A stretch of DNA of 64,000 nucleotides from Sphingomonadales bacterium (GTDB taxonomy: Bacteria > Pseudomonadota > Alphaproteobacteria > Sphingomonadales > Sphingomonadaceae): positions 8,316-72,315 of the forward strand of contig JANXSN010000037.1 of assembly GCA_025352685.1 (NCBI GenBank), in the 5' to 3' direction. Both the position numbers and the translations under genes were made by a program. The notes beneath the pieces are model-generated. The model searched no databases. It had not been told where the DNA came from and saw only the letters and a program-made list of their open reading frames with translations. Below are positions 1 through 64,000 of the stretch, in pieces (position 1 is the first letter of the stretch; every line of letters starts with the position of its first letter).

Positions 1-380
1 CGCATACACCGGCGGTTGGCTGGGCTGCCGGGATCGAGCGATTAGGCATGCTTATCGAGGTGCCGGTTGAGCCTAAAATAGCTGTGATCCCCGACAATCC
101 TTCGCTTGAGCGCGAAGCGTACGACTTGGCGTATCGCCTCCGCCGACACGGATTCGCGGTGGTTATTGCCTATCGAGGTAACGCGAAGCGACAAGTCGAG
201 GTTGCAAAAAAAGAGGGTGCGGATGCTGCTCTTTTTGTCCGCGAGGCGAGCGGCAACGATTTCCTGCGCTATCACCTCGCTCATTTGAAGCCTGACCCCA
301 ATCGCGAGTTTCTGGCGAGAGTTATGGAGGCCGCAGGTGCCGGTGTCGGCGGTTTAACGAGCAAAGCCCCAGACGCATGA
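1..380 (+). CDS. hisS: histidine--tRNA ligase, C-terminal part (5' end outside window)
   Basis: Frame is open from base 3. It reads [14 protein letters not shown] (class II motif-3-like), then anticodon-binding-domain-like sequence. The stop overlaps the prfA ATG (ATGA at 377-380). Confidence 0.8.
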
Positions 381-1450
381 CCACGATTTCCGACAAACGT
401 ATTGCCGCTATCGAGGCGCGGCGGGAGGAATTGCAACGGCAGCTTTCGGCAGGCGACCTTGCGACCGAGCGGTTGATCGCGCTGTCGAAGGAATATAGCG
501 AGCTTGAACCCGTGGCTGCTGCTGCTGCCGAATTGCGGCGTCTGCGCGCCGAACAGGCCGTGCTTGGCGACATGCTCAGGGATGCTGATCCCGAAATCCG
601 TCAAATGGCCGAGGAAGAGGCTCAGGTGTTGCGCGACGCACTGCCCGATGCCGAACGCGTGTTGGCGCTCAAGCTCCTGCCTCGTGATGCCGCGGACGAG
701 CGGGCCGCGATGCTCGAAATCCGTGCTGGTACTGGCGGTGACGAAGCCGCGCTTTTTGCGGGTGACCTGTTTCGCATGTACCAGCGCTATGCCGAAGAGC
801 GGGGCTGGCGCGTCGAAATCATTTCTGCGAGCGCGGCCGATGTCGGCGGGTACAAGGAGGTCGTCGCCAGTGTGAACGGTAATGGCGTGTTCGCCCGGCT
901 GAAATTCGAAAGCGGCGTCCACCGCGTGCAGCGCGTTCCGGCGACTGAATCGGGCGGACGCATTCACACCTCCGCCGCAACCGTTGCCGTGTTGCCTGAG
1001 GCCGAGGAAGTTGACGTGCAGATCAACGATGCGGACCTGCGTATCGACGTTTATCGCTCATCAGGGCCTGGGGGGCAGTCAGTCAATACTACTGACAGTG
1101 CTGTGCGGATCACACACTTGCCCAGCGGCCTCGTCGTTATTCAACAGGACGAGAAATCGCAGCACAAGAACAAGGCTAAGGCGCTCAAGGTGTTGCGTAC
1201 ACGACTATATGAACTTGAGCGCAGTCGCCTCGCTGACGAACGGTCTGGCGCGCGCAAAGCCATGGTCGGGTCAGGGGATCGGTCCGAACGCATCCGGACC
1301 TACAATTTCCCGCAAGGCCGCGTGACCGACCATCGGATCAATCTGACCCTGCATCGGCTGCCTGAGATCTTGGAGGGTGCGATGGACGAATTGATCGGCG
1401 CGCTGATCTCCGAGGATGAGGCCGCACGATTGGGGGCGTTGGGTGACTAG
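377..1450 (+). CDS. prfA: peptide chain release factor 1
   Basis: 357 aa. GGQ motif ([12 protein letters not shown]), RF1-type PAT tripeptide (RVPATES), typical RF1 length. Confidence 0.95.
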
Positions 1451-2270
1451 CCCTCAGGGGGAAGAGCTGCGACGCGCCACCGACCGCCTGACCCCCGTTT
1501 CTGCGACCCCGCGTCTGGACGCTGAGCTGCTGCTTTCGCACGCGCTGGGAATCAGCCGCGAAGCGCTGCTTCTCGGTTCGCATGTTGTTCCCAAAATCTT
1601 CGAATTGTTGGTCGCGCGCCGCCTCACTGACGAACCTATTGCGTACATCACCGGCACGCGCGACTTCTGGACGGTCACTCTCAAAGTTGGCCCTGGCGTC
1701 CTCATCCCACGGCCCGATAGCGAAACGCTGATGGAAGCAGCCGTCGCCCATTTCGGGAAGGCTGGGCCGCGCCGCGTGCTTGATCTTGGCACGGGCTCGG
1801 GCGCCCTGCTCCTTGCGGCGCTCGATCATTGGCCCGCTGCGACGGGCGTCGGAACTGATGCGTCTGACGCCGCGCTGAGCATCGCGCGGACCAACGTCGA
1901 GGCCATCGCTCCCGAACGCGCCGCCACCTGCATTAGTGGCTGGCATGGAACCGGCGAAACCTTTGACCTCATTTTCTGTAACCCGCCGTATATAGCGACT
2001 CACGAGGCAGTGCCGCGCGGCGTCGCTGACTGGGAGCCGGCCTGCGCGCTGTTTGCGGGGGAAGATGGGCTTGATGACTATCGCGTCCTTGCTACGGTTC
2101 TCAAGCCTCAGCTTGCGCCGGGAGGGCTCGCGTGCCTCGAAATCGGCCATCAACAGCGTGAAGCCGTCACAGCGCTGTTTGAAGTGCAGGGTTTTAAGGT
2201 CGATTGTCGCCCTGATCTGGCAGGTCGGGACCGCTGCCTCATTGTTTCCGAACACGACCCCGCGAAATAA
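1416..2270 (+). CDS. prmC: release factor glutamine N5-methyltransferase PrmC/HemK
   Basis: SAM motif [11 protein letters not shown] and NPPY motif (FCNPPYI); lies downstream of prfA. The true start may be the in-frame GTG at 1443. Confidence 0.9.
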
Positions 2271-2493
2271 TGCTTGGCGGCTCCGATCTACAGCGCTAAT
2301 ACGAGTTGCAAGGGGCGAACGCATTCTCCAGCTTTTTAAGCGAATGCGCCGTTGCCCTACCCCCACTATACTCCGGCCCCAGGCGGTTCGCTTTGGTTCG
2401 GCGAGGCGGCTGATCGTCCGGCGGTTCGGATACGACAGCACGCACGGGGGGAAAAAGGGATTGCACTTACTCCTTGTTTAGGACGGCATCAGC

Positions 2494-3420
2494 TTGATCA
2501 ACAATCGTCAGCAGACCGGTCGCCGTCGCGGCCGGGGCGGCCAGAATGGCCAACGTCAGCAGAACGGACGGCCCGAAATGGGCAACCGCATCGACAATCG
2601 TGCGCGTGGAAACGCGCCGCAATTGCTCGAAAAATATAAAACGCTTGCGCGCGACGCGCAGCAATCAGGCGACCGCGTGCTCGCCGAATATTACTTTCAG
2701 TTCGCCGACCATTATTTCCGCGTGCTGGCCGAAAGCCGTGCGCGGTACGAAGAAGCCAATCCAAATCGTCCCCGCCAGGACTATGGCGACCAGGACAACG
2801 AGGGCTTTGACGGCGACGGCAACGAGGGTGACAGCGACGGTGAATTCGAAGCACCACGCGACGCGCGTCCACAGCCGAATCGGTCAGATAATCGCGGCGA
2901 TCAGCAGCCACGCCCATATCGGGATGATCGCCCCCGCAGCGATCAGAATCGCGACGATCGTCCCCGCACTGATCAGAATCGTGATGATCGTCCCCGCAGC
3001 GATCAGAATCGCGACGATCGCCCCCGCAGCGATCAGAACCGCAGCGATCAGAACCGCAGTGATCAGCCGCGTCAGGACCGAGAAGTGCGTCCAGAGCGTG
3101 CGAGCGAAGATCGTCCGCAACGCACCGATCGCTACCAGCGTGACGACCGCCCCCGTGAAGACCGTCCCCGGGAAGACCGTCCGCGCCAGGATCGCACCCG
3201 AACCGCCGCACCGCGTGCACAGCCCAATGGGAACGGCAGCAGTGTGGCCCATGACGACGACTTCGACCTCGGCAATGCGCTTCCTTTCGACGCTTTGCCG
3301 CCGGCTATCGGCGTCTCGGCGATGGAGCCGGTTCCAGGGGTCGAGGGTGAGGCGGTCGTCGTGCCAAAAAAGCGCGGTCGGCCAAAGAAGGTTGTCGCCG
3401 AAGTAACCACCGAGGAATAA
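2494..3420 (+). CDS. DUF4167 domain-containing protein (Arg/Asp/Gln-rich, repeat-containing)
   Basis: N-terminus has RRRGRGGQNGQRQQN followed by LLEKYKTLARDAQQSGDRVLAEYYFQFADHYFRVL, as I recall for alphaproteobacterial DUF4167 proteins. TTG start in the ORF track, so the start is uncertain. Confidence 0.75.
   Translation: MINNRQQTGRRRGRGGQNGQRQQNGRPEMGNRIDNRARGNAPQLLEKYKTLARDAQQSGDRVLAEYYFQFADHYFRVLAESRARYEEANPNRPRQDYGDQDNEGFDGDGNEGDSDGEFEAPRDARPQPNRSDNRGDQQPRPYRDDRPRSDQNRDDRPRTDQNRDDRPRSDQNRDDRPRSDQNRSDQNRSDQPRQDREVRPERASEDRPQRTDRYQRDDRPREDRPREDRPRQDRTRTAAPRAQPNGNGSSVAHDDDFDLGNALPFDALPPAIGVSAMEPVPGVEGEAVVVPKKRGRPKKVVAEVTTEE
2923..3072 (+). repeat. in-frame tandem repeat: four 30-bp units (DDRPRSDQNR) followed by 15-bp half units (SDQNR)
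   Basis: Units at 2923-2952, 2953-2982, 2983-3012 and 3013-3042 differ at only a few positions. Half units at 3043-3057 and 3058-3072. Confidence 0.9.
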
Positions 3421-3429
3421 GCCAAAGGA

Positions 3430-3455
3430 GTCGTCCCGGCGAATACCGGGGCGAC
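3430..3455 (+). terminator. GC-rich hairpin after the DUF4167 gene (no U-tract)
   Basis: gtcgtcccgg / cgaata / ccggggcgac. 10-bp stem with one G-U pair and a 6-nt loop. It is followed by cccggcg, not T-rich. Confidence 0.35.
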
Positions 3456-3744
3456 CCCGGCGTCGTTGCCCGTAAGACGGACGGCATGGTGACGGTTACA
3501 AATAATAATCCCTATCCCGTCTCATTTGAGGCCAAACTCGGCGTCGGCACTCTGAGAGGATTTTCGACCAGGGTCGGCAAGAGGAACGGTGCTTCAATTT
3601 GGGCCGTGGCCGCTCCTGCTCAGGGGAGAGTGACGCTGAATTTTCGGGAAACAAATTAGTCGCTTTACCGAAAAGGCCGAAGCGCCCGAGGATCGCCCAT
3701 CGTGCGCTCAAAACTAAAGCGTCCGCGTTCAAAAGAGGGGGGCA

Positions 3745-4131
3745 CTATTTTTCGGATAGAGCCCGAGGTCGGAAGTCGTCATCCAGCGCAACGAACGTGA
3801 AAACGCCGCTTGTGACCTTGACCTCGTCTTCCCCGCGGTTGCGGCTGGCAATAACGTCGAGGCGGATCGCAACCGAGGTGCGTCCACGTCGCTCGATCCG
3901 GGCATAAACCGAAATCAGGTCGCGGAGCAGGATCGGCGCGAGAAATTGCATCGTCTCGATTGCCACTGTCGCACAGGCGCCCTGTGCAATACGGCCAGCA
4001 ACGATGCCGCCGGCTATATCCATCTGACTAAGGACCCAGCCCCCAAAGATATGACCGTTCGAATTGATGTCGGCCGGTTGCGGTACGACGCGCAGGATAG
4101 GTTCGCCCAGGACTTCGCCGAAATGGTTCAC
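3745..4131 (-). CDS. acyl-CoA thioesterase (hotdog fold, YciA-like)
   Basis: 128 aa. NSNGHIFGGWVLSQMDIAGG and VAIETMQFLAPI blocks are typical of YciA-type thioesterases. Confidence 0.85.
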   Translation of the reverse strand: MNHFGEVLGEPILRVVPQPADINSNGHIFGGWVLSQMDIAGGIVAGRIAQGACATVAIETMQFLAPILLRDLISVYARIERRGRTSVAIRLDVIASRNRGEDEVKVTSGVFTFVALDDDFRPRALSEK

Positions 4132-4418
4132 CGTTCCTCCTCAGGACGGGTCGGATCCATAATCTTGTCGTCATGTCCGGTTCCGGACGAAAGGAAAACC
4201 AGACCCATCAGTGCGGCAGCAAGCAGAACCGAAAAGAAAATGCCGCCCGCGGAAAATAGGGTTACCAGCAATGGCATCGGTCCGATCGCCAGGTAAAGTG
4301 CGGACAAGCCCACGCCGACCGCACAGGCTGAAGCAAGCGTCATCCATCGCAAGAGCCGCTTGTAGCGACCCCAGGCGAAACGGGCGTAGTCGGGATTGTC
4401 GAGGTCGGGGTGGTTCAC
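4128..4418 (-). CDS. small integral membrane protein, function unknown
   Basis: 96 aa with two clear hydrophobic helices. Its stop overlaps the thioesterase start by 4 nt (coupled). Confidence 0.55.
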   Translation of the reverse strand: MNHPDLDNPDYARFAWGRYKRLLRWMTLASACAVGVGLSALYLAIGPMPLLVTLFSAGGIFFSVLLAAALMGLVFLSSGTGHDDKIMDPTRPEEER

Positions 4419-4496
4419 GCGGCTTTCCTTTACGGCCAGCTCGTGGGATCATACGCCACAGCGACCAAAACAGAGTCGTCTGTAGGAGATGAGCCG

Positions 4497-4922
4497 ATGA
4501 CTGTCAGGGCCATTCTTTCGGGCAAAGGCGGCGACGTTAAATCAATCGCTCCCGACGCGACCGTCGCCGATGCAGTCAAACTGCTTGCCCAGCACAGGAT
4601 CGGGGCAGTGCCGGTTACCGATGTGACGGGCGTGATCGGCATATTTTCCGAGCGAGACGTCATATACGCATTGGCACGCGAAGGATCCACGGCGCTCGAC
4701 CACAAAATTAGCGATGTCATGACGACGCCTGCGCTGACGGTGGAAACTGATGCACCCGTCATGTCGGCGCTGTCGATGATGAGCAGACGGCGCATCCGTC
4801 ACCTGCCCGTCGTGGAAGACGGCAAGATGGTGGGCTTCGTGTCGATCGGCGATCTCGTTAAATCCCGCATTGACCAGATCGAAGCCGAAGCTGCGGCGCT
4901 GAGGGAGTATATCGCGAGCTGA
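4497..4922 (+). CDS. CBS domain-containing protein
   Basis: ATG at 4497 is preceded by AGGAGA (4484-4489). Two CBS-like repeats (HRIGAVPV..., RRIRHLPVVEDGKMVGFVSIGDL). The longer ORF from 4410 is rejected. Confidence 0.85.
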   Translation: MTVRAILSGKGGDVKSIAPDATVADAVKLLAQHRIGAVPVTDVTGVIGIFSERDVIYALAREGSTALDHKISDVMTTPALTVETDAPVMSALSMMSRRRIRHLPVVEDGKMVGFVSIGDLVKSRIDQIEAEAAALREYIAS

Positions 4923-5480
4923 TCAGCTTCTGATGACGCCGGCTGCCGAAAACGCCAGAGGTTCGTCGGGCGGTGTCCCCGGCTGGCTGAGTTCGCGCTG
5001 CCAAATACCGACATCGATCCACTGACCATTTTTATAGCTGATCTCGCGATAAACGCCGGCGCGACGGAATCCCAATGCCTCGTGCAGCAGAATAGCTTTG
5101 TCCTGCGGCATGGTCAGGGTGCTGACAGCCTGGGTGTAGTTCATCGCGGTTAGCGTCGCGAGCAACGCCAGGTAGAGTGCCCGCCGGACGCCCTGTCCCT
5201 CGAGCTCGCCCGCCACATAGCAGGCCGTTTCAACCGAAAAGCGATAGGCTGAGCCAGGCCTTGTCGGCTTGGCAAAAGCATAACCGAGCACAAGTGTGCT
5301 GTCGTCATCATAGGCAACGATCCACGGATGCGCATCGCCCGCGGCCGAAATCCGCGCGTGCATGTCCTTGACGGTGGGAGGCATGCTTTCGAACGAGACC
5401 GCGTTGGTCACAACATAGGGACCGTAAATGCCAAGCAGCGCCTGTGCATCGTCGGGCGTGGCAGGGCGGAGTGCGATCAT
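4923..5480 (-). CDS. GNAT family N-acetyltransferase (phosphinothricin-acetyltransferase-like)
   Basis: MIALRPATPDDAQALLGIY..., GQGVRRALYLALL acetyl-CoA-binding-type block. The ATG at 5480 overlaps the sppA stop (ATGA). Confidence 0.8.
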   Translation of the reverse strand: MIALRPATPDDAQALLGIYGPYVVTNAVSFESMPPTVKDMHARISAAGDAHPWIVAYDDDSTLVLGYAFAKPTRPGSAYRFSVETACYVAGELEGQGVRRALYLALLATLTAMNYTQAVSTLTMPQDKAILLHEALGFRRAGVYREISYKNGQWIDVGIWQRELSQPGTPPDEPLAFSAAGVIRS

Positions 5481-7327
5481 GCACTGATCCAATCGGCGAC
5501 GAGCTGCAGAACGGTTGTGGACTTCAGCGGGGTCGCTGTCACAGGGCATTCGAGACAGCGGGCTTGAATCGCCGAAGAAGACATCATCAGTCGCGCGTCC
5601 TCTGCAACGCTCGTAAATGTCGCCATCCGTTGGCGTGCCAAGGTCGACAGCAGATCAGTTGACGTCGTAGCCTCTTCTTCGGCGCCGAACATCGATGCCA
5701 GAGCTTCGGGCCAACCGGGTTCCTTGTCGAGCCAGACTGCGTGGGCGGCAGAAGGATCAAGCTTTGCCCGCCGTGCGGCTTCGGCAATCGCATCGTCGAT
5801 GCCGCCAAAGGCGTCGATCAGGCCAAGCTGATGCGCTGAGCCGCCGTCCCAAACGCGGCCCTGTGCGATCTCGTTTACCCGCTCAGGCGTTAACTTGCGG
5901 GCGCTGCTAACCAGATTGACGAAGCGCCGATAACCCGATTCAATGCTCGTCTGGATAATCGTGTCAAACGCGGCATTGGTGCCGGCAACGACGTCAGGTT
6001 GGCCGGATAACGGCGTCGTTGTCACCCCATCAGTGGTGATCCCAATCTTCTTCAGGCTGTTTTCAAATGTGGGGATAATGCCAAAAATTCCGATAGACCC
6101 CGTGATGGTTGATGGCTCGGCAAATACCTTGTCCCCGGCCATCGACACCCAATATCCGCCCGAGGCTGCGACGTTGCCCATCGACACAATGACGGGCATG
6201 CCTTTCGCGCGCGCCGCAACCAGCGACGACCTGATGCGTTCGGACGCGAGTGCGGACCCGCCAGGTGAATCAACCCGCAGCACGAGTGCTTTGTATTTGT
6301 TGGCGGCAACCGCCTTGTCGATGATCTTGCTGACCGTGTCGCCGCCAGCACTGCCGGATCCGGCTTCGCCGTCCTCGATTACACCAGCGACGGTGACGAT
6401 GCCGATGGTGCTGTCGCCGGGTTTGTGCGGGTTGCCCGCGATATAGGGTTTCAAGTCGATTCGGGCGTAGGGCTGATCCTTGCGTCCGGGGCCGGCAATC
6501 GTTGCCACTCGCTTGTTAAACGCGGCGCGGTCGGCCAGTTTGTCAACGATACCTGCTTTTAATGCGGCGGTTGCAGGATCGCCACTTGCCGCCACTGCCC
6601 CTGCTGGATCAGCGATGAAAGCAGCGAGCTGCGCCTTTGGCCGAGCCCGGCCAACTTCGGCCTGCCAGCCCTGCCACAACGACGCCGCCAACGCTTGGCT
6701 CGCTTGCTTGGCTTCGGGCGACTGGCCGTCGCGAATGTACGGCTCAACCGCCGATTTGAATTTGCCGACGCGATAAACGTGCACATTGGCACCCACCTTA
6801 TCGAGCAGTCCCTTGTAGTAGAGCCTCGATCCACCTGGTCCTTGGAACAGGGCGATCCCCATCGGGTCGAGCCAAATCTCTGACGCATGCGCAGCAAGCT
6901 GATAGGCTTCGTCGCTGTAGCCTGTCGCGTAGGCGAGAACGGGTTTTTTCGCCCGCACCTTGTCGAGCGAGGTCGCAACATCGCCTAGCGCAACCTGCCC
7001 GCCGCCGAGAAAGCCGTCGAAATCGAGCACCACTGTCTTGACCCGGTCGTCGGTCGCTGCGGCATCAAGCGCAGCGACGATGTCGCGCAAGCGAAATTGC
7101 TTAGCCTGACGGCCGCCGGACAGAGCCTGGGTCGGGCTGATACTCGCGGGCTGTTCGACAACGCTGCCTTTGAGCTCGAGCACAAGCGCGCCAGTGCCGA
7201 CCGCCTTGGTGCTCGGTCTTGCAGAGAGCGCCGCTGCCAGAACGCCGAAGAAGATCAGCATGAACACGAGGACAAGCGCGTCCTTGATGCCGACCAAGAC
7301 GCGCCAAGCGCCGCTTACCAAATTCAT
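5477..7327 (-). CDS. sppA: signal peptide peptidase SppA, 67K type
   Basis: 616 aa. N-terminal TM helix, two S49 halves, GNVAASGGYW catalytic-Ser block. Confidence 0.9.
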   Translation of the reverse strand: MNLVSGAWRVLVGIKDALVLVFMLIFFGVLAAALSARPSTKAVGTGALVLELKGSVVEQPASISPTQALSGGRQAKQFRLRDIVAALDAAATDDRVKTVVLDFDGFLGGGQVALGDVATSLDKVRAKKPVLAYATGYSDEAYQLAAHASEIWLDPMGIALFQGPGGSRLYYKGLLDKVGANVHVYRVGKFKSAVEPYIRDGQSPEAKQASQALAASLWQGWQAEVGRARPKAQLAAFIADPAGAVAASGDPATAALKAGIVDKLADRAAFNKRVATIAGPGRKDQPYARIDLKPYIAGNPHKPGDSTIGIVTVAGVIEDGEAGSGSAGGDTVSKIIDKAVAANKYKALVLRVDSPGGSALASERIRSSLVAARAKGMPVIVSMGNVAASGGYWVSMAGDKVFAEPSTITGSIGIFGIIPTFENSLKKIGITTDGVTTTPLSGQPDVVAGTNAAFDTIIQTSIESGYRRFVNLVSSARKLTPERVNEIAQGRVWDGGSAHQLGLIDAFGGIDDAIAEAARRAKLDPSAAHAVWLDKEPGWPEALASMFGAEEEATTSTDLLSTLARQRMATFTSVAEDARLMMSSSAIQARCLECPVTATPLKSTTVLQLVADWISA

Positions 7328-7351
7328 TACATCGCCGTCCCGTTAGGTGTG

Positions 7352-8472
7352 TTACCGCGCTAGCGCAGGGCGGCGGCGGTGTAAACGCAGGTGTCGCTGT
7401 TCAAGATATGTCACCCGCATTAGCGCCAGATCGCGCTTGGTCACGCCGACTTCTTTGTCGAGGTAGGCGTCGACCGACCCCCATCGCGCATCAATTTCGG
7501 CAAAGGCTCCATCTAACAGGCTCCATCGAGAAACGCTTTCCCGGTTGCGTCTTTCAGGGGCCGCGGCCTGCTCGACGCGCCGCCTTTTTGCTAGGCTACA
7601 AACAGGGCGGCGACCGGTTTGGCCTTTGCCGTTGCGGCGTCGATCCTGAGCAGTTCGAATTATGGCTGGCGATAGGTCGTCGACAGGCGGTGGTCAGACG
7701 TGATTGTTTCGCGCAACACGCCGAGCGCGCTCAGCACCATGGCAGTCGTGAATCCGGTACGGTACTGTCTGGCCGAGCAGTAATAGACCAGCGGGCCCGT
7801 CTGTGGATCAGATCGGCGAATACGATGCGAATCTGCGGCGCAAGGGACGTCGGGAAATTACGATACAGATCGATGTCATTGGTCATCGCGCGGCGATCGC
7901 CAATCATCGTCGTCATCGAATAATCGATTGCGGCATAGCGGATGCCGGCCGGCCGGGTCGGCGCGAGGGCACGTTTTCTTTTGACCGTAGATCAACGATA
8001 TTTTTCAGTCCGAGTGCCTTGATTCGGGCAACGTCATTAACAATCAGCAAGGGCGTTGCTCCCGAACGATAGATCGTTCCCAGCCGACCTGCTTGGCTCT
8101 TGCAGCAGCATAGCCGCCGATGTCGCGAAAGTTCGAGCCCTCTGCGGACTGAACAAGTCGGTCGGCCGTTCAGATAACAGTTTTCTGCCCGACCTCGCGA
8201 AGCACGAAATAGCGGCGCGCCGACCCGGCGTCGGACAGGGTAAAGCGACCGTTGCCGGTGGCATACGCGACGAGTTTGGCTGCCTTGGGCGTCGCGTCAG
8301 GTTCGCCGGCGACGGAGACATCCACAGGATTTTTCGCGATCCAGCTCACCGCCAGCGCCCGGCCCTGACGGGTGACGGCGGCGTCGTCGGCGTCGTCAAG
8401 CGCCCAGGTAGGCGTTGACGGGAACGCGAGCAGTGCGGCAATCATGAGCCGCCCGATGAGCCTGCAGATCAC
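7352..8472 (-). pseudogene. tyrosine-protein phosphatase family (Y_phosphatase3-like) gene, decayed
   Basis: Signal peptide ORF 8170-8472 ends at an in-frame TGA (8170-8172). The same frame continues with GSNFRDIGGY. IYRSGATPLLIVNDVARIKALGLKNIVDLRSKE, KRALAPTRPAGIRYAAIDY..., GPLVYYCSARQYRTGF (CX5R) and AFAEIDARWGSVDAYLDKEVGVTKRDLALMRVTYLEQ lie in different frames. In-frame TAA at 7660-7662 and TAG at 7591-7593. Confidence 0.65.
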
Positions 8473-8721
8473 TCGACCGCGTCTTGACGTTGGTTCCGAT
8501 GCCAGACCTGTGGCGGTCGTTGAAGATGGCTCCGAGTCTATGGCGATTTTCTCGCGGGTGGGAGACGCATCTCCATGTGCCGGCGTTATATCTGCCTCGT
8601 ATCAGTGATAAATTGGGTTTATTGAAAAGTTCGTTCGGAGAAGGGGCGGTGGCTTTTCCTGCGGCACGAGGGCACTCGACATGATGATGCGCCGTACTAC
8701 CGCACTTTTTTGTCCGCTCGG

Positions 8722-8750
8722 GTTGACGTGCCCAAGCACCGTCCACATAT
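8722..8750 (+). promoter_or_regulatory. candidate RpoH (sigma-32)-type promoter of groESL
   Basis: GTTGACG (8722-8728), a 14-nt spacer, then CCACATAT (8743-8750). Resembles CTTGAAA-N13-15-CCCCATNT. Lies just upstream of CIRCE. Confidence 0.35.
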
Positions 8751-8758
8751 GGTCAGTG

Positions 8759-8785
8759 CTGGCACTCGTATTGGACGAGTGCCAA
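8759..8785. promoter_or_regulatory. CIRCE operator (HrcA binding site)
   Basis: CTGGCACTC-N9-GAGTGCCAA, a 9-bp perfect inverted repeat matching the TTAGCACTC-N9-GAGTGCTAA consensus at most positions. About 58 nt upstream of the groES ATG. Confidence 0.75.
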
Positions 8786-8842
8786 GTGTGATTCACGGGT
8801 CCGCTCGCGATGAGTGATCCAGAGACAAAAAGGGTAAGTGAT

Positions 8843-9130
8843 ATGGCATTTCGACCCCTGCACGATCGCGTGCTGGTTCGCCGCGTCGAAGCGGAAGAAA
8901 AAACAGCTGGCGGCATCATCATCCCCGACACCGCCAAGGAAAAGCCTCAGGAAGGCGAAGTCGTCTCGGTTGGCACCGGAACCAAAGCTGAGGACGGCAC
9001 GATCACGCCACTGGACGTCAAGGCTGGCGACAAGATCCTGTTTGGCAAATGGTCGGGGACAGAGGTCAAGCTCGACTGCGAAGACCTGCTGATCATGAAA
9101 GAGTCGGACATTCTCGGGATCGTTGGCTGA
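8843..9130 (+). CDS. groES: co-chaperonin GroES
   Basis: [38 protein letters not shown]... (95 aa from the ATG at 8843). Confidence 0.97.
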
Positions 9131-9160
9131 CCCTTCGTTAGTCTTTTTCCTAGCCTTTGA

Positions 9161-10834
<1,674 letters not shown>

Positions 10835-10957
10835 TTTCGGACCGGGCCAGCAATGCTGGTCCGGCCACGAAGTTGGAGCGGCTGTCGTCCTCGGTCTTGT
10901 GGCCGGGAGACAGCGCGTGGCGCCCGAGGCGTTTCACGCCGACGTCGACCAAACATA

Positions 10958-10989
10958 TAAGGGGCTGGAGGCGCAATCCTCCGGCCCCT
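10958..10989 (+). terminator. hairpin downstream of groEL
   Basis: aaggggctggagg / cgcaat / cctccggcccctt. 13-bp stem with one G-U pair. Followed by atctgtg, a weak U-tract. Confidence 0.5.
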
Positions 10990-11392
10990 TATCTGTGACC
11001 CGTCGGCCGGCTTGGTTGGAGACGCGTGCATCGACGTCGAGCCGTCATTGTGGCTATCCACCAACGCCGAGCCGGTGCTGGTCCTGCACGCAAACGTGTC
11101 GCGACGGGGGGCACGTTGGAACGGGATGTCCCTTGTCCAAACGATCAATCTCTACCTGACAGTGAGCACGACGAACCTGGGCAACTGAGCCGCGTGCTGG
11201 TTGCTGACGGAGCGCGAGTGGCTCTGTGTCCGCTCGTCCTGCGGCGTTGTCGAGCGCTCGCGTTTCGGACGATGAAACGAGATCGCGGTCCGGCTCGGAC
11301 AGTCCACATCGCACATCAGACCGAGCAAACGCAGCGCAAGATCCGCTTTCGTTGGTCGACTATGGCCAAACAGCTTTTGTTCGCCGTAAAGC

Positions 11393-11418
11393 GGGCCGCC
11401 GGGTCACCCGGGCGGCCC
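11393..11418. terminator. GC hairpin between an unassigned region and the lipoprotein gene 3' end
   Basis: gggccgccggg / tca / cccg(g)gcggccc. 11-bp stem with one bulge. T-runs on both sides (CATTTTAG on +, GCTTTAC on -). Confidence 0.4.
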
Positions 11419-11447
11419 CATTTTAGCATTGAAGTAGCCAGTATTTC

Positions 11448-11735
11448 CTACTTCTTGATGCTGTTTCCTGCGTCGGTCAACGCGTTGCCGGCAGCCGAGG
11501 TCACCTTATCGGCGGCGGAATCGATCTTATGCTTGCCAACGTCGGCGGCGTTCGAGATTTTGTCCATTGCGTTGTCGGTGGCGGCATCGACGGAATTTAC
11601 GGCGGCAGCAGCCGTTGCGTTGACGTCGGTTACAACTGCGTTGGCGGCTTCGGCGGTAGCATTTTGCGCCTTGGGCGTGCACGCACCAAGCGTGGCAGCG
11701 GCGGCAAGAGCAACAACGATTACAATCTTATTCAT
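11448..11735 (-). CDS. small Ala-rich lipoprotein, function unknown
   Basis: MNKIVIVVALAAAATLGAC lipobox. AGGGA lies 8 nt upstream of the ATG at 11735. The mature part is repetitive A/N/D/V-rich. Confidence 0.6.
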   Translation of the reverse strand: MNKIVIVVALAAAATLGACTPKAQNATAEAANAVVTDVNATAAAAVNSVDAATDNAMDKISNAADVGKHKIDSAADKVTSAAGNALTDAGNSIKK

Positions 11736-11882
11736 GAGAAGCATCCCTAGAACAGGTTCATATCAAGCCGCGGCATCACGACTCCCGTTGCGATGTCGCT
11801 CCGGCACGCCGTGCAGATAGCCAGATTTATAGATAACGGCAATAAAAAGGCACACGGTTTTCTCCTTTCACGATCCACCACA

Positions 11883-11911
11883 TTGACCGCATATAAAGAT
11901 TTCTTTATATG
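11883..11911 (+). promoter_or_regulatory. candidate sigma-70 promoter of the sahR-metF-metH operon
   Basis: TTGACC (11883-11888), a 17-nt spacer, then TATATG (11906-11911). The ATG of the next gene is at 11920. Confidence 0.4.
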
Positions 11912-11912
11912 C
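11889..11912. promoter_or_regulatory. 24-bp palindrome, candidate SahR operator
   Basis: GCATATAAAGA-TT-TCTTTATATGC. 11+11 perfect inverted repeat, lying between and over the -35/-10 elements. Confidence 0.55.
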
Positions 11913-11919
11913 TTGGAAC

Positions 11920-12858
11920 ATGACGAATGCCGTGGAGATTTTTCGAGCCTTGGCCGACCCGACCCGGTTGCGCATCGTGGCGCTCCTGCGGCGCATGGAA
12001 CTGTCTGTCGGCGAACTGGCCCAAGTGCTGGGTCAGAGTCAGCCGCGCGTATCGCGACATGTGAAGATCCTTGTCGACGCCGGCGTTACCATCCGTCGAC
12101 GCGAGGGGAGCTGGGTGTTTCTGACGCCCGCGCCGAGTCCCGTCGCCGTGCCCTTGTTCGCCTTGATCGACGCCGGTGTCGACGATCACTGGGCGATTGC
12201 CGATGCCGCGCGACTGAATGCTGTGCGGGCCGACCGTGCGGCAGCCGCGGAGCGTTACTTTGCGGGCTATGCCGATCAATGGGATGCAATTCGCTCGCTT
12301 CATGTCGCCGAAAGTGCAGTCGAGGCGAGGATGCAGGCTCTCCTGGGGCCGAACATTGGGCGACTTGTCGACATCGGCACCGGTACTGGCCGCATGATCG
12401 AACTGCTGGGCAATATGGCTGACCACGCGATTGGCATCGACCGCAGTCCCGAAATGCTACGTGTGGCCCGGGCCAAGCTTGCGGATGCTCGGACCCTCGT
12501 CGAACTCCGCCAAGCCGACGTGGGAGCCTTGCCGCTTCCGGACGGCAGCGCCGACACGGTCGTGATGCATCAGGTGCTTCATTATATTCCCGCACCCGAA
12601 ATTGCTTTGCGCGAGGCGGCACGGATTGTCGCACCTGGAGGCCGCATGCTGATCGTCGATTTTGCCAGTCACGACCGCGAGGAACTGCGCACGCAGGATG
12701 CGCATGCGCGCCTTGGCTTTTCAGACGCGCAGATCGGCGGCTGGTTCGCGGCGGCGGGGCTCGTTTTAACCGAGTTCGACGAGCTCGCGGGCGGCGAACT
12801 CACCATCAAGCTCTGGCTGGGTGCGCGTACAGCCGACCGCAAGGTCCTTGCCGCATGA
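11920..12858 (+). CDS. sahR: ArsR-type HTH fused to a SAM-dependent methyltransferase-like domain (SahR-type regulator of methionine metabolism)
   Basis: N-terminus FRALADPTRLRIVALL...LSVGELAQVLGQSQPRVSRHVKIL (ArsR wHTH). C-terminal VDIGTGTGRMIELL methyltransferase motif I. Overlaps the metF start (ATGA). Confidence 0.7.
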   Translation: MTNAVEIFRALADPTRLRIVALLRRMELSVGELAQVLGQSQPRVSRHVKILVDAGVTIRRREGSWVFLTPAPSPVAVPLFALIDAGVDDHWAIADAARLNAVRADRAAAAERYFAGYADQWDAIRSLHVAESAVEARMQALLGPNIGRLVDIGTGTGRMIELLGNMADHAIGIDRSPEMLRVARAKLADARTLVELRQADVGALPLPDGSADTVVMHQVLHYIPAPEIALREAARIVAPGGRMLIVDFASHDREELRTQDAHARLGFSDAQIGGWFAAAGLVLTEFDELAGGELTIKLWLGARTADRKVLAA

Positions 12859-13811
12859 CCTTTTCGCTCAACCCCTCGTTGGCGCAACTCGAAGAAGCTC
12901 GGAACGCTCTCGGCGCGCCGCTTTATGCTGATCTCGCGGGCGATGCGGTCGTGTCATTCGAGTTTTTTCCGCCCAAGACCGACAAGATGAACGAGGCGCT
13001 TTGGGCGTCGGTGCGCACGCTTGAACCTCTCAGTCCGCGCTTCGTCTCGGTGACCTATGGGGCAGGCGGTTCGACCCGTGAGCGCACACACGCGACCGTT
13101 TCGCGCATTGCCAGCGAGACGAATGTTCCCGCCGCTGCGCACCTTACCTGTGTCGGCGCGTCAAAGGCCGAAATCGTTGAGGTTGCTCAAGCCTATTGGG
13201 ATGCGGGCGTGCGCCACATCGTTGCGTTGCGCGGCGATCCACCCGTTGCTGGCACAAAGTTCGAACCCCACCCGCAAGGTTATGCCAATGCTGTCGAACT
13301 TGTCGCGGGGCTAAAAAAGATCGCTCCTTTCGAGATTTCGGTTAGCGCTTATCCCGAAACCCATCCCGATGCGGCGAGCCCGCAAAGCGACATCGACAAT
13401 CTGAAGGCGAAACTCGACGCGGGGGCCGACCGGGCTATCACGCAGTTCTTTTTTGCCCCCGAAACCTTTTTCCGTTTCCGCGACCGGGTCGCAAGTGCCG
13501 GGATCGATGCGGAAATCGTGCCGGGTATCATGCCCGTTTCGACTTTCGCCGCCACCAGCAGGATGGCCGCAATGTGCGGTACAGATGTGCCGGCATGGAT
13601 GGGCCGCCTGTTCGAAGGGCTGGAGGAGCTGCCTGCTGCCCGGCAGTTGGTTGCGGCCACGATTACCGCCGAACTGTGCCGCCGGCTCTATGCAGGCGGC
13701 ACGCGACATTTCCATTTCTATACGCTCAACCGAGCCGAATTGAGTTTTGCGATCTGCCACATGCTGGGTTTGCGCGCGCAAAGGAATGTCTTGACGGAGA
13801 GAGCAGCATGA
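12855..13811 (+). CDS. metF: methylenetetrahydrofolate reductase
   Basis: VSFEFFPPKT, SVTYGAGGSTR and HFHFYTLN blocks. Confidence 0.93.
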   Translation: MTFSLNPSLAQLEEARNALGAPLYADLAGDAVVSFEFFPPKTDKMNEALWASVRTLEPLSPRFVSVTYGAGGSTRERTHATVSRIASETNVPAAAHLTCVGASKAEIVEVAQAYWDAGVRHIVALRGDPPVAGTKFEPHPQGYANAVELVAGLKKIAPFEISVSAYPETHPDAASPQSDIDNLKAKLDAGADRAITQFFFAPETFFRFRDRVASAGIDAEIVPGIMPVSTFAATSRMAAMCGTDVPAWMGRLFEGLEELPAARQLVAATITAELCRRLYAGGTRHFHFYTLNRAELSFAICHMLGLRAQRNVLTERAA

Positions 13812-14854
13812 ACGTCCGTGAAGCGCTATTCGCCGCAGCCGCCAATCGCATCCTCATTACCGATGGCGCGTTTGGGACAGAAATTCAGAACTGGAAATTG
13901 TCCGAGGCCGATTACATGGGTGAGCTCAGGTTAGCCAAGGATGCCAAGGGGAACAACGACATCCTCGCGTTAACCAACGCGCGCGTGCCTGACACGATCA
14001 CGCGTGCCTATCTGGATGCCGGGTCGGATATCGTCTCGACGAATACGTTCAGCGCCAACCGGATCAGCCAAGCGGACTACGCTGCCGAACATCTGGTGCG
14101 CCAAATTAACGTGGCATCGGCGCAGATTGCGCGGACCGCAGCGGATGAATATACCGCCAAGGACGGGCGTCGACGCTTCGTCGCCGGCGCAATCGGACCG
14201 ACCAACAAGACGCTGTCACTTTCGCCTGATGTCAACGACCCAGGCTTTCGCGAGATCGACTTCGATTATCTCAAGCAGGTCTATCGCGAACAGGTCGACG
14301 CCCTGATTGAAGGGGGGGTTGATTTCATCCTGATCGAAACCGTGTTCGATACGTTGAATGCGAAGGCCGGTATCATGGCCGTGATCGAGGCAAGCGAGAC
14401 ACTGGGACGTGAGATCCCAATCATGCTGTCGATGACCCTGACCGATCTGTCGGGGCGCAATTTGTCGGGTCATACCGTCGAAGCGTTCTGGCATGCGGTG
14501 CGCCACGCCAGGCCTGTGACGATTGGCCTCAACTGCTCCTTTGGCGCGCAACAGCTGCGCCCGCATGTAAAGGTTTTGAGCGGGATCGCAGACACGCTGA
14601 TCATGGTCTACCCCAACGCGGGCCTGCCCAATGACCTTGGCGAATATGACGAACTGCCTGATCAGACAGCGGCGCTGGTTCATGAGTGGGCAGCGGCTGG
14701 ACAGGTCAACATCCTGGGGGGCTGTTGCGGATCGACGCCTGCTCATATCGCCGCCATGGCGAGGTCGGTTGCGGGGTTGGCGCCGCGGCTTCTGCCCGGT
14801 GTACCGGTTGCAACGCGGCTGGCCGGGCTCGAGCCGATGACCCTGGCTGCATAG
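13808..14854 (+). CDS. homocysteine S-methyltransferase domain protein (stand-alone N-terminal module of methionine synthase)
   Basis: The ATG at 13808 overlaps the metF stop (ATGA). [18 protein letters not shown] and [11 protein letters not shown] Zn-binding Cys motifs. The upstream extension to 13574 is rejected. Confidence 0.85.
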
Positions 14855-14933
14855 ACGTTCGAGCGCAGGCCGGGGCCAACGTATCCAAGTAATCGGAACC
14901 TTTGCAGCGGCGGAGGGGCATAATGGAAGATCA

Positions 14934-17546
<2,613 letters not shown>

Positions 17547-17622
17547 CACCTCCCGAATTCGCACTGTCCTACAGCACCCGACCTCGCCATGGTTGCAACA
17601 CTAAGGCCAAAGCGGAATAGCT

Positions 17623-18585
17623 ATGCGAAATTTCCAAGCCCCCCCTTGGGTACAGATTGCCACCGTGCTCGCGGTCGTGACGATTGCTGCGCCGGGCGGA
17701 TTAGCCCTCGCGCAATCGCGCAGTAGTTTTCGCGTCGAGGAGACCGGGCGCAGTTTCCTCCGGCTTGACGAGGCGGTAAAATCGATTGGCGAAGGCAGCG
17801 GGACGATCACGGTAGCGCCGGGACGCTATCCCGACTGCGCGGTGTTTGCCGGTGCAACGCTCAGCATCCGCGCTGCGCAGCCCTCGACCGCAATTTTTGA
17901 CGGCGGGACGTGCGAGGGAAAGGCAACGCTGGTCCTGCGCGGAGCGAACGCCGCCGTGGATGGCCTGGTCTTTCGGGGCATCAAGGTTTCTGACCATAAT
18001 GGTGCCGGCATACGCCTCGAAACGGGCAATCTGACCGTAACGCGTGCGACTTTCCTTGACAGTGAGCAGGGCATTCTAACGGGCGACGATCCGTCCGGGT
18101 CGATCAGCATTGACCATTCAACCTTCGCCGGGCTGGGCGGTTGCCCGGACGGCATGTGTTCGCACTCGATCTATGTCGGCAATTACGGATCCCTGAGCAT
18201 CAGCCGGGTCCGGTTCGAGCGGGGAACCGGCGGTCATTACGCCAAGAGCCGCGCTGCGCGGATAGCCATAACAGATTCGAGTTTCGATGACTCTCAGGGT
18301 CACGATACCAACTACGAGATTGACCTACCGAACGGGGCAATCGGGCGGATCGCGGGCAATGTCTTTGTCATGGGCAAGTCGAAAGAAAACCATAGCGCAA
18401 TTATCGCCGTTGCCGCCGAACGGCGCGAAAATCCGTCAGCAGGGCTCATCGTTGAGAGCAACGACGCGTCAATCGCGCCGGGCGCTGGCTACACGACGAC
18501 CTTCGTTGCGGATTGGAGCCATGAGCGCCTGAAAATTGGGCCAAACAAGATCGGTGCTGGGATAAAACTATCCGACAGCCGTTAG
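17623..18585 (+). CDS. secreted right-handed parallel beta-helix repeat protein
   Basis: Signal peptide (AAPGGLALAQS). Repeated G-x-I/V-x-L/I turns (NGAGIRLETGNLTV, SEQGILTGDD, HSIYVGNYGSL). Confidence 0.6.
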   Translation: MRNFQAPPWVQIATVLAVVTIAAPGGLALAQSRSSFRVEETGRSFLRLDEAVKSIGEGSGTITVAPGRYPDCAVFAGATLSIRAAQPSTAIFDGGTCEGKATLVLRGANAAVDGLVFRGIKVSDHNGAGIRLETGNLTVTRATFLDSEQGILTGDDPSGSISIDHSTFAGLGGCPDGMCSHSIYVGNYGSLSISRVRFERGTGGHYAKSRAARIAITDSSFDDSQGHDTNYEIDLPNGAIGRIAGNVFVMGKSKENHSAIIAVAAERRENPSAGLIVESNDASIAPGAGYTTTFVADWSHERLKIGPNKIGAGIKLSDSR

Positions 18586-20231
18586 GATGCAGGACAACTA
18601 TTTTCCGGACCAGCAATCAAGTCGAGGCAGCGACCGTCGATTTCTCCCTTCGCAATCGGCAGTCCGATGAGGGCAGCCAGCGTCGGCAAGATGTCGACGG
18701 TTTCAACGCTGTTGGGTTGTTCGAAGGGAGCCAGGCCCTTGCGCCAGAACAGCATCGGGACACGACGGTCGTAATCCCACGGGCTGCCGTGGGTGGCGAT
18801 GTAGCTGGTTGCCGCGACCGATAGCGGGATTGGTGTTACGCGCGGCTTGAGCAGAACGAGCAAATCTCCCGAACGCCCCTTGTAATAGGAGGACCTTACC
18901 CGTTCGATGAGGCTCCATGTCTCTGGGGGCCCGTTCGCCGGGGCGGTCGCTTCGATCTCCGCAGCGGTAAAAACGGCGGCGACCTGGGGGTATGAAAGAA
19001 ACACTGTCTTGGCGCGCGCCAGTGCCAGGGGTTTCTTGTTGGCGGGTATCGAGGCATCGAGCCATACGTCTCCGGCCGGTTCGGACCCGACCAGCGCAGA
19101 TTTGCCGAGGCCGAGCTCTGCCGCAATCGTCGCGCCGACCGCGTGCGCCGAAAACGTATCGGGGGTTCGGACCGCATCGGGGATGCCATTGGCGTCGTTA
19201 CGCTCGACGGTGTCGTGGCCACCATGATCGGCAGTGAGCACGACGATATAGTCGATCTTGGCCTTGTCGAGTTTGTCGAAGAACTTCCCCAAGCCAAGGT
19301 CGAGCGCTTCCAGCTGCAAACACATCTCGCTACCCTCGGTGCCGTAGGCGTGGCCAACAACATCGGTTGCGGACACGCCGATAGCGATCAAATCGGTCGC
19401 TTGTCCCTTTCCCAGCCCCATTTCGGCGATCAAGTCGCTTGCTAAATCGAGCGTAACAGCGTCTGATTCTGGTGACGCGCGAAACAACTTCTTGTCGCCG
19501 GCGTCGCGCGAAAATCTGCCAGTACCGACCGATTTGTTCGAGCCAATCGAAATGGCCCGTGCTCGCGTCCGGCAAAACGGTGAAAGTTGGTACGGCGCCA
19601 TCGGTTGCGCTAGTGCAGCTTCAATCTCGGCATTCGCTTTTACCACCGCGGCTGGAGCAGGCGCGCCATGATCGGACAGCGTCTCGAATTTTGCGAAATC
19701 GGTCGGACGTAAGAACCAGATTTGATCCGTCTTTCGGCCGCCCATCATTATGGCGGCGCGATCCTTGCCGGCGACAGAGACCACGCGTGAGGCCGGGTTG
19801 GCTGCCTTCATCCGCTCGCCGAGGGTGGGGACCAGCAGGTGGACCGGCGACGGCACGTAGATGCCGGATTTCGACGACGGCGCCTTGCTCTCGTCCTCCG
19901 CACAGTAGACATCCGGGTTCGCTCGGCCGTCTGACTGATTGATCCAGCTGTTCGCGATGATCCCGGTACGGGCAGGATGCGCACCAGTCAGGATCGTCGA
20001 ATGACCGGGACACGTTTCTGTCGCCGCATGGCTCTGATAGCCGCTTGGGAAAACCACGCCGTCAGCGAGGCGCTTCATGCCGCTGGACCAATGGGCGCGG
20101 TATTCAGCAAAAAGATCGGCAGAAAATTGGTCCACCGAAATGACGACAATCAGCTTTGGTGGGGGTGCGGGCTGGGCGAACAGGGTCGCGGGAAGAACAG
20201 CAAGCGCCAAGGCTGCGAAGCGTCGGATCAT
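18582..20231 (-). CDS. alkaline phosphatase / nucleotide pyrophosphatase family protein (PafA-like)
   Basis: Signal peptide. VVISVDQF and TETCPGHSTILTG (Thr nucleophile block), ADHGGHD. Confidence 0.8.
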   Translation of the reverse strand: MIRRFAALALAVLPATLFAQPAPPPKLIVVISVDQFSADLFAEYRAHWSSGMKRLADGVVFPSGYQSHAATETCPGHSTILTGAHPARTGIIANSWINQSDGRANPDVYCAEDESKAPSSKSGIYVPSPVHLLVPTLGERMKAANPASRVVSVAGKDRAAIMMGGRKTDQIWFLRPTDFAKFETLSDHGAPAPAAVVKANAEIEAALAQPMAPYQLSPFCRTRARAISIGSNKSVGTGRFSRDAGDKKLFRASPESDAVTLDLASDLIAEMGLGKGQATDLIAIGVSATDVVGHAYGTEGSEMCLQLEALDLGLGKFFDKLDKAKIDYIVVLTADHGGHDTVERNDANGIPDAVRTPDTFSAHAVGATIAAELGLGKSALVGSEPAGDVWLDASIPANKKPLALARAKTVFLSYPQVAAVFTAAEIEATAPANGPPETWSLIERVRSSYYKGRSGDLLVLLKPRVTPIPLSVAATSYIATHGSPWDYDRRVPMLFWRKGLAPFEQPNSVETVDILPTLAALIGLPIAKGEIDGRCLDLIAGPENSCPAS

Positions 20232-20304
20232 CGTGTAGGCCTTTCACCGTATCGGAATCTTCCCGGCGACCGTATGGGGGCTGGACGAGGGAGACAAGCG
20301 CGCC

Positions 20305-22326
20305 ATGGCGGGAAGACGTTTCAATCTGGTGACATTGGGTATTGTTGGGATAACGGCCTTGGCGATGCTGCTCGGCCTGACACCACTGCGCGCCGAGCCG
20401 AACCATATTGTCGCGACGCTGGTTGCCGAGAGCGCGACACCTGCCCCGGGCCAAACGGTCATGCTAGCGGTTGCGATGCAGCCCGAACCCGGCTGGCATG
20501 GTTACTGGTCAAATCCGGGAGAGGCAGGGTTTGAACCGCGGTTTGTTTGGACGCTACCGAGCGGAGCAACAACCGGGACGGTTGCCTTCCCGGTACCGCA
20601 GCCGCTCGTGATTGGCGGTTTGATGAATTATGTCTTCGAAGGTCCTCATGCGCTGCTGATCCCACTGAAGCTGCCGCAGCAGCTGGCGGGCGGGACAAAA
20701 CTGCCGATCGCGCTGAAACTCGATTACCTGGCTTGTACCGACCAGATCTGCGTGCCGCAGCGTGCGGCGCTCACCATGACCCTGACAATCGGTGATGGAA
20801 CGCCTGATTTGCGCGCGCGGTTCGACGGCTGGCGCACGAAACTGCCGACTCCGTTGGGCACAACTGCGCACTTCGAGCGCATTGGCAAGCTCCTGCGGCT
20901 CGCGATTCCGATTCCCGCGGCCGCAACCGCCGCCAACCCGCATTTCTTCCCTGCACACGCAGGCCTCATCGAAGACGCAGCGCCGCAGAAGTTCGGACGT
21001 GATGGCGATGTGTTGGTTGCCGAGTTTGCCACGCAGGGTGGTGCAACCACCTCAGTAGAGGGCGTCCTTTCGATTGGCGAAGGTCGCGGGCTCACGATTG
21101 CTGCTGGTGTCGGAACAGTGCCGCCGTTGCCAACGTCGAGGAACGGGTGGCAGGCCGTCTTGATTGCACTCGGCGGGGCGGTTCTCGGCGGGTTGATCCT
21201 CAACGTCATGCCGTGCGTGTTCCCGATCTTGAGCCTCAAGGCGTTCAATCTTGCCAAGGTCGGCGGCGACGAGCGTCGCGCCCGGCGCGATGCCCTGGGA
21301 TACACACTCGGCGCTATGCTCGTCTGCGTGACGCTCGGTGGCATGATCCTTGAGTTGCGGGCCGCCGGATCGAGCGTCGGTTGGGCGTTCCAGCTGCAGG
21401 ATCCGCGGGTCATCGTCGCGTTGTTGGTTCTGGTCGCGGCAATCGCGCTCAACTTCGCCGGGCTATTTGAATTGCCGACAGTCGGGGGAGGGCTCGCAAG
21501 TACCAACAGCGTTGCGAGTGGTGCGCTGGCGGCGTTCATTGCAACGCCGTGTACCGGACCGTTCATGGGCGTGGCGCTTGGTGCGGCGCTCGTGCTGCCC
21601 ACTGCGGCGGCGCTGGCAGTATTCGCAGGACTGGGGTTTGGTCTCGCACTACCCTTTTTGTTGCTCGGCTTCGTTCCAGGACTGCGCCGCGCCTTGCCAA
21701 AACCAGGGGCTTGGATGGCGACCATGCGGCGCATATTGAGCGTGCCGATGTTTCTGACGGCGCTGGGCCTGGTCTGGCTGCTTGGACGTCAGGCGGGAAG
21801 CGACGCGGTAACGGTCGCGCTACTTGGCGCGCTCGGCGCCAGCCTGGCTTTCTGGTGGACCGGGCTGCGACAGGTTAAAGGAAAGTCCGGGCTAGCGCTC
21901 GGTACGGCGTTGGCGATTGGCTCCGCAAGTCTTGCCGTTGCGTGCTTGCCGGCACCGACGCGGGCTGGTCGTGCAGCACCTACGGCGCTCCATGCAGAAC
22001 CGTTTAGCGAGCTGCGGTTGAAGGAATTGCGCGCCGAGGGGCGACCGGTTTTTGTATACTTCACCGCTGACTGGTGCCTGACATGCAAGGTTAACGAGCG
22101 GGTGGCCATCGAGCAGCCGTCGGTCGAGGCTGCGTTCAAAGCGCGCAAAGTCGCGGTCCTTGTGGGCGACTGGACGCGCAGCGACCCAGCGATCAGCCGC
22201 TTTCTTGAGACCCAGGGTCGTTCTGGCGTGCCGCTTTACCTGTTCTACCCCAAAGCAGGACAAGCAATAACCCTTCCTCAAGTTCTTACGCCCGGCACGC
22301 TGACCGCGCTCGTCACTTCATCCTGA
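20305..22326 (+). CDS. protein-disulfide reductase DsbD/ScsB family
   Basis: N-terminal periplasmic domain (LACTDQICVP). TM core with MPCVFPIL and ATPCTGPF Cys motifs. C-terminal thioredoxin fold (ADWCLTCK). Confidence 0.85.
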   Translation: MAGRRFNLVTLGIVGITALAMLLGLTPLRAEPNHIVATLVAESATPAPGQTVMLAVAMQPEPGWHGYWSNPGEAGFEPRFVWTLPSGATTGTVAFPVPQPLVIGGLMNYVFEGPHALLIPLKLPQQLAGGTKLPIALKLDYLACTDQICVPQRAALTMTLTIGDGTPDLRARFDGWRTKLPTPLGTTAHFERIGKLLRLAIPIPAAATAANPHFFPAHAGLIEDAAPQKFGRDGDVLVAEFATQGGATTSVEGVLSIGEGRGLTIAAGVGTVPPLPTSRNGWQAVLIALGGAVLGGLILNVMPCVFPILSLKAFNLAKVGGDERRARRDALGYTLGAMLVCVTLGGMILELRAAGSSVGWAFQLQDPRVIVALLVLVAAIALNFAGLFELPTVGGGLASTNSVASGALAAFIATPCTGPFMGVALGAALVLPTAAALAVFAGLGFGLALPFLLLGFVPGLRRALPKPGAWMATMRRILSVPMFLTALGLVWLLGRQAGSDAVTVALLGALGASLAFWWTGLRQVKGKSGLALGTALAIGSASLAVACLPAPTRAGRAAPTALHAEPFSELRLKELRAEGRPVFVYFTADWCLTCKVNERVAIEQPSVEAAFKARKVAVLVGDWTRSDPAISRFLETQGRSGVPLYLFYPKAGQAITLPQVLTPGTLTALVTSS

Positions 22327-24070
22327 AGACGCGCTTCCCGCCGATCCAGGTTTCGAAGACCTTGGTCGCGCGAAGTTCGGCCGGCGTTGAGATAAGCGGA
22401 TCAATGTCGACGAGGATGAAGTCGGCGCGGTAACCCGGAGTTAGGCGGCCGATCCGGTCCTCGGCCTGACCTGCAAACGCCGCTCCGGTCGTGAAGGCTG
22501 CCAGCGCGGCTTCCCGCGAGATACGCTCCTGTGGCTGCCACCCGCCGAACGGCTTGCCATCGGCGCCCTCACGCGTGATTGCCGCTGCAAGACCAGGGAA
22601 GGGGTTTGCGCTTTCGACGGGCACGTCGGATCCGAACGCGAGCCTGCTTCCGTTCTTCAGCATCGACGCCCACGCGTAGGTCCCGACGAGCCTGTTCGGT
22701 CCCAGCCGCGCCTCAGCCATTGTGCGGTCACTGGTCTGGTGGACAGGCTGCATCGAGGCAATGATGCCGTTCTTGCCGAAACGTGGCAGGTCAAAGGGGT
22801 CGACAATCTGGGCGTGTTCGATCCGCCACCGCCGGTCGCCTTTGTAGGTGAGCACGAGTTCCTCAATCGCCGACAGGATCTGCGCGTTTGCGGCGTCGCC
22901 AATGGCATGCGTTGCAACCTGGAAGTTGTTCATGGTTGCACGGCTCATGATGTTGCGCATCTTGGTATCGTCGAGGAAGCACAACCCACTCTGTGAAGGC
23001 GCATCGGTGTAAGGTCTCTTGAGGCAAGCGCCGCGCGAGCCCAGCGCACCATCGGCGTACATTTTCACCCCGACCATTCGAAGCCGATCGTCATAGAGCC
23101 AGGGCGTAGGACCCGACCCGGCAATTGAAATCGCGGTGTCAACGCTGTTGGCATAGCTGATCAAGCGTACCCGCAGTGCATCCTTGTCACCGGCACGACG
23201 CATCGTATTCCAGTCTTCGGGACTGGTGCCCATATCGGCGATCGCGGTAATGCCGAGTGCGAGCAGCACGTCCTGCGCTGTCGCGAGCGCCAAGTCGCGC
23301 TCGGCTGGGAGCGGTTGCGGTACAGCCTTTTCTATCAACGCCGTTGCGCGATCGACAAGCACACCGGCAGGTGCCCCACTCGCCAGTTTTTCTATGCGAC
23401 CCCCCGGCGGCGATGCAGTCTTGGCGGTTATCCCGGCCACGGCCAGCGCTGCAGAATTGCCCCATTGAGCATGGCCGTCGACGCGTGCGAGCAACACGGG
23501 TTTGTCGGCGACGACCGCGTCGATGTCGGCGGCGGTCGGAAACCGGCCGAGGTTCCAGACTTCCTGATTCCACCCGCGTCCCAAAATCCAGCGCCGCTCT
23601 GGGTGTGCTTTTGCATAATTGGCGATCTTTGCCTGCGCCTCGGCAAGCGTCTTGGTCTCTGACAGGTCGAGCGTCAGGGCAGCAATACCGAGTTCCATGA
23701 CATGCCCATGAGCGTCGAAAATGCCAGGCAGAAGCGTATGATTCTTGCCGTCGAGCCGCCAGTCGGGTCGCCAGTTCTTGTCATTCGACGGTTTTTCACC
23801 CTGCAGGATCAGTTTGCCGATCTTGCCCTCGGGAGTGACGGTAAGGCCTGTGAACCGAACCACTTGTCCCCTGCCATCCAAGGTAATGCCGTTAACGTTG
23901 TCAACCAGGCCGTCAGCGAGCGCGGGGCAGGCTGAGGCGAGCAACAACGCTGCCGCAATCATCGACTGGAACGGGGCAAACGTGCTCGTATCGACGTGGA
24001 AAGACCGGTTCCTCTTCAGTCCGGCATTGTGGGGTGAAGTGCCGAAGCGGGGGAGTGTTTTGCGCGTCAT
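22313..24070 (-). CDS. amidohydrolase family protein (YtcJ-like, amidohydrolase_3)
   Basis: LLPGIFDAHGHV, HAIGD, GSDVPVE blocks. A likely signal peptide begins at the alternative ATG 23962 (MIAAALLLASACPALA). Confidence 0.8.
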   Translation of the reverse strand: MTRKTLPRFGTSPHNAGLKRNRSFHVDTSTFAPFQSMIAAALLLASACPALADGLVDNVNGITLDGRGQVVRFTGLTVTPEGKIGKLILQGEKPSNDKNWRPDWRLDGKNHTLLPGIFDAHGHVMELGIAALTLDLSETKTLAEAQAKIANYAKAHPERRWILGRGWNQEVWNLGRFPTAADIDAVVADKPVLLARVDGHAQWGNSAALAVAGITAKTASPPGGRIEKLASGAPAGVLVDRATALIEKAVPQPLPAERDLALATAQDVLLALGITAIADMGTSPEDWNTMRRAGDKDALRVRLISYANSVDTAISIAGSGPTPWLYDDRLRMVGVKMYADGALGSRGACLKRPYTDAPSQSGLCFLDDTKMRNIMSRATMNNFQVATHAIGDAANAQILSAIEELVLTYKGDRRWRIEHAQIVDPFDLPRFGKNGIIASMQPVHQTSDRTMAEARLGPNRLVGTYAWASMLKNGSRLAFGSDVPVESANPFPGLAAAITREGADGKPFGGWQPQERISREAALAAFTTGAAFAGQAEDRIGRLTPGYRADFILVDIDPLISTPAELRATKVFETWIGGKRVFRMK

Positions 24071-24134
24071 GTGCGGACGATGGCAGATCAGCGTCGCGGA
24101 GGACAGAGGGCGAAACGCATTTGGTTGTCAGCGC

Positions 24135-24193
24135 GTTTATTGGGTAAGTATCTTTTAGGCAGCGTCTAGTTTATTCGGTAAATATCTTTAAAG
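24135..24193. repeat. two 25-bp direct repeats (21/25 identical), 34-bp period, in an AT-rich intergenic region
   Basis: gtttattgggtaagtatcttttagg (24135-24159) and gtttattcggtaaatatctttaaag (24169-24193). Confidence 0.85.
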
Positions 24194-24195
24194 CC

Positions 24196-25323
24196 GTGCT
24201 CAAACGTGACGCCAAAGGCAGTGACCGCAGTCCCCAACAAGGCGATTCCTATCTCATGGCTTCCCCCACAGCCGATCTGCCGCCGTTATCGGGCCTCGCG
24301 CCCGAAAGTTACGACGGCGGCGAGCAATCGGACGCCTTGCGCGAAAGCAACGCGCGTTTTGAAATCTTGTGCGATGCCATGCCACAAATGGTTTGGTCGA
24401 CACTGCCCGATGGTTTTCACGATTACTTCAACGCGCGCTGGTATGAATTCACGGGCGTTCCGGTCGGATCGACTGATGGCGAAGGCTGGCACGCAATGTT
24501 CCATGCCGATGATCGGGATCGAGCCTGGTCGCGATGGCAACACAGCCTCCTGACGGGCGAACCTTATGAAATCGAATATCGACTACGCCATCATAGCGGC
24601 GCCTACCGCTGGACACTTGGCCGAGCCTTGCCTGTGCGCGACCGTGCAGGACGTATCACGCGCTGGATCGGTACTTGCACCGACATTGACAATCAAAAGC
24701 GCGTCGGCGAGCATAATGAGATACTCAGCCGCGAGCTCAGTCATCGGATCAAAAATATCTTTGCCGTGATCAGCGGGCTCATCGCGCTTTCGGCGCGCCG
24801 GGATCCTCAAGCGAAGCCTTTTGCTGATGAACTTCTCGGAAGAATAACTGCGCTCGGCCGCGCCCATGAGTTCGTGCGGCCGCATAGCCAGGATTCACAG
24901 CCAACGATGGGCGACGTCACGCTCAAGAAAATGTTATTCGACTTGATGGGTGCCTATCCGGCCCGTGACAACGGGCGGCTGCGGATCGATGGCGACGACA
25001 TTGGTCTCGACGACCGCGGCGCAACGTCCATTGCATTGGTTTTCCATGAGCTTGCAACAAACGCTGCGAAATACGGTGCCTTCTCAGCGCACGACGGCCA
25101 GGTTCGTATCGAAATCACACGAGTTGGTCAGAGCGTCACCATTTTGTGGACGGAGCGCGGAGGACCGGTTGTCCCAGGCGTTCCTGACCATCAAGGATTT
25201 GGTACGCGCCTCACGGACATGAGTGTGGTTCAGCAGCTCGGCGGTACGATCGATAGAGCATGGCTTTCCGAAGGGCTCAAGGTCACAATTCAAGTGCAGA
25301 TGGACCGGTTTGCGCGGCGCTAG
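24196..25323 (+). CDS. PAS domain sensor histidine kinase, HWE/HisKA_2 type
   Basis: PAS block (MPQMVWSTLPDGFHDYFNARWYEFTG...YRWTLGRALPVRD). H-box ELSHRIKNIFAVISGLI. ATPase domain HELATNAAKYGA. Start may be the ATG at 24256. Confidence 0.85.
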   Translation: MLKRDAKGSDRSPQQGDSYLMASPTADLPPLSGLAPESYDGGEQSDALRESNARFEILCDAMPQMVWSTLPDGFHDYFNARWYEFTGVPVGSTDGEGWHAMFHADDRDRAWSRWQHSLLTGEPYEIEYRLRHHSGAYRWTLGRALPVRDRAGRITRWIGTCTDIDNQKRVGEHNEILSRELSHRIKNIFAVISGLIALSARRDPQAKPFADELLGRITALGRAHEFVRPHSQDSQPTMGDVTLKKMLFDLMGAYPARDNGRLRIDGDDIGLDDRGATSIALVFHELATNAAKYGAFSAHDGQVRIEITRVGQSVTILWTERGGPVVPGVPDHQGFGTRLTDMSVVQQLGGTIDRAWLSEGLKVTIQVQMDRFARR

Positions 25324-25367
25324 GCCACCGCAGGATCGGCGCAGCGCCATGCGATAGCCAGGAGAGG

Positions 25368-25781
25368 TTATGCCGCTTGTTGGAACAGCCGCAGCGAACG
25401 CGGTGGCACCGAAGCAACGTCCCCGGCTCTCCACCGCAGCGCATAATCTACTGCCTGGCGTACCGAGGCCTCGTCGGTGGGCTTGGTCAACACGCCGATT
25501 GCTCCCGAAATCCTTTCGCCCAGGATACGGGGGTTTGCGGTCACAAAGAGCACAGCAACGTCGCCGCGTGCGCAGAGGCGTTTGCCCATTTCCGAGCCCG
25601 TGAGCCCATCACGTAAATTCGGATCGACCAGCGCCAGGTCAATTGGCTGCATTGCGCCGGTGAGCGCCGTTTCTATGCCGGCTGCAATACCGACGACCTC
25701 ATGAACGAGTTCGCCGAGCACGGCTTCGATCTCGAAGGCAGCGAGCACTTCATCTTCGACGATCAGGATCTTAGCAGGCAT
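25368..25781 (-). CDS. single-domain response regulator (receiver only)
   Basis: MPAKILIVEDE..., DLALVDPNL (phospho-Asp), VLTKP. Convergent with the kinase gene. Confidence 0.8.
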   Translation of the reverse strand: MPAKILIVEDEVLAAFEIEAVLGELVHEVVGIAAGIETALTGAMQPIDLALVDPNLRDGLTGSEMGKRLCARGDVAVLFVTANPRILGERISGAIGVLTKPTDEASVRQAVDYALRWRAGDVASVPPRSLRLFQQAA

Positions 25782-25876
25782 CACGATTTCGATTGGTGAC
25801 AGATGCGTCGGTACCAAGCGTGGAACGCGGATCCCTCGCTTGCCGACCGAGGGACATTTTCAACGATGCGCGCGGA

Positions 25877-26767
25877 TCAATCCTTTCTGAGTCGGCGGAC
25901 GAGGGCGCTTGTGTCCTGGCGCCCGCCACCCATGCCCTGCACATCGGCAAAGAATTGATCGACCAGCGCGGCGATCGGTAGCGTTGCTCCGTTAGCACGG
26001 GCTTCTTCGAAGGCGAGCCCCAGATCCTTGCGCATCCAGTCTATCGCAAATCCGAAGTCGAATTCGTCGCGGACCATTGTTGCCCAGCGGTTGGTCATCT
26101 GCCAGCTGCCAGCTGCGCCACCAGAAATGCTGTCGAACACTCGGTCGAGGTCAAGCTCGGCAGCCTGCGCGAAGCGCAGCGCTTCGCCAAGCGACTGGAT
26201 AATGCCCGAAAACGCGATCTGGTTGGCCATCTTTGTAGTCTGGCCTGCACCGGGCGCACCCACATGAACAATGCGACTCGAGTAAGCCTTCATGAACGGG
26301 CTGGCCGCGGCAATGCCCGCGTCCGTCGCGCCACACATAAGCGTTAGCGTGCCATTGACAGCGCCCACCTGTCCGCCCGTTACGGGCGCATCGACGCTGT
26401 GCAACCCCATGCCTTTTGCTTCGACGGCGAGCTGCCGCGCGATCTTGGCAGACACAGTCGTGTGATCGATGAAGACGCTCCCCTTCGTCATCGCGCGAAA
26501 CGCACCGTCACGGCCGAGGGTGACCGAGGCGAGGTCGTCGTCGTTGCCAACGCACGCGATCACGGCATCGACGTCGCTTGCTGCGTCTGCAGGGCTGTCG
26601 ACGGCGCTTGCACGGCCTTGGCCGTGTTCGACGACCCAGGCATCGGCCTTCGAGCGCGTACGGTTGTAGACAACAAGCGAATGGCCGGCAGCGGCGAGAT
26701 GCTTCGCCATTTGCCCGCCCATGACGCCCAGCCCGATAAAAGCTAGTTTAGACATGACATGCGGCAT
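25877..26767 (-). CDS. NAD(P)-dependent oxidoreductase, 3-hydroxyisobutyrate dehydrogenase family
   Basis: FIGLGVMGGQMAKHL Rossmann motif, DAPVTGG. Start at 26767 or 26755. Confidence 0.85.
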   Translation of the reverse strand: MPHVMSKLAFIGLGVMGGQMAKHLAAAGHSLVVYNRTRSKADAWVVEHGQGRASAVDSPADAASDVDAVIACVGNDDDLASVTLGRDGAFRAMTKGSVFIDHTTVSAKIARQLAVEAKGMGLHSVDAPVTGGQVGAVNGTLTLMCGATDAGIAAASPFMKAYSSRIVHVGAPGAGQTTKMANQIAFSGIIQSLGEALRFAQAAELDLDRVFDSISGGAAGSWQMTNRWATMVRDEFDFGFAIDWMRKDLGLAFEEARANGATLPIAALVDQFFADVQGMGGGRQDTSALVRRLRKD

Positions 26768-26814
26768 AGCGGGCGTTTGCGGGGTGCGCTAGATGACGTT
26801 AGAGCCGACGATGT

Positions 26815-28053
26815 ATGGCCACCGTATCAAACCTGTCCGTTGCTTCAGTCACTCTCGAACATATCCGTGCCGCGGCAGCACGAATTGCAGGAAAGGTGGT
26901 GCGCACGCCGACGTTGAAGAGCATTACGCTGTCGGCGATGACCGGGGCCGAGGTCTGGCTGAAGTTCGAAAACCTCCAGTTTACCGCGGCTTACAAGGAA
27001 CGGGGTGCGCTCAATAAATTGCTGCTGATGCCCGATACGGCGCGGGCAAAAGGCGTTATCGCGGCGTCTGCGGGTAATCATGCGCAAGGACTGGCCTATC
27101 ACGCGGCGCGCTTGGGCATTCCCGTCACCATTGTCATGCCGCGTTCGACCCCCACCATCAAAATCACTCAGACACAAGGCCACGGGGCCGAAGTCCTCCT
27201 GCACGGTGAGACGTTCGATGCCGCCTATGCGCATGCCCGTGAGTTGGAGACGGCGCGCGACCTCACATTCGTCCATCCCTTCGACGACGCGGAAATCATT
27301 GCAGGGCAGGGTACGATCGCGCTTGAAATGCTCGAGGACGCGCCAGGGATCGACATGCTGGCGATCCCGATCGGCGGCGGCGGCTTGCTGTCGGGTGTCG
27401 GTACGGCGGCCAAGGCGCTGAAACCCGGTCTTCAGGTCGTCGGTGTACAGGCCGAGCTTTATCCATCCATGTACGCGTTGCTCAACGACCTCGATATGCC
27501 AGCCGAGGGCGACACGCTGGCCGAGGGCATTGCAGTCAAGCATCCGGGAATGTTGACCCGTGAGATCGTCCGGGCGATTGCTGACGATATCGTGCTCGTG
27601 GCTGAGCGGCATCTCGAAAAGTCAGTCGCGCTTTTGCTCGAAATTGAAAAGACAGTGGTCGAAGGCGCAGGCGCAGCGGGGCTCGCCGCGCTGCTTGCGC
27701 ATCCCGAACGCTTCAAAGGCAAGACGGTCGGCATCGTGCTGTGCGGCGGCAACATCGACACGCGGTTACTCGCAAACGTGCTGCTGCGCGATCTGGCGCG
27801 TTCCGGACGACTGGCGCGCCTTCGCGTCCGCCTGCAGGACCGACCGGGCGCATTGTTCAACGTCGCGCGCATTTTTGACGAGCAATCGGTCAACATCATC
27901 GAAATCTATCATCAGCGCGTCTTCACGACGTTGCCCGCCAAGGGGTTGATTACCGATATCGAGTGCGAAACGCGGGGCCCGGAACATCTCGATCGCCTTG
28001 TCGCGGCGTTGACCGAATGGGGATATGAAGTTTCGAAGGTGGAACTTGCCTGA
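26815..28053 (+). CDS. ilvA: threonine ammonia-lyase (threonine dehydratase) with one C-terminal ACT-like domain
   Basis: ENLQFTAAYKERGA PLP-Lys block, SAGNHAQG, IPIGGGGLLSG. Confidence 0.88.
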   Translation: MATVSNLSVASVTLEHIRAAAARIAGKVVRTPTLKSITLSAMTGAEVWLKFENLQFTAAYKERGALNKLLLMPDTARAKGVIAASAGNHAQGLAYHAARLGIPVTIVMPRSTPTIKITQTQGHGAEVLLHGETFDAAYAHARELETARDLTFVHPFDDAEIIAGQGTIALEMLEDAPGIDMLAIPIGGGGLLSGVGTAAKALKPGLQVVGVQAELYPSMYALLNDLDMPAEGDTLAEGIAVKHPGMLTREIVRAIADDIVLVAERHLEKSVALLLEIEKTVVEGAGAAGLAALLAHPERFKGKTVGIVLCGGNIDTRLLANVLLRDLARSGRLARLRVRLQDRPGALFNVARIFDEQSVNIIEIYHQRVFTTLPAKGLITDIECETRGPEHLDRLVAALTEWGYEVSKVELA

Positions 28054-28066
28054 TTAACCCTCTTTA

Positions 28067-28915
28067 ATGGTAAATCCGCTTTTAATGCGACGCGTGGCGA
28101 CGCATAACCACTGGATCGTGACAGCTCCTTTCCGTTTTCCCCGTTTCTTCGTAACCACGCCATCGCCGTGCCCCTATCTGCCGGGCCGGACGGAGCGGAA
28201 GGTATTTACCGAGCTGGTTGGACCTGACGCGGTGGAGTTGAACGAGGCGCTGTCGCGCATCGGATTCCGGCGAAGTCAGGGTGTAGCCTATCGGCCTTCG
28301 TGTCTCGATTGTGGGGCATGCGTGTCCGTCCGGGTCCTCACGCGCGAGTTCACACCGAGTGCAACACAGCGCAAACTTTTGAAACGTCACGCCGACCTTG
28401 AAGTCACTGCCTGCCGGCCGTGGTCAACGCAAGAGCAGTACGACCTGATGCGGCGCTACCTTGATTCGCGCCACGCCAGCGGCGGAATGGCTGGCATGGA
28501 CGAAGTCGACTTCGCTGACATGATCGAGCATTCGGCGGTTGATACCCAAGTGGTCGAATATCGCGAGCCATCGCTTGGTGGACGACCCGGCAAGCTCGTC
28601 GGCGCATGCATCACCGACCGTCAGGGTGACGGTGTCTCGATGATCTACAGCTTTTTTGCCTCGGAAGACGAGGGCCGACCTGGCCTCGGTACCTATATTA
28701 TCCTCGACCATATCGCACGCGCGGCGAAGGCGGATTTGAGTTTTGTTTACCTCGGCTACTGGGTCGCGGGATCAAAGCGCATGGAATATAAGGCTCGGTT
28801 CCAGCCGATGGAGCGCCTTGGCCCTGCAGGTTGGCGGCGGATGACAGCTGTCGAGGTCACACAATCGTTGAAGGGGGAAGGGTTGCCCGGCGCACCCGAC
28901 GGACGCAAGTTCTAG
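28067..28915 (+). CDS. bpt: arginyltransferase-family N-degron aminoacyl-transferase (Bpt)
   Basis: [21 protein letters not shown] and [22 protein letters not shown] blocks. Start at 28067 or the ATG at 28085. Confidence 0.85.
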
Positions 28916-29667
28916 TCGCTTGTTTTCGTCATAAACGGCGGATCGGGAATCGCCATTCGACTTTCGTTCATCATTCGGCCCCAGCTGGCCGATAATTGGT
29001 TGAAATACGGATCGTCTTCCGAGAGCCGTATGCGAACGACGTCGCGGCTCGCGTCGGTCGGGATCGCGACCAGATCGATTGGTCGACCGACGGACAGGTT
29101 TGATCGCATCGTTGAATCGAACGAGATCAGCGCGACCTTGACCGCTTCGTCTAATCCGGACTCAAACGTGAGCGTGCGGTCTAGGATGGGCTTGCCATAT
29201 TTAAGTTCGCCGATCTGGAGAAACGGCGCGTCGGGCGCGCATTCAATAAAATTGCCCTCGGCGTAGATCTGAAACAGCATCAAGGGCCCGTCGGCAATCC
29301 GTCCACCGACAAGCACCGACGCACTGGCGTTTATCCTCGTCCCTTCGAGGGTGATGCCGATCGCGCGCTTGGCTGTGGTAAGGGCTTCGCCAACTAGCTG
29401 CGCGACACGAAACATTGTCGGTTGCGTCGCGACTGTGCGAGTGACGCCAGAGTCGTCGAGACACGGCATGCCTTCTTCGAGCATGGAGAGCATCGACTGG
29501 GTGACCGATAGACTGCCAGCCGTACACACAAAGATCAGGTGCCCGTCCGTCTGGGCCAGGGGGTGAAGCTTTTTGTAAATCGATACGTTGTCGACCCCCG
29601 CATTGGTCCGGGTGTCGGCGAGGAGCACCAAGCCGGCTTGGACGAGGATGCCCACGCAATAGGTCAT
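28912..29667 (-). CDS. proteasome-type Ntn-hydrolase (Anbu-like peptidase)
   Basis: 251 aa starting [24 protein letters not shown], with Thr directly after Met. Last gene of the ATP-grasp/alpha-E/transglutaminase operon. ATGA overlap with the upstream gene. Confidence 0.8.
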
Positions 29668-30479
29668 TGCTGCTGTCCTCCAGCTTCATCGACACGGACG
29701 TCGACGTCGAGTTCTTCAATGCCGCCGCCGACACGCGCTCCCGACACGGGTGTACAGTCGTACGCGTCGAGCCCGACGGCCACTCGGACATAGCTTTCAT
29801 CGGGACTGAAACCCGAACTCGGGTCAAGACCGACCCAGCCCAGGCGGTCGATGTGAACCTCAGCCCAATAATGGGCCGAGCAGCGGTATCCACGATTGGG
29901 GCCATGCAGGCTGTGGCCCGAGACGATGCGCGCTGGACAGCCACTTGCGCGGGCTACGGCAACCAAAAGGTGTGCCGCGTCGCGGGTGGTGCCATGACCG
30001 CTTTCAAGGATTTCGCCGGGCGTGCGTCCAACGGGGCCGCGTCCGGCGCCAATTTTGATCGCACCCCCGACCGATGTGTTGAGCGCATGGATGCGCTCGA
30101 GCCAGTCGCTGCCGCGCATGACGTGCGCAAAATCGCGGGCTGCGTCGCAGACTTTCGTTGAAGGCGTCGTTCGGGTGAAATAGAGCGGCGGCAGCGGTTC
30201 GTGTGCGCCCTTGACAACGCCCGCTTGATCCTCGGTCAGCACTTCGCCCCGCACCGTCAGCTCCAATGCGTCAAGAGGTCCGTCGAGATATAGCATCGTT
30301 GTGGGATTGCCATATCCGTCGAGGCCAGTGCGCAGTCGAGCGTCGCAATCGACGTCGATACGCCAGTCGATGACGGTCTGTGCGGCGTAATCGCTTGGCG
30401 TAACGCGCAACAGCTGCACGACGCGCGCCTGCGGGACGCTGAAGCGATAGCGCGTATGATGGTCGATACTCAGACGCAT
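29664..30479 (-). CDS. transglutaminase-like family protein
   Basis: N-terminal MRLSIDHHTRYRFSVP (Bact_transglu_N-like). Core blocks GCPARIVSGH, SAHYWAEV, GWVGLDPS. The nucleophile block reads GHGTTRDAAH. Confidence 0.8.
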   Translation of the reverse strand: MRLSIDHHTRYRFSVPQARVVQLLRVTPSDYAAQTVIDWRIDVDCDARLRTGLDGYGNPTTMLYLDGPLDALELTVRGEVLTEDQAGVVKGAHEPLPPLYFTRTTPSTKVCDAARDFAHVMRGSDWLERIHALNTSVGGAIKIGAGRGPVGRTPGEILESGHGTTRDAAHLLVAVARASGCPARIVSGHSLHGPNRGYRCSAHYWAEVHIDRLGWVGLDPSSGFSPDESYVRVAVGLDAYDCTPVSGARVGGGIEELDVDVRVDEAGGQQQ

Positions 30480-30480
30480 G

Positions 30481-31416
30481 TCACAAGAACCTGAACTGTT
30501 TGGATATCGCCTGGTCGAGCGCCGCGTTCTCCTCGATGAAGCTCTCGACGTATTGATGAAGCCCGCCCTTGATTACATTATCAATCCGCGTTTCGCCAAG
30601 TCGGGCATGGCGCAGGCGCGCAAGCCGGTCGGCTTCGCCCTGGAATCCCGTTTGTTTCCCAAGTGCATTGAGGTGCAGCACCACTTCCTCGGCGCTGGCG
30701 GCCAGTGAGCGCGGGAGTTCGCGGCGCAAGATCAGGAGCTCGGCAACCGAACGCGCCTCGAGCCCCTCGCGATAAAGCCAGCGATAAGCGTTCACCGCTG
30801 CAAGCGTCTGGAGGATTGTCGTCCACTGGTCACGGTCGACCGCACCGCCGACACGTTCGCCTTCAGGCAGAAGAATGTGATATTTGACGTCGATCAGACG
30901 TGCGGTATTGTCCGCACGTTCGATCGTGGCTCCCAGGCGGATGAACCAAGACGCCGGGTTGCGGAGCATCCGTCCGATCGCGCCCTCGAACCCGCGGGTT
31001 TCGCTTTGAGCCTGCTCCATCAAAGCGAGCGTTGCCTGCGTGTCACCCGGACTCGTCCGCCCGTTGAACAGCAGCCACGCACTGTTGATCGTCGACCAGG
31101 CATCACGGCTGAGTGCAGTGCGCACAGCCTTTGCATTGCCGCGCGCAAAACCGAGACACGAGACGACCGAGCCGGCGTGGGCGTTTGACAAGGTAAGGAA
31201 CCGCGTGACGTTGCGCGGTGTTAGCTTTTCGCCGGTTTTGGCAAAGGCTTCTTCGGCCTCGATTACAGCAAGCGCGCTCGCCCACGCCGCTTCACCCGCT
31301 GGTCGTGATGAAAGCGCATCGAGACGAACCGTTGCTTCAACAAGGCGTGCCGTAAACTCGGCACGCTCGACATACCGCCCCATCCAATAGAGCGAGGCGG
31401 CGGTACGCGAGAGCAT
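30481..31416 (-). CDS. alpha-E domain-containing protein
   Basis: MLSRTAASLYWMGRYVERAEFTARL, typical of the alpha-E (DUF403) family. Abuts the ATP-grasp gene stop. Confidence 0.8.
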   Translation of the reverse strand: MLSRTAASLYWMGRYVERAEFTARLVEATVRLDALSSRPAGEAAWASALAVIEAEEAFAKTGEKLTPRNVTRFLTLSNAHAGSVVSCLGFARGNAKAVRTALSRDAWSTINSAWLLFNGRTSPGDTQATLALMEQAQSETRGFEGAIGRMLRNPASWFIRLGATIERADNTARLIDVKYHILLPEGERVGGAVDRDQWTTILQTLAAVNAYRWLYREGLEARSVAELLILRRELPRSLAASAEEVVLHLNALGKQTGFQGEADRLARLRHARLGETRIDNVIKGGLHQYVESFIEENAALDQAISKQFRFL

Positions 31417-32868
31417 TTAGCCTTCGTCCCCGATCTCGCCGTCGTCCATCAGGACAAAGCTGTCCTTGGTCCCGCCGCCTTGGCTCGAGTTCACGACCAG
31501 CGATCCTTCGCGCAGTGCTACCCGCGTGAGGCCGCCAGGAATGACTTTTACGCCGCTTGCCCCCGAAAGGACGAATGGGCGGAAATCGACATGACGCGGT
31601 GCAACGCCGCTTTCGACGAGTGTCGGTACGGTTGAGAGCGCCAGCGTTGGCTGGGCGATATAACGGTGCGGCTCGGCGACCAGCGCGGCGCGAAAATCTT
31701 CGATCTCTCTCTTTGACGCTGTTGGCCCGACCAGCATGCCATAGCCACCGGAACCATCCACCAGTTTCACCACAAGGTCGGAAAGGTTATCGAGCACATA
31801 CTTCAGCGCTTGCGGCTCACGGCACCGCCAGGTCTCGACGATTGGTAGTATCGGTTTTCCTCCTGCGTAAAACTTCACGATTTCAGGCATATAGCTATAG
31901 ATTGCCTTATCGTCGGCAATGCCTGTGCCGGGCGCGTTGACGAGGGCGACCTTGCCTGCGCGGTACGCTGCGATCAGGCCGGGAACTCCGAGCATGGAGT
32001 CGGGTCTGAACACCAGAGGATCGATATAGTCGTCATCGATACGACGGTAGATCACGTCTACGCGCACGCGTCCGGTAATCGTTCGCATCCACACGATGTC
32101 ATCGTCGACCTGAAGATCTGCGGCTTCAACAAGTTCGATGCCGAGCGAATCTGCCAGAAAACTGTGCTCGTAATACGCCGAGTTGAATCGACCTGGCGTC
32201 AGGATCACGCAAACCGGATCGCTGCCCGCACTTGCAGGAGCAACCGAGCGCAGCGTCTGGAGAAGCGCATCTCCATAGCTGTCGACGTGCTGAACCCGAT
32301 ACTGGCGGAACAGCTCAGGACACAAGCGGATCATCGCCTCGCGGTTTTCGAGCATGTAACTGACGCCCGACGGAGTCCGCGCGTTGTCCTCCAGCACCCA
32401 GAAATCGCCCGGGCCGGTGCGGACAAGGTCGATTCCGCAGATGTGCGACCATATGCCGTGGGGAGGGCGAGACCCCACAATCTCGCCGCGGAATTGCGGG
32501 TTGGCGAGGATCAGTTCGGGCGGCAGAATATTTTCGTCGAGGATCCGGCGTTTCCCATAAACATCGTCGAGGAACGCATTGATGGCCTCTACGCGTTGGA
32601 CAATGCCAACGCTCAGCATGTCCCATTCTGTTTTGGTGAACATTCGCGGGACGATATCGAACGGGATAATGCGCTCGGCGGCATCATCGTCTCCGTAGAC
32701 GGCAAAGGTAATGCCAAGTTGTCGAAAGGTTGCCTCGGCTGATTTCTGGCGACGGTCGAGTTCAGCTCGCGGCGTGTTGGAAAGCCAGTCAGCGAGGCCT
32801 GCAAACTCGGGACGCGCACTTTGGTCGCTGCTCGATCCCCACAGTTCGTCGAAAGGCTTTTGCTTCAT
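31417..32868 (-). CDS. circularly permuted type 2 ATP-grasp protein
   Basis: About 483 aa from the ATG at 32868 (MKQKPFDELW). IPFDIVPRMFTKTEWDMLSVGIVQRVEAINAFLDDVYG and VVKLVDGSGGYGMLVG blocks. Confidence 0.85.
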   Translation of the reverse strand: MKQKPFDELWGSSSDQSARPEFAGLADWLSNTPRAELDRRQKSAEATFRQLGITFAVYGDDDAAERIIPFDIVPRMFTKTEWDMLSVGIVQRVEAINAFLDDVYGKRRILDENILPPELILANPQFRGEIVGSRPPHGIWSHICGIDLVRTGPGDFWVLEDNARTPSGVSYMLENREAMIRLCPELFRQYRVQHVDSYGDALLQTLRSVAPASAGSDPVCVILTPGRFNSAYYEHSFLADSLGIELVEAADLQVDDDIVWMRTITGRVRVDVIYRRIDDDYIDPLVFRPDSMLGVPGLIAAYRAGKVALVNAPGTGIADDKAIYSYMPEIVKFYAGGKPILPIVETWRCREPQALKYVLDNLSDLVVKLVDGSGGYGMLVGPTASKREIEDFRAALVAEPHRYIAQPTLALSTVPTLVESGVAPRHVDFRPFVLSGASGVKVIPGGLTRVALREGSLVVNSSQGGGTKDSFVLMDDGEIGDEG

Positions 32869-32981
32869 TGCGTTGAGACTGCGCGGCTTTGCGGCAGTGC
32901 ACAAGGGGGAAGCGAAAGGGGGAACAGACTTGGGAATGCTGCGTTCTTTCGACCAGTTGCCCCCTAGACGAAACGAACACA

Positions 32982-33677
32982 GTGCATCGCAGCCCGTTTA
33001 CCGATGACCACCCCTTTATTGACAAGCTGGAGCGCTTTATCGCCAACCCTCAATTCCCATGTGTGGGGGCGAAGTCTGCGCTGGCGAAGCGTCAAATCAA
33101 GGTGGTCATAGCGCGGTCAATCACGAGTGCGTGGAACGATTTGACGATTCACGAGGCGCTGATGAAATTTGCTGGTGACTATCATCGCAATCGGAAGCTG
33201 TTCCAGTCGCTCGCCGTCATTTTCGAAGGGCCGCGAACGATCACCGAAGCCTGTTTTGAGGAATCGATGTGGAACCGGATCCAGTCGATCAGTGACAAGG
33301 ATGTGTGGCTGGGCCAGAAATACGACAAAAGGGTGTCGCCAGACCCCACAAATCCCCACTTCTCGCTGAGCTTCGCCGGAGAAGCATTTTTTGTGGTAGG
33401 ATTGCATCCTCACGCCAGCCGAAAGGCGCGGCGCTTCGTGGCGCCGACGATGATCTTTAATCTTCACGACCAGTTCGAACGCCTGCGTTCGGAAGGCCGT
33501 TACGAGAAGCTGCGTGGCAATATCCAGGTCCGCGACGAACACTTTTCGGGGTCCGTCAATCCAATGTTGTCGCGACACGGCGAACTCTCGGAGGCACGGC
33601 AATATTCAGGTCGCACCGTCGGTGAAGAATGGGGCTGCCCATTCGCTTATCAGGGGACGATGCGGGATGCTGCTTGA
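32982..33677 (+). CDS. YqcI/YcgG family protein
   Basis: FIANPQFPCVGAKSAL..., HFSLSFAGEAFFVVGLHPHASRKARRF, as I recall for PF08892. Start is uncertain (GTG 32982 preferred over 32889, which would overlap the divergent gene). Confidence 0.7.
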   Translation: MHRSPFTDDHPFIDKLERFIANPQFPCVGAKSALAKRQIKVVIARSITSAWNDLTIHEALMKFAGDYHRNRKLFQSLAVIFEGPRTITEACFEESMWNRIQSISDKDVWLGQKYDKRVSPDPTNPHFSLSFAGEAFFVVGLHPHASRKARRFVAPTMIFNLHDQFERLRSEGRYEKLRGNIQVRDEHFSGSVNPMLSRHGELSEARQYSGRTVGEEWGCPFAYQGTMRDAA

Positions 33678-34272
33678 ACGAACGCGGGCCGTCACCCGAG
33701 GGCGTATCCAACCGCGGTCGGGCGTGGCGTTTACGATGATGGCGGGACAGACGCTTACTGTCACCGACCCGATGGGGCGTCAGGTAGCCGACCTACTGGC
33801 CTTCAACACTACCGATGTTGGGGAAGCGATCTCATCCGGGCGCACGCTTGATTATGCGAGTAAAATCTATCTCACGACGGGTGATACGCTCTGGTCGAAC
33901 CGTTCGAGCCCGATGCTGGATATTGTCGAGGATATGGTCGGGCGCCACGATTTCTTGCTGACGCCGTGTTCCAAGGATACGTTCCGGATCATCTACGGTC
34001 ACAAGGAGCCGCATCGGGGTTGCTTCGGCAATCTGGCCGCCGCGCTCGCTCCCTACGGCGTGGCTGATGATGCCATCCCGGTTGCCTTTAACTGCTTCAT
34101 GAATGTGCCGATCGAGTCGGATGGGAGCTTTGCGGTCCTGCCTCCACTTAGTCGTGCAGGGGATTACATTCGTTTCGAGGCAAAAATGGACCTGATCATC
34201 GGCCTCACGGCGTGTTCAGCGCTCCAATCGAACGGCGGCAGCTTCAAGCCGATCGACTGGACGCTCGATTAG
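33667..34272 (+). CDS. DUF1989 domain-containing protein (urea-carboxylase-associated family)
   Basis: The ATG at 33667 overlaps the upstream gene by 11 nt. GQTLTVTDPMGRQVADLLAF, GRHDFLLTPCS, NCFMNVP blocks. Confidence 0.7.
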   Translation: MLLERTRAVTRGRIQPRSGVAFTMMAGQTLTVTDPMGRQVADLLAFNTTDVGEAISSGRTLDYASKIYLTTGDTLWSNRSSPMLDIVEDMVGRHDFLLTPCSKDTFRIIYGHKEPHRGCFGNLAAALAPYGVADDAIPVAFNCFMNVPIESDGSFAVLPPLSRAGDYIRFEAKMDLIIGLTACSALQSNGGSFKPIDWTLD

Positions 34273-34450
34273 ATGCTAATCACTCGTGCCGTGGTCGCTG
34301 CATCCGCAGCAGGTATGAGGTTCGACCGACTCGTCTGGCATCCGCACTGAGGCGTGCGCCTCGGCCTAGAACGATCAGACGCGAATGATGACGTTGGTTG
34401 GTTGATGCTGCGGCTCACCAGGAGATCGTCGCGACAACGACAAGAGGCCG

Positions 34451-35152
34451 CTAGGCCACCTCGGCGATCAGCATGTCTTCCGCGTCGCGCAGCACATAGC
34501 CCCGGCCCCAGACAGTCTCGATGTAGTTGTCGCCGCTGCAGGCCAGGCTGAGCTTCTTGCGCAGCTTGCAGATGAACACGTCAATGATCTTGAGCTCGGG
34601 CTCGTCCATGCCACCGTACAGGTGGTTGAGGAACATTTCCTTCGTCAGCGTTGTTCCTTTGCGGAGCGAAAGCAGCTCCAGCATCGCGTATTCCTTGCCA
34701 GTCAGGTGAACGCGCGAACCGTCGACTTCAACGGTCTTGGCGTCGAGATTTACGGCAAGCTTGCCGGTGCGGATGACCGACTGACTGTGTCCCTTCGAAC
34801 GCCTGACGACGGCGTGAATGCGGGCGACGAGTTCGTCGCGATGAAAAGGCTTGGTGACGTAATCGTCGGCACCAAAGCCGAACGAGCGCACTTTGGAATC
34901 CATCTCGCTAATGCCCGAGAGGATGAGGACGGGTGTTTGCACCTTGGCGACGCGCAACTTCTTCAGCACATCATAGCCGTGCATATCGGGCAAGTTGAGG
35001 TCAAGGCAGATGATATCGTAATCGTAGAGCTTGCCGAGGTCCAAGCCCTCTTCGCCCAAGTCCGTGGTGTAGACGTTGAAACCCTCTGACGAGAGCATCA
35101 GCTCGATGGCCTTGGCCGTGGTCGGCTCGTCCTCGATCAACAACACGCGCAT
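34451..35152 (-). CDS. ctrA: cell-cycle response regulator CtrA (OmpR family)
   Basis: [67 protein letters not shown]... is very close to known CtrA proteins. C-terminal wHTH. Confidence 0.9.
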
Positions 35153-35246
35153 GCGACGCCCCTTTTCTCGCCTGGATCCCACGCGGCCTGTCCAATCGGA
35201 CCTACCGCACCACTTAATTAACCAAATACCGAATGAAGGGAAAAGG

Positions 35247-35261
35247 TTAATTCGCAGTTAA
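35247..35261. promoter_or_regulatory. CtrA box TTAA-N7-TTAA upstream of ctrA
   Basis: On the ctrA strand it reads TTAACTGCGAATTAAC, about 95-110 nt upstream of the ctrA ATG. It overlaps the stop codon of the LysR gene. A second TTAATTAA lies at 35214-35221. Confidence 0.5.
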
Positions 35262-36181
35262 TTGGCGGAATCGCGCGAGTCGCTCGATCTGGGACTGGCG
35301 AGGGCTTCGACGAGGAAGGCAATCAGTGCTTCGACGCGCAGTGCCCGCAGGCGTCCGGGTGGTGTAACGAGGTGAAGCGCAGACGAGGGGGCATGCCAGT
35401 CGGGTAGGACGCGAACGATGGCGCCGCGACGCCGGGCGTCGACACCGATAAAGTCGGGAAGACTGACGATCCCATGCCCCGCAATGGCGGCTGGAATCAT
35501 CACATCGGCGTTGTTGGCGCGCACGCGCCCGTTCAAATGCACGACGGCTTCCTCATTGCCGCGGGTCAGACGCAGTGTCTGCTGGTTGGCTGCATAGCTG
35601 TAGGAAAATAGCTGATGATGGCTGAGCTCAAGAGGATGGGATGGATCGCCGTGTCGCTCAATATATGCCGGAGACGCATAGAGGCCGACCTCGACCGGGC
35701 GTAACGTGCGGGCGATTAGATTTGAATCGCCGAGTGCTCCAATCCGGAGTGCGACATCGAAGCCATCGCCGACCAGATCGACTCTGGCATCGCTTAGATG
35801 GAGGTCGACCGAGATGTCGGGATAAACGTCGAGAAAGCCGGCAACGAGCGGCCCCACGTGCGAGAGGCCAAAGCTCATCGGGACGGCGAGCCGGACCGTA
35901 CCCGAGGCGCGCCCCGCTTCCTCGCGCGCGGATTCCTCGGCGGCCGTCGCACCCGCAAGGATCGCTTGTGCCCGCTCGACGAGTGCTGCGCCGCTCTCCG
36001 TCAGTGCGAGGCGCCGTGAGGTTCGATGGAACAGGGAAACCCCCAGCAGGGCTTCAAGGCGGGTGATTGCTTTCGAAACCGTTGCTTTTGACAATCCAAG
36101 CGTTGTTGCGGCGCCGCTGAACGAGCGCTGCTCCGCAACGGTCGCGAATATGGCCCAGCCTTGAAAATCCGGAAGCGACAT
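35258..36181 (-). CDS. LysR family transcriptional regulator
   Basis: FATVAEQRSFSGAATTLGLSKATVSKAITRLE HTH. Divergent from the pirin gene. Confidence 0.88.
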   Translation of the reverse strand: MSLPDFQGWAIFATVAEQRSFSGAATTLGLSKATVSKAITRLEALLGVSLFHRTSRRLALTESGAALVERAQAILAGATAAEESAREEAGRASGTVRLAVPMSFGLSHVGPLVAGFLDVYPDISVDLHLSDARVDLVGDGFDVALRIGALGDSNLIARTLRPVEVGLYASPAYIERHGDPSHPLELSHHQLFSYSYAANQQTLRLTRGNEEAVVHLNGRVRANNADVMIPAAIAGHGIVSLPDFIGVDARRRGAIVRVLPDWHAPSSALHLVTPPGRLRALRVEALIAFLVEALASPRSSDSRDSAN

Positions 36182-36185
36182 TTTG

Positions 36186-36209
36186 GAAACAGTGCCTTTC
36201 GATTGTTTC
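36186..36209. promoter_or_regulatory. inverted repeat GAAACA-N12-TGTTTC in the lysR/pirin divergent region
   Basis: Perfect 6-bp arms immediately upstream of the lysR ATG. Compatible with a LysR-type T-N11-A site. Confidence 0.35.
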
Positions 36210-36253
36210 TATTTACCAAGCGATGCTGAACCCTAAATACGAACCGATCAACT

Positions 36254-37009
36254 TTGACGGAAGCAAGTTCGATGACTGCTCATTCCATTCGCGATGCGAA
36301 CCTCATTGACGTCCGCCGGTTTACGTCGCTCGGCGCGGCCAACCACGGCTGGCTCGACGCGCACCACCATTTTTCGTTCGGCTCGTATCGTGATCTCGGA
36401 CGGATGGGTTGGGGCAGCATCCTGGTGTGGAACGACGATAAAATCGCCCCAAATACTGGATTCCCGCCGCACCCGCACAGCGACATGGAAATCATAACAT
36501 ACGTCCGTTCGGGGGCTATCACTCACGAAGATTCGATGGGTAACAAGGGGCGAACCGAGGCTGGTGATGTTCAGGTCATGAGCGCCGCGTCGGGCATCCG
36601 CCATGCCGAATATAACGTTGAGGCCGACGCGACGACGCTGTTCCAGATCTGGATCGAGCCGACCTCGCGCGGCGGCGCACCGGCTTGGGGCGCCAAACCC
36701 TTTCCCAAGGGCGATCGCGCGGGCCGCTGGTCAGTGCTGGCCAGCGGGTTCGCAGATGCGTCCCCGGAGGATCGCGATGCGCTGCCGATCCGCACCGATG
36801 CGCGGGTGTTGGGTGCGACGTTGAAGGCTGGAGACGTGCTCACGCACGAAGTTGGCGCCGGGCGTCATGCCTATTTGGTGCCCGCGCTCGGGCGGCTCGA
36901 TCTCGACGGCACGACCGTCAATGCTCGCGACGGCGTGGCGCTGGGCGCCGGCAGCTATACAATCCGTGCTCTCGAAGAGGCCGAAATCGTCCTCGTCGAC
37001 GCAGCTTGA
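36254..37009 (+). CDS. pirin family protein
   Basis: HGWLDAHHHFSFG and FPPHPHSDMEIITYV cupin metal-binding blocks. Start at 36254 or 36272. Confidence 0.88.
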   Translation: MTEASSMTAHSIRDANLIDVRRFTSLGAANHGWLDAHHHFSFGSYRDLGRMGWGSILVWNDDKIAPNTGFPPHPHSDMEIITYVRSGAITHEDSMGNKGRTEAGDVQVMSAASGIRHAEYNVEADATTLFQIWIEPTSRGGAPAWGAKPFPKGDRAGRWSVLASGFADASPEDRDALPIRTDARVLGATLKAGDVLTHEVGAGRHAYLVPALGRLDLDGTTVNARDGVALGAGSYTIRALEEAEIVLVDAA

Positions 37010-37023
37010 TTTTACCCCAATCA

Positions 37024-37634
37024 ATGGAGATAAAAACGGCAAAGGCGTTGGTTCTTTATTATTCCGCTTACGGGCACATTGAAACGATGGCGAACGCCCG
37101 CGGCTGACGGCGCCCGCAGTGAGGGCGCAACCGTCGACGTGAAACGGGTGCCCGAGACGGTGCCCGAAGATATCGCCCGCACCACCCATTTCAAGCTCGA
37201 TCAGCTTGCGCCCGTCGCGACGATTGCCGATCTTGAAAGATATGACGCCATCATCGTTGGTACGGGGACGCGCTTTGGCCGGCTCTCGTCGCAAATGGCG
37301 GCGTTTCTCGACCAAGCTGGCGGCCTGTGGGCTAAAGACGCGCTCAATGGCAAGATCGGCGGGGCCTTTACCTCAAGTGCCTCGCAGCACGGCGGCAATG
37401 AAACCACGCTGTTTTCAATCCTTACGAACCTGTTGCACTTTGGCATGACGATCGTTGGTCTCGACTATGGCCACACGGAGCAGATGGGTCACGAAACGGT
37501 CGTCGGCGGCGCGCCCTAGGACGCGACGACGATTGCCGGCGGGTAAGGCGAGCGTTCCATCCCAAGCTGAACTGGACGGTGCGCGCTATCAAGGCCGTCG
37601 CGTCGCCGAAGTTGTCGCCAAGGTGTTTGGCTAG
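37024..37634 (+). pseudogene. wrbA: NAD(P)H:quinone oxidoreductase WrbA, decayed
   Basis: [25 protein letters not shown] stops after a frameshift near 37098. It continues in another frame ([20 protein letters not shown]...[22 protein letters not shown]...). In-frame TAG at 37517-37519 falls where Tyr of PYGATTIAGG is expected. TAA at 37544-37546. A second frameshift near 37557 precedes SQAELDGARYQGRRVAEVVAKVFG*. Confidence 0.75.
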
Positions 37635-37729
37635 GCCTGCGATCTCTCCATCGGTGCGGGCGACAAGAGATCCGACCCCGGCCAAGGAAGGGACTGCCGC
37701 ATCGGCATTTATGCGGCTAAGGCCCAGCG

Positions 37730-38383
37730 ATGCTGCTTGCTGACCGTGTTTTATTCATCGACGCCGAGGCGATGGTCCTCGACAAGCCGGCCGGCCTTGC
37801 CGTCGATCCGCCGCGCGACGGATCGCTGTCAGTCGCATCGCACCTCGATTCGTTGCGGTTCGGGTTCGAACGGAGGCCGCTGCCGGTCCACCGTCTCGAC
37901 CGCGACACGTCGGGCTGCCTGCTGCTGGCGCGCAATCCGCGCATCCACAAGAAATTTCAGATGGCGTTTGAAAAGGGCGAGGTGTCAAAAACCTATCTCG
38001 CGGTGCTCGACGGCATCCCGAAGGAAGCCGACGGACGTGTTGACCTGCCACTCAACAAAGTGAGTACGGCCAAGGATGGCTGGCGCATGATTGTTGAAAA
38101 GCGCGGCAAAACATCCGTAACAAACTGGGCAGTTGTCGGTTTTTCCAGCGGACGCGCGCTGGTGCGGCTCGCGCCCGAGACAGGGCGCACGCATCAGTTG
38201 CGTGTCCATGCTGCTTCGGGGATCGGCGTGCCGATCCTGGGTGATCCGGTCTATGGGAACGGTGGCGACGAGATGTTGCTCCATGCCTATGCACTGTCGG
38301 TGCCGCGCGACAATCATCCCGCCGTCAACGCAGTTGCCCCGCTGCCACAGCGATTTGTCGATCTCGGTTTTTCCTATGGCTGA
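37730..38383 (+). CDS. RluA family pseudouridine synthase (short form)
   Basis: LDKPAGLAV and HRLDRDTSGCLLLA catalytic-Asp block, GRTHQLRVH. Confidence 0.85.
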   Translation: MLLADRVLFIDAEAMVLDKPAGLAVDPPRDGSLSVASHLDSLRFGFERRPLPVHRLDRDTSGCLLLARNPRIHKKFQMAFEKGEVSKTYLAVLDGIPKEADGRVDLPLNKVSTAKDGWRMIVEKRGKTSVTNWAVVGFSSGRALVRLAPETGRTHQLRVHAASGIGVPILGDPVYGNGGDEMLLHAYALSVPRDNHPAVNAVAPLPQRFVDLGFSYG

Positions 38384-38786
38384 GATTGCGCAGCCGTTGC
38401 CTGAGGAGGCGCTGGAGGAAGTGTTTCTCGCCGGAACGGGGCCGGGTGGGCAAAATGTCAACAAGGTCGCGACAGCAGTGCAAATGCGGCTTGACGTCTA
38501 TGCGTTGCGCTTATCGCCCGTTGTTTATCAAAGGTTGAAGGCGCTGGCAGGGAGCCGCTGGACGAACGACGGTGAGATTGTGATCACCGCGCGATCGTAC
38601 CGCACCCGTGAGGCCAACCGTACCGATGCCCGCGCACGGCTGGCCGACCTTGTAGTCAAGGCGCACCTCGTGCCCGCCCGACGGGTGAAAACGCGGCCAT
38701 CAAGATCGGCAAAGGAAAAACGGATGCTCGGCAAAGCCGTGCGCGGCGAGGTCAAGCGCGGGCGTGGTAAAGTGGAGTTTGACTGA
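38376..38786 (+). CDS. arfB: alternative ribosome-rescue factor ArfB (peptidyl-tRNA hydrolase, YaeJ family)
   Basis: 136 aa. GPGGQNVNKV GGQ motif and a basic C-terminal tail (RRVKTRPSRSAKEKRMLGK...). 8-nt overlap with the upstream gene. Confidence 0.88.
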   Translation: MAEIAQPLPEEALEEVFLAGTGPGGQNVNKVATAVQMRLDVYALRLSPVVYQRLKALAGSRWTNDGEIVITARSYRTREANRTDARARLADLVVKAHLVPARRVKTRPSRSAKEKRMLGKAVRGEVKRGRGKVEFD

Positions 38787-39271
38787 TGTACGATTTCAAG
38801 ACGGCTGCCACCGACAAGCCCGCGTTCTATCGCGATCTCCTGTCCGCCGCCGATGCGCTCACCGCAAGTGAGCGCGATGCGATCGCCAACATGGCCAATG
38901 TAGCAGCGTTGATCTTCGACTGGATGCCGAGGTTGAATTGGGCGGGGTTCTATCGCGTGATCGGGGGCGAACTCGTGCTCGGCCCGTTTCAAGGCAAAGC
39001 AGCCTGCATTCGTATCCGGTTCGGGCAGGGCGTGTGCGGTGTTGCGGCGGCGACGGGCTCCAGCCAGTTGATCGAGGACGTGGAATCCTTTCCCGGTCAT
39101 ATCGCCTGCGATGCTGCAAGCCGGTCGGAGCTCGTCGTGCCCGTCGTCGTGAACGGTGCGGTCATCGCGGTTATCGACCTCGACAGTCCCGACCTGGCTC
39201 GGTTCGATGCTACAGATCGAACCGGAATGGAGGCCCTGGCCGGGCTACTCGAAACCCGTATCTGCCCCTGA
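38786..39271 (+). CDS. GAF domain-containing protein (free methionine-R-sulfoxide reductase-like)
   Basis: NWAGFYRVIGGELVLGPFQGKAACIRIRFGQGVCG and HIACDAASRSELVVPV blocks. TGATG overlap with arfB. Confidence 0.8.
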   Translation: MYDFKTAATDKPAFYRDLLSAADALTASERDAIANMANVAALIFDWMPRLNWAGFYRVIGGELVLGPFQGKAACIRIRFGQGVCGVAAATGSSQLIEDVESFPGHIACDAASRSELVVPVVVNGAVIAVIDLDSPDLARFDATDRTGMEALAGLLETRICP

Positions 39272-39339
39272 ACGGGACACTTCGCCGTTGCGTCGTTGCC
39301 TTTCAAGAACACCGGGAAAATGCTAATAATTTATTAAGC

Positions 39340-39367
39340 AAACGGCGGAAATGCCCGCGTTTTTTTG
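39340..39367 (+). terminator. candidate intrinsic terminator after the GAF gene
   Basis: aaacg(g)cgg / aaatgc / ccgcgttt followed by a run of 7 T. Short stem with a bulge. Confidence 0.4.
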
Positions 39368-39390
39368 TGGATTGTTACGGAGCATTTACC

Positions 39391-40353
39391 ATGGCAAGGC
39401 TTGCAGTTGCTGGAGTTCTACTCGCGCTGGCATGCGCACCGGGGCCGGCCCTGTCACAGACCGACTCGAGGATCGGCGCACCCCCAATGCCGCCGATGGC
39501 AGGAGTGTCGGGCGCATCGATGGCCAATTCCACGATTGAGGAAACGCTACGGCGCGGCGCGGCACCCGCTGTCATGCAGAGCGGCCATGCTGCGCGCGGG
39601 CCGGCTCCGGCTGGCGAGCGCTGGGCGCACGCCGAGGGCGGACGGGACGCTTACCGTCAGCCAAGCTATGGCTACATGCTGCCGTATCATTGGGCGTCTG
39701 CGCCGTATTTTATCGCAGACTTCGGCCTGTTTGGCCTGCCGCGTCCGGGGGCGGGCTTCGGGTGGTCGCGCTATTACGACGATGCCGTGCTGACCGACCA
39801 ATACGGGCGTGTCTATGACTGGCGCGGCGATGTTGACTGGAGCCGCGACCCACGCTGGGCGTCTGAGGACTATGCAGATAGCGATGGCGATCGCGACGAT
39901 CGTCGCCCGCGCCACAACGACGGCGTTGCCGGTGCCGTTGTCGGCGGACTCGTCGGGGGCCTCACGGGCAATATCATCGGAGGTCGTGGTAACCGGCTGG
40001 CAGGAACATTGATCGGGGGCGGCGTGGGCGCGCTCGCAGGCCAGGCGATCGACAAATCGTCGTCGTACCGCCGCGACGGCCGGGATTATGATTACGGGCG
40101 GCGGGACGATCGTCGACATGATTATTGGGACGGTCGTCCGCTACGTCCGCATTGGCGCGATGGCTACGCGGACAGCGGTTATGGATACGGCTGGATGGAC
40201 GGACCCTCGGTTACGACCGTCACCGTGACATCGAGTGCACCAGTCATGACCAAGACCGTCCGCTACGTTACTGAATATGTCAGCTTGCCAGCACGGCACA
40301 CCAAATATGTGAAGCGTACCAAATACGTTCATCGCTGCGGTTGTGGTAGCTGA
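39391..40353 (+). CDS. secreted RcnB-like / glycine-zipper protein
   Basis: Signal peptide MARLAVAGVLLALACAPGPALSQ. GLPRPGAGFGWSRYYDDAVLTDQYGRVYD (RcnB-like). GAVVGGLVGGLTGNIIGG...GGGVGALAGQ glycine zipper. The upstream ORF extension to 38938 is rejected. Confidence 0.6.
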   Translation: MARLAVAGVLLALACAPGPALSQTDSRIGAPPMPPMAGVSGASMANSTIEETLRRGAAPAVMQSGHAARGPAPAGERWAHAEGGRDAYRQPSYGYMLPYHWASAPYFIADFGLFGLPRPGAGFGWSRYYDDAVLTDQYGRVYDWRGDVDWSRDPRWASEDYADSDGDRDDRRPRHNDGVAGAVVGGLVGGLTGNIIGGRGNRLAGTLIGGGVGALAGQAIDKSSSYRRDGRDYDYGRRDDRRHDYWDGRPLRPHWRDGYADSGYGYGWMDGPSVTTVTVTSSAPVMTKTVRYVTEYVSLPARHTKYVKRTKYVHRCGCGS

Positions 40354-40356
40354 CCC

Positions 40357-41703
40357 TCAGCGGGGCTCGAGTCCGCCGAAGGTAACAAGACTCTCGGCAC
40401 CGTCGGCCGAGAGCGCGGAGACACCAACGAATGTATCGTCGACGATAATGCCATCAAGCTTTGCCTGGGTGGCGGGCGCAGGGACATCGCGCGACGATTC
40501 CCACGCGGTCCGGTCCGCCGGCCGCCAGCGAATCCGATAGCCGGTTGCTCCTTTTACTGCTGTCCACTTGACACTTGTGTCGGTCGACACCGCCCCTCCG
40601 AGAACAACAGACTCCGGCGCGCCCGGCGCGGCCGCCAGCTCGCGCAACACCGCGATGTTGAGTGCGGTCACCTTGCTCAGGTAGGGAAAATCCATCCGGT
40701 CGATCGTGTCGCCATAAACACGCCCGTTTTCGATTCGGGGATTTTGATGCTGGGCATCGTAATTCTCGACGCCGACGGTGAAACGCACGGCGGGATATCC
40801 CGCTTCCAGCAACGGTGTATGGTCGCCTCCGCGGCCGAAGCGGTCGGGACGGCGGACGAGGAACGCCCAAAGACCTTTGCTTTTGAACGATCTGTGTTCG
40901 ACACTGGTTCTGGTCGCGGAGGTGACAGGTCCGATCTGCTGGACAGCGACGTGCTCGACGCGCTTGGCGAGCGCGCGGGACGAGCTGTCATCCTCGCCGC
41001 CCGACGCTCGGCGCAGCTTGGTCGCCGCCAAGTCTTCAAAAGCCCGCGCGCCCTCGCTGAACACGCGCACCCGATCTGCGACGATGCGTCCGTCCTGGCC
41101 CTTGGTGTTCCCGACGATGTCATTGTTGAGCATGGCGGCGACATTCCATCCGCGCGCCTTGGCAGTGTCGGCGAGCAATTTGCCGCCCCACAGCCCTTGT
41201 TCCTCGCCCGAAAGCACGGCGTACACAATCGTGGCTTTGTGCCTGTCCTTCGACAGGATCCGCGCCGCTTCCATGACGAGGGCAACGCCCGACGCGTCGT
41301 CGTTGGCGCCGGGCGCTTCGCCGGTCGCGTCCATTGCGTCCGAATTTCGGCTATCGATATGCCCTGCGACGATGACGATATGGCGGGGGTCGCCGGTTCC
41401 GCGCTGGATTGCCAGCACATCCTCGATGATGACGCCCTGCGGCGCACGCGGCCCTTCAAATTGAGCGCGGGGCCGGTCGAGCGTGATGCAATGGTTGCAG
41501 GAAGTTGACAGCTTCTCGAATTCGCTTGCCACCCAGTTGCGCGCGGCGCCGATGCCATGATTGGGATCGGTCGTTGTCGAAGCTGTGTGGCGGGTCCCGA
41601 ACGACACGAGTTTTTCGACCGTTGTGCGCAGTGCCATTGGCTGCGGGGCAGGGGCGGCACCCATAAGCGTGAGCGCGGTAACGGGAAGAAAATATGTTTT
41701 CAT
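40357..41703 (-). CDS. M28 family metallopeptidase with a C-terminal FN3-like domain
   Basis: Signal peptide from the ATG at 41703. AGHIDS, PGANDDASGVA, SGEEQGLWG zinc-ligand blocks. C-terminal WTAVKGATGYRIRWR. Confidence 0.8.
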   Translation of the reverse strand: MKTYFLPVTALTLMGAAPAPQPMALRTTVEKLVSFGTRHTASTTTDPNHGIGAARNWVASEFEKLSTSCNHCITLDRPRAQFEGPRAPQGVIIEDVLAIQRGTGDPRHIVIVAGHIDSRNSDAMDATGEAPGANDDASGVALVMEAARILSKDRHKATIVYAVLSGEEQGLWGGKLLADTAKARGWNVAAMLNNDIVGNTKGQDGRIVADRVRVFSEGARAFEDLAATKLRRASGGEDDSSSRALAKRVEHVAVQQIGPVTSATRTSVEHRSFKSKGLWAFLVRRPDRFGRGGDHTPLLEAGYPAVRFTVGVENYDAQHQNPRIENGRVYGDTIDRMDFPYLSKVTALNIAVLRELAAAPGAPESVVLGGAVSTDTSVKWTAVKGATGYRIRWRPADRTAWESSRDVPAPATQAKLDGIIVDDTFVGVSALSADGAESLVTFGGLEPR

Positions 41704-41808
41704 TTTTGGGTTTCTTACTTCCTCGGGTGATCCCCGCAAAAGCGGGACTCCAGATCTTGTGCGTGCAAATGCCAAAAGCTGCACAGCTGCTTCGGCGAAA
41801 ATGAAGGC

Positions 41809-42261
41809 TTAGCTTAACCGGTCGAGTGCGCTGTGGTCGAGCCCGCCGGGTACGATCATGACCGGGCACGGTAATTGCCCGGCTTCGCCGGCGAAATGCG
41901 CAACCAGCGGGCCCGGGAGACCGATCGCGGCAGCACCAAGCACCAGCGCGGCGACGTTTGGATTGTCCGCAATTGCCTTTCGAATCAAGGGAACGGGATC
42001 GCCTGCCTGCACCAACACAGACGGATGGATGCCCTGCTCCTCACTCAGCATGCCGGCCGCGCTTTCGACGAGGGCTTCGACATGCTGGCGGGCTTCCTCT
42101 TCCATCGTCGCCTGGACATCGCCAAGCCCCATGAACTCGACGGGCGGTACGAGAGCCAATATCTGCACCGAGCCGCCGGTCTTGGCTGCTCGCCGCGCGG
42201 CAAAGCGCAGCGCAACCTCGGCCTCTGGCGTTTCGTCGATAACGACGAGATAGGTTCGCAT
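41809..42261 (-). CDS. universal stress protein family
   Basis: 150 aa. MRTYLVVIDETPEAEVALRFA... and C-terminal GSVAxx-like GEAGQLPCPVMIVPG. The rest of the 417-aa ORF is antisense to pdhC and is rejected. Confidence 0.8.
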   Translation of the reverse strand: MRTYLVVIDETPEAEVALRFAARRAAKTGGSVQILALVPPVEFMGLGDVQATMEEEARQHVEALVESAAGMLSEEQGIHPSVLVQAGDPVPLIRKAIADNPNVAALVLGAAAIGLPGPLVAHFAGEAGQLPCPVMIVPGGLDHSALDRLS

Positions 42262-42367
42262 GCGCTCTCTCCCCCGCAATATTGCTAAGCTGCACACAGC
42301 GAGGCCTTGACCGCAAGCCCCCCAATCGTCGAAGGCGGTGTTGACGCTACGGCCATAAGGAAGAGCG

Positions 42368-43666
42368 ATGCCGATTGAGCTGAAGATGCCTGCGCTGTCC
42401 CCGACAATGGAGGAGGGGACGCTCGCAAAGTGGCTCGTGAAGGTCGGCGACACGGTGAAGTCCGGCGACGTGATGGCCGAGATCGAAACCGACAAGGCCA
42501 CGATGGAGTTCGAAGCGGTCGACGAGGGGGTGATCGCGTCAATTCTTGTCGCCGAAGGCACCGACGCGGTCAAGGTTGGCACCGTGATCGCGACGATCAC
42601 GGCAGAGGACGAGGATGCGCAACCGTCGCCTGCGCCAGCGCTAGCGCCACCGCTAGCGCCACCGCCTGCGCCACCGCCCGCGCCTGGATTACCGACGCCT
42701 GCGCCCACCGCTGCGGCGGTCCCTGCCGGAACCTCGCTTGTCGTGGCGGGGGAAGACAAGGGCGACCGGCTCAAAATATCCCCGCTCGCCAGGCGACTGG
42801 CCGCGGAACAGCGGATCGACCTTTCCACGGTCACCGGCACCGGCCCCAACGGTCGGATCGTCAAGGCGGATATCGACAATGCCAAGCCGGGCGCCGCGGT
42901 GGCGGCCTCTGTTGCGGCACGGCCGGCAGCTCCTGCATTGGCTGCTGCACCGGTATCGGCCCCTGTGAGTACCGACATACCGCACGAGACAATCAAGCTG
43001 TCGGGTATGCGCAAGACCATCGCGCGCCGCTTGACCGAATCGAAGCAGCAGGTACCGCACATCTATCTGACGCTCGACGTTCGCCTCGACGCCCTGCTTA
43101 AGCTGCGCAGTGAGCTGAATGCGGCACTTGCATCGCGTGGCGTCAAGGTCAGCGTGAACGATATGCTGATAAAGGCGCTGGCTGCAGCCTTGATCGAAGT
43201 GCCGGCGTGCAATGTCAGCTTCGCGGGTGACACGTTGATCCAGTACAGCCGCGCCGACATCTCGGTCGCGGTGTCGATCGACGGTGGTCTCATCACCCCA
43301 ATTGTCGTCGACGCGAACAACAAGGCGCTGAGCGCGATTTCCGTCGAGATGAAAAGTCTCGCCGACAAGGCGAAGGCCGGCAAGTTGCAGCCGCGCGAAT
43401 ATCAGGGCGGAACCGCTTCGCTGAGCAACATGGGCATGTTCGGCATCAAGCAGTTCGAAGCTGTCATCAATCCACCGCAAGCGATGATCATGGCCATCGG
43501 TGCCGGAGAGAAACGGCCCTATATCGTCGATGGCGCGCTTGGCGTTGCGACCGTGATGTCAGCGACGGGAAGCTTCGATCACCGCGCGATCGATGGGTCG
43601 GACGGGGCTCAATTGATGAAAGTGTTCAAGGCGCTGGTCGAGAGCCCGCTGGGGCTGGTCGCATGA
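42368..43666 (+). CDS. pdhC: pyruvate dehydrogenase complex E2, dihydrolipoyllysine-residue acetyltransferase
   Basis: Lipoyl block [16 protein letters not shown]...[13 protein letters not shown], Ala/Pro linker, SPLARRLA subunit-binding domain, catalytic DHRAIDG. Confidence 0.9.
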
Positions 43667-45057
43667 GCGAAGTCTATGATCTCGTTGTGCTCGGCTCTGG
43701 CCCCGGCGGCTATGTTGCCGCCATCCGCGCTGCGCAGCTCGGGCTCAAGACCGCGATCGTGGAGCGGGAGACGCTGGGGGGCGTTTGTCTCAACTGGGGC
43801 TGCATTCCGACCAAGGCGCTGCTCCGTTCGGCAGAGATCTATCACTATATGCAGCACGCTGACGCCTATGGCCTGACATCGGCGGGTTCCGGGTTCGACA
43901 TGGCGAAGGTTGTTGCGCGGTCGCGGGGCATCGCCAAGCAGCTCAATCAAGGCGTGATCCACCTGATGAAGAAGAACAAGATCGTCGTCTACATGGGTGA
44001 CGGCGTCCTGGCCGGGCAAGAAAAACTGACAGTTACCAATGAGGGTGCAAGCGTTGAGCTGGCGGGGAAGAACATCATCGTCGCGACCGGCGCTCGCGCC
44101 CGCGAGCTGCCTTTCGCCAGGTCCGATGGCCAGCGTATCTGGACGTATCGGCACGCTATGGTCCCGCCCGAAATGCCTTCAAAACTACTCGTCATCGGGT
44201 CGGGCGCGATCGGAATCGAGTTTGCCAGCTTCTACCGCGATTTCGGGGCGGACGTGACCGTCGTCGAAATGCTCGACCGCGTTGTTCCAGTCGAGGATGC
44301 AGAGGTATCGGACTTCCTTGAAAAGTCGCTCGTCAAACAGGGCATGATCGTCTTGACTGGTGCAGGGGTCGAGAGCTTGTCGACCACCCCAATCGGCGTC
44401 ACCGCCAAGATCAAGACAAACGATGGCAAGTCCGCCGACTACCACTTCAGCCATGCTATTGTCGCCGTCGGTATCGTGCCCAACACCGAGAATATCGGGC
44501 TCGAAGCGCTGGGAATCGAAACGAACCGGGGTCATATTGTGACCGACTCGATGTGCCGGACAAACGTCGCTGGTATCTGGGCGATCGGCGATGTAACCGC
44601 GCCGCCCTGGCTGGCGCACAAAGCCAGCCATGAGGGCGTCATTGCGGTCGAGGCGATGGCTGGGTTGCATCCTCACGCGATGGACGCGAAAAACATTCCC
44701 GGCTGCACCTATTGCCATCCGCAGGTCGCCAGCGTCGGCCTTACCGAGGCTAAGGCAAGGGAAGCGGGCCATGAGGTCAAGGTCGGAAAATTCCCATTTA
44801 TCGGCAACGGCAAGGCCATCGCGCTGGGCGAGACCGAGGGGTTCATCAAGACGGTGTTCGACGCCAAGAGCGGCGAACTCCTCGGTGCTCACATGATCGG
44901 TGCCGAAGTAACCGAGCTGATTCAGGGCTACACGGTCGGCAAGACAGCCGAACTCGTCGAAACTGATTTCATGAACACCGTCTTTCCGCACCCAACGCTG
45001 AGTGAAATGATGCATGAGAGCGTGCTCGGCGCATACGGAAGGGCCGTGCATATCTGA
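43663..45057 (+). CDS. lpdA: dihydrolipoyl dehydrogenase (E3)
   Basis: [17 protein letters not shown] and redox disulfide [14 protein letters not shown]-terminal HPTLSE. Confidence 0.93.
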
Positions 45058-45368
45058 AGATTGAAGCGATGCGCATTGGCGCTGGTGCACGACGGAGCAG
45101 AACGCATGGCGCGACTCATCTCCATCGTCGGTCTCGCCGAGACGACAAGCCTCTACTTCGCGGCGATGATGTTGGATGCGTTTTGACCGTAGGCGACCCG
45201 CCCAGGTGCCATCGGCCCGGCGCTTGTGACGGAACGACCTGGTTCAGCTGAGTGTCTCGCCGCTTACGGACGATTATTTTCACGCTGACGTCCTCCTGAT
45301 GGCGCTGCCGCGAGCCTCTTTCATCTGTGCGATGACTCGCTAAGGTCTCGCGTTTGAAGGGGAATAAC

Positions 45369-46634
45369 ATGCATCGTCTTTTCGTCTTGGCCGCGCTTTC
45401 ATTTGCGGCGCCGGCGGGCGCCGAAACCGTCCACATCACCGCCGCACGGATGATCGATGTGGAAACCGGAGCGGTCGTCCAACATCCTATGATCAAGGTA
45501 ACTGATGGGCGAATTATGGGCATCACCGACGCACGGACGACGCAACTCAAAAGTGACGCAAAGGTCATCGATCTTGGCAGCAAAACGATCCTGCCGGGCC
45601 TCATCGATATGCACGTGCATCTGACGTCGCTCGCCGAGATCGGCGGCTACCGCGGACTGCAGTATACCGACAGTTTCTGGGGCGCGGTTGGCGTAGCCAA
45701 TGCGAAGAAAACGCTTGATGCCGGGTTTACCACCGTCAGAAATGTAGGATCTGCAGATTTTCAGGACGTGGGGCTTCGCGAAGCCATTGACGGCGGTTGG
45801 GTGCCCGGCCCGCGTATCGTCACAGCGACTTATGCCATTGGTGCGACCGGGGGGCATTGCGACGATAACGCGCTTCCGCCGAGTTATGACAAGACGAGCG
45901 CGTCGGTCATCAATTCACCCGAGGAAGCGCGCGCCAAGGTCCGGTGGCTGCACAAATATGGCGCACAGGTTATCAAAATCTGCGCGACAGGTGGCGTGTT
46001 TTCGTTCGGGGACAGCGTTGGCGGGCAGCAGTTGAGCTTCGAAGAGATGAAGGCCATCGCCGACGAGGCGCACATGCTCCATCTGAAGGTGGCGGCCCAT
46101 GCCCACGGCGACGAAGGCATTCGCGCCGCGATTCTCGCTGGCATCGATACAATCGAGCATTGCAGCCTAGCGAGCGACGAGACCATCAGGCTTGCCGTGG
46201 CGCACAAGACATGGTTCGACATGGATATCTACAATGATGACTATATTCTGGCGACTGGGACCGCAAATGGGACCGAGCAGGACAGCGTCGATAAAGAAAA
46301 GATGATCGGGCTCAAGCAGCGACAGACGTTTCAGCGCGCGGTCAAGGCAGGGGTGCTGATGCTCTTTGGCACCGACGCAGGCGTTTATCCACACGGAGAC
46401 AACGGTCGTCAGTTTGCCAAGATGGTGCAATGGGGGATGACGCCACTGCAGGCGATCCAGGCGGCGACGTCGAGCGCCGCCAAGGCACTGGGCCGCGAGA
46501 GCGATGTAGGCGCGCTCGTCGTGGGGCGCTATGCTGACATGATCGCGGTGGACGGCGACCCTTTGCAGGATGTGCGCGTCCTCGAAAAAATCGCCGTGGT
46601 CATTAAGGCTGGCGAGGTTGTTAAGGGCCAGTGA
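45369..46634 (+). CDS. periplasmic amidohydrolase family protein
   Basis: Signal peptide MHRLFVLAALSFAAPAGA. PGLIDMHVHL, KVAAHAHG, FGTDAGV metal-ligand blocks. Confidence 0.8.
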   Translation: MHRLFVLAALSFAAPAGAETVHITAARMIDVETGAVVQHPMIKVTDGRIMGITDARTTQLKSDAKVIDLGSKTILPGLIDMHVHLTSLAEIGGYRGLQYTDSFWGAVGVANAKKTLDAGFTTVRNVGSADFQDVGLREAIDGGWVPGPRIVTATYAIGATGGHCDDNALPPSYDKTSASVINSPEEARAKVRWLHKYGAQVIKICATGGVFSFGDSVGGQQLSFEEMKAIADEAHMLHLKVAAHAHGDEGIRAAILAGIDTIEHCSLASDETIRLAVAHKTWFDMDIYNDDYILATGTANGTEQDSVDKEKMIGLKQRQTFQRAVKAGVLMLFGTDAGVYPHGDNGRQFAKMVQWGMTPLQAIQAATSSAAKALGRESDVGALVVGRYADMIAVDGDPLQDVRVLEKIAVVIKAGEVVKGQ

Positions 46635-46637
46635 CCA

Positions 46638-47276
46638 GTGAGTAAGCGGATCGGCGCTGGGACTGGGCTCGTGGCGGTCTCGTGCGGGATCGGAATAGTC
46701 GTCCGCCACGGTGACCTTTCCACATTCGATGTCGATCTGCTGCTCGCGCTCTCAGTGGCAAGGCGCGGGCCGCAATGGCTCGTTGATGCTGCACGGTTCA
46801 TTTCGACCTTGGGCGATGTTGGCATACGAGGCATTGGCATTACCCTCGTGTTTGCGACGCTGGTTTGGTGGCGACGCTGGCGATCGGGCGTGCTCTATCT
46901 GGTGACCGTGACGCTGTCGATTACGGGACACACGATGGCAAAGATCATCTGGGCGCGCCCGCGTCCGCATCTCGTGCCGTGGCTCGATAATCCACGCGAT
47001 TTGAGTTTCCCAAGCGGCCATGCCGCGGGATCGATGGTTGTACTTTTGCTCGCAGCGATGCTGTTCGACCGGTGGCGCTTGACGCCGTTGGCTGTCGCGC
47101 TGTCGCTCGTGATTGGGTTCACGCGACCGATGCTTGGGGTGCACTGGCCGACCGACGTCTTGGCCGGCTGGCTCTGGGGCGCCGGATTTGCGTTGATCGG
47201 CGCGGGCGTCGCCCAATCGATGGGCATTCTCGACGCCCCTCACACGATCAAGATCAGCGCGGGGCCATCCGGATAG
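46638..47276 (+). CDS. PAP2 family phosphatase
   Basis: GTG start. KIIWARPRP, SFPSGHA, GVHWPTDV signature motifs. Multiple TM helices. Confidence 0.75.
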   Translation: MSKRIGAGTGLVAVSCGIGIVVRHGDLSTFDVDLLLALSVARRGPQWLVDAARFISTLGDVGIRGIGITLVFATLVWWRRWRSGVLYLVTVTLSITGHTMAKIIWARPRPHLVPWLDNPRDLSFPSGHAAGSMVVLLLAAMLFDRWRLTPLAVALSLVIGFTRPMLGVHWPTDVLAGWLWGAGFALIGAGVAQSMGILDAPHTIKISAGPSG

Positions 47277-48039
47277 CCCCGTCGAGGCGGACATCCTCGC
47301 CGTTGAAATAACTGTTCTCGATCATCGTTAGAGCGAGTTGCGCGTATTCCTGCGGCTTGCCCAGTCGCTTGGGAAAAGGGACCGAAGCGGCCAACGCGTC
47401 TTTGACCTGCTGGGGCGCGCCGAGCATCAGAGGCGTTTCGAAAATGCCGGGTAGAATCGTGTTGATGCGTATGCCTTCGCTCATGAGATCGCGCGCGATA
47501 GGGAGCGTCATCCCGATCACGCCGGCTTTCGACGCCGCGTAAGCAACCTGGCCCATCTGGCCATCCTCGCCCGCAACGGACGCCGTGTTGACGATTGCGC
47601 CGCGCTCGCCGTCGTCGTTCTGTGGATCGAGCGTCATCATCCCTGCCGCCGAAAGTGCGACGCAGCGGAAAGTGCCGACAAGGTTAATCTGAATCAACCA
47701 GTTGAAGGCGTCCGCCGGATAATGCTTGATGCTGCCGTCTTGTTTGGAACGGCTCGCGGTCTTCATTGCGGCCCCTGTCCCTGCGCAGTTGACGAGGACG
47801 CGTTCCTGCCCGTGAGCAGCCCGTGCCTTTTCAAAACCCGCGATTACGCTATCGTCGTTGGTCACGTTAACTTCGCAGAATACACCGCCGATTTCGGCAG
47901 CCATAGCTTCGCCTTTTTCGGTCTGCAGGTCGAAGATCGCGACCTTGACGCCCTTGGCGGCGAGCGCCCGCGCGGTCGCCGCGCCCAGGCCGGACGCGCC
48001 GCCGGTGACGACGGCGCAAACGGTGTTATCCAGTTTCAT
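47254..48039 (-). CDS. SDR family 3-hydroxyacyl-CoA dehydrogenase (type-2-like)
   Basis: 261 aa from the ATG at 48039. VVTGGASGLG, NTAS, YAASKAG catalytic block. Confidence 0.85.
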   Translation of the reverse strand: MKLDNTVCAVVTGGASGLGAATARALAAKGVKVAIFDLQTEKGEAMAAEIGGVFCEVNVTNDDSVIAGFEKARAAHGQERVLVNCAGTGAAMKTASRSKQDGSIKHYPADAFNWLIQINLVGTFRCVALSAAGMMTLDPQNDDGERGAIVNTASVAGEDGQMGQVAYAASKAGVIGMTLPIARDLMSEGIRINTILPGIFETPLMLGAPQQVKDALAASVPFPKRLGKPQEYAQLALTMIENSYFNGEDVRLDGAIRMAPR

Positions 48040-48052
48040 GAATTGATTTTCC

Positions 48053-49225
48053 TTATAACCGCTCGATGATCGTGACATTCGCGATGCCGCCGCCTTCGCA
48101 CATCGTCTGAAGACCGTAGCGTCCGCCCCGAGCCCTGAGGGCATGGACAAGCGTCGCCATCAACTTGGTGCCAGAGGCGCCGAGCGGATGACCGAGCGCA
48201 ATCGCGCCGCCGTTGACGTTAAGCCGAGCGTGATCGCCCCCGGTGTGCTTCATCCACGCCATGGGAACGGGCGCGAAGGCTTCGTTGACTTCATAAAGGT
48301 CGATGTCGTCGATCCGCATTCCCGCGCGCTTGAGCGCTCTGTCGGTCGCGAAGAGCGGCTCCTCCAACATGATGACCGGGTCACCTGCAGTCACCGTTAG
48401 ATTGTGGATTCGCGCCATTGGCGTGAGGCCGTGTGTCTTGAGCGCCGCCTCGCTTACAATCAAAACCGCGGATGCGCCGTCGCAGATCTGGCTGGCATTG
48501 GCGGCAGAGATACTGCCACCTTCCTGCAAAAGCTTGACAGTACCGATACTCTGCGCCGTCGCGTCGTAGCGTATGCCTTCGTCAGTGCGGTGAACGGCCG
48601 CGCCCTCGGGCGTCTCAATATCGAGCGGGATAATTTCGGCGTCGAAAGCGCCGGCCTGCGTTGCCGCAGCGGCACGACGATGGCTCTCGTAGGCGTACTG
48701 GTCGAGCTGTTCGCGGCTGAAGCCGTGCTTCTTCACGATCATCTCAGCACCTATAAACTGGCTGAACATGATGCCAGGATATTTCTCCTCGAGGCGCGGC
48801 GATTTGTAGTTGCCCAGGCCCTCTTTCATAAACAGCAACGCCGTCGAGCCCATCGGCACGCGCGTCATGCTTTCGACGCCGGCCGCGATAATCATGTCCT
48901 GTGTGCCCGACATCACCGCTTGCGCAGCGAATTGCATCGACTGTTGCGAGGAACCGCATTGGCGGTCGATGGAGACCGCAGGGACGCTGTCGGGCAGGCG
49001 GTGAGCGGCGAGCACGGCGTTACGACCGACCTGCCCAGCCTGCTGTCCGCCCTGCATCACGCAGCCCATAATCACGTCGTCGACGGCTCTACCGTCAATG
49101 CCTGTGCGTGCGACAATGGCATCGAGCGTTGCTGCCGCCAGATCGACTGGGTGCCAACCGGCCAATTTGCCGCCGCGCTTGCCTCCCGCGGTTCGAACCG
49201 CGTCTACAATATACGCCTCAGCCAT
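48053..49225 (-). CDS. acetyl-CoA C-acyltransferase (thiolase)
   Basis: MAEAYIVDAVRTAGGKRGG, DRQCGSS active-site Cys, NVNGGAIALGHPLGASG, CEGGG. Confidence 0.9.
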   Translation of the reverse strand: MAEAYIVDAVRTAGGKRGGKLAGWHPVDLAAATLDAIVARTGIDGRAVDDVIMGCVMQGGQQAGQVGRNAVLAAHRLPDSVPAVSIDRQCGSSQQSMQFAAQAVMSGTQDMIIAAGVESMTRVPMGSTALLFMKEGLGNYKSPRLEEKYPGIMFSQFIGAEMIVKKHGFSREQLDQYAYESHRRAAAATQAGAFDAEIIPLDIETPEGAAVHRTDEGIRYDATAQSIGTVKLLQEGGSISAANASQICDGASAVLIVSEAALKTHGLTPMARIHNLTVTAGDPVIMLEEPLFATDRALKRAGMRIDDIDLYEVNEAFAPVPMAWMKHTGGDHARLNVNGGAIALGHPLGASGTKLMATLVHALRARGGRYGLQTMCEGGGIANVTIIERL

Positions 49226-49309
49226 CACGTCGTCCTTTCCGTACACGTCAACTGTGTGCTTGTGTTAAGCCTTGGGCTCAATGAGGCAAGTGACGATTTG
49301 GAGAGTTGT

Positions 49310-49975
49310 ATGGAAGTACGCGATGCCGTGGCGGCAAGACGGTCCGTCCGGGGGTTCCTCGATAGACCTGTTGACCTCGGTCTCGTTGGGCGACTCGTCG
49401 CTGAGGCCTCTCGCGCTGCATCGGGCGGTAACCTTCAGCCATGGCATATCGATGTGGTCGCCAGCCAAGCGATGACGCGTCTGAAGCATACAATGCGCGC
49501 CAAGCTGGAGGGCGCACCTGAGCCAACCGAATACGACATCTACCCGAAGGAATTGAACAGTCCCTATCGCGAACGGCGTTTTGCGGTTGGCGAGGCCATG
49601 TACGAACGCGTTGGTATTCCGCGTGAGGACAAGGCCGCGAGACGCACATGGTTCGATCGCAACTTCGCATTTTTTGGAGCGCCCCTGGCGCTGTTCATGA
49701 CGATCGATCGGCGCATGGGATCGCCGCAATGGAGCGATATGGGCATGTTTCTTCAGAGCTTCATGTTGCTCGCGGTGGAGGAAGGGCTTGCCACCTGCTC
49801 CCAGGAATGCTGGGCGATTTTTCCCCAAACGGTAAAGCAATTCCTTGAGACGCCCGATGAGCGTATGTTGTTTTGTGGTCTGGCGGTCGGGTATGAGGAT
49901 ACGGGCGAACCAGCGAATGCACTCAGGACCGAACGGGCGGACGTGTCGGAATGGATGCGTATCCTCGTCGACTGA
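49310..49975 (+). CDS. nitroreductase family protein
   Basis: The ATG at 49310 follows GGAGAG. AARRSVRGF, SGGNLQPW. The upstream part of ORF 48404-49975 is antisense to the thiolase gene. Confidence 0.8.
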   Translation: MEVRDAVAARRSVRGFLDRPVDLGLVGRLVAEASRAASGGNLQPWHIDVVASQAMTRLKHTMRAKLEGAPEPTEYDIYPKELNSPYRERRFAVGEAMYERVGIPREDKAARRTWFDRNFAFFGAPLALFMTIDRRMGSPQWSDMGMFLQSFMLLAVEEGLATCSQECWAIFPQTVKQFLETPDERMLFCGLAVGYEDTGEPANALRTERADVSEWMRILVD

Positions 49976-50501
49976 TCAAGCGGTCTCAAAGCAGTCGTGC
50001 TCGCGATTAACCTAAAGCCCTGTTCGACAATGGCGATCCTATCGATGTCGCGCGGGCAGACCTGATCGCGTCGGGGAGGCGCGCTGCTTTGGCGCTCGAC
50101 GTAGACGGGCCGTGGTCGACAACGACCGCGACATGAGGTCGATTGTGCAGCGCTCATCCGACACCTGGACCCTGATCGCGACCGGCGGAGCATCCGTCGG
50201 GGATTTCAGCGCAGCGGCGGGCGACGGCATGATCTTTGAACTGACACGGATCACGACGCGTTTTGGGAAGGATTGCTGGAGCCCGATCTGATCTTCGACG
50301 TGGCGCTCGTTGCGGGTGGCCAAACGGCGACATTCGACCCCGGCGGCGTGCGGGCGGCCTCGATGGTAAGTCGAATATCATGCCCGCAGTGGCAATCACC
50401 CCCGGGCGCGACCGTCGACCTCGATCGCATCAAGCGTCAGGCAAAGCGGGCGGCGATCTGATGAGATGGTGAGCCCAACATCGGCGAACCGGTGCCGTGC
50501 G
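49976..50501 (+). pseudogene. possible unidentified gene remnant
   Basis: Three consecutive plus-strand segments in different frames have G/C-rich third positions and protein-like sequence (ALFDNGDPIDVARADLIASG..., DTWTLIATGGASVGDFSAAAGDGMIFEL..., LEPDLIFDVALVAGGQTATFDPGG...). No intact ORF and no family recognised. Confidence 0.3.
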
Positions 50502-51341
50502 TCAGGGGGCAGCAGCGATTGCATCGAGCGCCGCCATGGCGGCGGTGGACAGTTCGATTTCGGCGGCTGCAAGATTTTCGTGCAGATGCCCGACAGATGA
50601 TGTGCCGGGGATCAACAGGATATTGGGCGCGCGCCGCAGCAGCCAGGCGAGCGCCACCTGCATCGGCGTCGCAGCCTGCCGTTGCGCGATCTCGGACAGC
50701 GTCTCCGACTGCAGCGGGTTGAACCCGCCAAGCGGGAAAAATGGGACATAGGCGATCCCTGCCGCGTTCAATTCGTCGATGATTGCATCGTCGCGTCGGT
50801 GCACGAGATTATAGTGGTTCTGAACGCAGACGATCTCGCAGATCGCGCGCCCTTGGGTGACCTGTGTCGGCGTTACGTTGCTGAGGCCAATGTGCCGCAC
50901 CAATCCCTGCTGCTGTAAATCGGCGAGGACCGTGAGTGGGGCTTCCATCGAGCCCTCTGCAGGACCATGCGGGCTAAACATGCTGCGCAGATTGACGGCG
51001 TGGAGCACATCAAGTTTGAGGCGGCGAAGGTTGTCATGGACCGCTGCGACCAGTTGATCGGGCTCGAATGCCGGGAGCCACGAACCACCGTCCCCACGAA
51101 CGGCACCTATTTTGCTGACGATCACCAGATCGTCCGGATAGGGATACAGCGCATCGCGAATGAGTTCGTTAGTAACGTAGGGACCGTAATAATCGCTGGT
51201 ATCGATGTGATCGACCCCGCTTTCGATCGCTGCGCGCAAGACCGAAAGTGCCTCGGCTCGATCCTTGGGCGGTCCGTAGGCCATCGGTCCGGCAAGCTGC
51301 ATTGCGCCGTAACCGACACGGTTGACGGAGCGGCCACCCAA
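50502..51341 (-). CDS. aldo/keto reductase
   Basis: GYGAMQL, HIDTSDYYG, GLSNV, IPGTSS blocks. Confidence 0.85.
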   Translation of the reverse strand: MGGRSVNRVGYGAMQLAGPMAYGPPKDRAEALSVLRAAIESGVDHIDTSDYYGPYVTNELIRDALYPYPDDLVIVSKIGAVRGDGGSWLPAFEPDQLVAAVHDNLRRLKLDVLHAVNLRSMFSPHGPAEGSMEAPLTVLADLQQQGLVRHIGLSNVTPTQVTQGRAICEIVCVQNHYNLVHRRDDAIIDELNAAGIAYVPFFPLGGFNPLQSETLSEIAQRQAATPMQVALAWLLRRAPNILLIPGTSSVGHLHENLAAAEIELSTAAMAALDAIAAAP

Positions 51342-51395
51342 GCTGAAACGGCCACCTTGTCGGATGTCGGTTATGACTGCTGATCCCTACCGTGG

Positions 51396-52547
51396 TTAAA
51401 GTTTGCGGCCGATCAATTCCTTCATGATCTCGTTTGTTCCACCGAAAATCCGCGTCACGCGCGCGCCGCGCCACATCTTCGCGATGGGATATTCGTTCAT
51501 ATAGCCTGCGCCGCCATGGAGCTGGAGGCACTTGTCCATCACTTCCCACTGCAGTTCGGTGTGCCATAGTTTGGCAGCCGCCCCTTCTTCGGCGGTCAGT
51601 TCTTTTTTCAAGTGCCGGGTCAACGCCCAGTCAAGGTGGGCCCAGCCAACTTGCAATTTAGATTTGATGTCGGCGAGCGTAAAGCGGGTGTTTTGGAAAT
51701 CGATAACCGGTTTCCCAAACGCTTTGCGTTCGCGCACGAAGGCGACGGTTTCGTCATAAGCCTTTTGTGTTGAGGCCATGGCGCTCACCGCGATCGACAG
51801 GCGCTCCTGCGGCAATTCGCTCATCAGGTAGATGAAGCCTTTGCCCTCTTCTCCGAGGCAATTCGTCATGGGCACGCGAACGTCTTCGAAGAACAATTCG
51901 CTGGTGTCGGCGGAATCCATGCCAATCTTGTCGAGGTTTCGTCCCCGCTTGAACCCTTCGCGATCGGCCTCGACGAGGATGATCGAAACACCCTTCCACG
52001 CGGGTTGAACTTCGGTGTCGGTCTTGCAGCAGACAAGGATGAGGTCGGCGTTCTGGCCGTTGGTGATGTAGGTTTTGCTACCATTGATGACATAATGATT
52101 GCCATCCCTTTTGGCGGTCGTTCGAATGCCCTGAAGGTCAGAACCAACACCGGGCTCGGTCATGGCAATCGCGGTGATCGTTTCACCCGAAACAAGTCGC
52201 GGCAGCCACCGCCGTTTCTGCTCTTCGCTGCCGTAGGATATCAGGTAATTGACGACGATGTCGGACTGCAGCGAAAAACCGAGCGAGGTTCCCCCATAGG
52301 CAACCTCTTCGTCGATTATCGCATTGTAGCCAAAATCGAGACCGAGCCCGCCATACTCTTCCGGCACCGTCGGACAAAGCATGCCAACTGCGCCTGCTTT
52401 GGGCCAGATCTCCTTCTCAATAATCCCGGCTTCGTCCCATCGCTCGATATGGGGAACGACTTCCGCCTTGATAAAACTGCGAACCGACTGACGAAACGCT
52501 TCATGATCCTCGTTATACGCTGTGCGTCCAGCCACATCGAGCGCCAT
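51396..52547 (-). CDS. acyl-CoA dehydrogenase
   Basis: The ATG at 52547 follows AGGAGG. MTEPGVGSD, YITNG, QLHGGAGYMNEYPIAKMWRGARVTRIFGGTNEIMKE. Confidence 0.9.
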   Translation of the reverse strand: MALDVAGRTAYNEDHEAFRQSVRSFIKAEVVPHIERWDEAGIIEKEIWPKAGAVGMLCPTVPEEYGGLGLDFGYNAIIDEEVAYGGTSLGFSLQSDIVVNYLISYGSEEQKRRWLPRLVSGETITAIAMTEPGVGSDLQGIRTTAKRDGNHYVINGSKTYITNGQNADLILVCCKTDTEVQPAWKGVSIILVEADREGFKRGRNLDKIGMDSADTSELFFEDVRVPMTNCLGEEGKGFIYLMSELPQERLSIAVSAMASTQKAYDETVAFVRERKAFGKPVIDFQNTRFTLADIKSKLQVGWAHLDWALTRHLKKELTAEEGAAAKLWHTELQWEVMDKCLQLHGGAGYMNEYPIAKMWRGARVTRIFGGTNEIMKELIGRKL

Positions 52548-52666
52548 ATCAGTCCCTCCTGCTTTACGTTTGCGTAAGCGGTAGCAACCCCGTGCCAGGC
52601 CTGCAACGCGTTTCGTGCGTTGTAATATTGTTGCGCGGGCCGCATGGTACCTCCGAGGAGAACCGC

Positions 52667-53935
52667 GTGTCTGAGTCGCCCCGTCGCAATCTGCCCCCGC
52701 TGACATTGCACGTCCCCGAGCCCCAATTCCGCCCGGGTGATGAAGCCGATTTTGTCAGCGTCGAGGTGCTTGCCGCAGGCGTGACGCCGCGTCCGGATAG
52801 CGCTGCCGATGCAGGCACGATGCGCGAACTTGCGTATGGGTTAGTTCGGGTACTCGACGACGACGCCATCGCCGTCGGCCCGTGGGATCCTAAACTCGCG
52901 CCCGATGTGCTTCGCCGCATGTTGCGCAGCATGGCACTAACCCGGGCGTTCGACGAGCGCATGTTTCGCGCGCAGCGGCAGGGCAAGACCAGCTTCTACA
53001 TGAAGTCCACTGGCGAGGAGGCAGTGGCAGTGGCCGCGACCTTCGCGCTCGACCGCGACGATATGTGTTTCCCCAGCTATCGCCAGCAAGGCATCTTGAT
53101 CGCGCGCGACTGGCCTGTTGTGGACATGATGAACCAGATTTACTCCAACCGCGCCGATCGGCTGAAGGGACGCCAGCTGCCGGTCATGTATTCGACCAAG
53201 CAAGGCGCATTTTTCTCGATATCGGGCAACCTCGCAACGCAATATCCGCAAGCCGTTGGCTGGGCGATGGCAAGCGCGGCGAAGGGCGATACGCGGATTG
53301 CCGCGACGTGGTGTGGCGAAGGATCGACTGCCGAGGGGGATTTCCATTCCGCTTGCATGTTCGCCACGGTTTATCGTGCGCCGGTGATCATGAATGTGGT
53401 CAACAACCAGTGGGCGATCAGCTCGTTTGCAGGATTTTCAGGGGGGGAAGCGACGACCTTTGCGGCACGCGCAGTCGGATACGGGATCGCGGGATTGCGG
53501 GTTGACGGTAACGATCCGCTTGCCGTTTACGCGGCAACCGCCTGGGCAGCGGAGCGGGCCCGGACCAACAAGGGGCCAACGCTCATCGAGCATTTTACCT
53601 ACCGCGCCGAAGGGCACAGCACATCCGACGATCCGAGCGCTTATCGTAGTGCCGACGAGGCGACGAAATGGCCGCTGGGCGACCCGATCGCCCGGTTGAA
53701 GACACATCTGATCGGCCTTGGCGAATGGGACGAAGCGCGCCATGCGGCGCAGGACGTCGAGCTCGCAGAAATGGTCAAGGCGGCACAAAAAGAAGCCGAG
53801 AAGAACGGCATATTGGGCCATGGCTTGCACCAGCCGTTCGATACGATGTTCGAAGATGTGTTCGAGGAAATGCCTTGGCACCTTGTCGAACAGCGCGACC
53901 AGATGCGCGCCGAGCGTGCCGCGGCAGGAATTTAA
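52667..53935 (+). CDS. bkdA1: branched-chain 2-oxoacid (2-oxoisovalerate) dehydrogenase E1 alpha subunit
   Basis: The GTG at 52667 follows GAGGAG. SYRQQG, GEGSTAEGDFH, YRAEGHSTSDDPSAYR (TPP/phospho-loop blocks). Confidence 0.8.
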   Translation: MSESPRRNLPPLTLHVPEPQFRPGDEADFVSVEVLAAGVTPRPDSAADAGTMRELAYGLVRVLDDDAIAVGPWDPKLAPDVLRRMLRSMALTRAFDERMFRAQRQGKTSFYMKSTGEEAVAVAATFALDRDDMCFPSYRQQGILIARDWPVVDMMNQIYSNRADRLKGRQLPVMYSTKQGAFFSISGNLATQYPQAVGWAMASAAKGDTRIAATWCGEGSTAEGDFHSACMFATVYRAPVIMNVVNNQWAISSFAGFSGGEATTFAARAVGYGIAGLRVDGNDPLAVYAATAWAAERARTNKGPTLIEHFTYRAEGHSTSDDPSAYRSADEATKWPLGDPIARLKTHLIGLGEWDEARHAAQDVELAEMVKAAQKEAEKNGILGHGLHQPFDTMFEDVFEEMPWHLVEQRDQMRAERAAAGI

Positions 53936-53938
53936 TCG

Positions 53939-54952
53939 ATGGCGCGTATGAGCATGATTGAGGCGATTAATTCGGCAATGGATGTGTGCCTCGCGCGCGA
54001 CCCAGACGTTACAATATTAGGCGAAGACATCGGCTTCTTTGGCGGGGTATTCCGTGCCACTGCAGGCCTACAGGCCAAGCATGGCAAAACTCGAGTATTC
54101 GACACCCCGATTAACGAAGGTGGCATCATCGGCGTTGCCGTAGGGATGGCGGCATATGGCCTGCGTCCCGTGCCCGAAATTCAATTCGCGGACTATATCT
54201 ACCCCGGGCTCGACCAGCTCGTCAGCGAGGCAGCGCGGCTGCGCTATCGCTCAGCGGGCGAGTTCGTCATGCCAATCACGGTACGGTCACCGTTCGGCGG
54301 CGGTATTTTTGGCGGGCAAACGCATTCGCAAAGTCCCGAGGCGATGTTCACTCACGTCGCGGGCCTAAAGACAGTCATCCCGTCAAACCCGTATGATGCC
54401 AAGGGTCTGCTGATCTCGGCGATCGAGGATAATGACCCCGTCATCTTCTTCGAACCGAAACGCATCTACAACGGTCCGTTCGACGGCCATTACGACCGCC
54501 CCGTTCAACCCTGGTCGAAAGTCGAAACGCCTGAGGTCCCCACGGGCCATTATACCGTTCCGTTAGGGAAGGCGGCGATCGTTCGCGAAGGATCCGACGT
54601 GACCGTTCTTGCCTACGGCACGATGGTTCACGTCGCGCGGGCGACTGTCGAGGAAAAGGGGATCGATGCCGAGGTCATTGACTTGCGGACCTTGCTGCCG
54701 CTCGACATCGTGACAATTGAGGCGAGCGTGAAAAAGACGGGTCGCTGCGTGATCGTGCATGAAGCGACACGAACGAGTGGCTTTGGCGCCGAGCTTGCTG
54801 CGCTCGTCCAGGAACGCTGTTTCTATCATCTCGAGGCACCTGTTACGCGCGTGACCGGTTTCGATACTCCCTACCCGCATTCGCTGGAATGGGCATATTT
54901 TCCGGGGCCGATCCGTATCGGGACGGCGCTCGATCAGGTCTTGAAGGGTTAA
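53939..54952 (+). CDS. bkdA2: branched-chain 2-oxoacid dehydrogenase E1 beta subunit
   Basis: LGEDIGFFGGVFRAT, DTPINEGGIIG, FADYI blocks. Confidence 0.85.
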   Translation: MARMSMIEAINSAMDVCLARDPDVTILGEDIGFFGGVFRATAGLQAKHGKTRVFDTPINEGGIIGVAVGMAAYGLRPVPEIQFADYIYPGLDQLVSEAARLRYRSAGEFVMPITVRSPFGGGIFGGQTHSQSPEAMFTHVAGLKTVIPSNPYDAKGLLISAIEDNDPVIFFEPKRIYNGPFDGHYDRPVQPWSKVETPEVPTGHYTVPLGKAAIVREGSDVTVLAYGTMVHVARATVEEKGIDAEVIDLRTLLPLDIVTIEASVKKTGRCVIVHEATRTSGFGAELAALVQERCFYHLEAPVTRVTGFDTPYPHSLEWAYFPGPIRIGTALDQVLKG

Positions 54953-54955
54953 ACA

Positions 54956-56245
54956 ATGGGGCTGTTCAAATTCCGCCTGCCCGACATCGGCGAAGGCATT
55001 GCTGAAGCAGAAATCGTCATGTGGCACGTCAAGGTCGGTGATCGGATCGAGGAGGACGCGAATCTGGCCGACATGATGACCGACAAGGCGACGGTCGAGA
55101 TTGAGTCGCCGGTGTCCGGCGTGGTCGTCGAACTGGCCGGCGACGTCGGCGACATGGTGCCGATCGGTAGCACGCTTGCGGTGATCGAGGTTGCCGATGA
55201 GCTAGCCGACGACGCCGGTGTCGCACATCGGATCGACGCAGAAACCGCAGATGGGGTGACCGCGAACCCGGTCGATCAAACCGTCAGGGCTCCCGTGCAG
55301 GATGGAACCACGCTGTCAGGCGCGCCCACCGAGACGACTGAACCCGTGTTCGACCGCCTCCCTGCCCGGGTCCAGCCCGCTCAGGAGCCCAACGTGCTCG
55401 CGTCTCCTGCCGTGCGCGCGCGCGCGACCGATCTCGGCATCGAACTCGCGCACGTCAAACCCTCTGAAGACGGCCGCGTGCGCCACGCGGACCTCGACGC
55501 ATATTTGCGGTACAGCAGCGCGAGCGGCTTTGGCGTGGCAACTGCGGCGCGCGCGGACGAGGTGATCAAGGTTATCGGAATGCGCCGGCGCATTGCCGAG
55601 AATATGGCCGCCTCCAAGCGTAATATTCCGCACTTTACGTATGTCGAGGAAATCGACGTGACCGCGCTGGAGGCCATGCGCGCCAGCCTCAACGACAATC
55701 GCGGTAATCGGCCAAAACTGACGATGTTGCCGCTGATGATCGTCGCGATCTGCAAGGCTGTGCCTCTGTTTCCAATGATCAACGCGCGTTATGACGACGA
55801 GGGCGGCGTGGTCATGCGCAGCGGCGCTGTACATCTTGGCATTGCGACCCAAACCGACGCGGGGCTGATGGTGCCGGTCATCCGCGACGCGCAAGCGAAG
55901 AACGTGTGGCAGCTGGCAAGCGAGATCACGCGTCTTGCCGCGGCCGCTCGCACCGGCAAGGCCACAAGCGCGGAGATGTCCGGCGGGACCCTGACCGTCA
56001 CTTCACTTGGTCCCCTCGGTGGCATCGCGACGACGCCTGTCATCAACCGTCCAGAGGTCGCGATCATCGGCCCCAACCGCATCATCGAACGTCCTGTGTT
56101 TGATGGCGACGATATTCGTCGCGCCAAGCTGATGAACCTGTCCATCAGTTGCGATCACCGGGTCGTCGATGGCTGGGATGCTGCAAGCTTTGTTCAAGCG
56201 TTACGCAAATTTCTTGAAACGCCCGTCTTACTGTTTGCCGATTGA
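54956..56245 (+). CDS. bkdB: branched-chain 2-oxoacid dehydrogenase E2 (dihydrolipoamide acyltransferase)
   Basis: Lipoyl block LPDIGEGIAEAEIVMW...MTDKATVEIES, SPAVRARA subunit-binding domain, catalytic CDHRVVDG. Confidence 0.85.
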   Translation: MGLFKFRLPDIGEGIAEAEIVMWHVKVGDRIEEDANLADMMTDKATVEIESPVSGVVVELAGDVGDMVPIGSTLAVIEVADELADDAGVAHRIDAETADGVTANPVDQTVRAPVQDGTTLSGAPTETTEPVFDRLPARVQPAQEPNVLASPAVRARATDLGIELAHVKPSEDGRVRHADLDAYLRYSSASGFGVATAARADEVIKVIGMRRRIAENMAASKRNIPHFTYVEEIDVTALEAMRASLNDNRGNRPKLTMLPLMIVAICKAVPLFPMINARYDDEGGVVMRSGAVHLGIATQTDAGLMVPVIRDAQAKNVWQLASEITRLAAAARTGKATSAEMSGGTLTVTSLGPLGGIATTPVINRPEVAIIGPNRIIERPVFDGDDIRRAKLMNLSISCDHRVVDGWDAASFVQALRKFLETPVLLFAD

Positions 56246-56289
56246 GATTTGCTATGGGATTTTGCCGCAACGCAACATAAAGTCGCGCG

Positions 56290-57507
56290 ATGAAATCTCC
56301 CACGCGCGTTGAATTCGTGATTCTCGTCGCCGCGATCATGATGCTGATCGCTCTGGCGATCGATTCCATGCTACCCGCGTTGCCGGCAATCGGGCACAGT
56401 TTGAGGGTAACGAACGAGAATCGCTGGTCGCTCATCCTGACCGCCTTCACAGCTGGCTTCGGGATCGCGCAGCTGTTTATGGGCACGATTTCCGATCGAT
56501 ATGGCCGGCGTAAGCTCTTGCTCGTCTCGATCGTGATCTACGTCGTCTGCAGCATCGCGGCGGCGGCGGCCGCGACGTTCGAGCTGCTCCTGATTGCGCG
56601 TGCCGCACAGGGAATCGGCGGCGCAGGCGCCCGTGTTCTCGCTGTTTCGATCGTACGTGACAGATTCGAGGGACGTGCGATGGCGCAGGTGATGAGCATT
56701 GCATCCGCGATATTTATGGCGGCGCCCGTTGTTGCGCCGTTTATGGGAACAGCGGTGCTGGCGGTCGCGCCGTGGCGGTGGATTTTTATCGTGCTGGCGG
56801 TGGTCGGCTCGATGTTGTTTGTCTGGGTTGCGCTGCGCCTTCCGGAAACAATGGCGGTAGAAAATCGACGAGTGATCTCGTTCGCATCGATTCTTGATAG
56901 CGCACGCATTGTCTTTCGAGATGCCCAATCGGTCGGCTACACCGTGGGGACGACGTGTCTCACGATCGGCATCATGGGATTCCTGACTTCGGTCCAGCTG
57001 ATCTTTTCTGACGTGCTGCACGTCCCCAAGCTGCTGCCCTATGGCTTTGCAGTCATGGCGCTGACCATGATGGCCGCCTCGTTCGCCAATTCGCGGATCG
57101 TGATGCGCTTTGGAATGCGCCGGATAAGCCATCTTGCACTGATCGGCTTCACGCTGCTTGCGGCGTTGCATGCTGCCGTTGCTTTGGCAGGCGAGGAAAC
57201 GCTGATTGGCTTTGTTGTGCTCCAGTCACTGATGATGGCGTGCTTTGCGCTAACAGCGGGCAATTTCGGCGCGATGGCGATGGAGAATATGGGAGCGGTT
57301 GCTGGAACGGCCAGTTCGGTTCAGGGATCGTTTTCCAGCATCGTCGGCGCGATTGGCGGCGCGATCATTGGGCAGAGCTTCAATGGCACAACGTTTCCTC
57401 TCTATGGAGGAATAGCCCTCGCCGGACTGGTCGCACTATTTTCAATTTTTGTGGCTGAGGGAGGTCGGCTGCTGGTGGCGCGGCACGAAATCGTGATGGA
57501 GGCATAA
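56290..57507 (+). CDS. MFS transporter, Bcr/CflA drug-resistance subfamily
   Basis: 12-TM profile. GTISDRYGRRKLLL motif A. 405 aa. Confidence 0.85.
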   Translation: MKSPTRVEFVILVAAIMMLIALAIDSMLPALPAIGHSLRVTNENRWSLILTAFTAGFGIAQLFMGTISDRYGRRKLLLVSIVIYVVCSIAAAAAATFELLLIARAAQGIGGAGARVLAVSIVRDRFEGRAMAQVMSIASAIFMAAPVVAPFMGTAVLAVAPWRWIFIVLAVVGSMLFVWVALRLPETMAVENRRVISFASILDSARIVFRDAQSVGYTVGTTCLTIGIMGFLTSVQLIFSDVLHVPKLLPYGFAVMALTMMAASFANSRIVMRFGMRRISHLALIGFTLLAALHAAVALAGEETLIGFVVLQSLMMACFALTAGNFGAMAMENMGAVAGTASSVQGSFSSIVGAIGGAIIGQSFNGTTFPLYGGIALAGLVALFSIFVAEGGRLLVARHEIVMEA

Positions 57508-57911
57508 TGAGATACTGGCTTGTTAAATCCGAACCGCACAAATATTCGTGGGACGACTTGGTCCGCGAGGGCCGGACGATTTGGGACGGTGTGCGTAACC
57601 ACACTGCTGCGATCAATATTCGCTCGATGAAGGTTGGCGACCAAGCCTTTTTCTACCATTCAAACGAGGGCAAGCAGATCGTAGGCATCATCGAGATTGT
57701 TCGCGAGCATTACATTGATCCAAAGGACCCGACGCAGCGGTTCCCGGCGGTCGACGTGGCGCCGGTGGAGCCCTTGAAGGGCCCCGTCACGCTTGCTGTA
57801 ATCAAGGCGGATCCAGCGCTTGCCGACATGGAGCTGGTTCGCCAGTCGCGACTTTCGGTTGCCCCCGTGCGCGATCACGAATGGACGCGGATCATGGAAC
57901 TTGCGAGCTGA
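57507..57911 (+). CDS. EVE domain-containing protein
   Basis: MRYWLVKSEPHKYSWDDL...WDGVRNHTAAINIRSMKVGDQAFFYHS. TAATG overlap with the MFS gene. Confidence 0.85.
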   Translation: MRYWLVKSEPHKYSWDDLVREGRTIWDGVRNHTAAINIRSMKVGDQAFFYHSNEGKQIVGIIEIVREHYIDPKDPTQRFPAVDVAPVEPLKGPVTLAVIKADPALADMELVRQSRLSVAPVRDHEWTRIMELAS

Positions 57912-57968
57912 CGGCAACGTCGGGTTGGAAAACGGGGGCGACAAATAACAAGGGACGGGAAGCGGTTT

Positions 57969-58940
57969 ATGGCACGCATTGCGCAGATATCGCAGGTTGG
58001 AGGTCCCGATGTCATCAGGTGGATCGATGTCGATCTCCCCGCGCCGGGGCCTGGCCAGGTCCGCTACCGCTCGACGGCCGTGGGACTGAACTACATCGAT
58101 ACCTACCACCGAAGCGGCCTGTACCCGGTGCCAATGCCCAGCGGGCTTGGCGTCGAGGCAGCAGGCGTCGTGGAGGCAGTCGGTGACGGCGCAAACTTTT
58201 CTATCGGCGACCGCGTTTGCACGTTTGGCCCGTCGCTCGGTGCTTATGCGACCCAACGCAATATCCCGGGTTCAGGTTTGTTCCTCATCCCCGACGACAT
58301 CGACGATTTGACTGCAGCGGCCGGCCTGCTCAAGGGCTGCACCGCCGAGTTCCTCGTTGAGCGTTGTGCGAGGGTGCAACCCGGCTGGGATGTCCTGGTG
58401 CATGCCGCAGCGGGCGGGGTCGGACTATTACTCGTCCAATGGCTAAAGCACATCGGCGCGCGCGTGATCGGCACCGTATCTACGCCCCAAAAGGCGCAGG
58501 CCGCGCACGCTGCCGGGGCTGACGAGATTATTCTCTATACCCAAGAACCCGTCGCGTCGCGCGTGCGCGCCCTCACCGGCGGCGCAGGGGTTCGGGTAAC
58601 GTTCGATGGGGTCGGTGCTGCGACCTGGGAGGCCTCACTCGATGCAACAGGGCGGCGCGGCATGATCGTGAATTATGGCAACGCAGGCGGACCAGTAGCC
58701 GGCGTCAACCTAGGCACTCTGGCGCAGAAGGGGTCGTTGTTCACGACTCGGCCCACCCTTTTCGATTATTACGCAGCGCCCGAAGAGCGCGCTGCGGGAA
58801 TTGATCAAGTTTGGGATCTGTTCCGCAAGAAGGTTCTCAACGTCACGGTGTGTCAGACCTACGCCTTGAAAGAGGCAGCTCAAGCGCACAGGGACCTCGA
58901 AGCAGGTCGGACGACTGGGAGCAGCGTTTTGATCGTGTGA
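57969..58940 (+). CDS. qor: NADPH:quinone oxidoreductase (zeta-crystallin type MDR)
   Basis: VGLNYIDTYHRSGLYP, VHAAAGGVGLLLVQW. Confidence 0.88.
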   Translation: MARIAQISQVGGPDVIRWIDVDLPAPGPGQVRYRSTAVGLNYIDTYHRSGLYPVPMPSGLGVEAAGVVEAVGDGANFSIGDRVCTFGPSLGAYATQRNIPGSGLFLIPDDIDDLTAAAGLLKGCTAEFLVERCARVQPGWDVLVHAAAGGVGLLLVQWLKHIGARVIGTVSTPQKAQAAHAAGADEIILYTQEPVASRVRALTGGAGVRVTFDGVGAATWEASLDATGRRGMIVNYGNAGGPVAGVNLGTLAQKGSLFTTRPTLFDYYAAPEERAAGIDQVWDLFRKKVLNVTVCQTYALKEAAQAHRDLEAGRTTGSSVLIV

Positions 58941-58978
58941 AGCCTGCCCGCCGTCCCTGCCTTTGCCGACCGCAAGGT

Positions 58979-59122
58979 TCAGTGTGCCGAAACGATGTCG
59001 ACGCTCGATTGAGCATGAACTGGTGAGACGATGCCGATTGTTGCAACGCCGAGAAAAGCAACGCCAATGACGAGGGTAACAAAGTTGGTGAAGGTCGAAA
59101 CGAACGAATTATTGGTGGTCAT
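58979..59122 (-). CDS. candidate 47-aa hydrophobic small protein (not in the ORF track, below the length cut-off)
   Basis: ATG at 59122 with GGAGA 7 nt upstream. MTTNNSFVSTFTNFVTLVIGVAFLGVATIGIVSPVHAQSSVDIVSAH. One TM or signal-like helix with a VHA-Q cleavage-like site. Third-position G+C is lower than in neighbours. Confidence 0.4.
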   Translation of the reverse strand: MTTNNSFVSTFTNFVTLVIGVAFLGVATIGIVSPVHAQSSVDIVSAH

Positions 59123-59180
59123 GTTCAGTCTCCGTTAAATCCTTTCCGAAGCAATAGTCGCTTGCGGACATGAATGGATC

Positions 59181-59196
59181 TGCAGGAAGCGTGCCA
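59181..59196 (-). promoter_or_regulatory. candidate sigma-54 (-24/-12) promoter
   Basis: The minus strand reads TGGCACG-CTTC-CTGCA against the consensus TGGCACG-N4-TTGCW. About 60-75 nt upstream of the small ORF ATG, within an AT-rich spacer. Confidence 0.4.
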
Positions 59197-59297
59197 GTTC
59201 AAAAACGAGGGAATTGCATTAGTTGCGAAAATATCAACTACCAGGAAATACCAACATTCAGCATTAATACATAACCGTTAGTACGAAAAATTATAGT

Positions 59298-60542
59298 TTA
59301 TTCGCTTCGGAGCGCCTCGATCGGCGACAAGCGGGACGCGCGGATTGCAGGGTAGCTCCCAAAGGCAAGGCCGATACATGCTGAGAACAGGACCGCCCCG
59401 ACCGCTGTCGACAGGCTAACGACGACAGGAAAGTCGAGCGCGTTGGCCAGGACGACCGACAGTCCCGCAGCGAGCGCAAGGCCTATACACCCGCCAATGA
59501 CGCACAGCACTGCGGCCTCGACCAGAAACTGGTTGCGGATGTCGCTGCGCTTTGCGCCGAGCGCCATCCGGAGACCGATTTCGCGGGTGCGTTCAGTCAC
59601 GCTGACCAGCATGATGTTCATGATGCCGATGCCGCCCACCAGCAAGCTGATCGAAGCGATAGCGACCAGTACGCCTTGAAACACCGAGGTCACCAGCCCC
59701 GATTGCTTCATGAACTCCTCGGTGGTGTTGATGGTGAACGGGCTGATTTCGCCCTTAGGCACGTTGTTTCGAGCACGGAGCACGCGAACCATGTTCTTCT
59801 TGGCGTCGGCCAGATCGATGCCATCATCGAACCCGACGAACAAGACATGGAGATCGTCCGGCCCTTGCGTGGCCGCGCTGGCAAAACGTTGCCGCGCCGT
59901 CGAAATGGGCACCAGGGCCAAATCATCGTTGTCGTTGCCGAAACTGCTGCCCTTGCTGGCGAGCACGCCGATGATCACGAAAGGTACCCGGTTGACGCGG
60001 ACGCTTTGCCCAAGTGGGTCAAAGCTACCGAATAATTTTGTTGCGACGCTCGGACCTACGACGATAACGCGAGCAGCAGTGCGGACATCGGCTTCACCGA
60101 TCATACGCCCGGTATCGATGTCTACATTCGCGACGCGGCCATAGTCCGGAGTGACCCCCACCGTCGTAGTCGTTGTGTTGTGGCCCTGGATCACGAGCTG
60201 GACTGTCGAGCGCAACTGAGGGGCCATCCCGCTCACCCCGGGAACGAGGCGCTGGATCGCAACGGCGTCGCGCTCTGTCAGCCGGCCGCGATCCACGACA
60301 CGTCGCGCTCCGCGGTTCTCGGGCTGCGGAAAGACGATCGCCATGTTTGAGCCAAGCGAGTTAATCGAATCCATGACACTGATCTTTGCTCCGTCGCCGA
60401 CCGCAACGGCCAAAATCACCGCGAGCACGCCGATCGTCACGCCTAACGTTGTCAGGATCGATCGCATCATGTTCGTCCGCAACGCAGTGAGCGCGATCGC
60501 GATGTTGATACCCCATCCGGCAAACGTTCGGGCGACATTCAT
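59298..60542 (-). CDS. ABC transporter permease, MacB/FtsX type
   Basis: 414 aa. N-terminal TM, large periplasmic domain, C-terminal FtsX-like 3-TM bundle (REIGLRMALGA). Confidence 0.88.
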   Translation of the reverse strand: MNVARTFAGWGINIAIALTALRTNMMRSILTTLGVTIGVLAVILAVAVGDGAKISVMDSINSLGSNMAIVFPQPENRGARRVVDRGRLTERDAVAIQRLVPGVSGMAPQLRSTVQLVIQGHNTTTTTVGVTPDYGRVANVDIDTGRMIGEADVRTAARVIVVGPSVATKLFGSFDPLGQSVRVNRVPFVIIGVLASKGSSFGNDNDDLALVPISTARQRFASAATQGPDDLHVLFVGFDDGIDLADAKKNMVRVLRARNNVPKGEISPFTINTTEEFMKQSGLVTSVFQGVLVAIASISLLVGGIGIMNIMLVSVTERTREIGLRMALGAKRSDIRNQFLVEAAVLCVIGGCIGLALAAGLSVVLANALDFPVVVSLSTAVGAVLFSACIGLAFGSYPAIRASRLSPIEALRSE

Positions 60543-61258
60543 GGCAAGCGCCGCCGGTCTGCTACGGGCGCATCTTCGATCACCCGTCCGTCGCGAAAGA
60601 CGATGCGGCGCGCGGCATATTGGGCGACATCGGGTTCATGTGTGACGACGATGACGGTAATACCATCGTCGTTAAGCCGCTGAAAAATATTCATTATCTC
60701 GTCGGACGTCACGGTATCGAGCGCGCCTGTCGGCTCGTCGGCGAGCAACATCAACGGCTCGGTGACGAGCGCGCGAGCGATGGCAACGCGTTGTTGCTGC
60801 CCGCCCGAGAGTTTGGCCGGCGTATGTCCCAGGCGGTCCGAAAGCCCCATGCTGGAGAGGGTCTTTGCAGCACGCTCGCGGCGCTCGGTGCCGTTTAGGC
60901 CAGCATACACCAGCGGCGTTGCGACATTGTCGAGCGCCGTCGTGCGCGCCAGGAGATTGAATTGTTGAAACACAAAGCCGATGTTCTTGTTGCGGATTCC
61001 TGCAAGCTGGTCGCTCGTAAGGCCACCGACATCGACGCCATCGAGCAACAAGGTGCCGCTCGTGGGCAGGTCGAGCGCGCCAATCATGTTCATGAACGTC
61101 GATTTGCCCGAACCGCTCGCGCCCATGATCGCGACGAATTCGCCGCGGGCGATGCTCAACGATACGTCGGCCACTGCATGGACCGTCTCGCCGCCAAGCA
61201 CATAATTCTTGACCAGGTGCCGCGTTTCCAAAAGCGGGACATCATTTGATGTCGGCAT
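60539..61258 (-). CDS. ABC transporter ATP-binding protein (MacB/LolD type)
   Basis: Walker A GASGSGKST, signature LSGGQQQRVAIARAL, Walker B LLADEPTGALD. Confidence 0.93.
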   Translation of the reverse strand: MPTSNDVPLLETRHLVKNYVLGGETVHAVADVSLSIARGEFVAIMGASGSGKSTFMNMIGALDLPTSGTLLLDGVDVGGLTSDQLAGIRNKNIGFVFQQFNLLARTTALDNVATPLVYAGLNGTERRERAAKTLSSMGLSDRLGHTPAKLSGGQQQRVAIARALVTEPLMLLADEPTGALDTVTSDEIMNIFQRLNDDGITVIVVTHEPDVAQYAARRIVFRDGRVIEDAPVADRRRLP

Positions 61259-62513
61259 CGTCGCTCTCGTCCGCGGCGTCCTCGTTGGTAAGTTTTTTCA
61301 CTGTCGATTTGCTGCGGACGATGATCTTCTCCCCTAGGTTGAGGCCTCGTGTAACCTCGACAAAGTCTTCGCCCTGCAAACCCAGTTTTACGATGCGGCG
61401 TTCGGGCTTGTACGGATCCGACGTCGCGACAAAAAGATAGATCGTCCCGGTGGGCGGTACCTTAGTCTTGGGCCGGTCGCCGCTGTGGGGGCGGAAACGC
61501 AGCGCCGTCGTTGGGGCGCGCACAACGTTGAACTTTTGGCCCGTGATTATTTCTACATTTGCCGTCATCCCAGGCAACAGCTTGCCGTTCTTGTTGTCGA
61601 CATCGAGGATCACCAGGTAGCTAACGACGTTTTGCGTTTCCGTCGCCGCTTTGCGGATTTGGCGGACTGTCGCAGCAAACACCTCGCCAGGGTAGCTGTC
61701 GACGGTAAACGATACTGTCTGGCGCTCGCGAACTTGCCCGATATCGGCCTCATCAACCGAAGCCTCGACCTGCATTCGCGTAGTGTCAGCGGCAATTTCG
61801 AACAAGTTCGGCGTCTGGAAACTGGCCGCAACGGTCGTCCCCGGCTCAACCAGCTTGTTGATGACGACGCCAGACGCCGGTGCGACGATCGTTGTGCGGC
61901 TGAGGTCGAGTAACGCCGAGGCCAGTTCGGCATTGGCCTGAGCGATTTGGGCGCGTGCGCTGGCAACCTGCGCAGCAGCTGTTCGCGTCCCGGCGCGGGC
62001 CGAGGCGAGCGAACTGCTCGCGGTGTCAAGCCCCGATTTGGACACAAACCCGCGCTCGGCAAGCTGCGCCCGGCGCCCATACTCGCGTTCTTGAATGAGG
62101 ATATCGGTGCCGGCCCGCGATACCGACGCTTGCGCCTGTGCCAGAGATGCCTCTGCGGTCGCGACGCCAGCGCGCGCCTGCTGAGCGCGGGCATTTAAAC
62201 GGGTGGGGTCAATTTCGGCCAGCACCTGTCCCCTTGTGACCGGCGAGTTGAAGTCGACATAGACCTTTGTGATTTGACCAGAGACTTCGGCGCCGACCTT
62301 GATTGTGTTGAGTGCACGCAATTTGCCACTGGCAGTAACACGGCGGACGACTTGGCCCCGGTCGGCTGACTGCATCACATATTCATAGGTTTTTGGCCTT
62401 GGACGAAAAATGAAGAACAAGCCCAGGAGCAGGAGGACGCCGATGGCGATCGACCATTTGGGGTGAAGCTTGATCCACGCACGCATCCGTCCCAACATCG
62501 ACACCCCGCTCAA
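61242..62513 (-). CDS. efflux periplasmic adaptor subunit (HlyD/MacA family)
   Basis: N-terminal TM, long coiled-coil (AQQARAGVATAEASLAQAQ...), beta-barrel blocks (IVAPASGVVI). Confidence 0.85.
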   Translation of the reverse strand: MSGVSMLGRMRAWIKLHPKWSIAIGVLLLLGLFFIFRPRPKTYEYVMQSADRGQVVRRVTASGKLRALNTIKVGAEVSGQITKVYVDFNSPVTRGQVLAEIDPTRLNARAQQARAGVATAEASLAQAQASVSRAGTDILIQEREYGRRAQLAERGFVSKSGLDTASSSLASARAGTRTAAAQVASARAQIAQANAELASALLDLSRTTIVAPASGVVINKLVEPGTTVAASFQTPNLFEIAADTTRMQVEASVDEADIGQVRERQTVSFTVDSYPGEVFAATVRQIRKAATETQNVVSYLVILDVDNKNGKLLPGMTANVEIITGQKFNVVRAPTTALRFRPHSGDRPKTKVPPTGTIYLFVATSDPYKPERRIVKLGLQGEDFVEVTRGLNLGEKIIVRSKSTVKKLTNEDAADESDDADIK

Positions 62514-62570
62514 CCCTAAAACCTATCTTAGCGGGGCAGGACAGTGGCCGCCAGCGCAATCGGCCGGTCG

Positions 62571-63320
62571 CTATCTGAATTCCGGATTGCGCTTTGCCAG
62601 GAATGCCGCCGCACCTTCCTTGTAGTCCGCGCCTTCGAACGCCTCGGCGAACATCGCAAGGGATTGAGCATCGTCGTCGGCCTGTCCATCGAGAATACGG
62701 CGTATCATCGTCTTGGAATGACGCTGGCTATGAAGCGAATTGGCGGTAATCGCGTGCGTCAGCTCGTCCGGACTATCGGCAATCACGTCGACCAAGCCGA
62801 TCCGTAATGCTTCGTCTGCACTCAACAGCGCACCTGTAAACAGGATCCGCTTCGCCTGCCCGGGTCCGACCAGATCGAGCAGCAGCTTTGTATCGTGGAG
62901 CGGGTAGACAAGACCGAGTTTTGCCGCGGTAATACCAAAACGAGCCCTCGGTGTTGCCACCCGTATGTCGCAGGCTAGTGCCATCCCGCATCCGCCGCCG
63001 ACACAATCACCGTCGACGAACGCAACGACGGGTCGGTCGGCGCGCGCGAGCCGGTACTGCGCCGCGTTGATCGCTGTCTGGTTGGTAGCGCGCCATTCGA
63101 CGTCGTCGGCGTTGGCAGACAGTTCGCCAATGTCGGCGCCGGCACAGAACATACCTGCGCGCGCGGACGTCAGCACGACGGCACGGACATGTCGTTTGGC
63201 TTCCGCCTCGGCAATCAGCTCGGGAATTGCCTTGAACATCGCCGTCGTCATGGCGTTGCGTTTCAACGGGCGATCAATCAACAACCGCGCTATCCCGCCC
63301 ATCACTTCGAGGCGCATCAT
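62571..63320 (-). CDS. enoyl-CoA hydratase/isomerase family protein
   Basis: NAMT..., FCAGADI, FVDGDCVGGGCGMALACD. Confidence 0.85.
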   Translation of the reverse strand: MMRLEVMGGIARLLIDRPLKRNAMTTAMFKAIPELIAEAEAKRHVRAVVLTSARAGMFCAGADIGELSANADDVEWRATNQTAINAAQYRLARADRPVVAFVDGDCVGGGCGMALACDIRVATPRARFGITAAKLGLVYPLHDTKLLLDLVGPGQAKRILFTGALLSADEALRIGLVDVIADSPDELTHAITANSLHSQRHSKTMIRRILDGQADDDAQSLAMFAEAFEGADYKEGAAAFLAKRNPEFR

Positions 63321-63407
63321 GGCAACATAACCCTTTTTCGTTGTCCATCAGCGGACGGATTGCTGGACACGCTTGGCCGGGAGGCGCGCTGGCGCGGGGT
63401 GGGGTGC

Positions 63408-64000
63408 CTAGCCATGGCGAAACCGGATGGCCGACCTGATCACATGTCCGCTGTCAGCTTGTACGAGCAGGCCGCGCTCGGCAACATGCGGCTGGTCGAG
63501 AGCTTCGCGGAAATCGAGGACCGGTGAAAACGCGACGTTCTTGTCGGCAAACCATGTGACCCATTCGTCGCGGGTTCGGGTTGCGAACGTGGCCGTCAGG
63601 AAATCGACCAGGGCATGCTGCTCGCCTGCCGGGCGCAATGCCAGTGCGGTAAGTTCCGGCCGCCCGAGCGCGGCCATCAGATTAGCAACGAATTTTTCTT
63701 CGCGTCCGCCGAGCACGACGTGGCGGGCATCGCGAGTGGCGTAGACCTGATAAAAGGCCGCGCCGCCGAGCGAGCGCTGGCTTGCCGAACGGGGCGCTTC
63801 GCCACCCTGGATTGCTAAGCCGACCGTATGCGCGCACCACGGCATAAGGCTGTCGAACATGGCGCAATCGACATAGTCACCTTGACCGCTCTTCTCCCGC
63901 CCGATCAGCGCCATAAGCACGGCGGAAAGCCCAGTAAGTCCCGCTGCGAGATCGGCGCTTGGCACCCCAGGGACGACGGGCGTGCCTTCGACGCTATCGT
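63408..64000 (-). CDS. family III CoA-transferase (CaiB/BaiF), C-terminal part (5' end outside window)
   Basis: The frame stays open to the window edge (...VPGVPSADLAAGLTGLSAVLMAL, GQGDYVDCAMFDS). Confidence 0.8.
   Translation of the reverse strand, partial: DSVEGTPVVPGVPSADLAAGLTGLSAVLMALIGREKSGQGDYVDCAMFDSLMPWCAHTVGLAIQGGEAPRSASQRSLGGAAFYQVYATRDARHVVLGGREEKFVANLMAALGRPELTALALRPAGEQHALVDFLTATFATRTRDEWVTWFADKNVAFSPVLDFREALDQPHVAERGLLVQADSGHVIRSAIRFRHG

What the first reader, a model, noticed from the sequence alone, without database searches (positions are those of the whole stretch)
28912..32868. Translationally coupled cpATP-grasp / alpha-E / transglutaminase-like / Anbu (proteasome homologue) operon: a putative peptide-ligation and proteolysis system with no known substrate
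Four minus-strand genes have junctions of 0-4 nt. The stop at 31417 abuts the start at 31416, there is a 1-nt gap at 30480, and an ATGA overlap at 29664-29667. All four products are recognisable by eye. The first is a circularly permuted type-2 ATP-grasp. The second is an alpha-E protein (MLSRTAASLYWMGRYVERAE). The third is a transglutaminase-like protein. The fourth is a 251-aa proteasome-beta-fold Ntn-hydrolase starting MTYCVG, with Thr directly after Met and so no propeptide, as described for Anbu. Comparative genomics has noted this quartet (Anbu: Valas and Bourne 2008; ATP-grasp amidoligase survey: Iyer et al. 2009), and Anbu crystal structures exist. To my knowledge, the molecule ligated by the ATP-grasp, the Anbu substrates and the physiological role remain unknown. 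This is the best candidate in the window for an uncharacterised system.
Basis: partly seen in the sequence, partly recalled or inferred. Interest (0 to 1): 0.7.

Follow-up and report, generated by a model that had tools for sequence, protein, structure and literature searches.

The report
Known Anbu operon with dead transglutaminase
This is a real but ordinary copy of the four-gene Anbu (proteasome-relative) operon described in 2008-2009, whose function is still unknown; the one unreported detail is that its transglutaminase-like protein has lost its catalytic cysteine.

Summary
Four minus-strand genes (32868-28912) have junctions of 0, +1 and -4 nt. They encode a circularly permuted ATP-grasp, an Alpha-E protein, a transglutaminase-like protein (TGL) and Anbu. 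All Pfam models hit strongly. Anbu matches five solved Anbu structures, keeps Thr1/Asp17/Lys32 and has the Anbu-1 type S1 pocket. No propeptide is possible.

The same gene order occurs in 59 of 80 related loci from other species. It is the published "Anbu operon" (Valas & Bourne 2008; Fuchs 2017; Piasecka 2018). This is therefore a new member of a known kind in an uncultured sphingomonad. I found no paper up to 2026 that assigns a function.

The TGL has Thr165 where the catalytic Cys should be (GTTRD instead of GVCQD). All 120 closest homologues also lack the Cys, yet His and Asp are kept and the gene is under purifying selection. Among Anbu-linked TGLs, 15 of 58 readable in other species lack the Cys, and six or seven operons lack a TGL altogether. 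Anbu's active site is invariant in 79 of 79 sequences. Here the TGL is probably a non-catalytic partner and Anbu the only hydrolase. Interest is modest.

The parts
31417..32868 (-). Circularly permuted ATP-grasp amidoligase (483 aa, COG2308 type), first gene of the operon
   Evidence: Pfam CP_ATPgrasp_2 E 3.1e-160, full length 1-374/374, and CP_ATPgrasp_1 E 1.1e-139. PDB 3n6x E 1.8e-185 over residues 2-475. The ORF extends to a TTG at 32904, but homologues and 3n6x align from the ATG at 32868.
30481..31416 (-). Alpha-E protein (311 aa, COG2307 type). It has two ER motifs, YVERAE at residues 15-20 and IERADN at 165-170.
   Evidence: Pfam Alpha-E E 1.3e-78. R14, Y15, R18, E166 and R167 are invariant in 81 homologues. 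The AlphaFold2 model is all-helical with pLDDT 79. There is no solved relative by sequence or by fold (best Foldseek E 0.22).
29664..30479 (-). Transglutaminase-like protein (271 aa, COG1305 type) that lacks the catalytic cysteine; probable pseudoenzyme
   Evidence: Pfam Bact_transglu_N plus Transglut_core. AlphaFold2 model pLDDT 87.7. Best fold match is 3isr, the C. hutchinsonii 'putative cysteine protease', E 1e-18, TM 0.72-0.74. The motif is GTTRDAAH where the canonical motif is GVCQDxxH.
29985..29987 (-). Codon for Thr165 of the TGL, at the column of the catalytic Cys
   Evidence: In alignments with canonical Anbu-linked TGLs, T165 falls under the C of G-V-C-Q-D. In the 120 closest homologues plus the window protein this column reads V85, T22, A6, S5, M2, P1 and never C, while His203 and Asp219 are kept in 121 of 121.
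28912..29667 (-). Anbu, a proteasome beta-fold Ntn hydrolase of the Anbu-1 subtype (251 aa)
   Evidence: PDB 5loy E 2.4e-68, 5nyj E 2.8e-60, 5lox E 6.5e-55, 5nyw E 2e-54. T1, D17 and K32 are invariant. S1 pocket residues are T20, Y30, T48, L52 and T55, as described for Anbu-1 in PMC5666114.
29662..29664 (-). Codon for the Thr1 nucleophile of Anbu, directly after the ATG of the ATGA overlap
   Evidence: Sequence read. The in-frame stop 21 nt upstream leaves no room for a propeptide.
32869..32936 (.). Short region between the ATP-grasp start and the divergent YqcI/YcgG gene; presumed promoter region, not verified
   Evidence: Sequence read. The gene caller's YqcI start in the identical metagenome contig L001 leaves 67 nt of intergenic sequence. 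No sigma-70-like or sigma-54-like consensus was found here.

Best explanation
Identity (high confidence). This is an orthologue of the canonical four-gene Anbu-1 operon, in the order ATP-grasp, Alpha-E, transglutaminase-like protein, Anbu. It sits in ordinary chromosomal DNA of an uncultured member of the Sphingomonadales.

Mechanism (inferred, roughly 0.35 as a whole).
- The circularly permuted ATP-grasp, working with its constant partner Alpha-E, uses ATP to make an acyl-phosphate and forms an amide bond. It adds an amino acid or short peptide to a carboxylate on a protein or peptide that is not encoded in the operon.
- Anbu, with its free N-terminal Thr1 exposed after Met removal, is the hydrolase that acts on that ligated product or on the tagged substrate.
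- In this lineage the transglutaminase-like protein cannot do cysteine chemistry because Thr165 replaces the Cys. It most likely survives as a non-catalytic binding or adaptor subunit, made in fixed proportion with Anbu through the ATGA overlap.
- Taken together with other genomes, the ATP-grasp/Alpha-E/Anbu trio looks like the constant part. The TGL looks like a second hydrolase module that becomes dispensable where Anbu is present.

What is shown here: gene identities, active-site residues, synteny and purifying selection. What is inferred: the ligation chemistry, the substrate, the physical partnership and the physiological role. Published data point to nitrogen limitation as the inducing condition.
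For: Identity:
- Pfam, PDB and fold hits.
- The catalytic triad and Anbu-1 S1 pocket are invariant in the window protein plus 78 relatives.
- The gene order is conserved in 59 of 80 loci across Alphaproteobacteria and some Beta- and Gammaproteobacteria.
- GC content of the operon (0.595-0.61) equals that of the window, and the neighbours are housekeeping genes.
- The literature describes the same four genes in the same order (PMC6376114, PMC5666114, PMC3235984).

Ligase step:
- The Y. bercovieri operon ATP-grasp releases phosphate from ATP (PMC6376114).
- The window protein scores 620 bits against 3n6x.

TGL as non-catalytic:
- Thr replaces the Cys here, and no Cys occurs at that column in the 120 closest homologues, while His and Asp are kept 100%.
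- dN/dS is 0.11-0.21 for the TGL, so it is still under selection.
- The canonical motif G-V-C-Q-D is very tight (V in 68 of 75, Q in 72 of 75). The motif in Cys-less sequences is degenerate.

TGL as the dispensable module:
- 15 of 58 Anbu-linked TGLs readable in other species lack the Cys, in several separate lineages.
- Five clear operons are ATP-grasp, Alpha-E, Anbu with no TGL: L042, L060, L072, L073 and L081. L077 (cut off by the contig end) and possibly L085 also lack it.
- In the Sphingomonas MAG L007 the Anbu-linked TGL is Cys-less (GSVRD). A second, Anbu-less ATP-grasp/Alpha-E/TGL cluster in the same locus keeps GVCQDF with His and Asp.

No precursor or tag gene fits in the 0, 1 and -4 nt junctions.
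Against: - No Anbu has shown peptidase or amidase activity in vitro.
- No stable complex among the four operon proteins was detected (PMC6376114; also 'not shown' in PMC5666114).
- There is no unfoldase in the operon.
- Fuchs et al. consider the peptide-synthesis idea less likely than plain protein degradation (PMC5666114).
- Retention of His203 and Asp219 in every Cys-less relative is not explained by a purely structural role.
- The claim that the TGL is dispensable where Anbu is present rests on Anbu-anchored loci plus one paired example. I could not sample Anbu-less operons broadly.
- dS is saturated (pS about 0.65-0.7), so the dN/dS values are rough.
- No promoter, no sigma-54 site and no terminator were identified, so the transcription unit is not demonstrated.
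Confidence: 0.85

Rival explanations
1. The system is a small-molecule amide cycle rather than a protein-tagging system. The ATP-grasp makes a low-molecular-weight amide (glutathionylspermidine-like, a gamma-glutamyl amine or a short peptide metabolite), and Anbu is the Ntn amidase that hydrolyses it. This would resemble the synthetase/amidase pair of glutathionylspermidine synthetase.
For: The only solved relative of the ATP-grasp was deposited as 'putative glutathionylspermidine synthase' (3n6x). Anbu is inactive on standard proteasome peptide substrates, and many Ntn hydrolases cleave non-peptide amides (PMC6376114). No tag or precursor gene is present in the operon. A papain-fold amidase (the TGL) being replaced by another amidase (Anbu) fits the repeated loss of the Cys and of the TGL gene.
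Against: Anbu forms a dodecameric split ring with many active sites lining a cavity. It has a conserved, narrow, proteasome-like S1 pocket and reacts with peptide-based inhibitors, all of which argue for polypeptide substrates (PMC5666114). The S1 pocket is invariant in 79 sequences. The '3n6x' name is a structural-genomics label, not an assay result.
Confidence: 0.25
2. Anbu is a general, stand-alone protease for bulk protein turnover under nitrogen starvation, and the three upstream genes are only co-regulated. The ATP-grasp and Alpha-E would have an independent function.
For: Fuchs et al. favour a degradation role. The operon is the most up-regulated gene set in nitrogen-limited P. putida (PMC3235984 note added in proof; PMC5666114). 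Anbu occurs as an orphan gene, with nothing related within several kb, in about 9 of the 80 loci: L010, L012, L015, L017, L024, L033, L035, L056 and L074. The ATP-grasp/Alpha-E/TGL trio also exists without Anbu (L007 second cluster; PMC3235984).
Against: The gene order is fixed and often coupled in 59 of 80 loci across distant taxa. That is hard to explain by co-regulation alone. No peptidase activity has been found in vitro (PMC6376114).
Confidence: 0.2
3. The Cys-less TGL is still an enzyme. It would use a different nucleophile, Thr164 or Thr165 (Ser/Thr at position 164 in most of the clade), with the retained His203 and Asp219 as a Ser/Thr-His-Asp triad.
For: His203 and Asp219 are kept in 121 of 121 sequences. 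Arg166 is kept in 120 of 121, and position 164 is Ser, Thr or Asn in 120 of 121 of the window's clade. The gene is under purifying selection.
Against: The nucleophile column itself is Val in 85 of 121 sequences of the clade. Across 65 Cys-less cluster representatives the flanking positions are degenerate: at -1, T18, S11, D8, G7, N5, A5; at +1, R19, A12 and others. That is the pattern of relaxed constraint, not of a new catalytic site. A nucleophile shifted by one residue at a helix N-terminus would not sit opposite the His.
Confidence: 0.1
4. The operon is functionally tied to the N-degron pathway through the adjacent bpt gene (aspartate/glutamate leucyltransferase), whose stop codon overlaps the Anbu stop.
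For: A gene with ATE_N and ATE_C domains converges on Anbu. The two stop codons share the palindrome CTAG at 28912-28915. bpt also lies within 8 kb of Anbu in other Sphingomonadales loci: L006, L010, L014 and L026.
Against: bpt is absent from the flanks of all non-sphingomonad loci, which make up most of the 80. Within the sphingomonads its distance and orientation vary. This is best explained as inherited local synteny.
Confidence: 0.04

Closest known systems
Anbu operon of Pseudomonas aeruginosa (Anbu = PA1733, TGL = PA1732), Yersinia bercovieri and Hyphomicrobium sp. (Valas & Bourne 2008; Iyer et al. 2009; Fuchs et al. 2017; Piasecka et al. 2018; Vielberg et al. 2018)
   Same: The same four gene families occur in the same order. 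Anbu has Thr1 directly after Met, Asp17 and Lys32. The S1 pocket is of the Anbu-1 type and the C-terminal extension aligns to residue 245. Identity to solved Anbus is 40-49%.
   Different: The junctions are tighter (0, +1 and -4 nt against medians of 15, 26 and 73). The TGL has Thr instead of the catalytic Cys, whereas most Anbu-linked TGLs read GVCQD. No sigma-54-like promoter was found, although the Pseudomonas operon is reported to respond to nitrogen limitation.
Three-gene ATP-grasp / Alpha-E / transglutaminase-like peptidase system without Anbu (Iyer et al. 2009; Zhang & Aravind 2012, PMC3495828)
   Same: It has the same ligase pair and the same TGL architecture (Bact_transglu_N plus Transglut_core). 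The published prediction is that the ATP-grasp adds peptide tags and the TGL removes them.
   Different: Here a fourth gene, Anbu, is present and the TGL cannot act as a cysteine peptidase. The one Anbu-less cluster I could inspect (L007 13060-16226) keeps the full Cys-His-Asp triad.
Pupylation-proteasome system of Actinobacteria (PafA, Dop, Pup, 20S)
   Same: It pairs an ATP-dependent amide ligase and an amidase with a proteasome-family Thr protease. It serves as a working analogy for 'tag, then hydrolyse'.
   Different: PafA and Dop have the glutamine-synthetase-like fold, not the ATP-grasp fold. A tag gene (pup) and an AAA+ unfoldase are present there and absent here. Anbu is an open split ring, not a closed barrel (PMC5666114).
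Glutathionylspermidine synthetase/amidase (GspS)
   Same: An ATP-grasp-type amide synthetase is coupled to a papain-like-fold amidase that reverses the reaction. The nearest solved structure to the window's ATP-grasp carries this label (3n6x).
   Different: In GspS the two activities are fused in one protein and act on a small molecule. Here they are separate genes, there is an extra Ntn hydrolase, and no substrate is known.

Membership tests
Anbu (ancestral beta subunit), subtype Anbu-1 | Proteasome beta / Ntn-hydrolase fold with specific sequence similarity to characterised Anbu proteins | tested here: met
   phmmer against the PDB gives 5loy E 2.4e-68, 5nyj E 2.8e-60, 5nyf E 1e-59, 5lox E 6.5e-55 and 5nyw E 2e-54 over nearly full length. 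Pfam Proteasome E 5.5e-7, above the gathering score.
Anbu (ancestral beta subunit), subtype Anbu-1 | Catalytic Thr directly after the initiator Met, with no propeptide | tested here: met
   The protein starts MTYCVG. An in-frame stop lies 21 nt upstream with no alternative start codon. Thr1 is present in 79 of 79 relatives.
Anbu (ancestral beta subunit), subtype Anbu-1 | Asp17 and Lys32(33) of the proteasome-type active site | tested here: met
   Both are invariant in the alignment with four solved Anbus and in 79 of 79 sequences.
Anbu (ancestral beta subunit), subtype Anbu-1 | Amphiphilic Anbu-1 S1 pocket (residues 20, 30, 48, 52, 55) rather than the basic Anbu-2 pocket | tested here: met
   The window has T20, Y30, T48, L52 and T55. 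Relatives have T, F/Y, T/S, L and T/S. The pocket is described in PMC5666114. The best PDB hit is the Anbu-1 consensus design 5loy.
Anbu (ancestral beta subunit), subtype Anbu-1 | C-terminal helical extension (H5) and dodecameric split-ring assembly | not testable with these tools
   The C-terminal segment aligns to 5loy and 5lox as far as residue 245, which is consistent with H5. The oligomeric state needs experiment.
Anbu operon (COG2308-COG2307-COG1305-Anbu) | Four genes in the order ATP-grasp, Alpha-E, transglutaminase-like, Anbu on one strand | tested here: met
   Shown. The same order occurs in 59 of 80 related loci. It is described as the predominant arrangement in PMC6376114.
Anbu operon (COG2308-COG2307-COG1305-Anbu) | Single transcription unit; induction on nitrogen limitation | not testable with these tools
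   Junctions of 0, +1 and -4 nt suggest co-transcription. No promoter, sigma-54 motif or terminator was found. There are no expression data.
Circularly permuted ATP-grasp, type 2 (PF14403 / PF04174) | Full-length match to the family model above the curated cut-off | tested here: met
   533.6 bits against a cut-off of 32, covering model positions 1-374 of 374. 620 bits to 3n6x.
Circularly permuted ATP-grasp, type 2 (PF14403 / PF04174) | ATP-dependent carboxylate-amine ligase activity | not testable with these tools
   Only phosphate release from ATP has been reported, for the Y. bercovieri orthologue (PMC6376114).
Alpha-E (PF04168) | Match to the family model and the conserved ER motif | tested here: met
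   265 bits against a cut-off of 20.8. The ER motif at residues 17-18 (Glu17 nearly invariant, Arg18 invariant) and the one at 166-167 (both invariant) are kept in 81 homologues.
Transglutaminase-like superfamily (fold) | Bact_transglu_N plus Transglut_core architecture and papain-like core fold | tested here: met
   Both Pfam models score above their cut-offs. The AlphaFold2 model (pLDDT 87.7) matches 3isr at TM 0.72-0.74 and TgpA at E 5e-7.
Catalytically active transglutaminase / TGL cysteine peptidase | Cys-His-Asp catalytic triad | tested here: not met
   Cys is replaced by Thr165, while His203 and Asp219 are present. No Cys occurs at this column in the 120 closest homologues. Canonical relatives read G-V-C-Q-D at the same columns. 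The protein should therefore not be filed as an active transglutaminase or cysteine peptidase.
Known anti-phage defence systems (PADLOC) | Match of any of the four proteins to a defence-system model | tested here: not met
   No hit at E <= 0.01.

The most novel reading that the evidence does not exclude
In operons that carry Anbu, the Thr-nucleophile hydrolase has taken over the 'eraser/processing' role that the transglutaminase-like cysteine peptidase plays in the more widespread three-gene ATP-grasp/Alpha-E/TGL system. The TGL is thereby freed to become a pseudoenzyme, as here with Cys to Thr165 while His and Asp are kept and the gene stays under purifying selection, or to be lost altogether. 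If true, the TGL and Anbu act on the same ATP-grasp product. The Cys-less TGL would then be a natural substrate-trapping adaptor that could be used to pull down the long-sought substrate of the Anbu system.
Probability: 0.3. Interest if true: 0.55.

Novelty: new member of a known kind. Interest (0 to 1): 0.3.

Why it matters
The Anbu operon is a genuine open problem. It is a widespread, ancient proteasome relative that is always found next to an ATP-dependent amide ligase, and it has no known substrate, product or phenotype after more than 15 years and several crystal structures.

This window does not change that and is not a better entry point than the Pseudomonas or Yersinia operons. Its one useful contribution is comparative. 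The transglutaminase-like partner repeatedly loses its nucleophile or the whole gene, while Anbu's active site never varies. That constrains models: the TGL's catalysis is not essential to the Anbu-containing system. It also suggests an experiment, using the naturally dead TGL as a binding bait.

Tried and rejected
- Sigma-54 (-24/-12) motif search, because the Pseudomonas operon responds to nitrogen limitation. There were 34 matches with up to 2 mismatches against 33 expected, and none upstream of 32868.
- Sigma-70 promoter and terminator scan of 28000-34000. Nothing exceeded the shuffled controls, and there is no terminator after Anbu.
- Rfam at gathering thresholds and a tRNA scan of the whole window found nothing.
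- A fold search with the Alpha-E model for a mechanistic lead found no significant PDB neighbour (best E 0.22, TM below 0.3).
- PADLOC gave no hits. NCBIfam gave no model for the first three proteins and only a sub-threshold archaeal proteasome-beta hit for Anbu.
- No paralogues of the four genes occur elsewhere in the window.
- The link to the neighbouring bpt (N-degron) gene is confined to Sphingomonadales, so I rejected it as a functional association.
- Orphan-Anbu and TGL-less loci (L010, L060) showed no recurrent neighbours: amidohydrolase, amidase, TctC and QueC.
- dN/dS: synonymous sites are saturated, so the values only support the statement that the genes are under purifying selection.
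- Literature searches for a function published after 2018 found none. The only phenotype was a pleiotropic PA1732 mutant (PMC3197603). Iyer et al. 2009 (PMC3268129) is not held, so its content is cited only through papers that quote it.
- I could not test whether Cys loss is enriched in Anbu-linked TGLs relative to Anbu-less ones.

Full report
OBSERVATION

The four minus-strand ORFs are exactly where the finding places them:
- 31417-32868, 483 aa from the ATG. The ORF runs on to a TTG at 32904, but homologues and PDB 3n6x align from the ATG.
- 30481-31416, 311 aa.
- 29664-30479, 271 aa.
- 28912-29667, 251 aa.

I read the junctions directly. They are TAA followed at once by ATG, TGA-c-ATG, and GGAGG, nine bases, then ATGA. 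The gaps are therefore 0, +1 and -4 nt, as claimed.

An in-frame stop lies 21 nt upstream of the Anbu ATG with no start codon between them. The product must begin Met-Thr and cannot carry a propeptide.

IDENTITIES

- Pfam gives CP_ATPgrasp_2 (E 3e-160, full model) and CP_ATPgrasp_1 (E 1e-139), Alpha-E (E 1e-78), Bact_transglu_N plus Transglut_core (E 2.5e-17 and 3e-16) and Proteasome (E 5.5e-7). All are above the curated cut-offs.
- The 251-aa protein matches every solved Anbu: 5LOY, 5NYJ, 5NYF, 5LOX and 5NYW, with E from 2e-54 to 2e-68 over almost the full length.
- In an alignment with those sequences, Thr1, Asp17 and Lys32 are invariant.
- In the window protein plus 78 relatives from other species, Thr1, Asp17, Lys32 and the S1 pocket positions (T20, F/Y30, T/S48, L52, T/S55) are all conserved. 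This is the amphiphilic Anbu-1 pocket described by Fuchs et al., not the basic Anbu-2 pocket (PMC5666114).
- The ATP-grasp scores 620 bits against 3n6x, its only solved relative.
- Alpha-E has no solved relative by sequence. An AlphaFold2 model (pLDDT 79, all-helical) has no fold neighbour in the PDB either (best E 0.22). It carries two copies of an ER motif, at residues 17-18 and 166-167. Arg18, Glu166 and Arg167 are invariant and Glu17 is nearly invariant in 81 homologues.

CONTEXT AND CHANCE

I analysed the best 80.
- 59 have ATP-grasp, Alpha-E, TGL and Anbu colinear on one strand.
- Five are clearly ATP-grasp, Alpha-E, Anbu with no TGL (L042, L060, L072, L073, L081). L077, cut off by the contig end, and possibly L085 also lack it.
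- L034 has the trio nearby on the other strand.
- About nine are orphan Anbu genes with enough flanking sequence to be sure.
- Median gaps elsewhere are 15, 26 and 73 nt. The window's junctions are the tightest, and the ATGA overlap between TGL and Anbu is confined to its own clade plus L069.

The operon has the same GC content as the rest of the window. It lies among housekeeping genes: GroEL, a split MetH, SppA, two 2-oxoacid dehydrogenase clusters, threonine dehydratase and bpt. The identical operon and neighbours occur on metagenome contigs, and the closest named relatives are Sphingomonadales. No paralogues of the four genes occur elsewhere in the window.

WHAT IS KNOWN

- This is the published Anbu operon. 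[quoted passage not shown] See also Valas & Bourne (PMC3235984) and Fuchs et al. (PMC5666114).
- No Anbu has shown peptidase or amidase activity, and no stable complex among the operon proteins was found. The Yersinia ATP-grasp releases phosphate from ATP (PMC6376114).
- P. aeruginosa Anbu binds epoxomicin and MG132 (PMC5666114).
- The operon is strongly induced under nitrogen limitation in P. putida (PMC3235984).
[quoted passage not shown] My searches to 2026 found nothing later. The only addition was a pleiotropic PA1732 mutant phenotype (PMC3197603).

- The TGL reads G-H-G-T-T-R-D-A-A-H where canonical relatives read G-x-G-V-C-Q-D-x-x-H. Thr165 sits at the column of the catalytic Cys.
- In the 120 closest homologues (59-90% identity) plus the window protein, that column is Val 85, Thr 22, Ala 6, Ser 5, Met 2, Pro 1 and never Cys. 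His203 and Asp219 are kept in 121 of 121.
- The AlphaFold2 model is confident (pLDDT 87.7). It matches the C. hutchinsonii "putative cysteine protease" 3isr at TM 0.72-0.74, then TgpA. The fold is intact.
- The gene is under purifying selection (dN/dS 0.11-0.21 against L006 and L007, with dS saturated). It is not a decaying pseudogene.
- Of 58 Anbu-linked TGLs I could read in other species, 43 keep the Cys and 15 do not. The losses fall in several separate lineages: Bosea, Xanthobacteraceae, Hydrogenophaga, Methylobacterium oryzihabitans, Falsiroseomonas and others.
- Of the 139 best full-length 50%-identity cluster representatives of this TGL family, 75 have Cys and 64 do not. In the Cys group the motif G-V-C-Q-D is almost invariant. 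In the non-Cys group the flanking positions are degenerate, yet His and Asp are mostly retained. A rough NJ tree needs at least 15 changes of state.
- In the Sphingomonas MAG L007 the Anbu-linked TGL is Cys-less (GSVRD). A second, Anbu-less ATP-grasp/Alpha-E/TGL cluster 5 kb away has a TGL with the full GVCQDF, His and Asp.
- I found no mention of this in the held papers. The word "cysteine" does not occur in Valas & Bourne. I could not read Iyer et al. 2009, so I cannot say it was never noted.

MECHANISM

What is shown: gene identities, intact active sites in the ATP-grasp family match and in Anbu, a missing nucleophile in the TGL, conserved order, tight junctions and selection on all four genes.

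What is inferred, at about 0.35 overall:
- ATP-grasp with Alpha-E makes an amide bond on a substrate encoded elsewhere. No tag gene fits in the junctions.
- Anbu's Thr1 hydrolyses that product or the tagged polypeptide.
- The Cys-less TGL is a non-catalytic binding partner.

The comparative pattern has three parts: Anbu's site never varies, the TGL's nucleophile is lost in about a quarter of Anbu-linked copies, and the TGL gene is absent in several operons. This suggests that the TGL and Anbu are overlapping hydrolase modules for the same ligase, and that the TGL's catalysis is dispensable once Anbu is present.

Rivals are a small-molecule synthetase/amidase cycle (0.25), Anbu as an independent bulk protease (0.2), a TGL with an alternative nucleophile (0.1) and a link to the neighbouring bpt gene (0.04).

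VERDICT

The feature is real, correctly identified and already known as a type. This copy is a new member in an uncultured sphingomonad. A specialist would not be surprised by it, and it does not make the open question more tractable than the existing model operons do. The dead-TGL observation is a modest comparative constraint worth recording. Interest is 0.3.

Noticed in passing
window 28067-28915 (+) and 28912-28915: A bpt-type gene (ATE_N plus ATE_C; N-degron leucyl/arginyl transferase family) converges on Anbu. The two stop codons share the palindrome CTAG, so no terminator can sit between the convergent genes and each transcript must run into the other gene. bpt lies near Anbu only in Sphingomonadales loci (L006, L010, L014, L026).
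   Followed up: partly
L007 13060-16226 (minus strand): The same Sphingomonas MAG locus that has a Cys-less TGL next to Anbu also carries a second, Anbu-less ATP-grasp/Alpha-E/TGL cluster (27-34% identity). Its TGL keeps the full GVCQDF, His and Asp triad.
   Followed up: partly
L042, L060, L072, L073, L081 (also L077): These operons consist of ATP-grasp, Alpha-E and Anbu with no transglutaminase-like gene between them (Roseomonas and relatives, Terricaulis, a Lysobacterales MAG).
   Followed up: partly
L010, L012, L015, L017, L024, L033, L035, L056, L074: These are orphan Anbu genes with an intact Thr1/Asp17/Lys32 and no ATP-grasp, Alpha-E or TGL within several kb. The neighbours checked in L010 (amidohydrolase, unknowns) show nothing recurrent.
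   Followed up: partly
window 32889-33677 (+) and about 33667-34272 (+): YqcI/YcgG-family and DUF1989 genes are transcribed divergently from the operon. At most about 68 nt of intergenic sequence is left for two promoters. This pairing is seen only in contigs of the same species (L001, L002).
   Followed up: no
window 13574-14854 (+) and 14934-17546 (+): Methionine synthase appears split into two genes. One carries the homocysteine S-methyltransferase domain alone (426 aa). The other carries Pterin_bind, the B12-binding domains and the activation domain (870 aa). An ArsR-HTH/methyltransferase fusion lies just upstream at 11920-12858.
   Followed up: no
window 24196-25323 (+) and 25368-25817 (-): A PAS/HWE-type histidine kinase and a single-domain response regulator lie three to four genes downstream of the operon. 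An OmpR-type regulator (34451-35182) and a LysR regulator with a divergent pirin gene (35258-37009) lie upstream. None is conserved next to Anbu operons in other taxa.
   Followed up: no
window 281-967, 1338-2441, 2546-3406, 17623-18585, 39547-40119: These are sizeable ORFs with gene-like third-position GC content but no Pfam match at E <= 1e-5.
   Followed up: no
window 1-64000: There is no tRNA gene and no Rfam family at gathering threshold anywhere in the 64 kb.
   Followed up: yes
window 42368-45057 and 52592-56245: There are two separate 2-oxoacid dehydrogenase gene sets: E2 plus E3 (lipoamide dehydrogenase), and E1-alpha, E1-beta and E2 of the branched-chain type.
   Followed up: no
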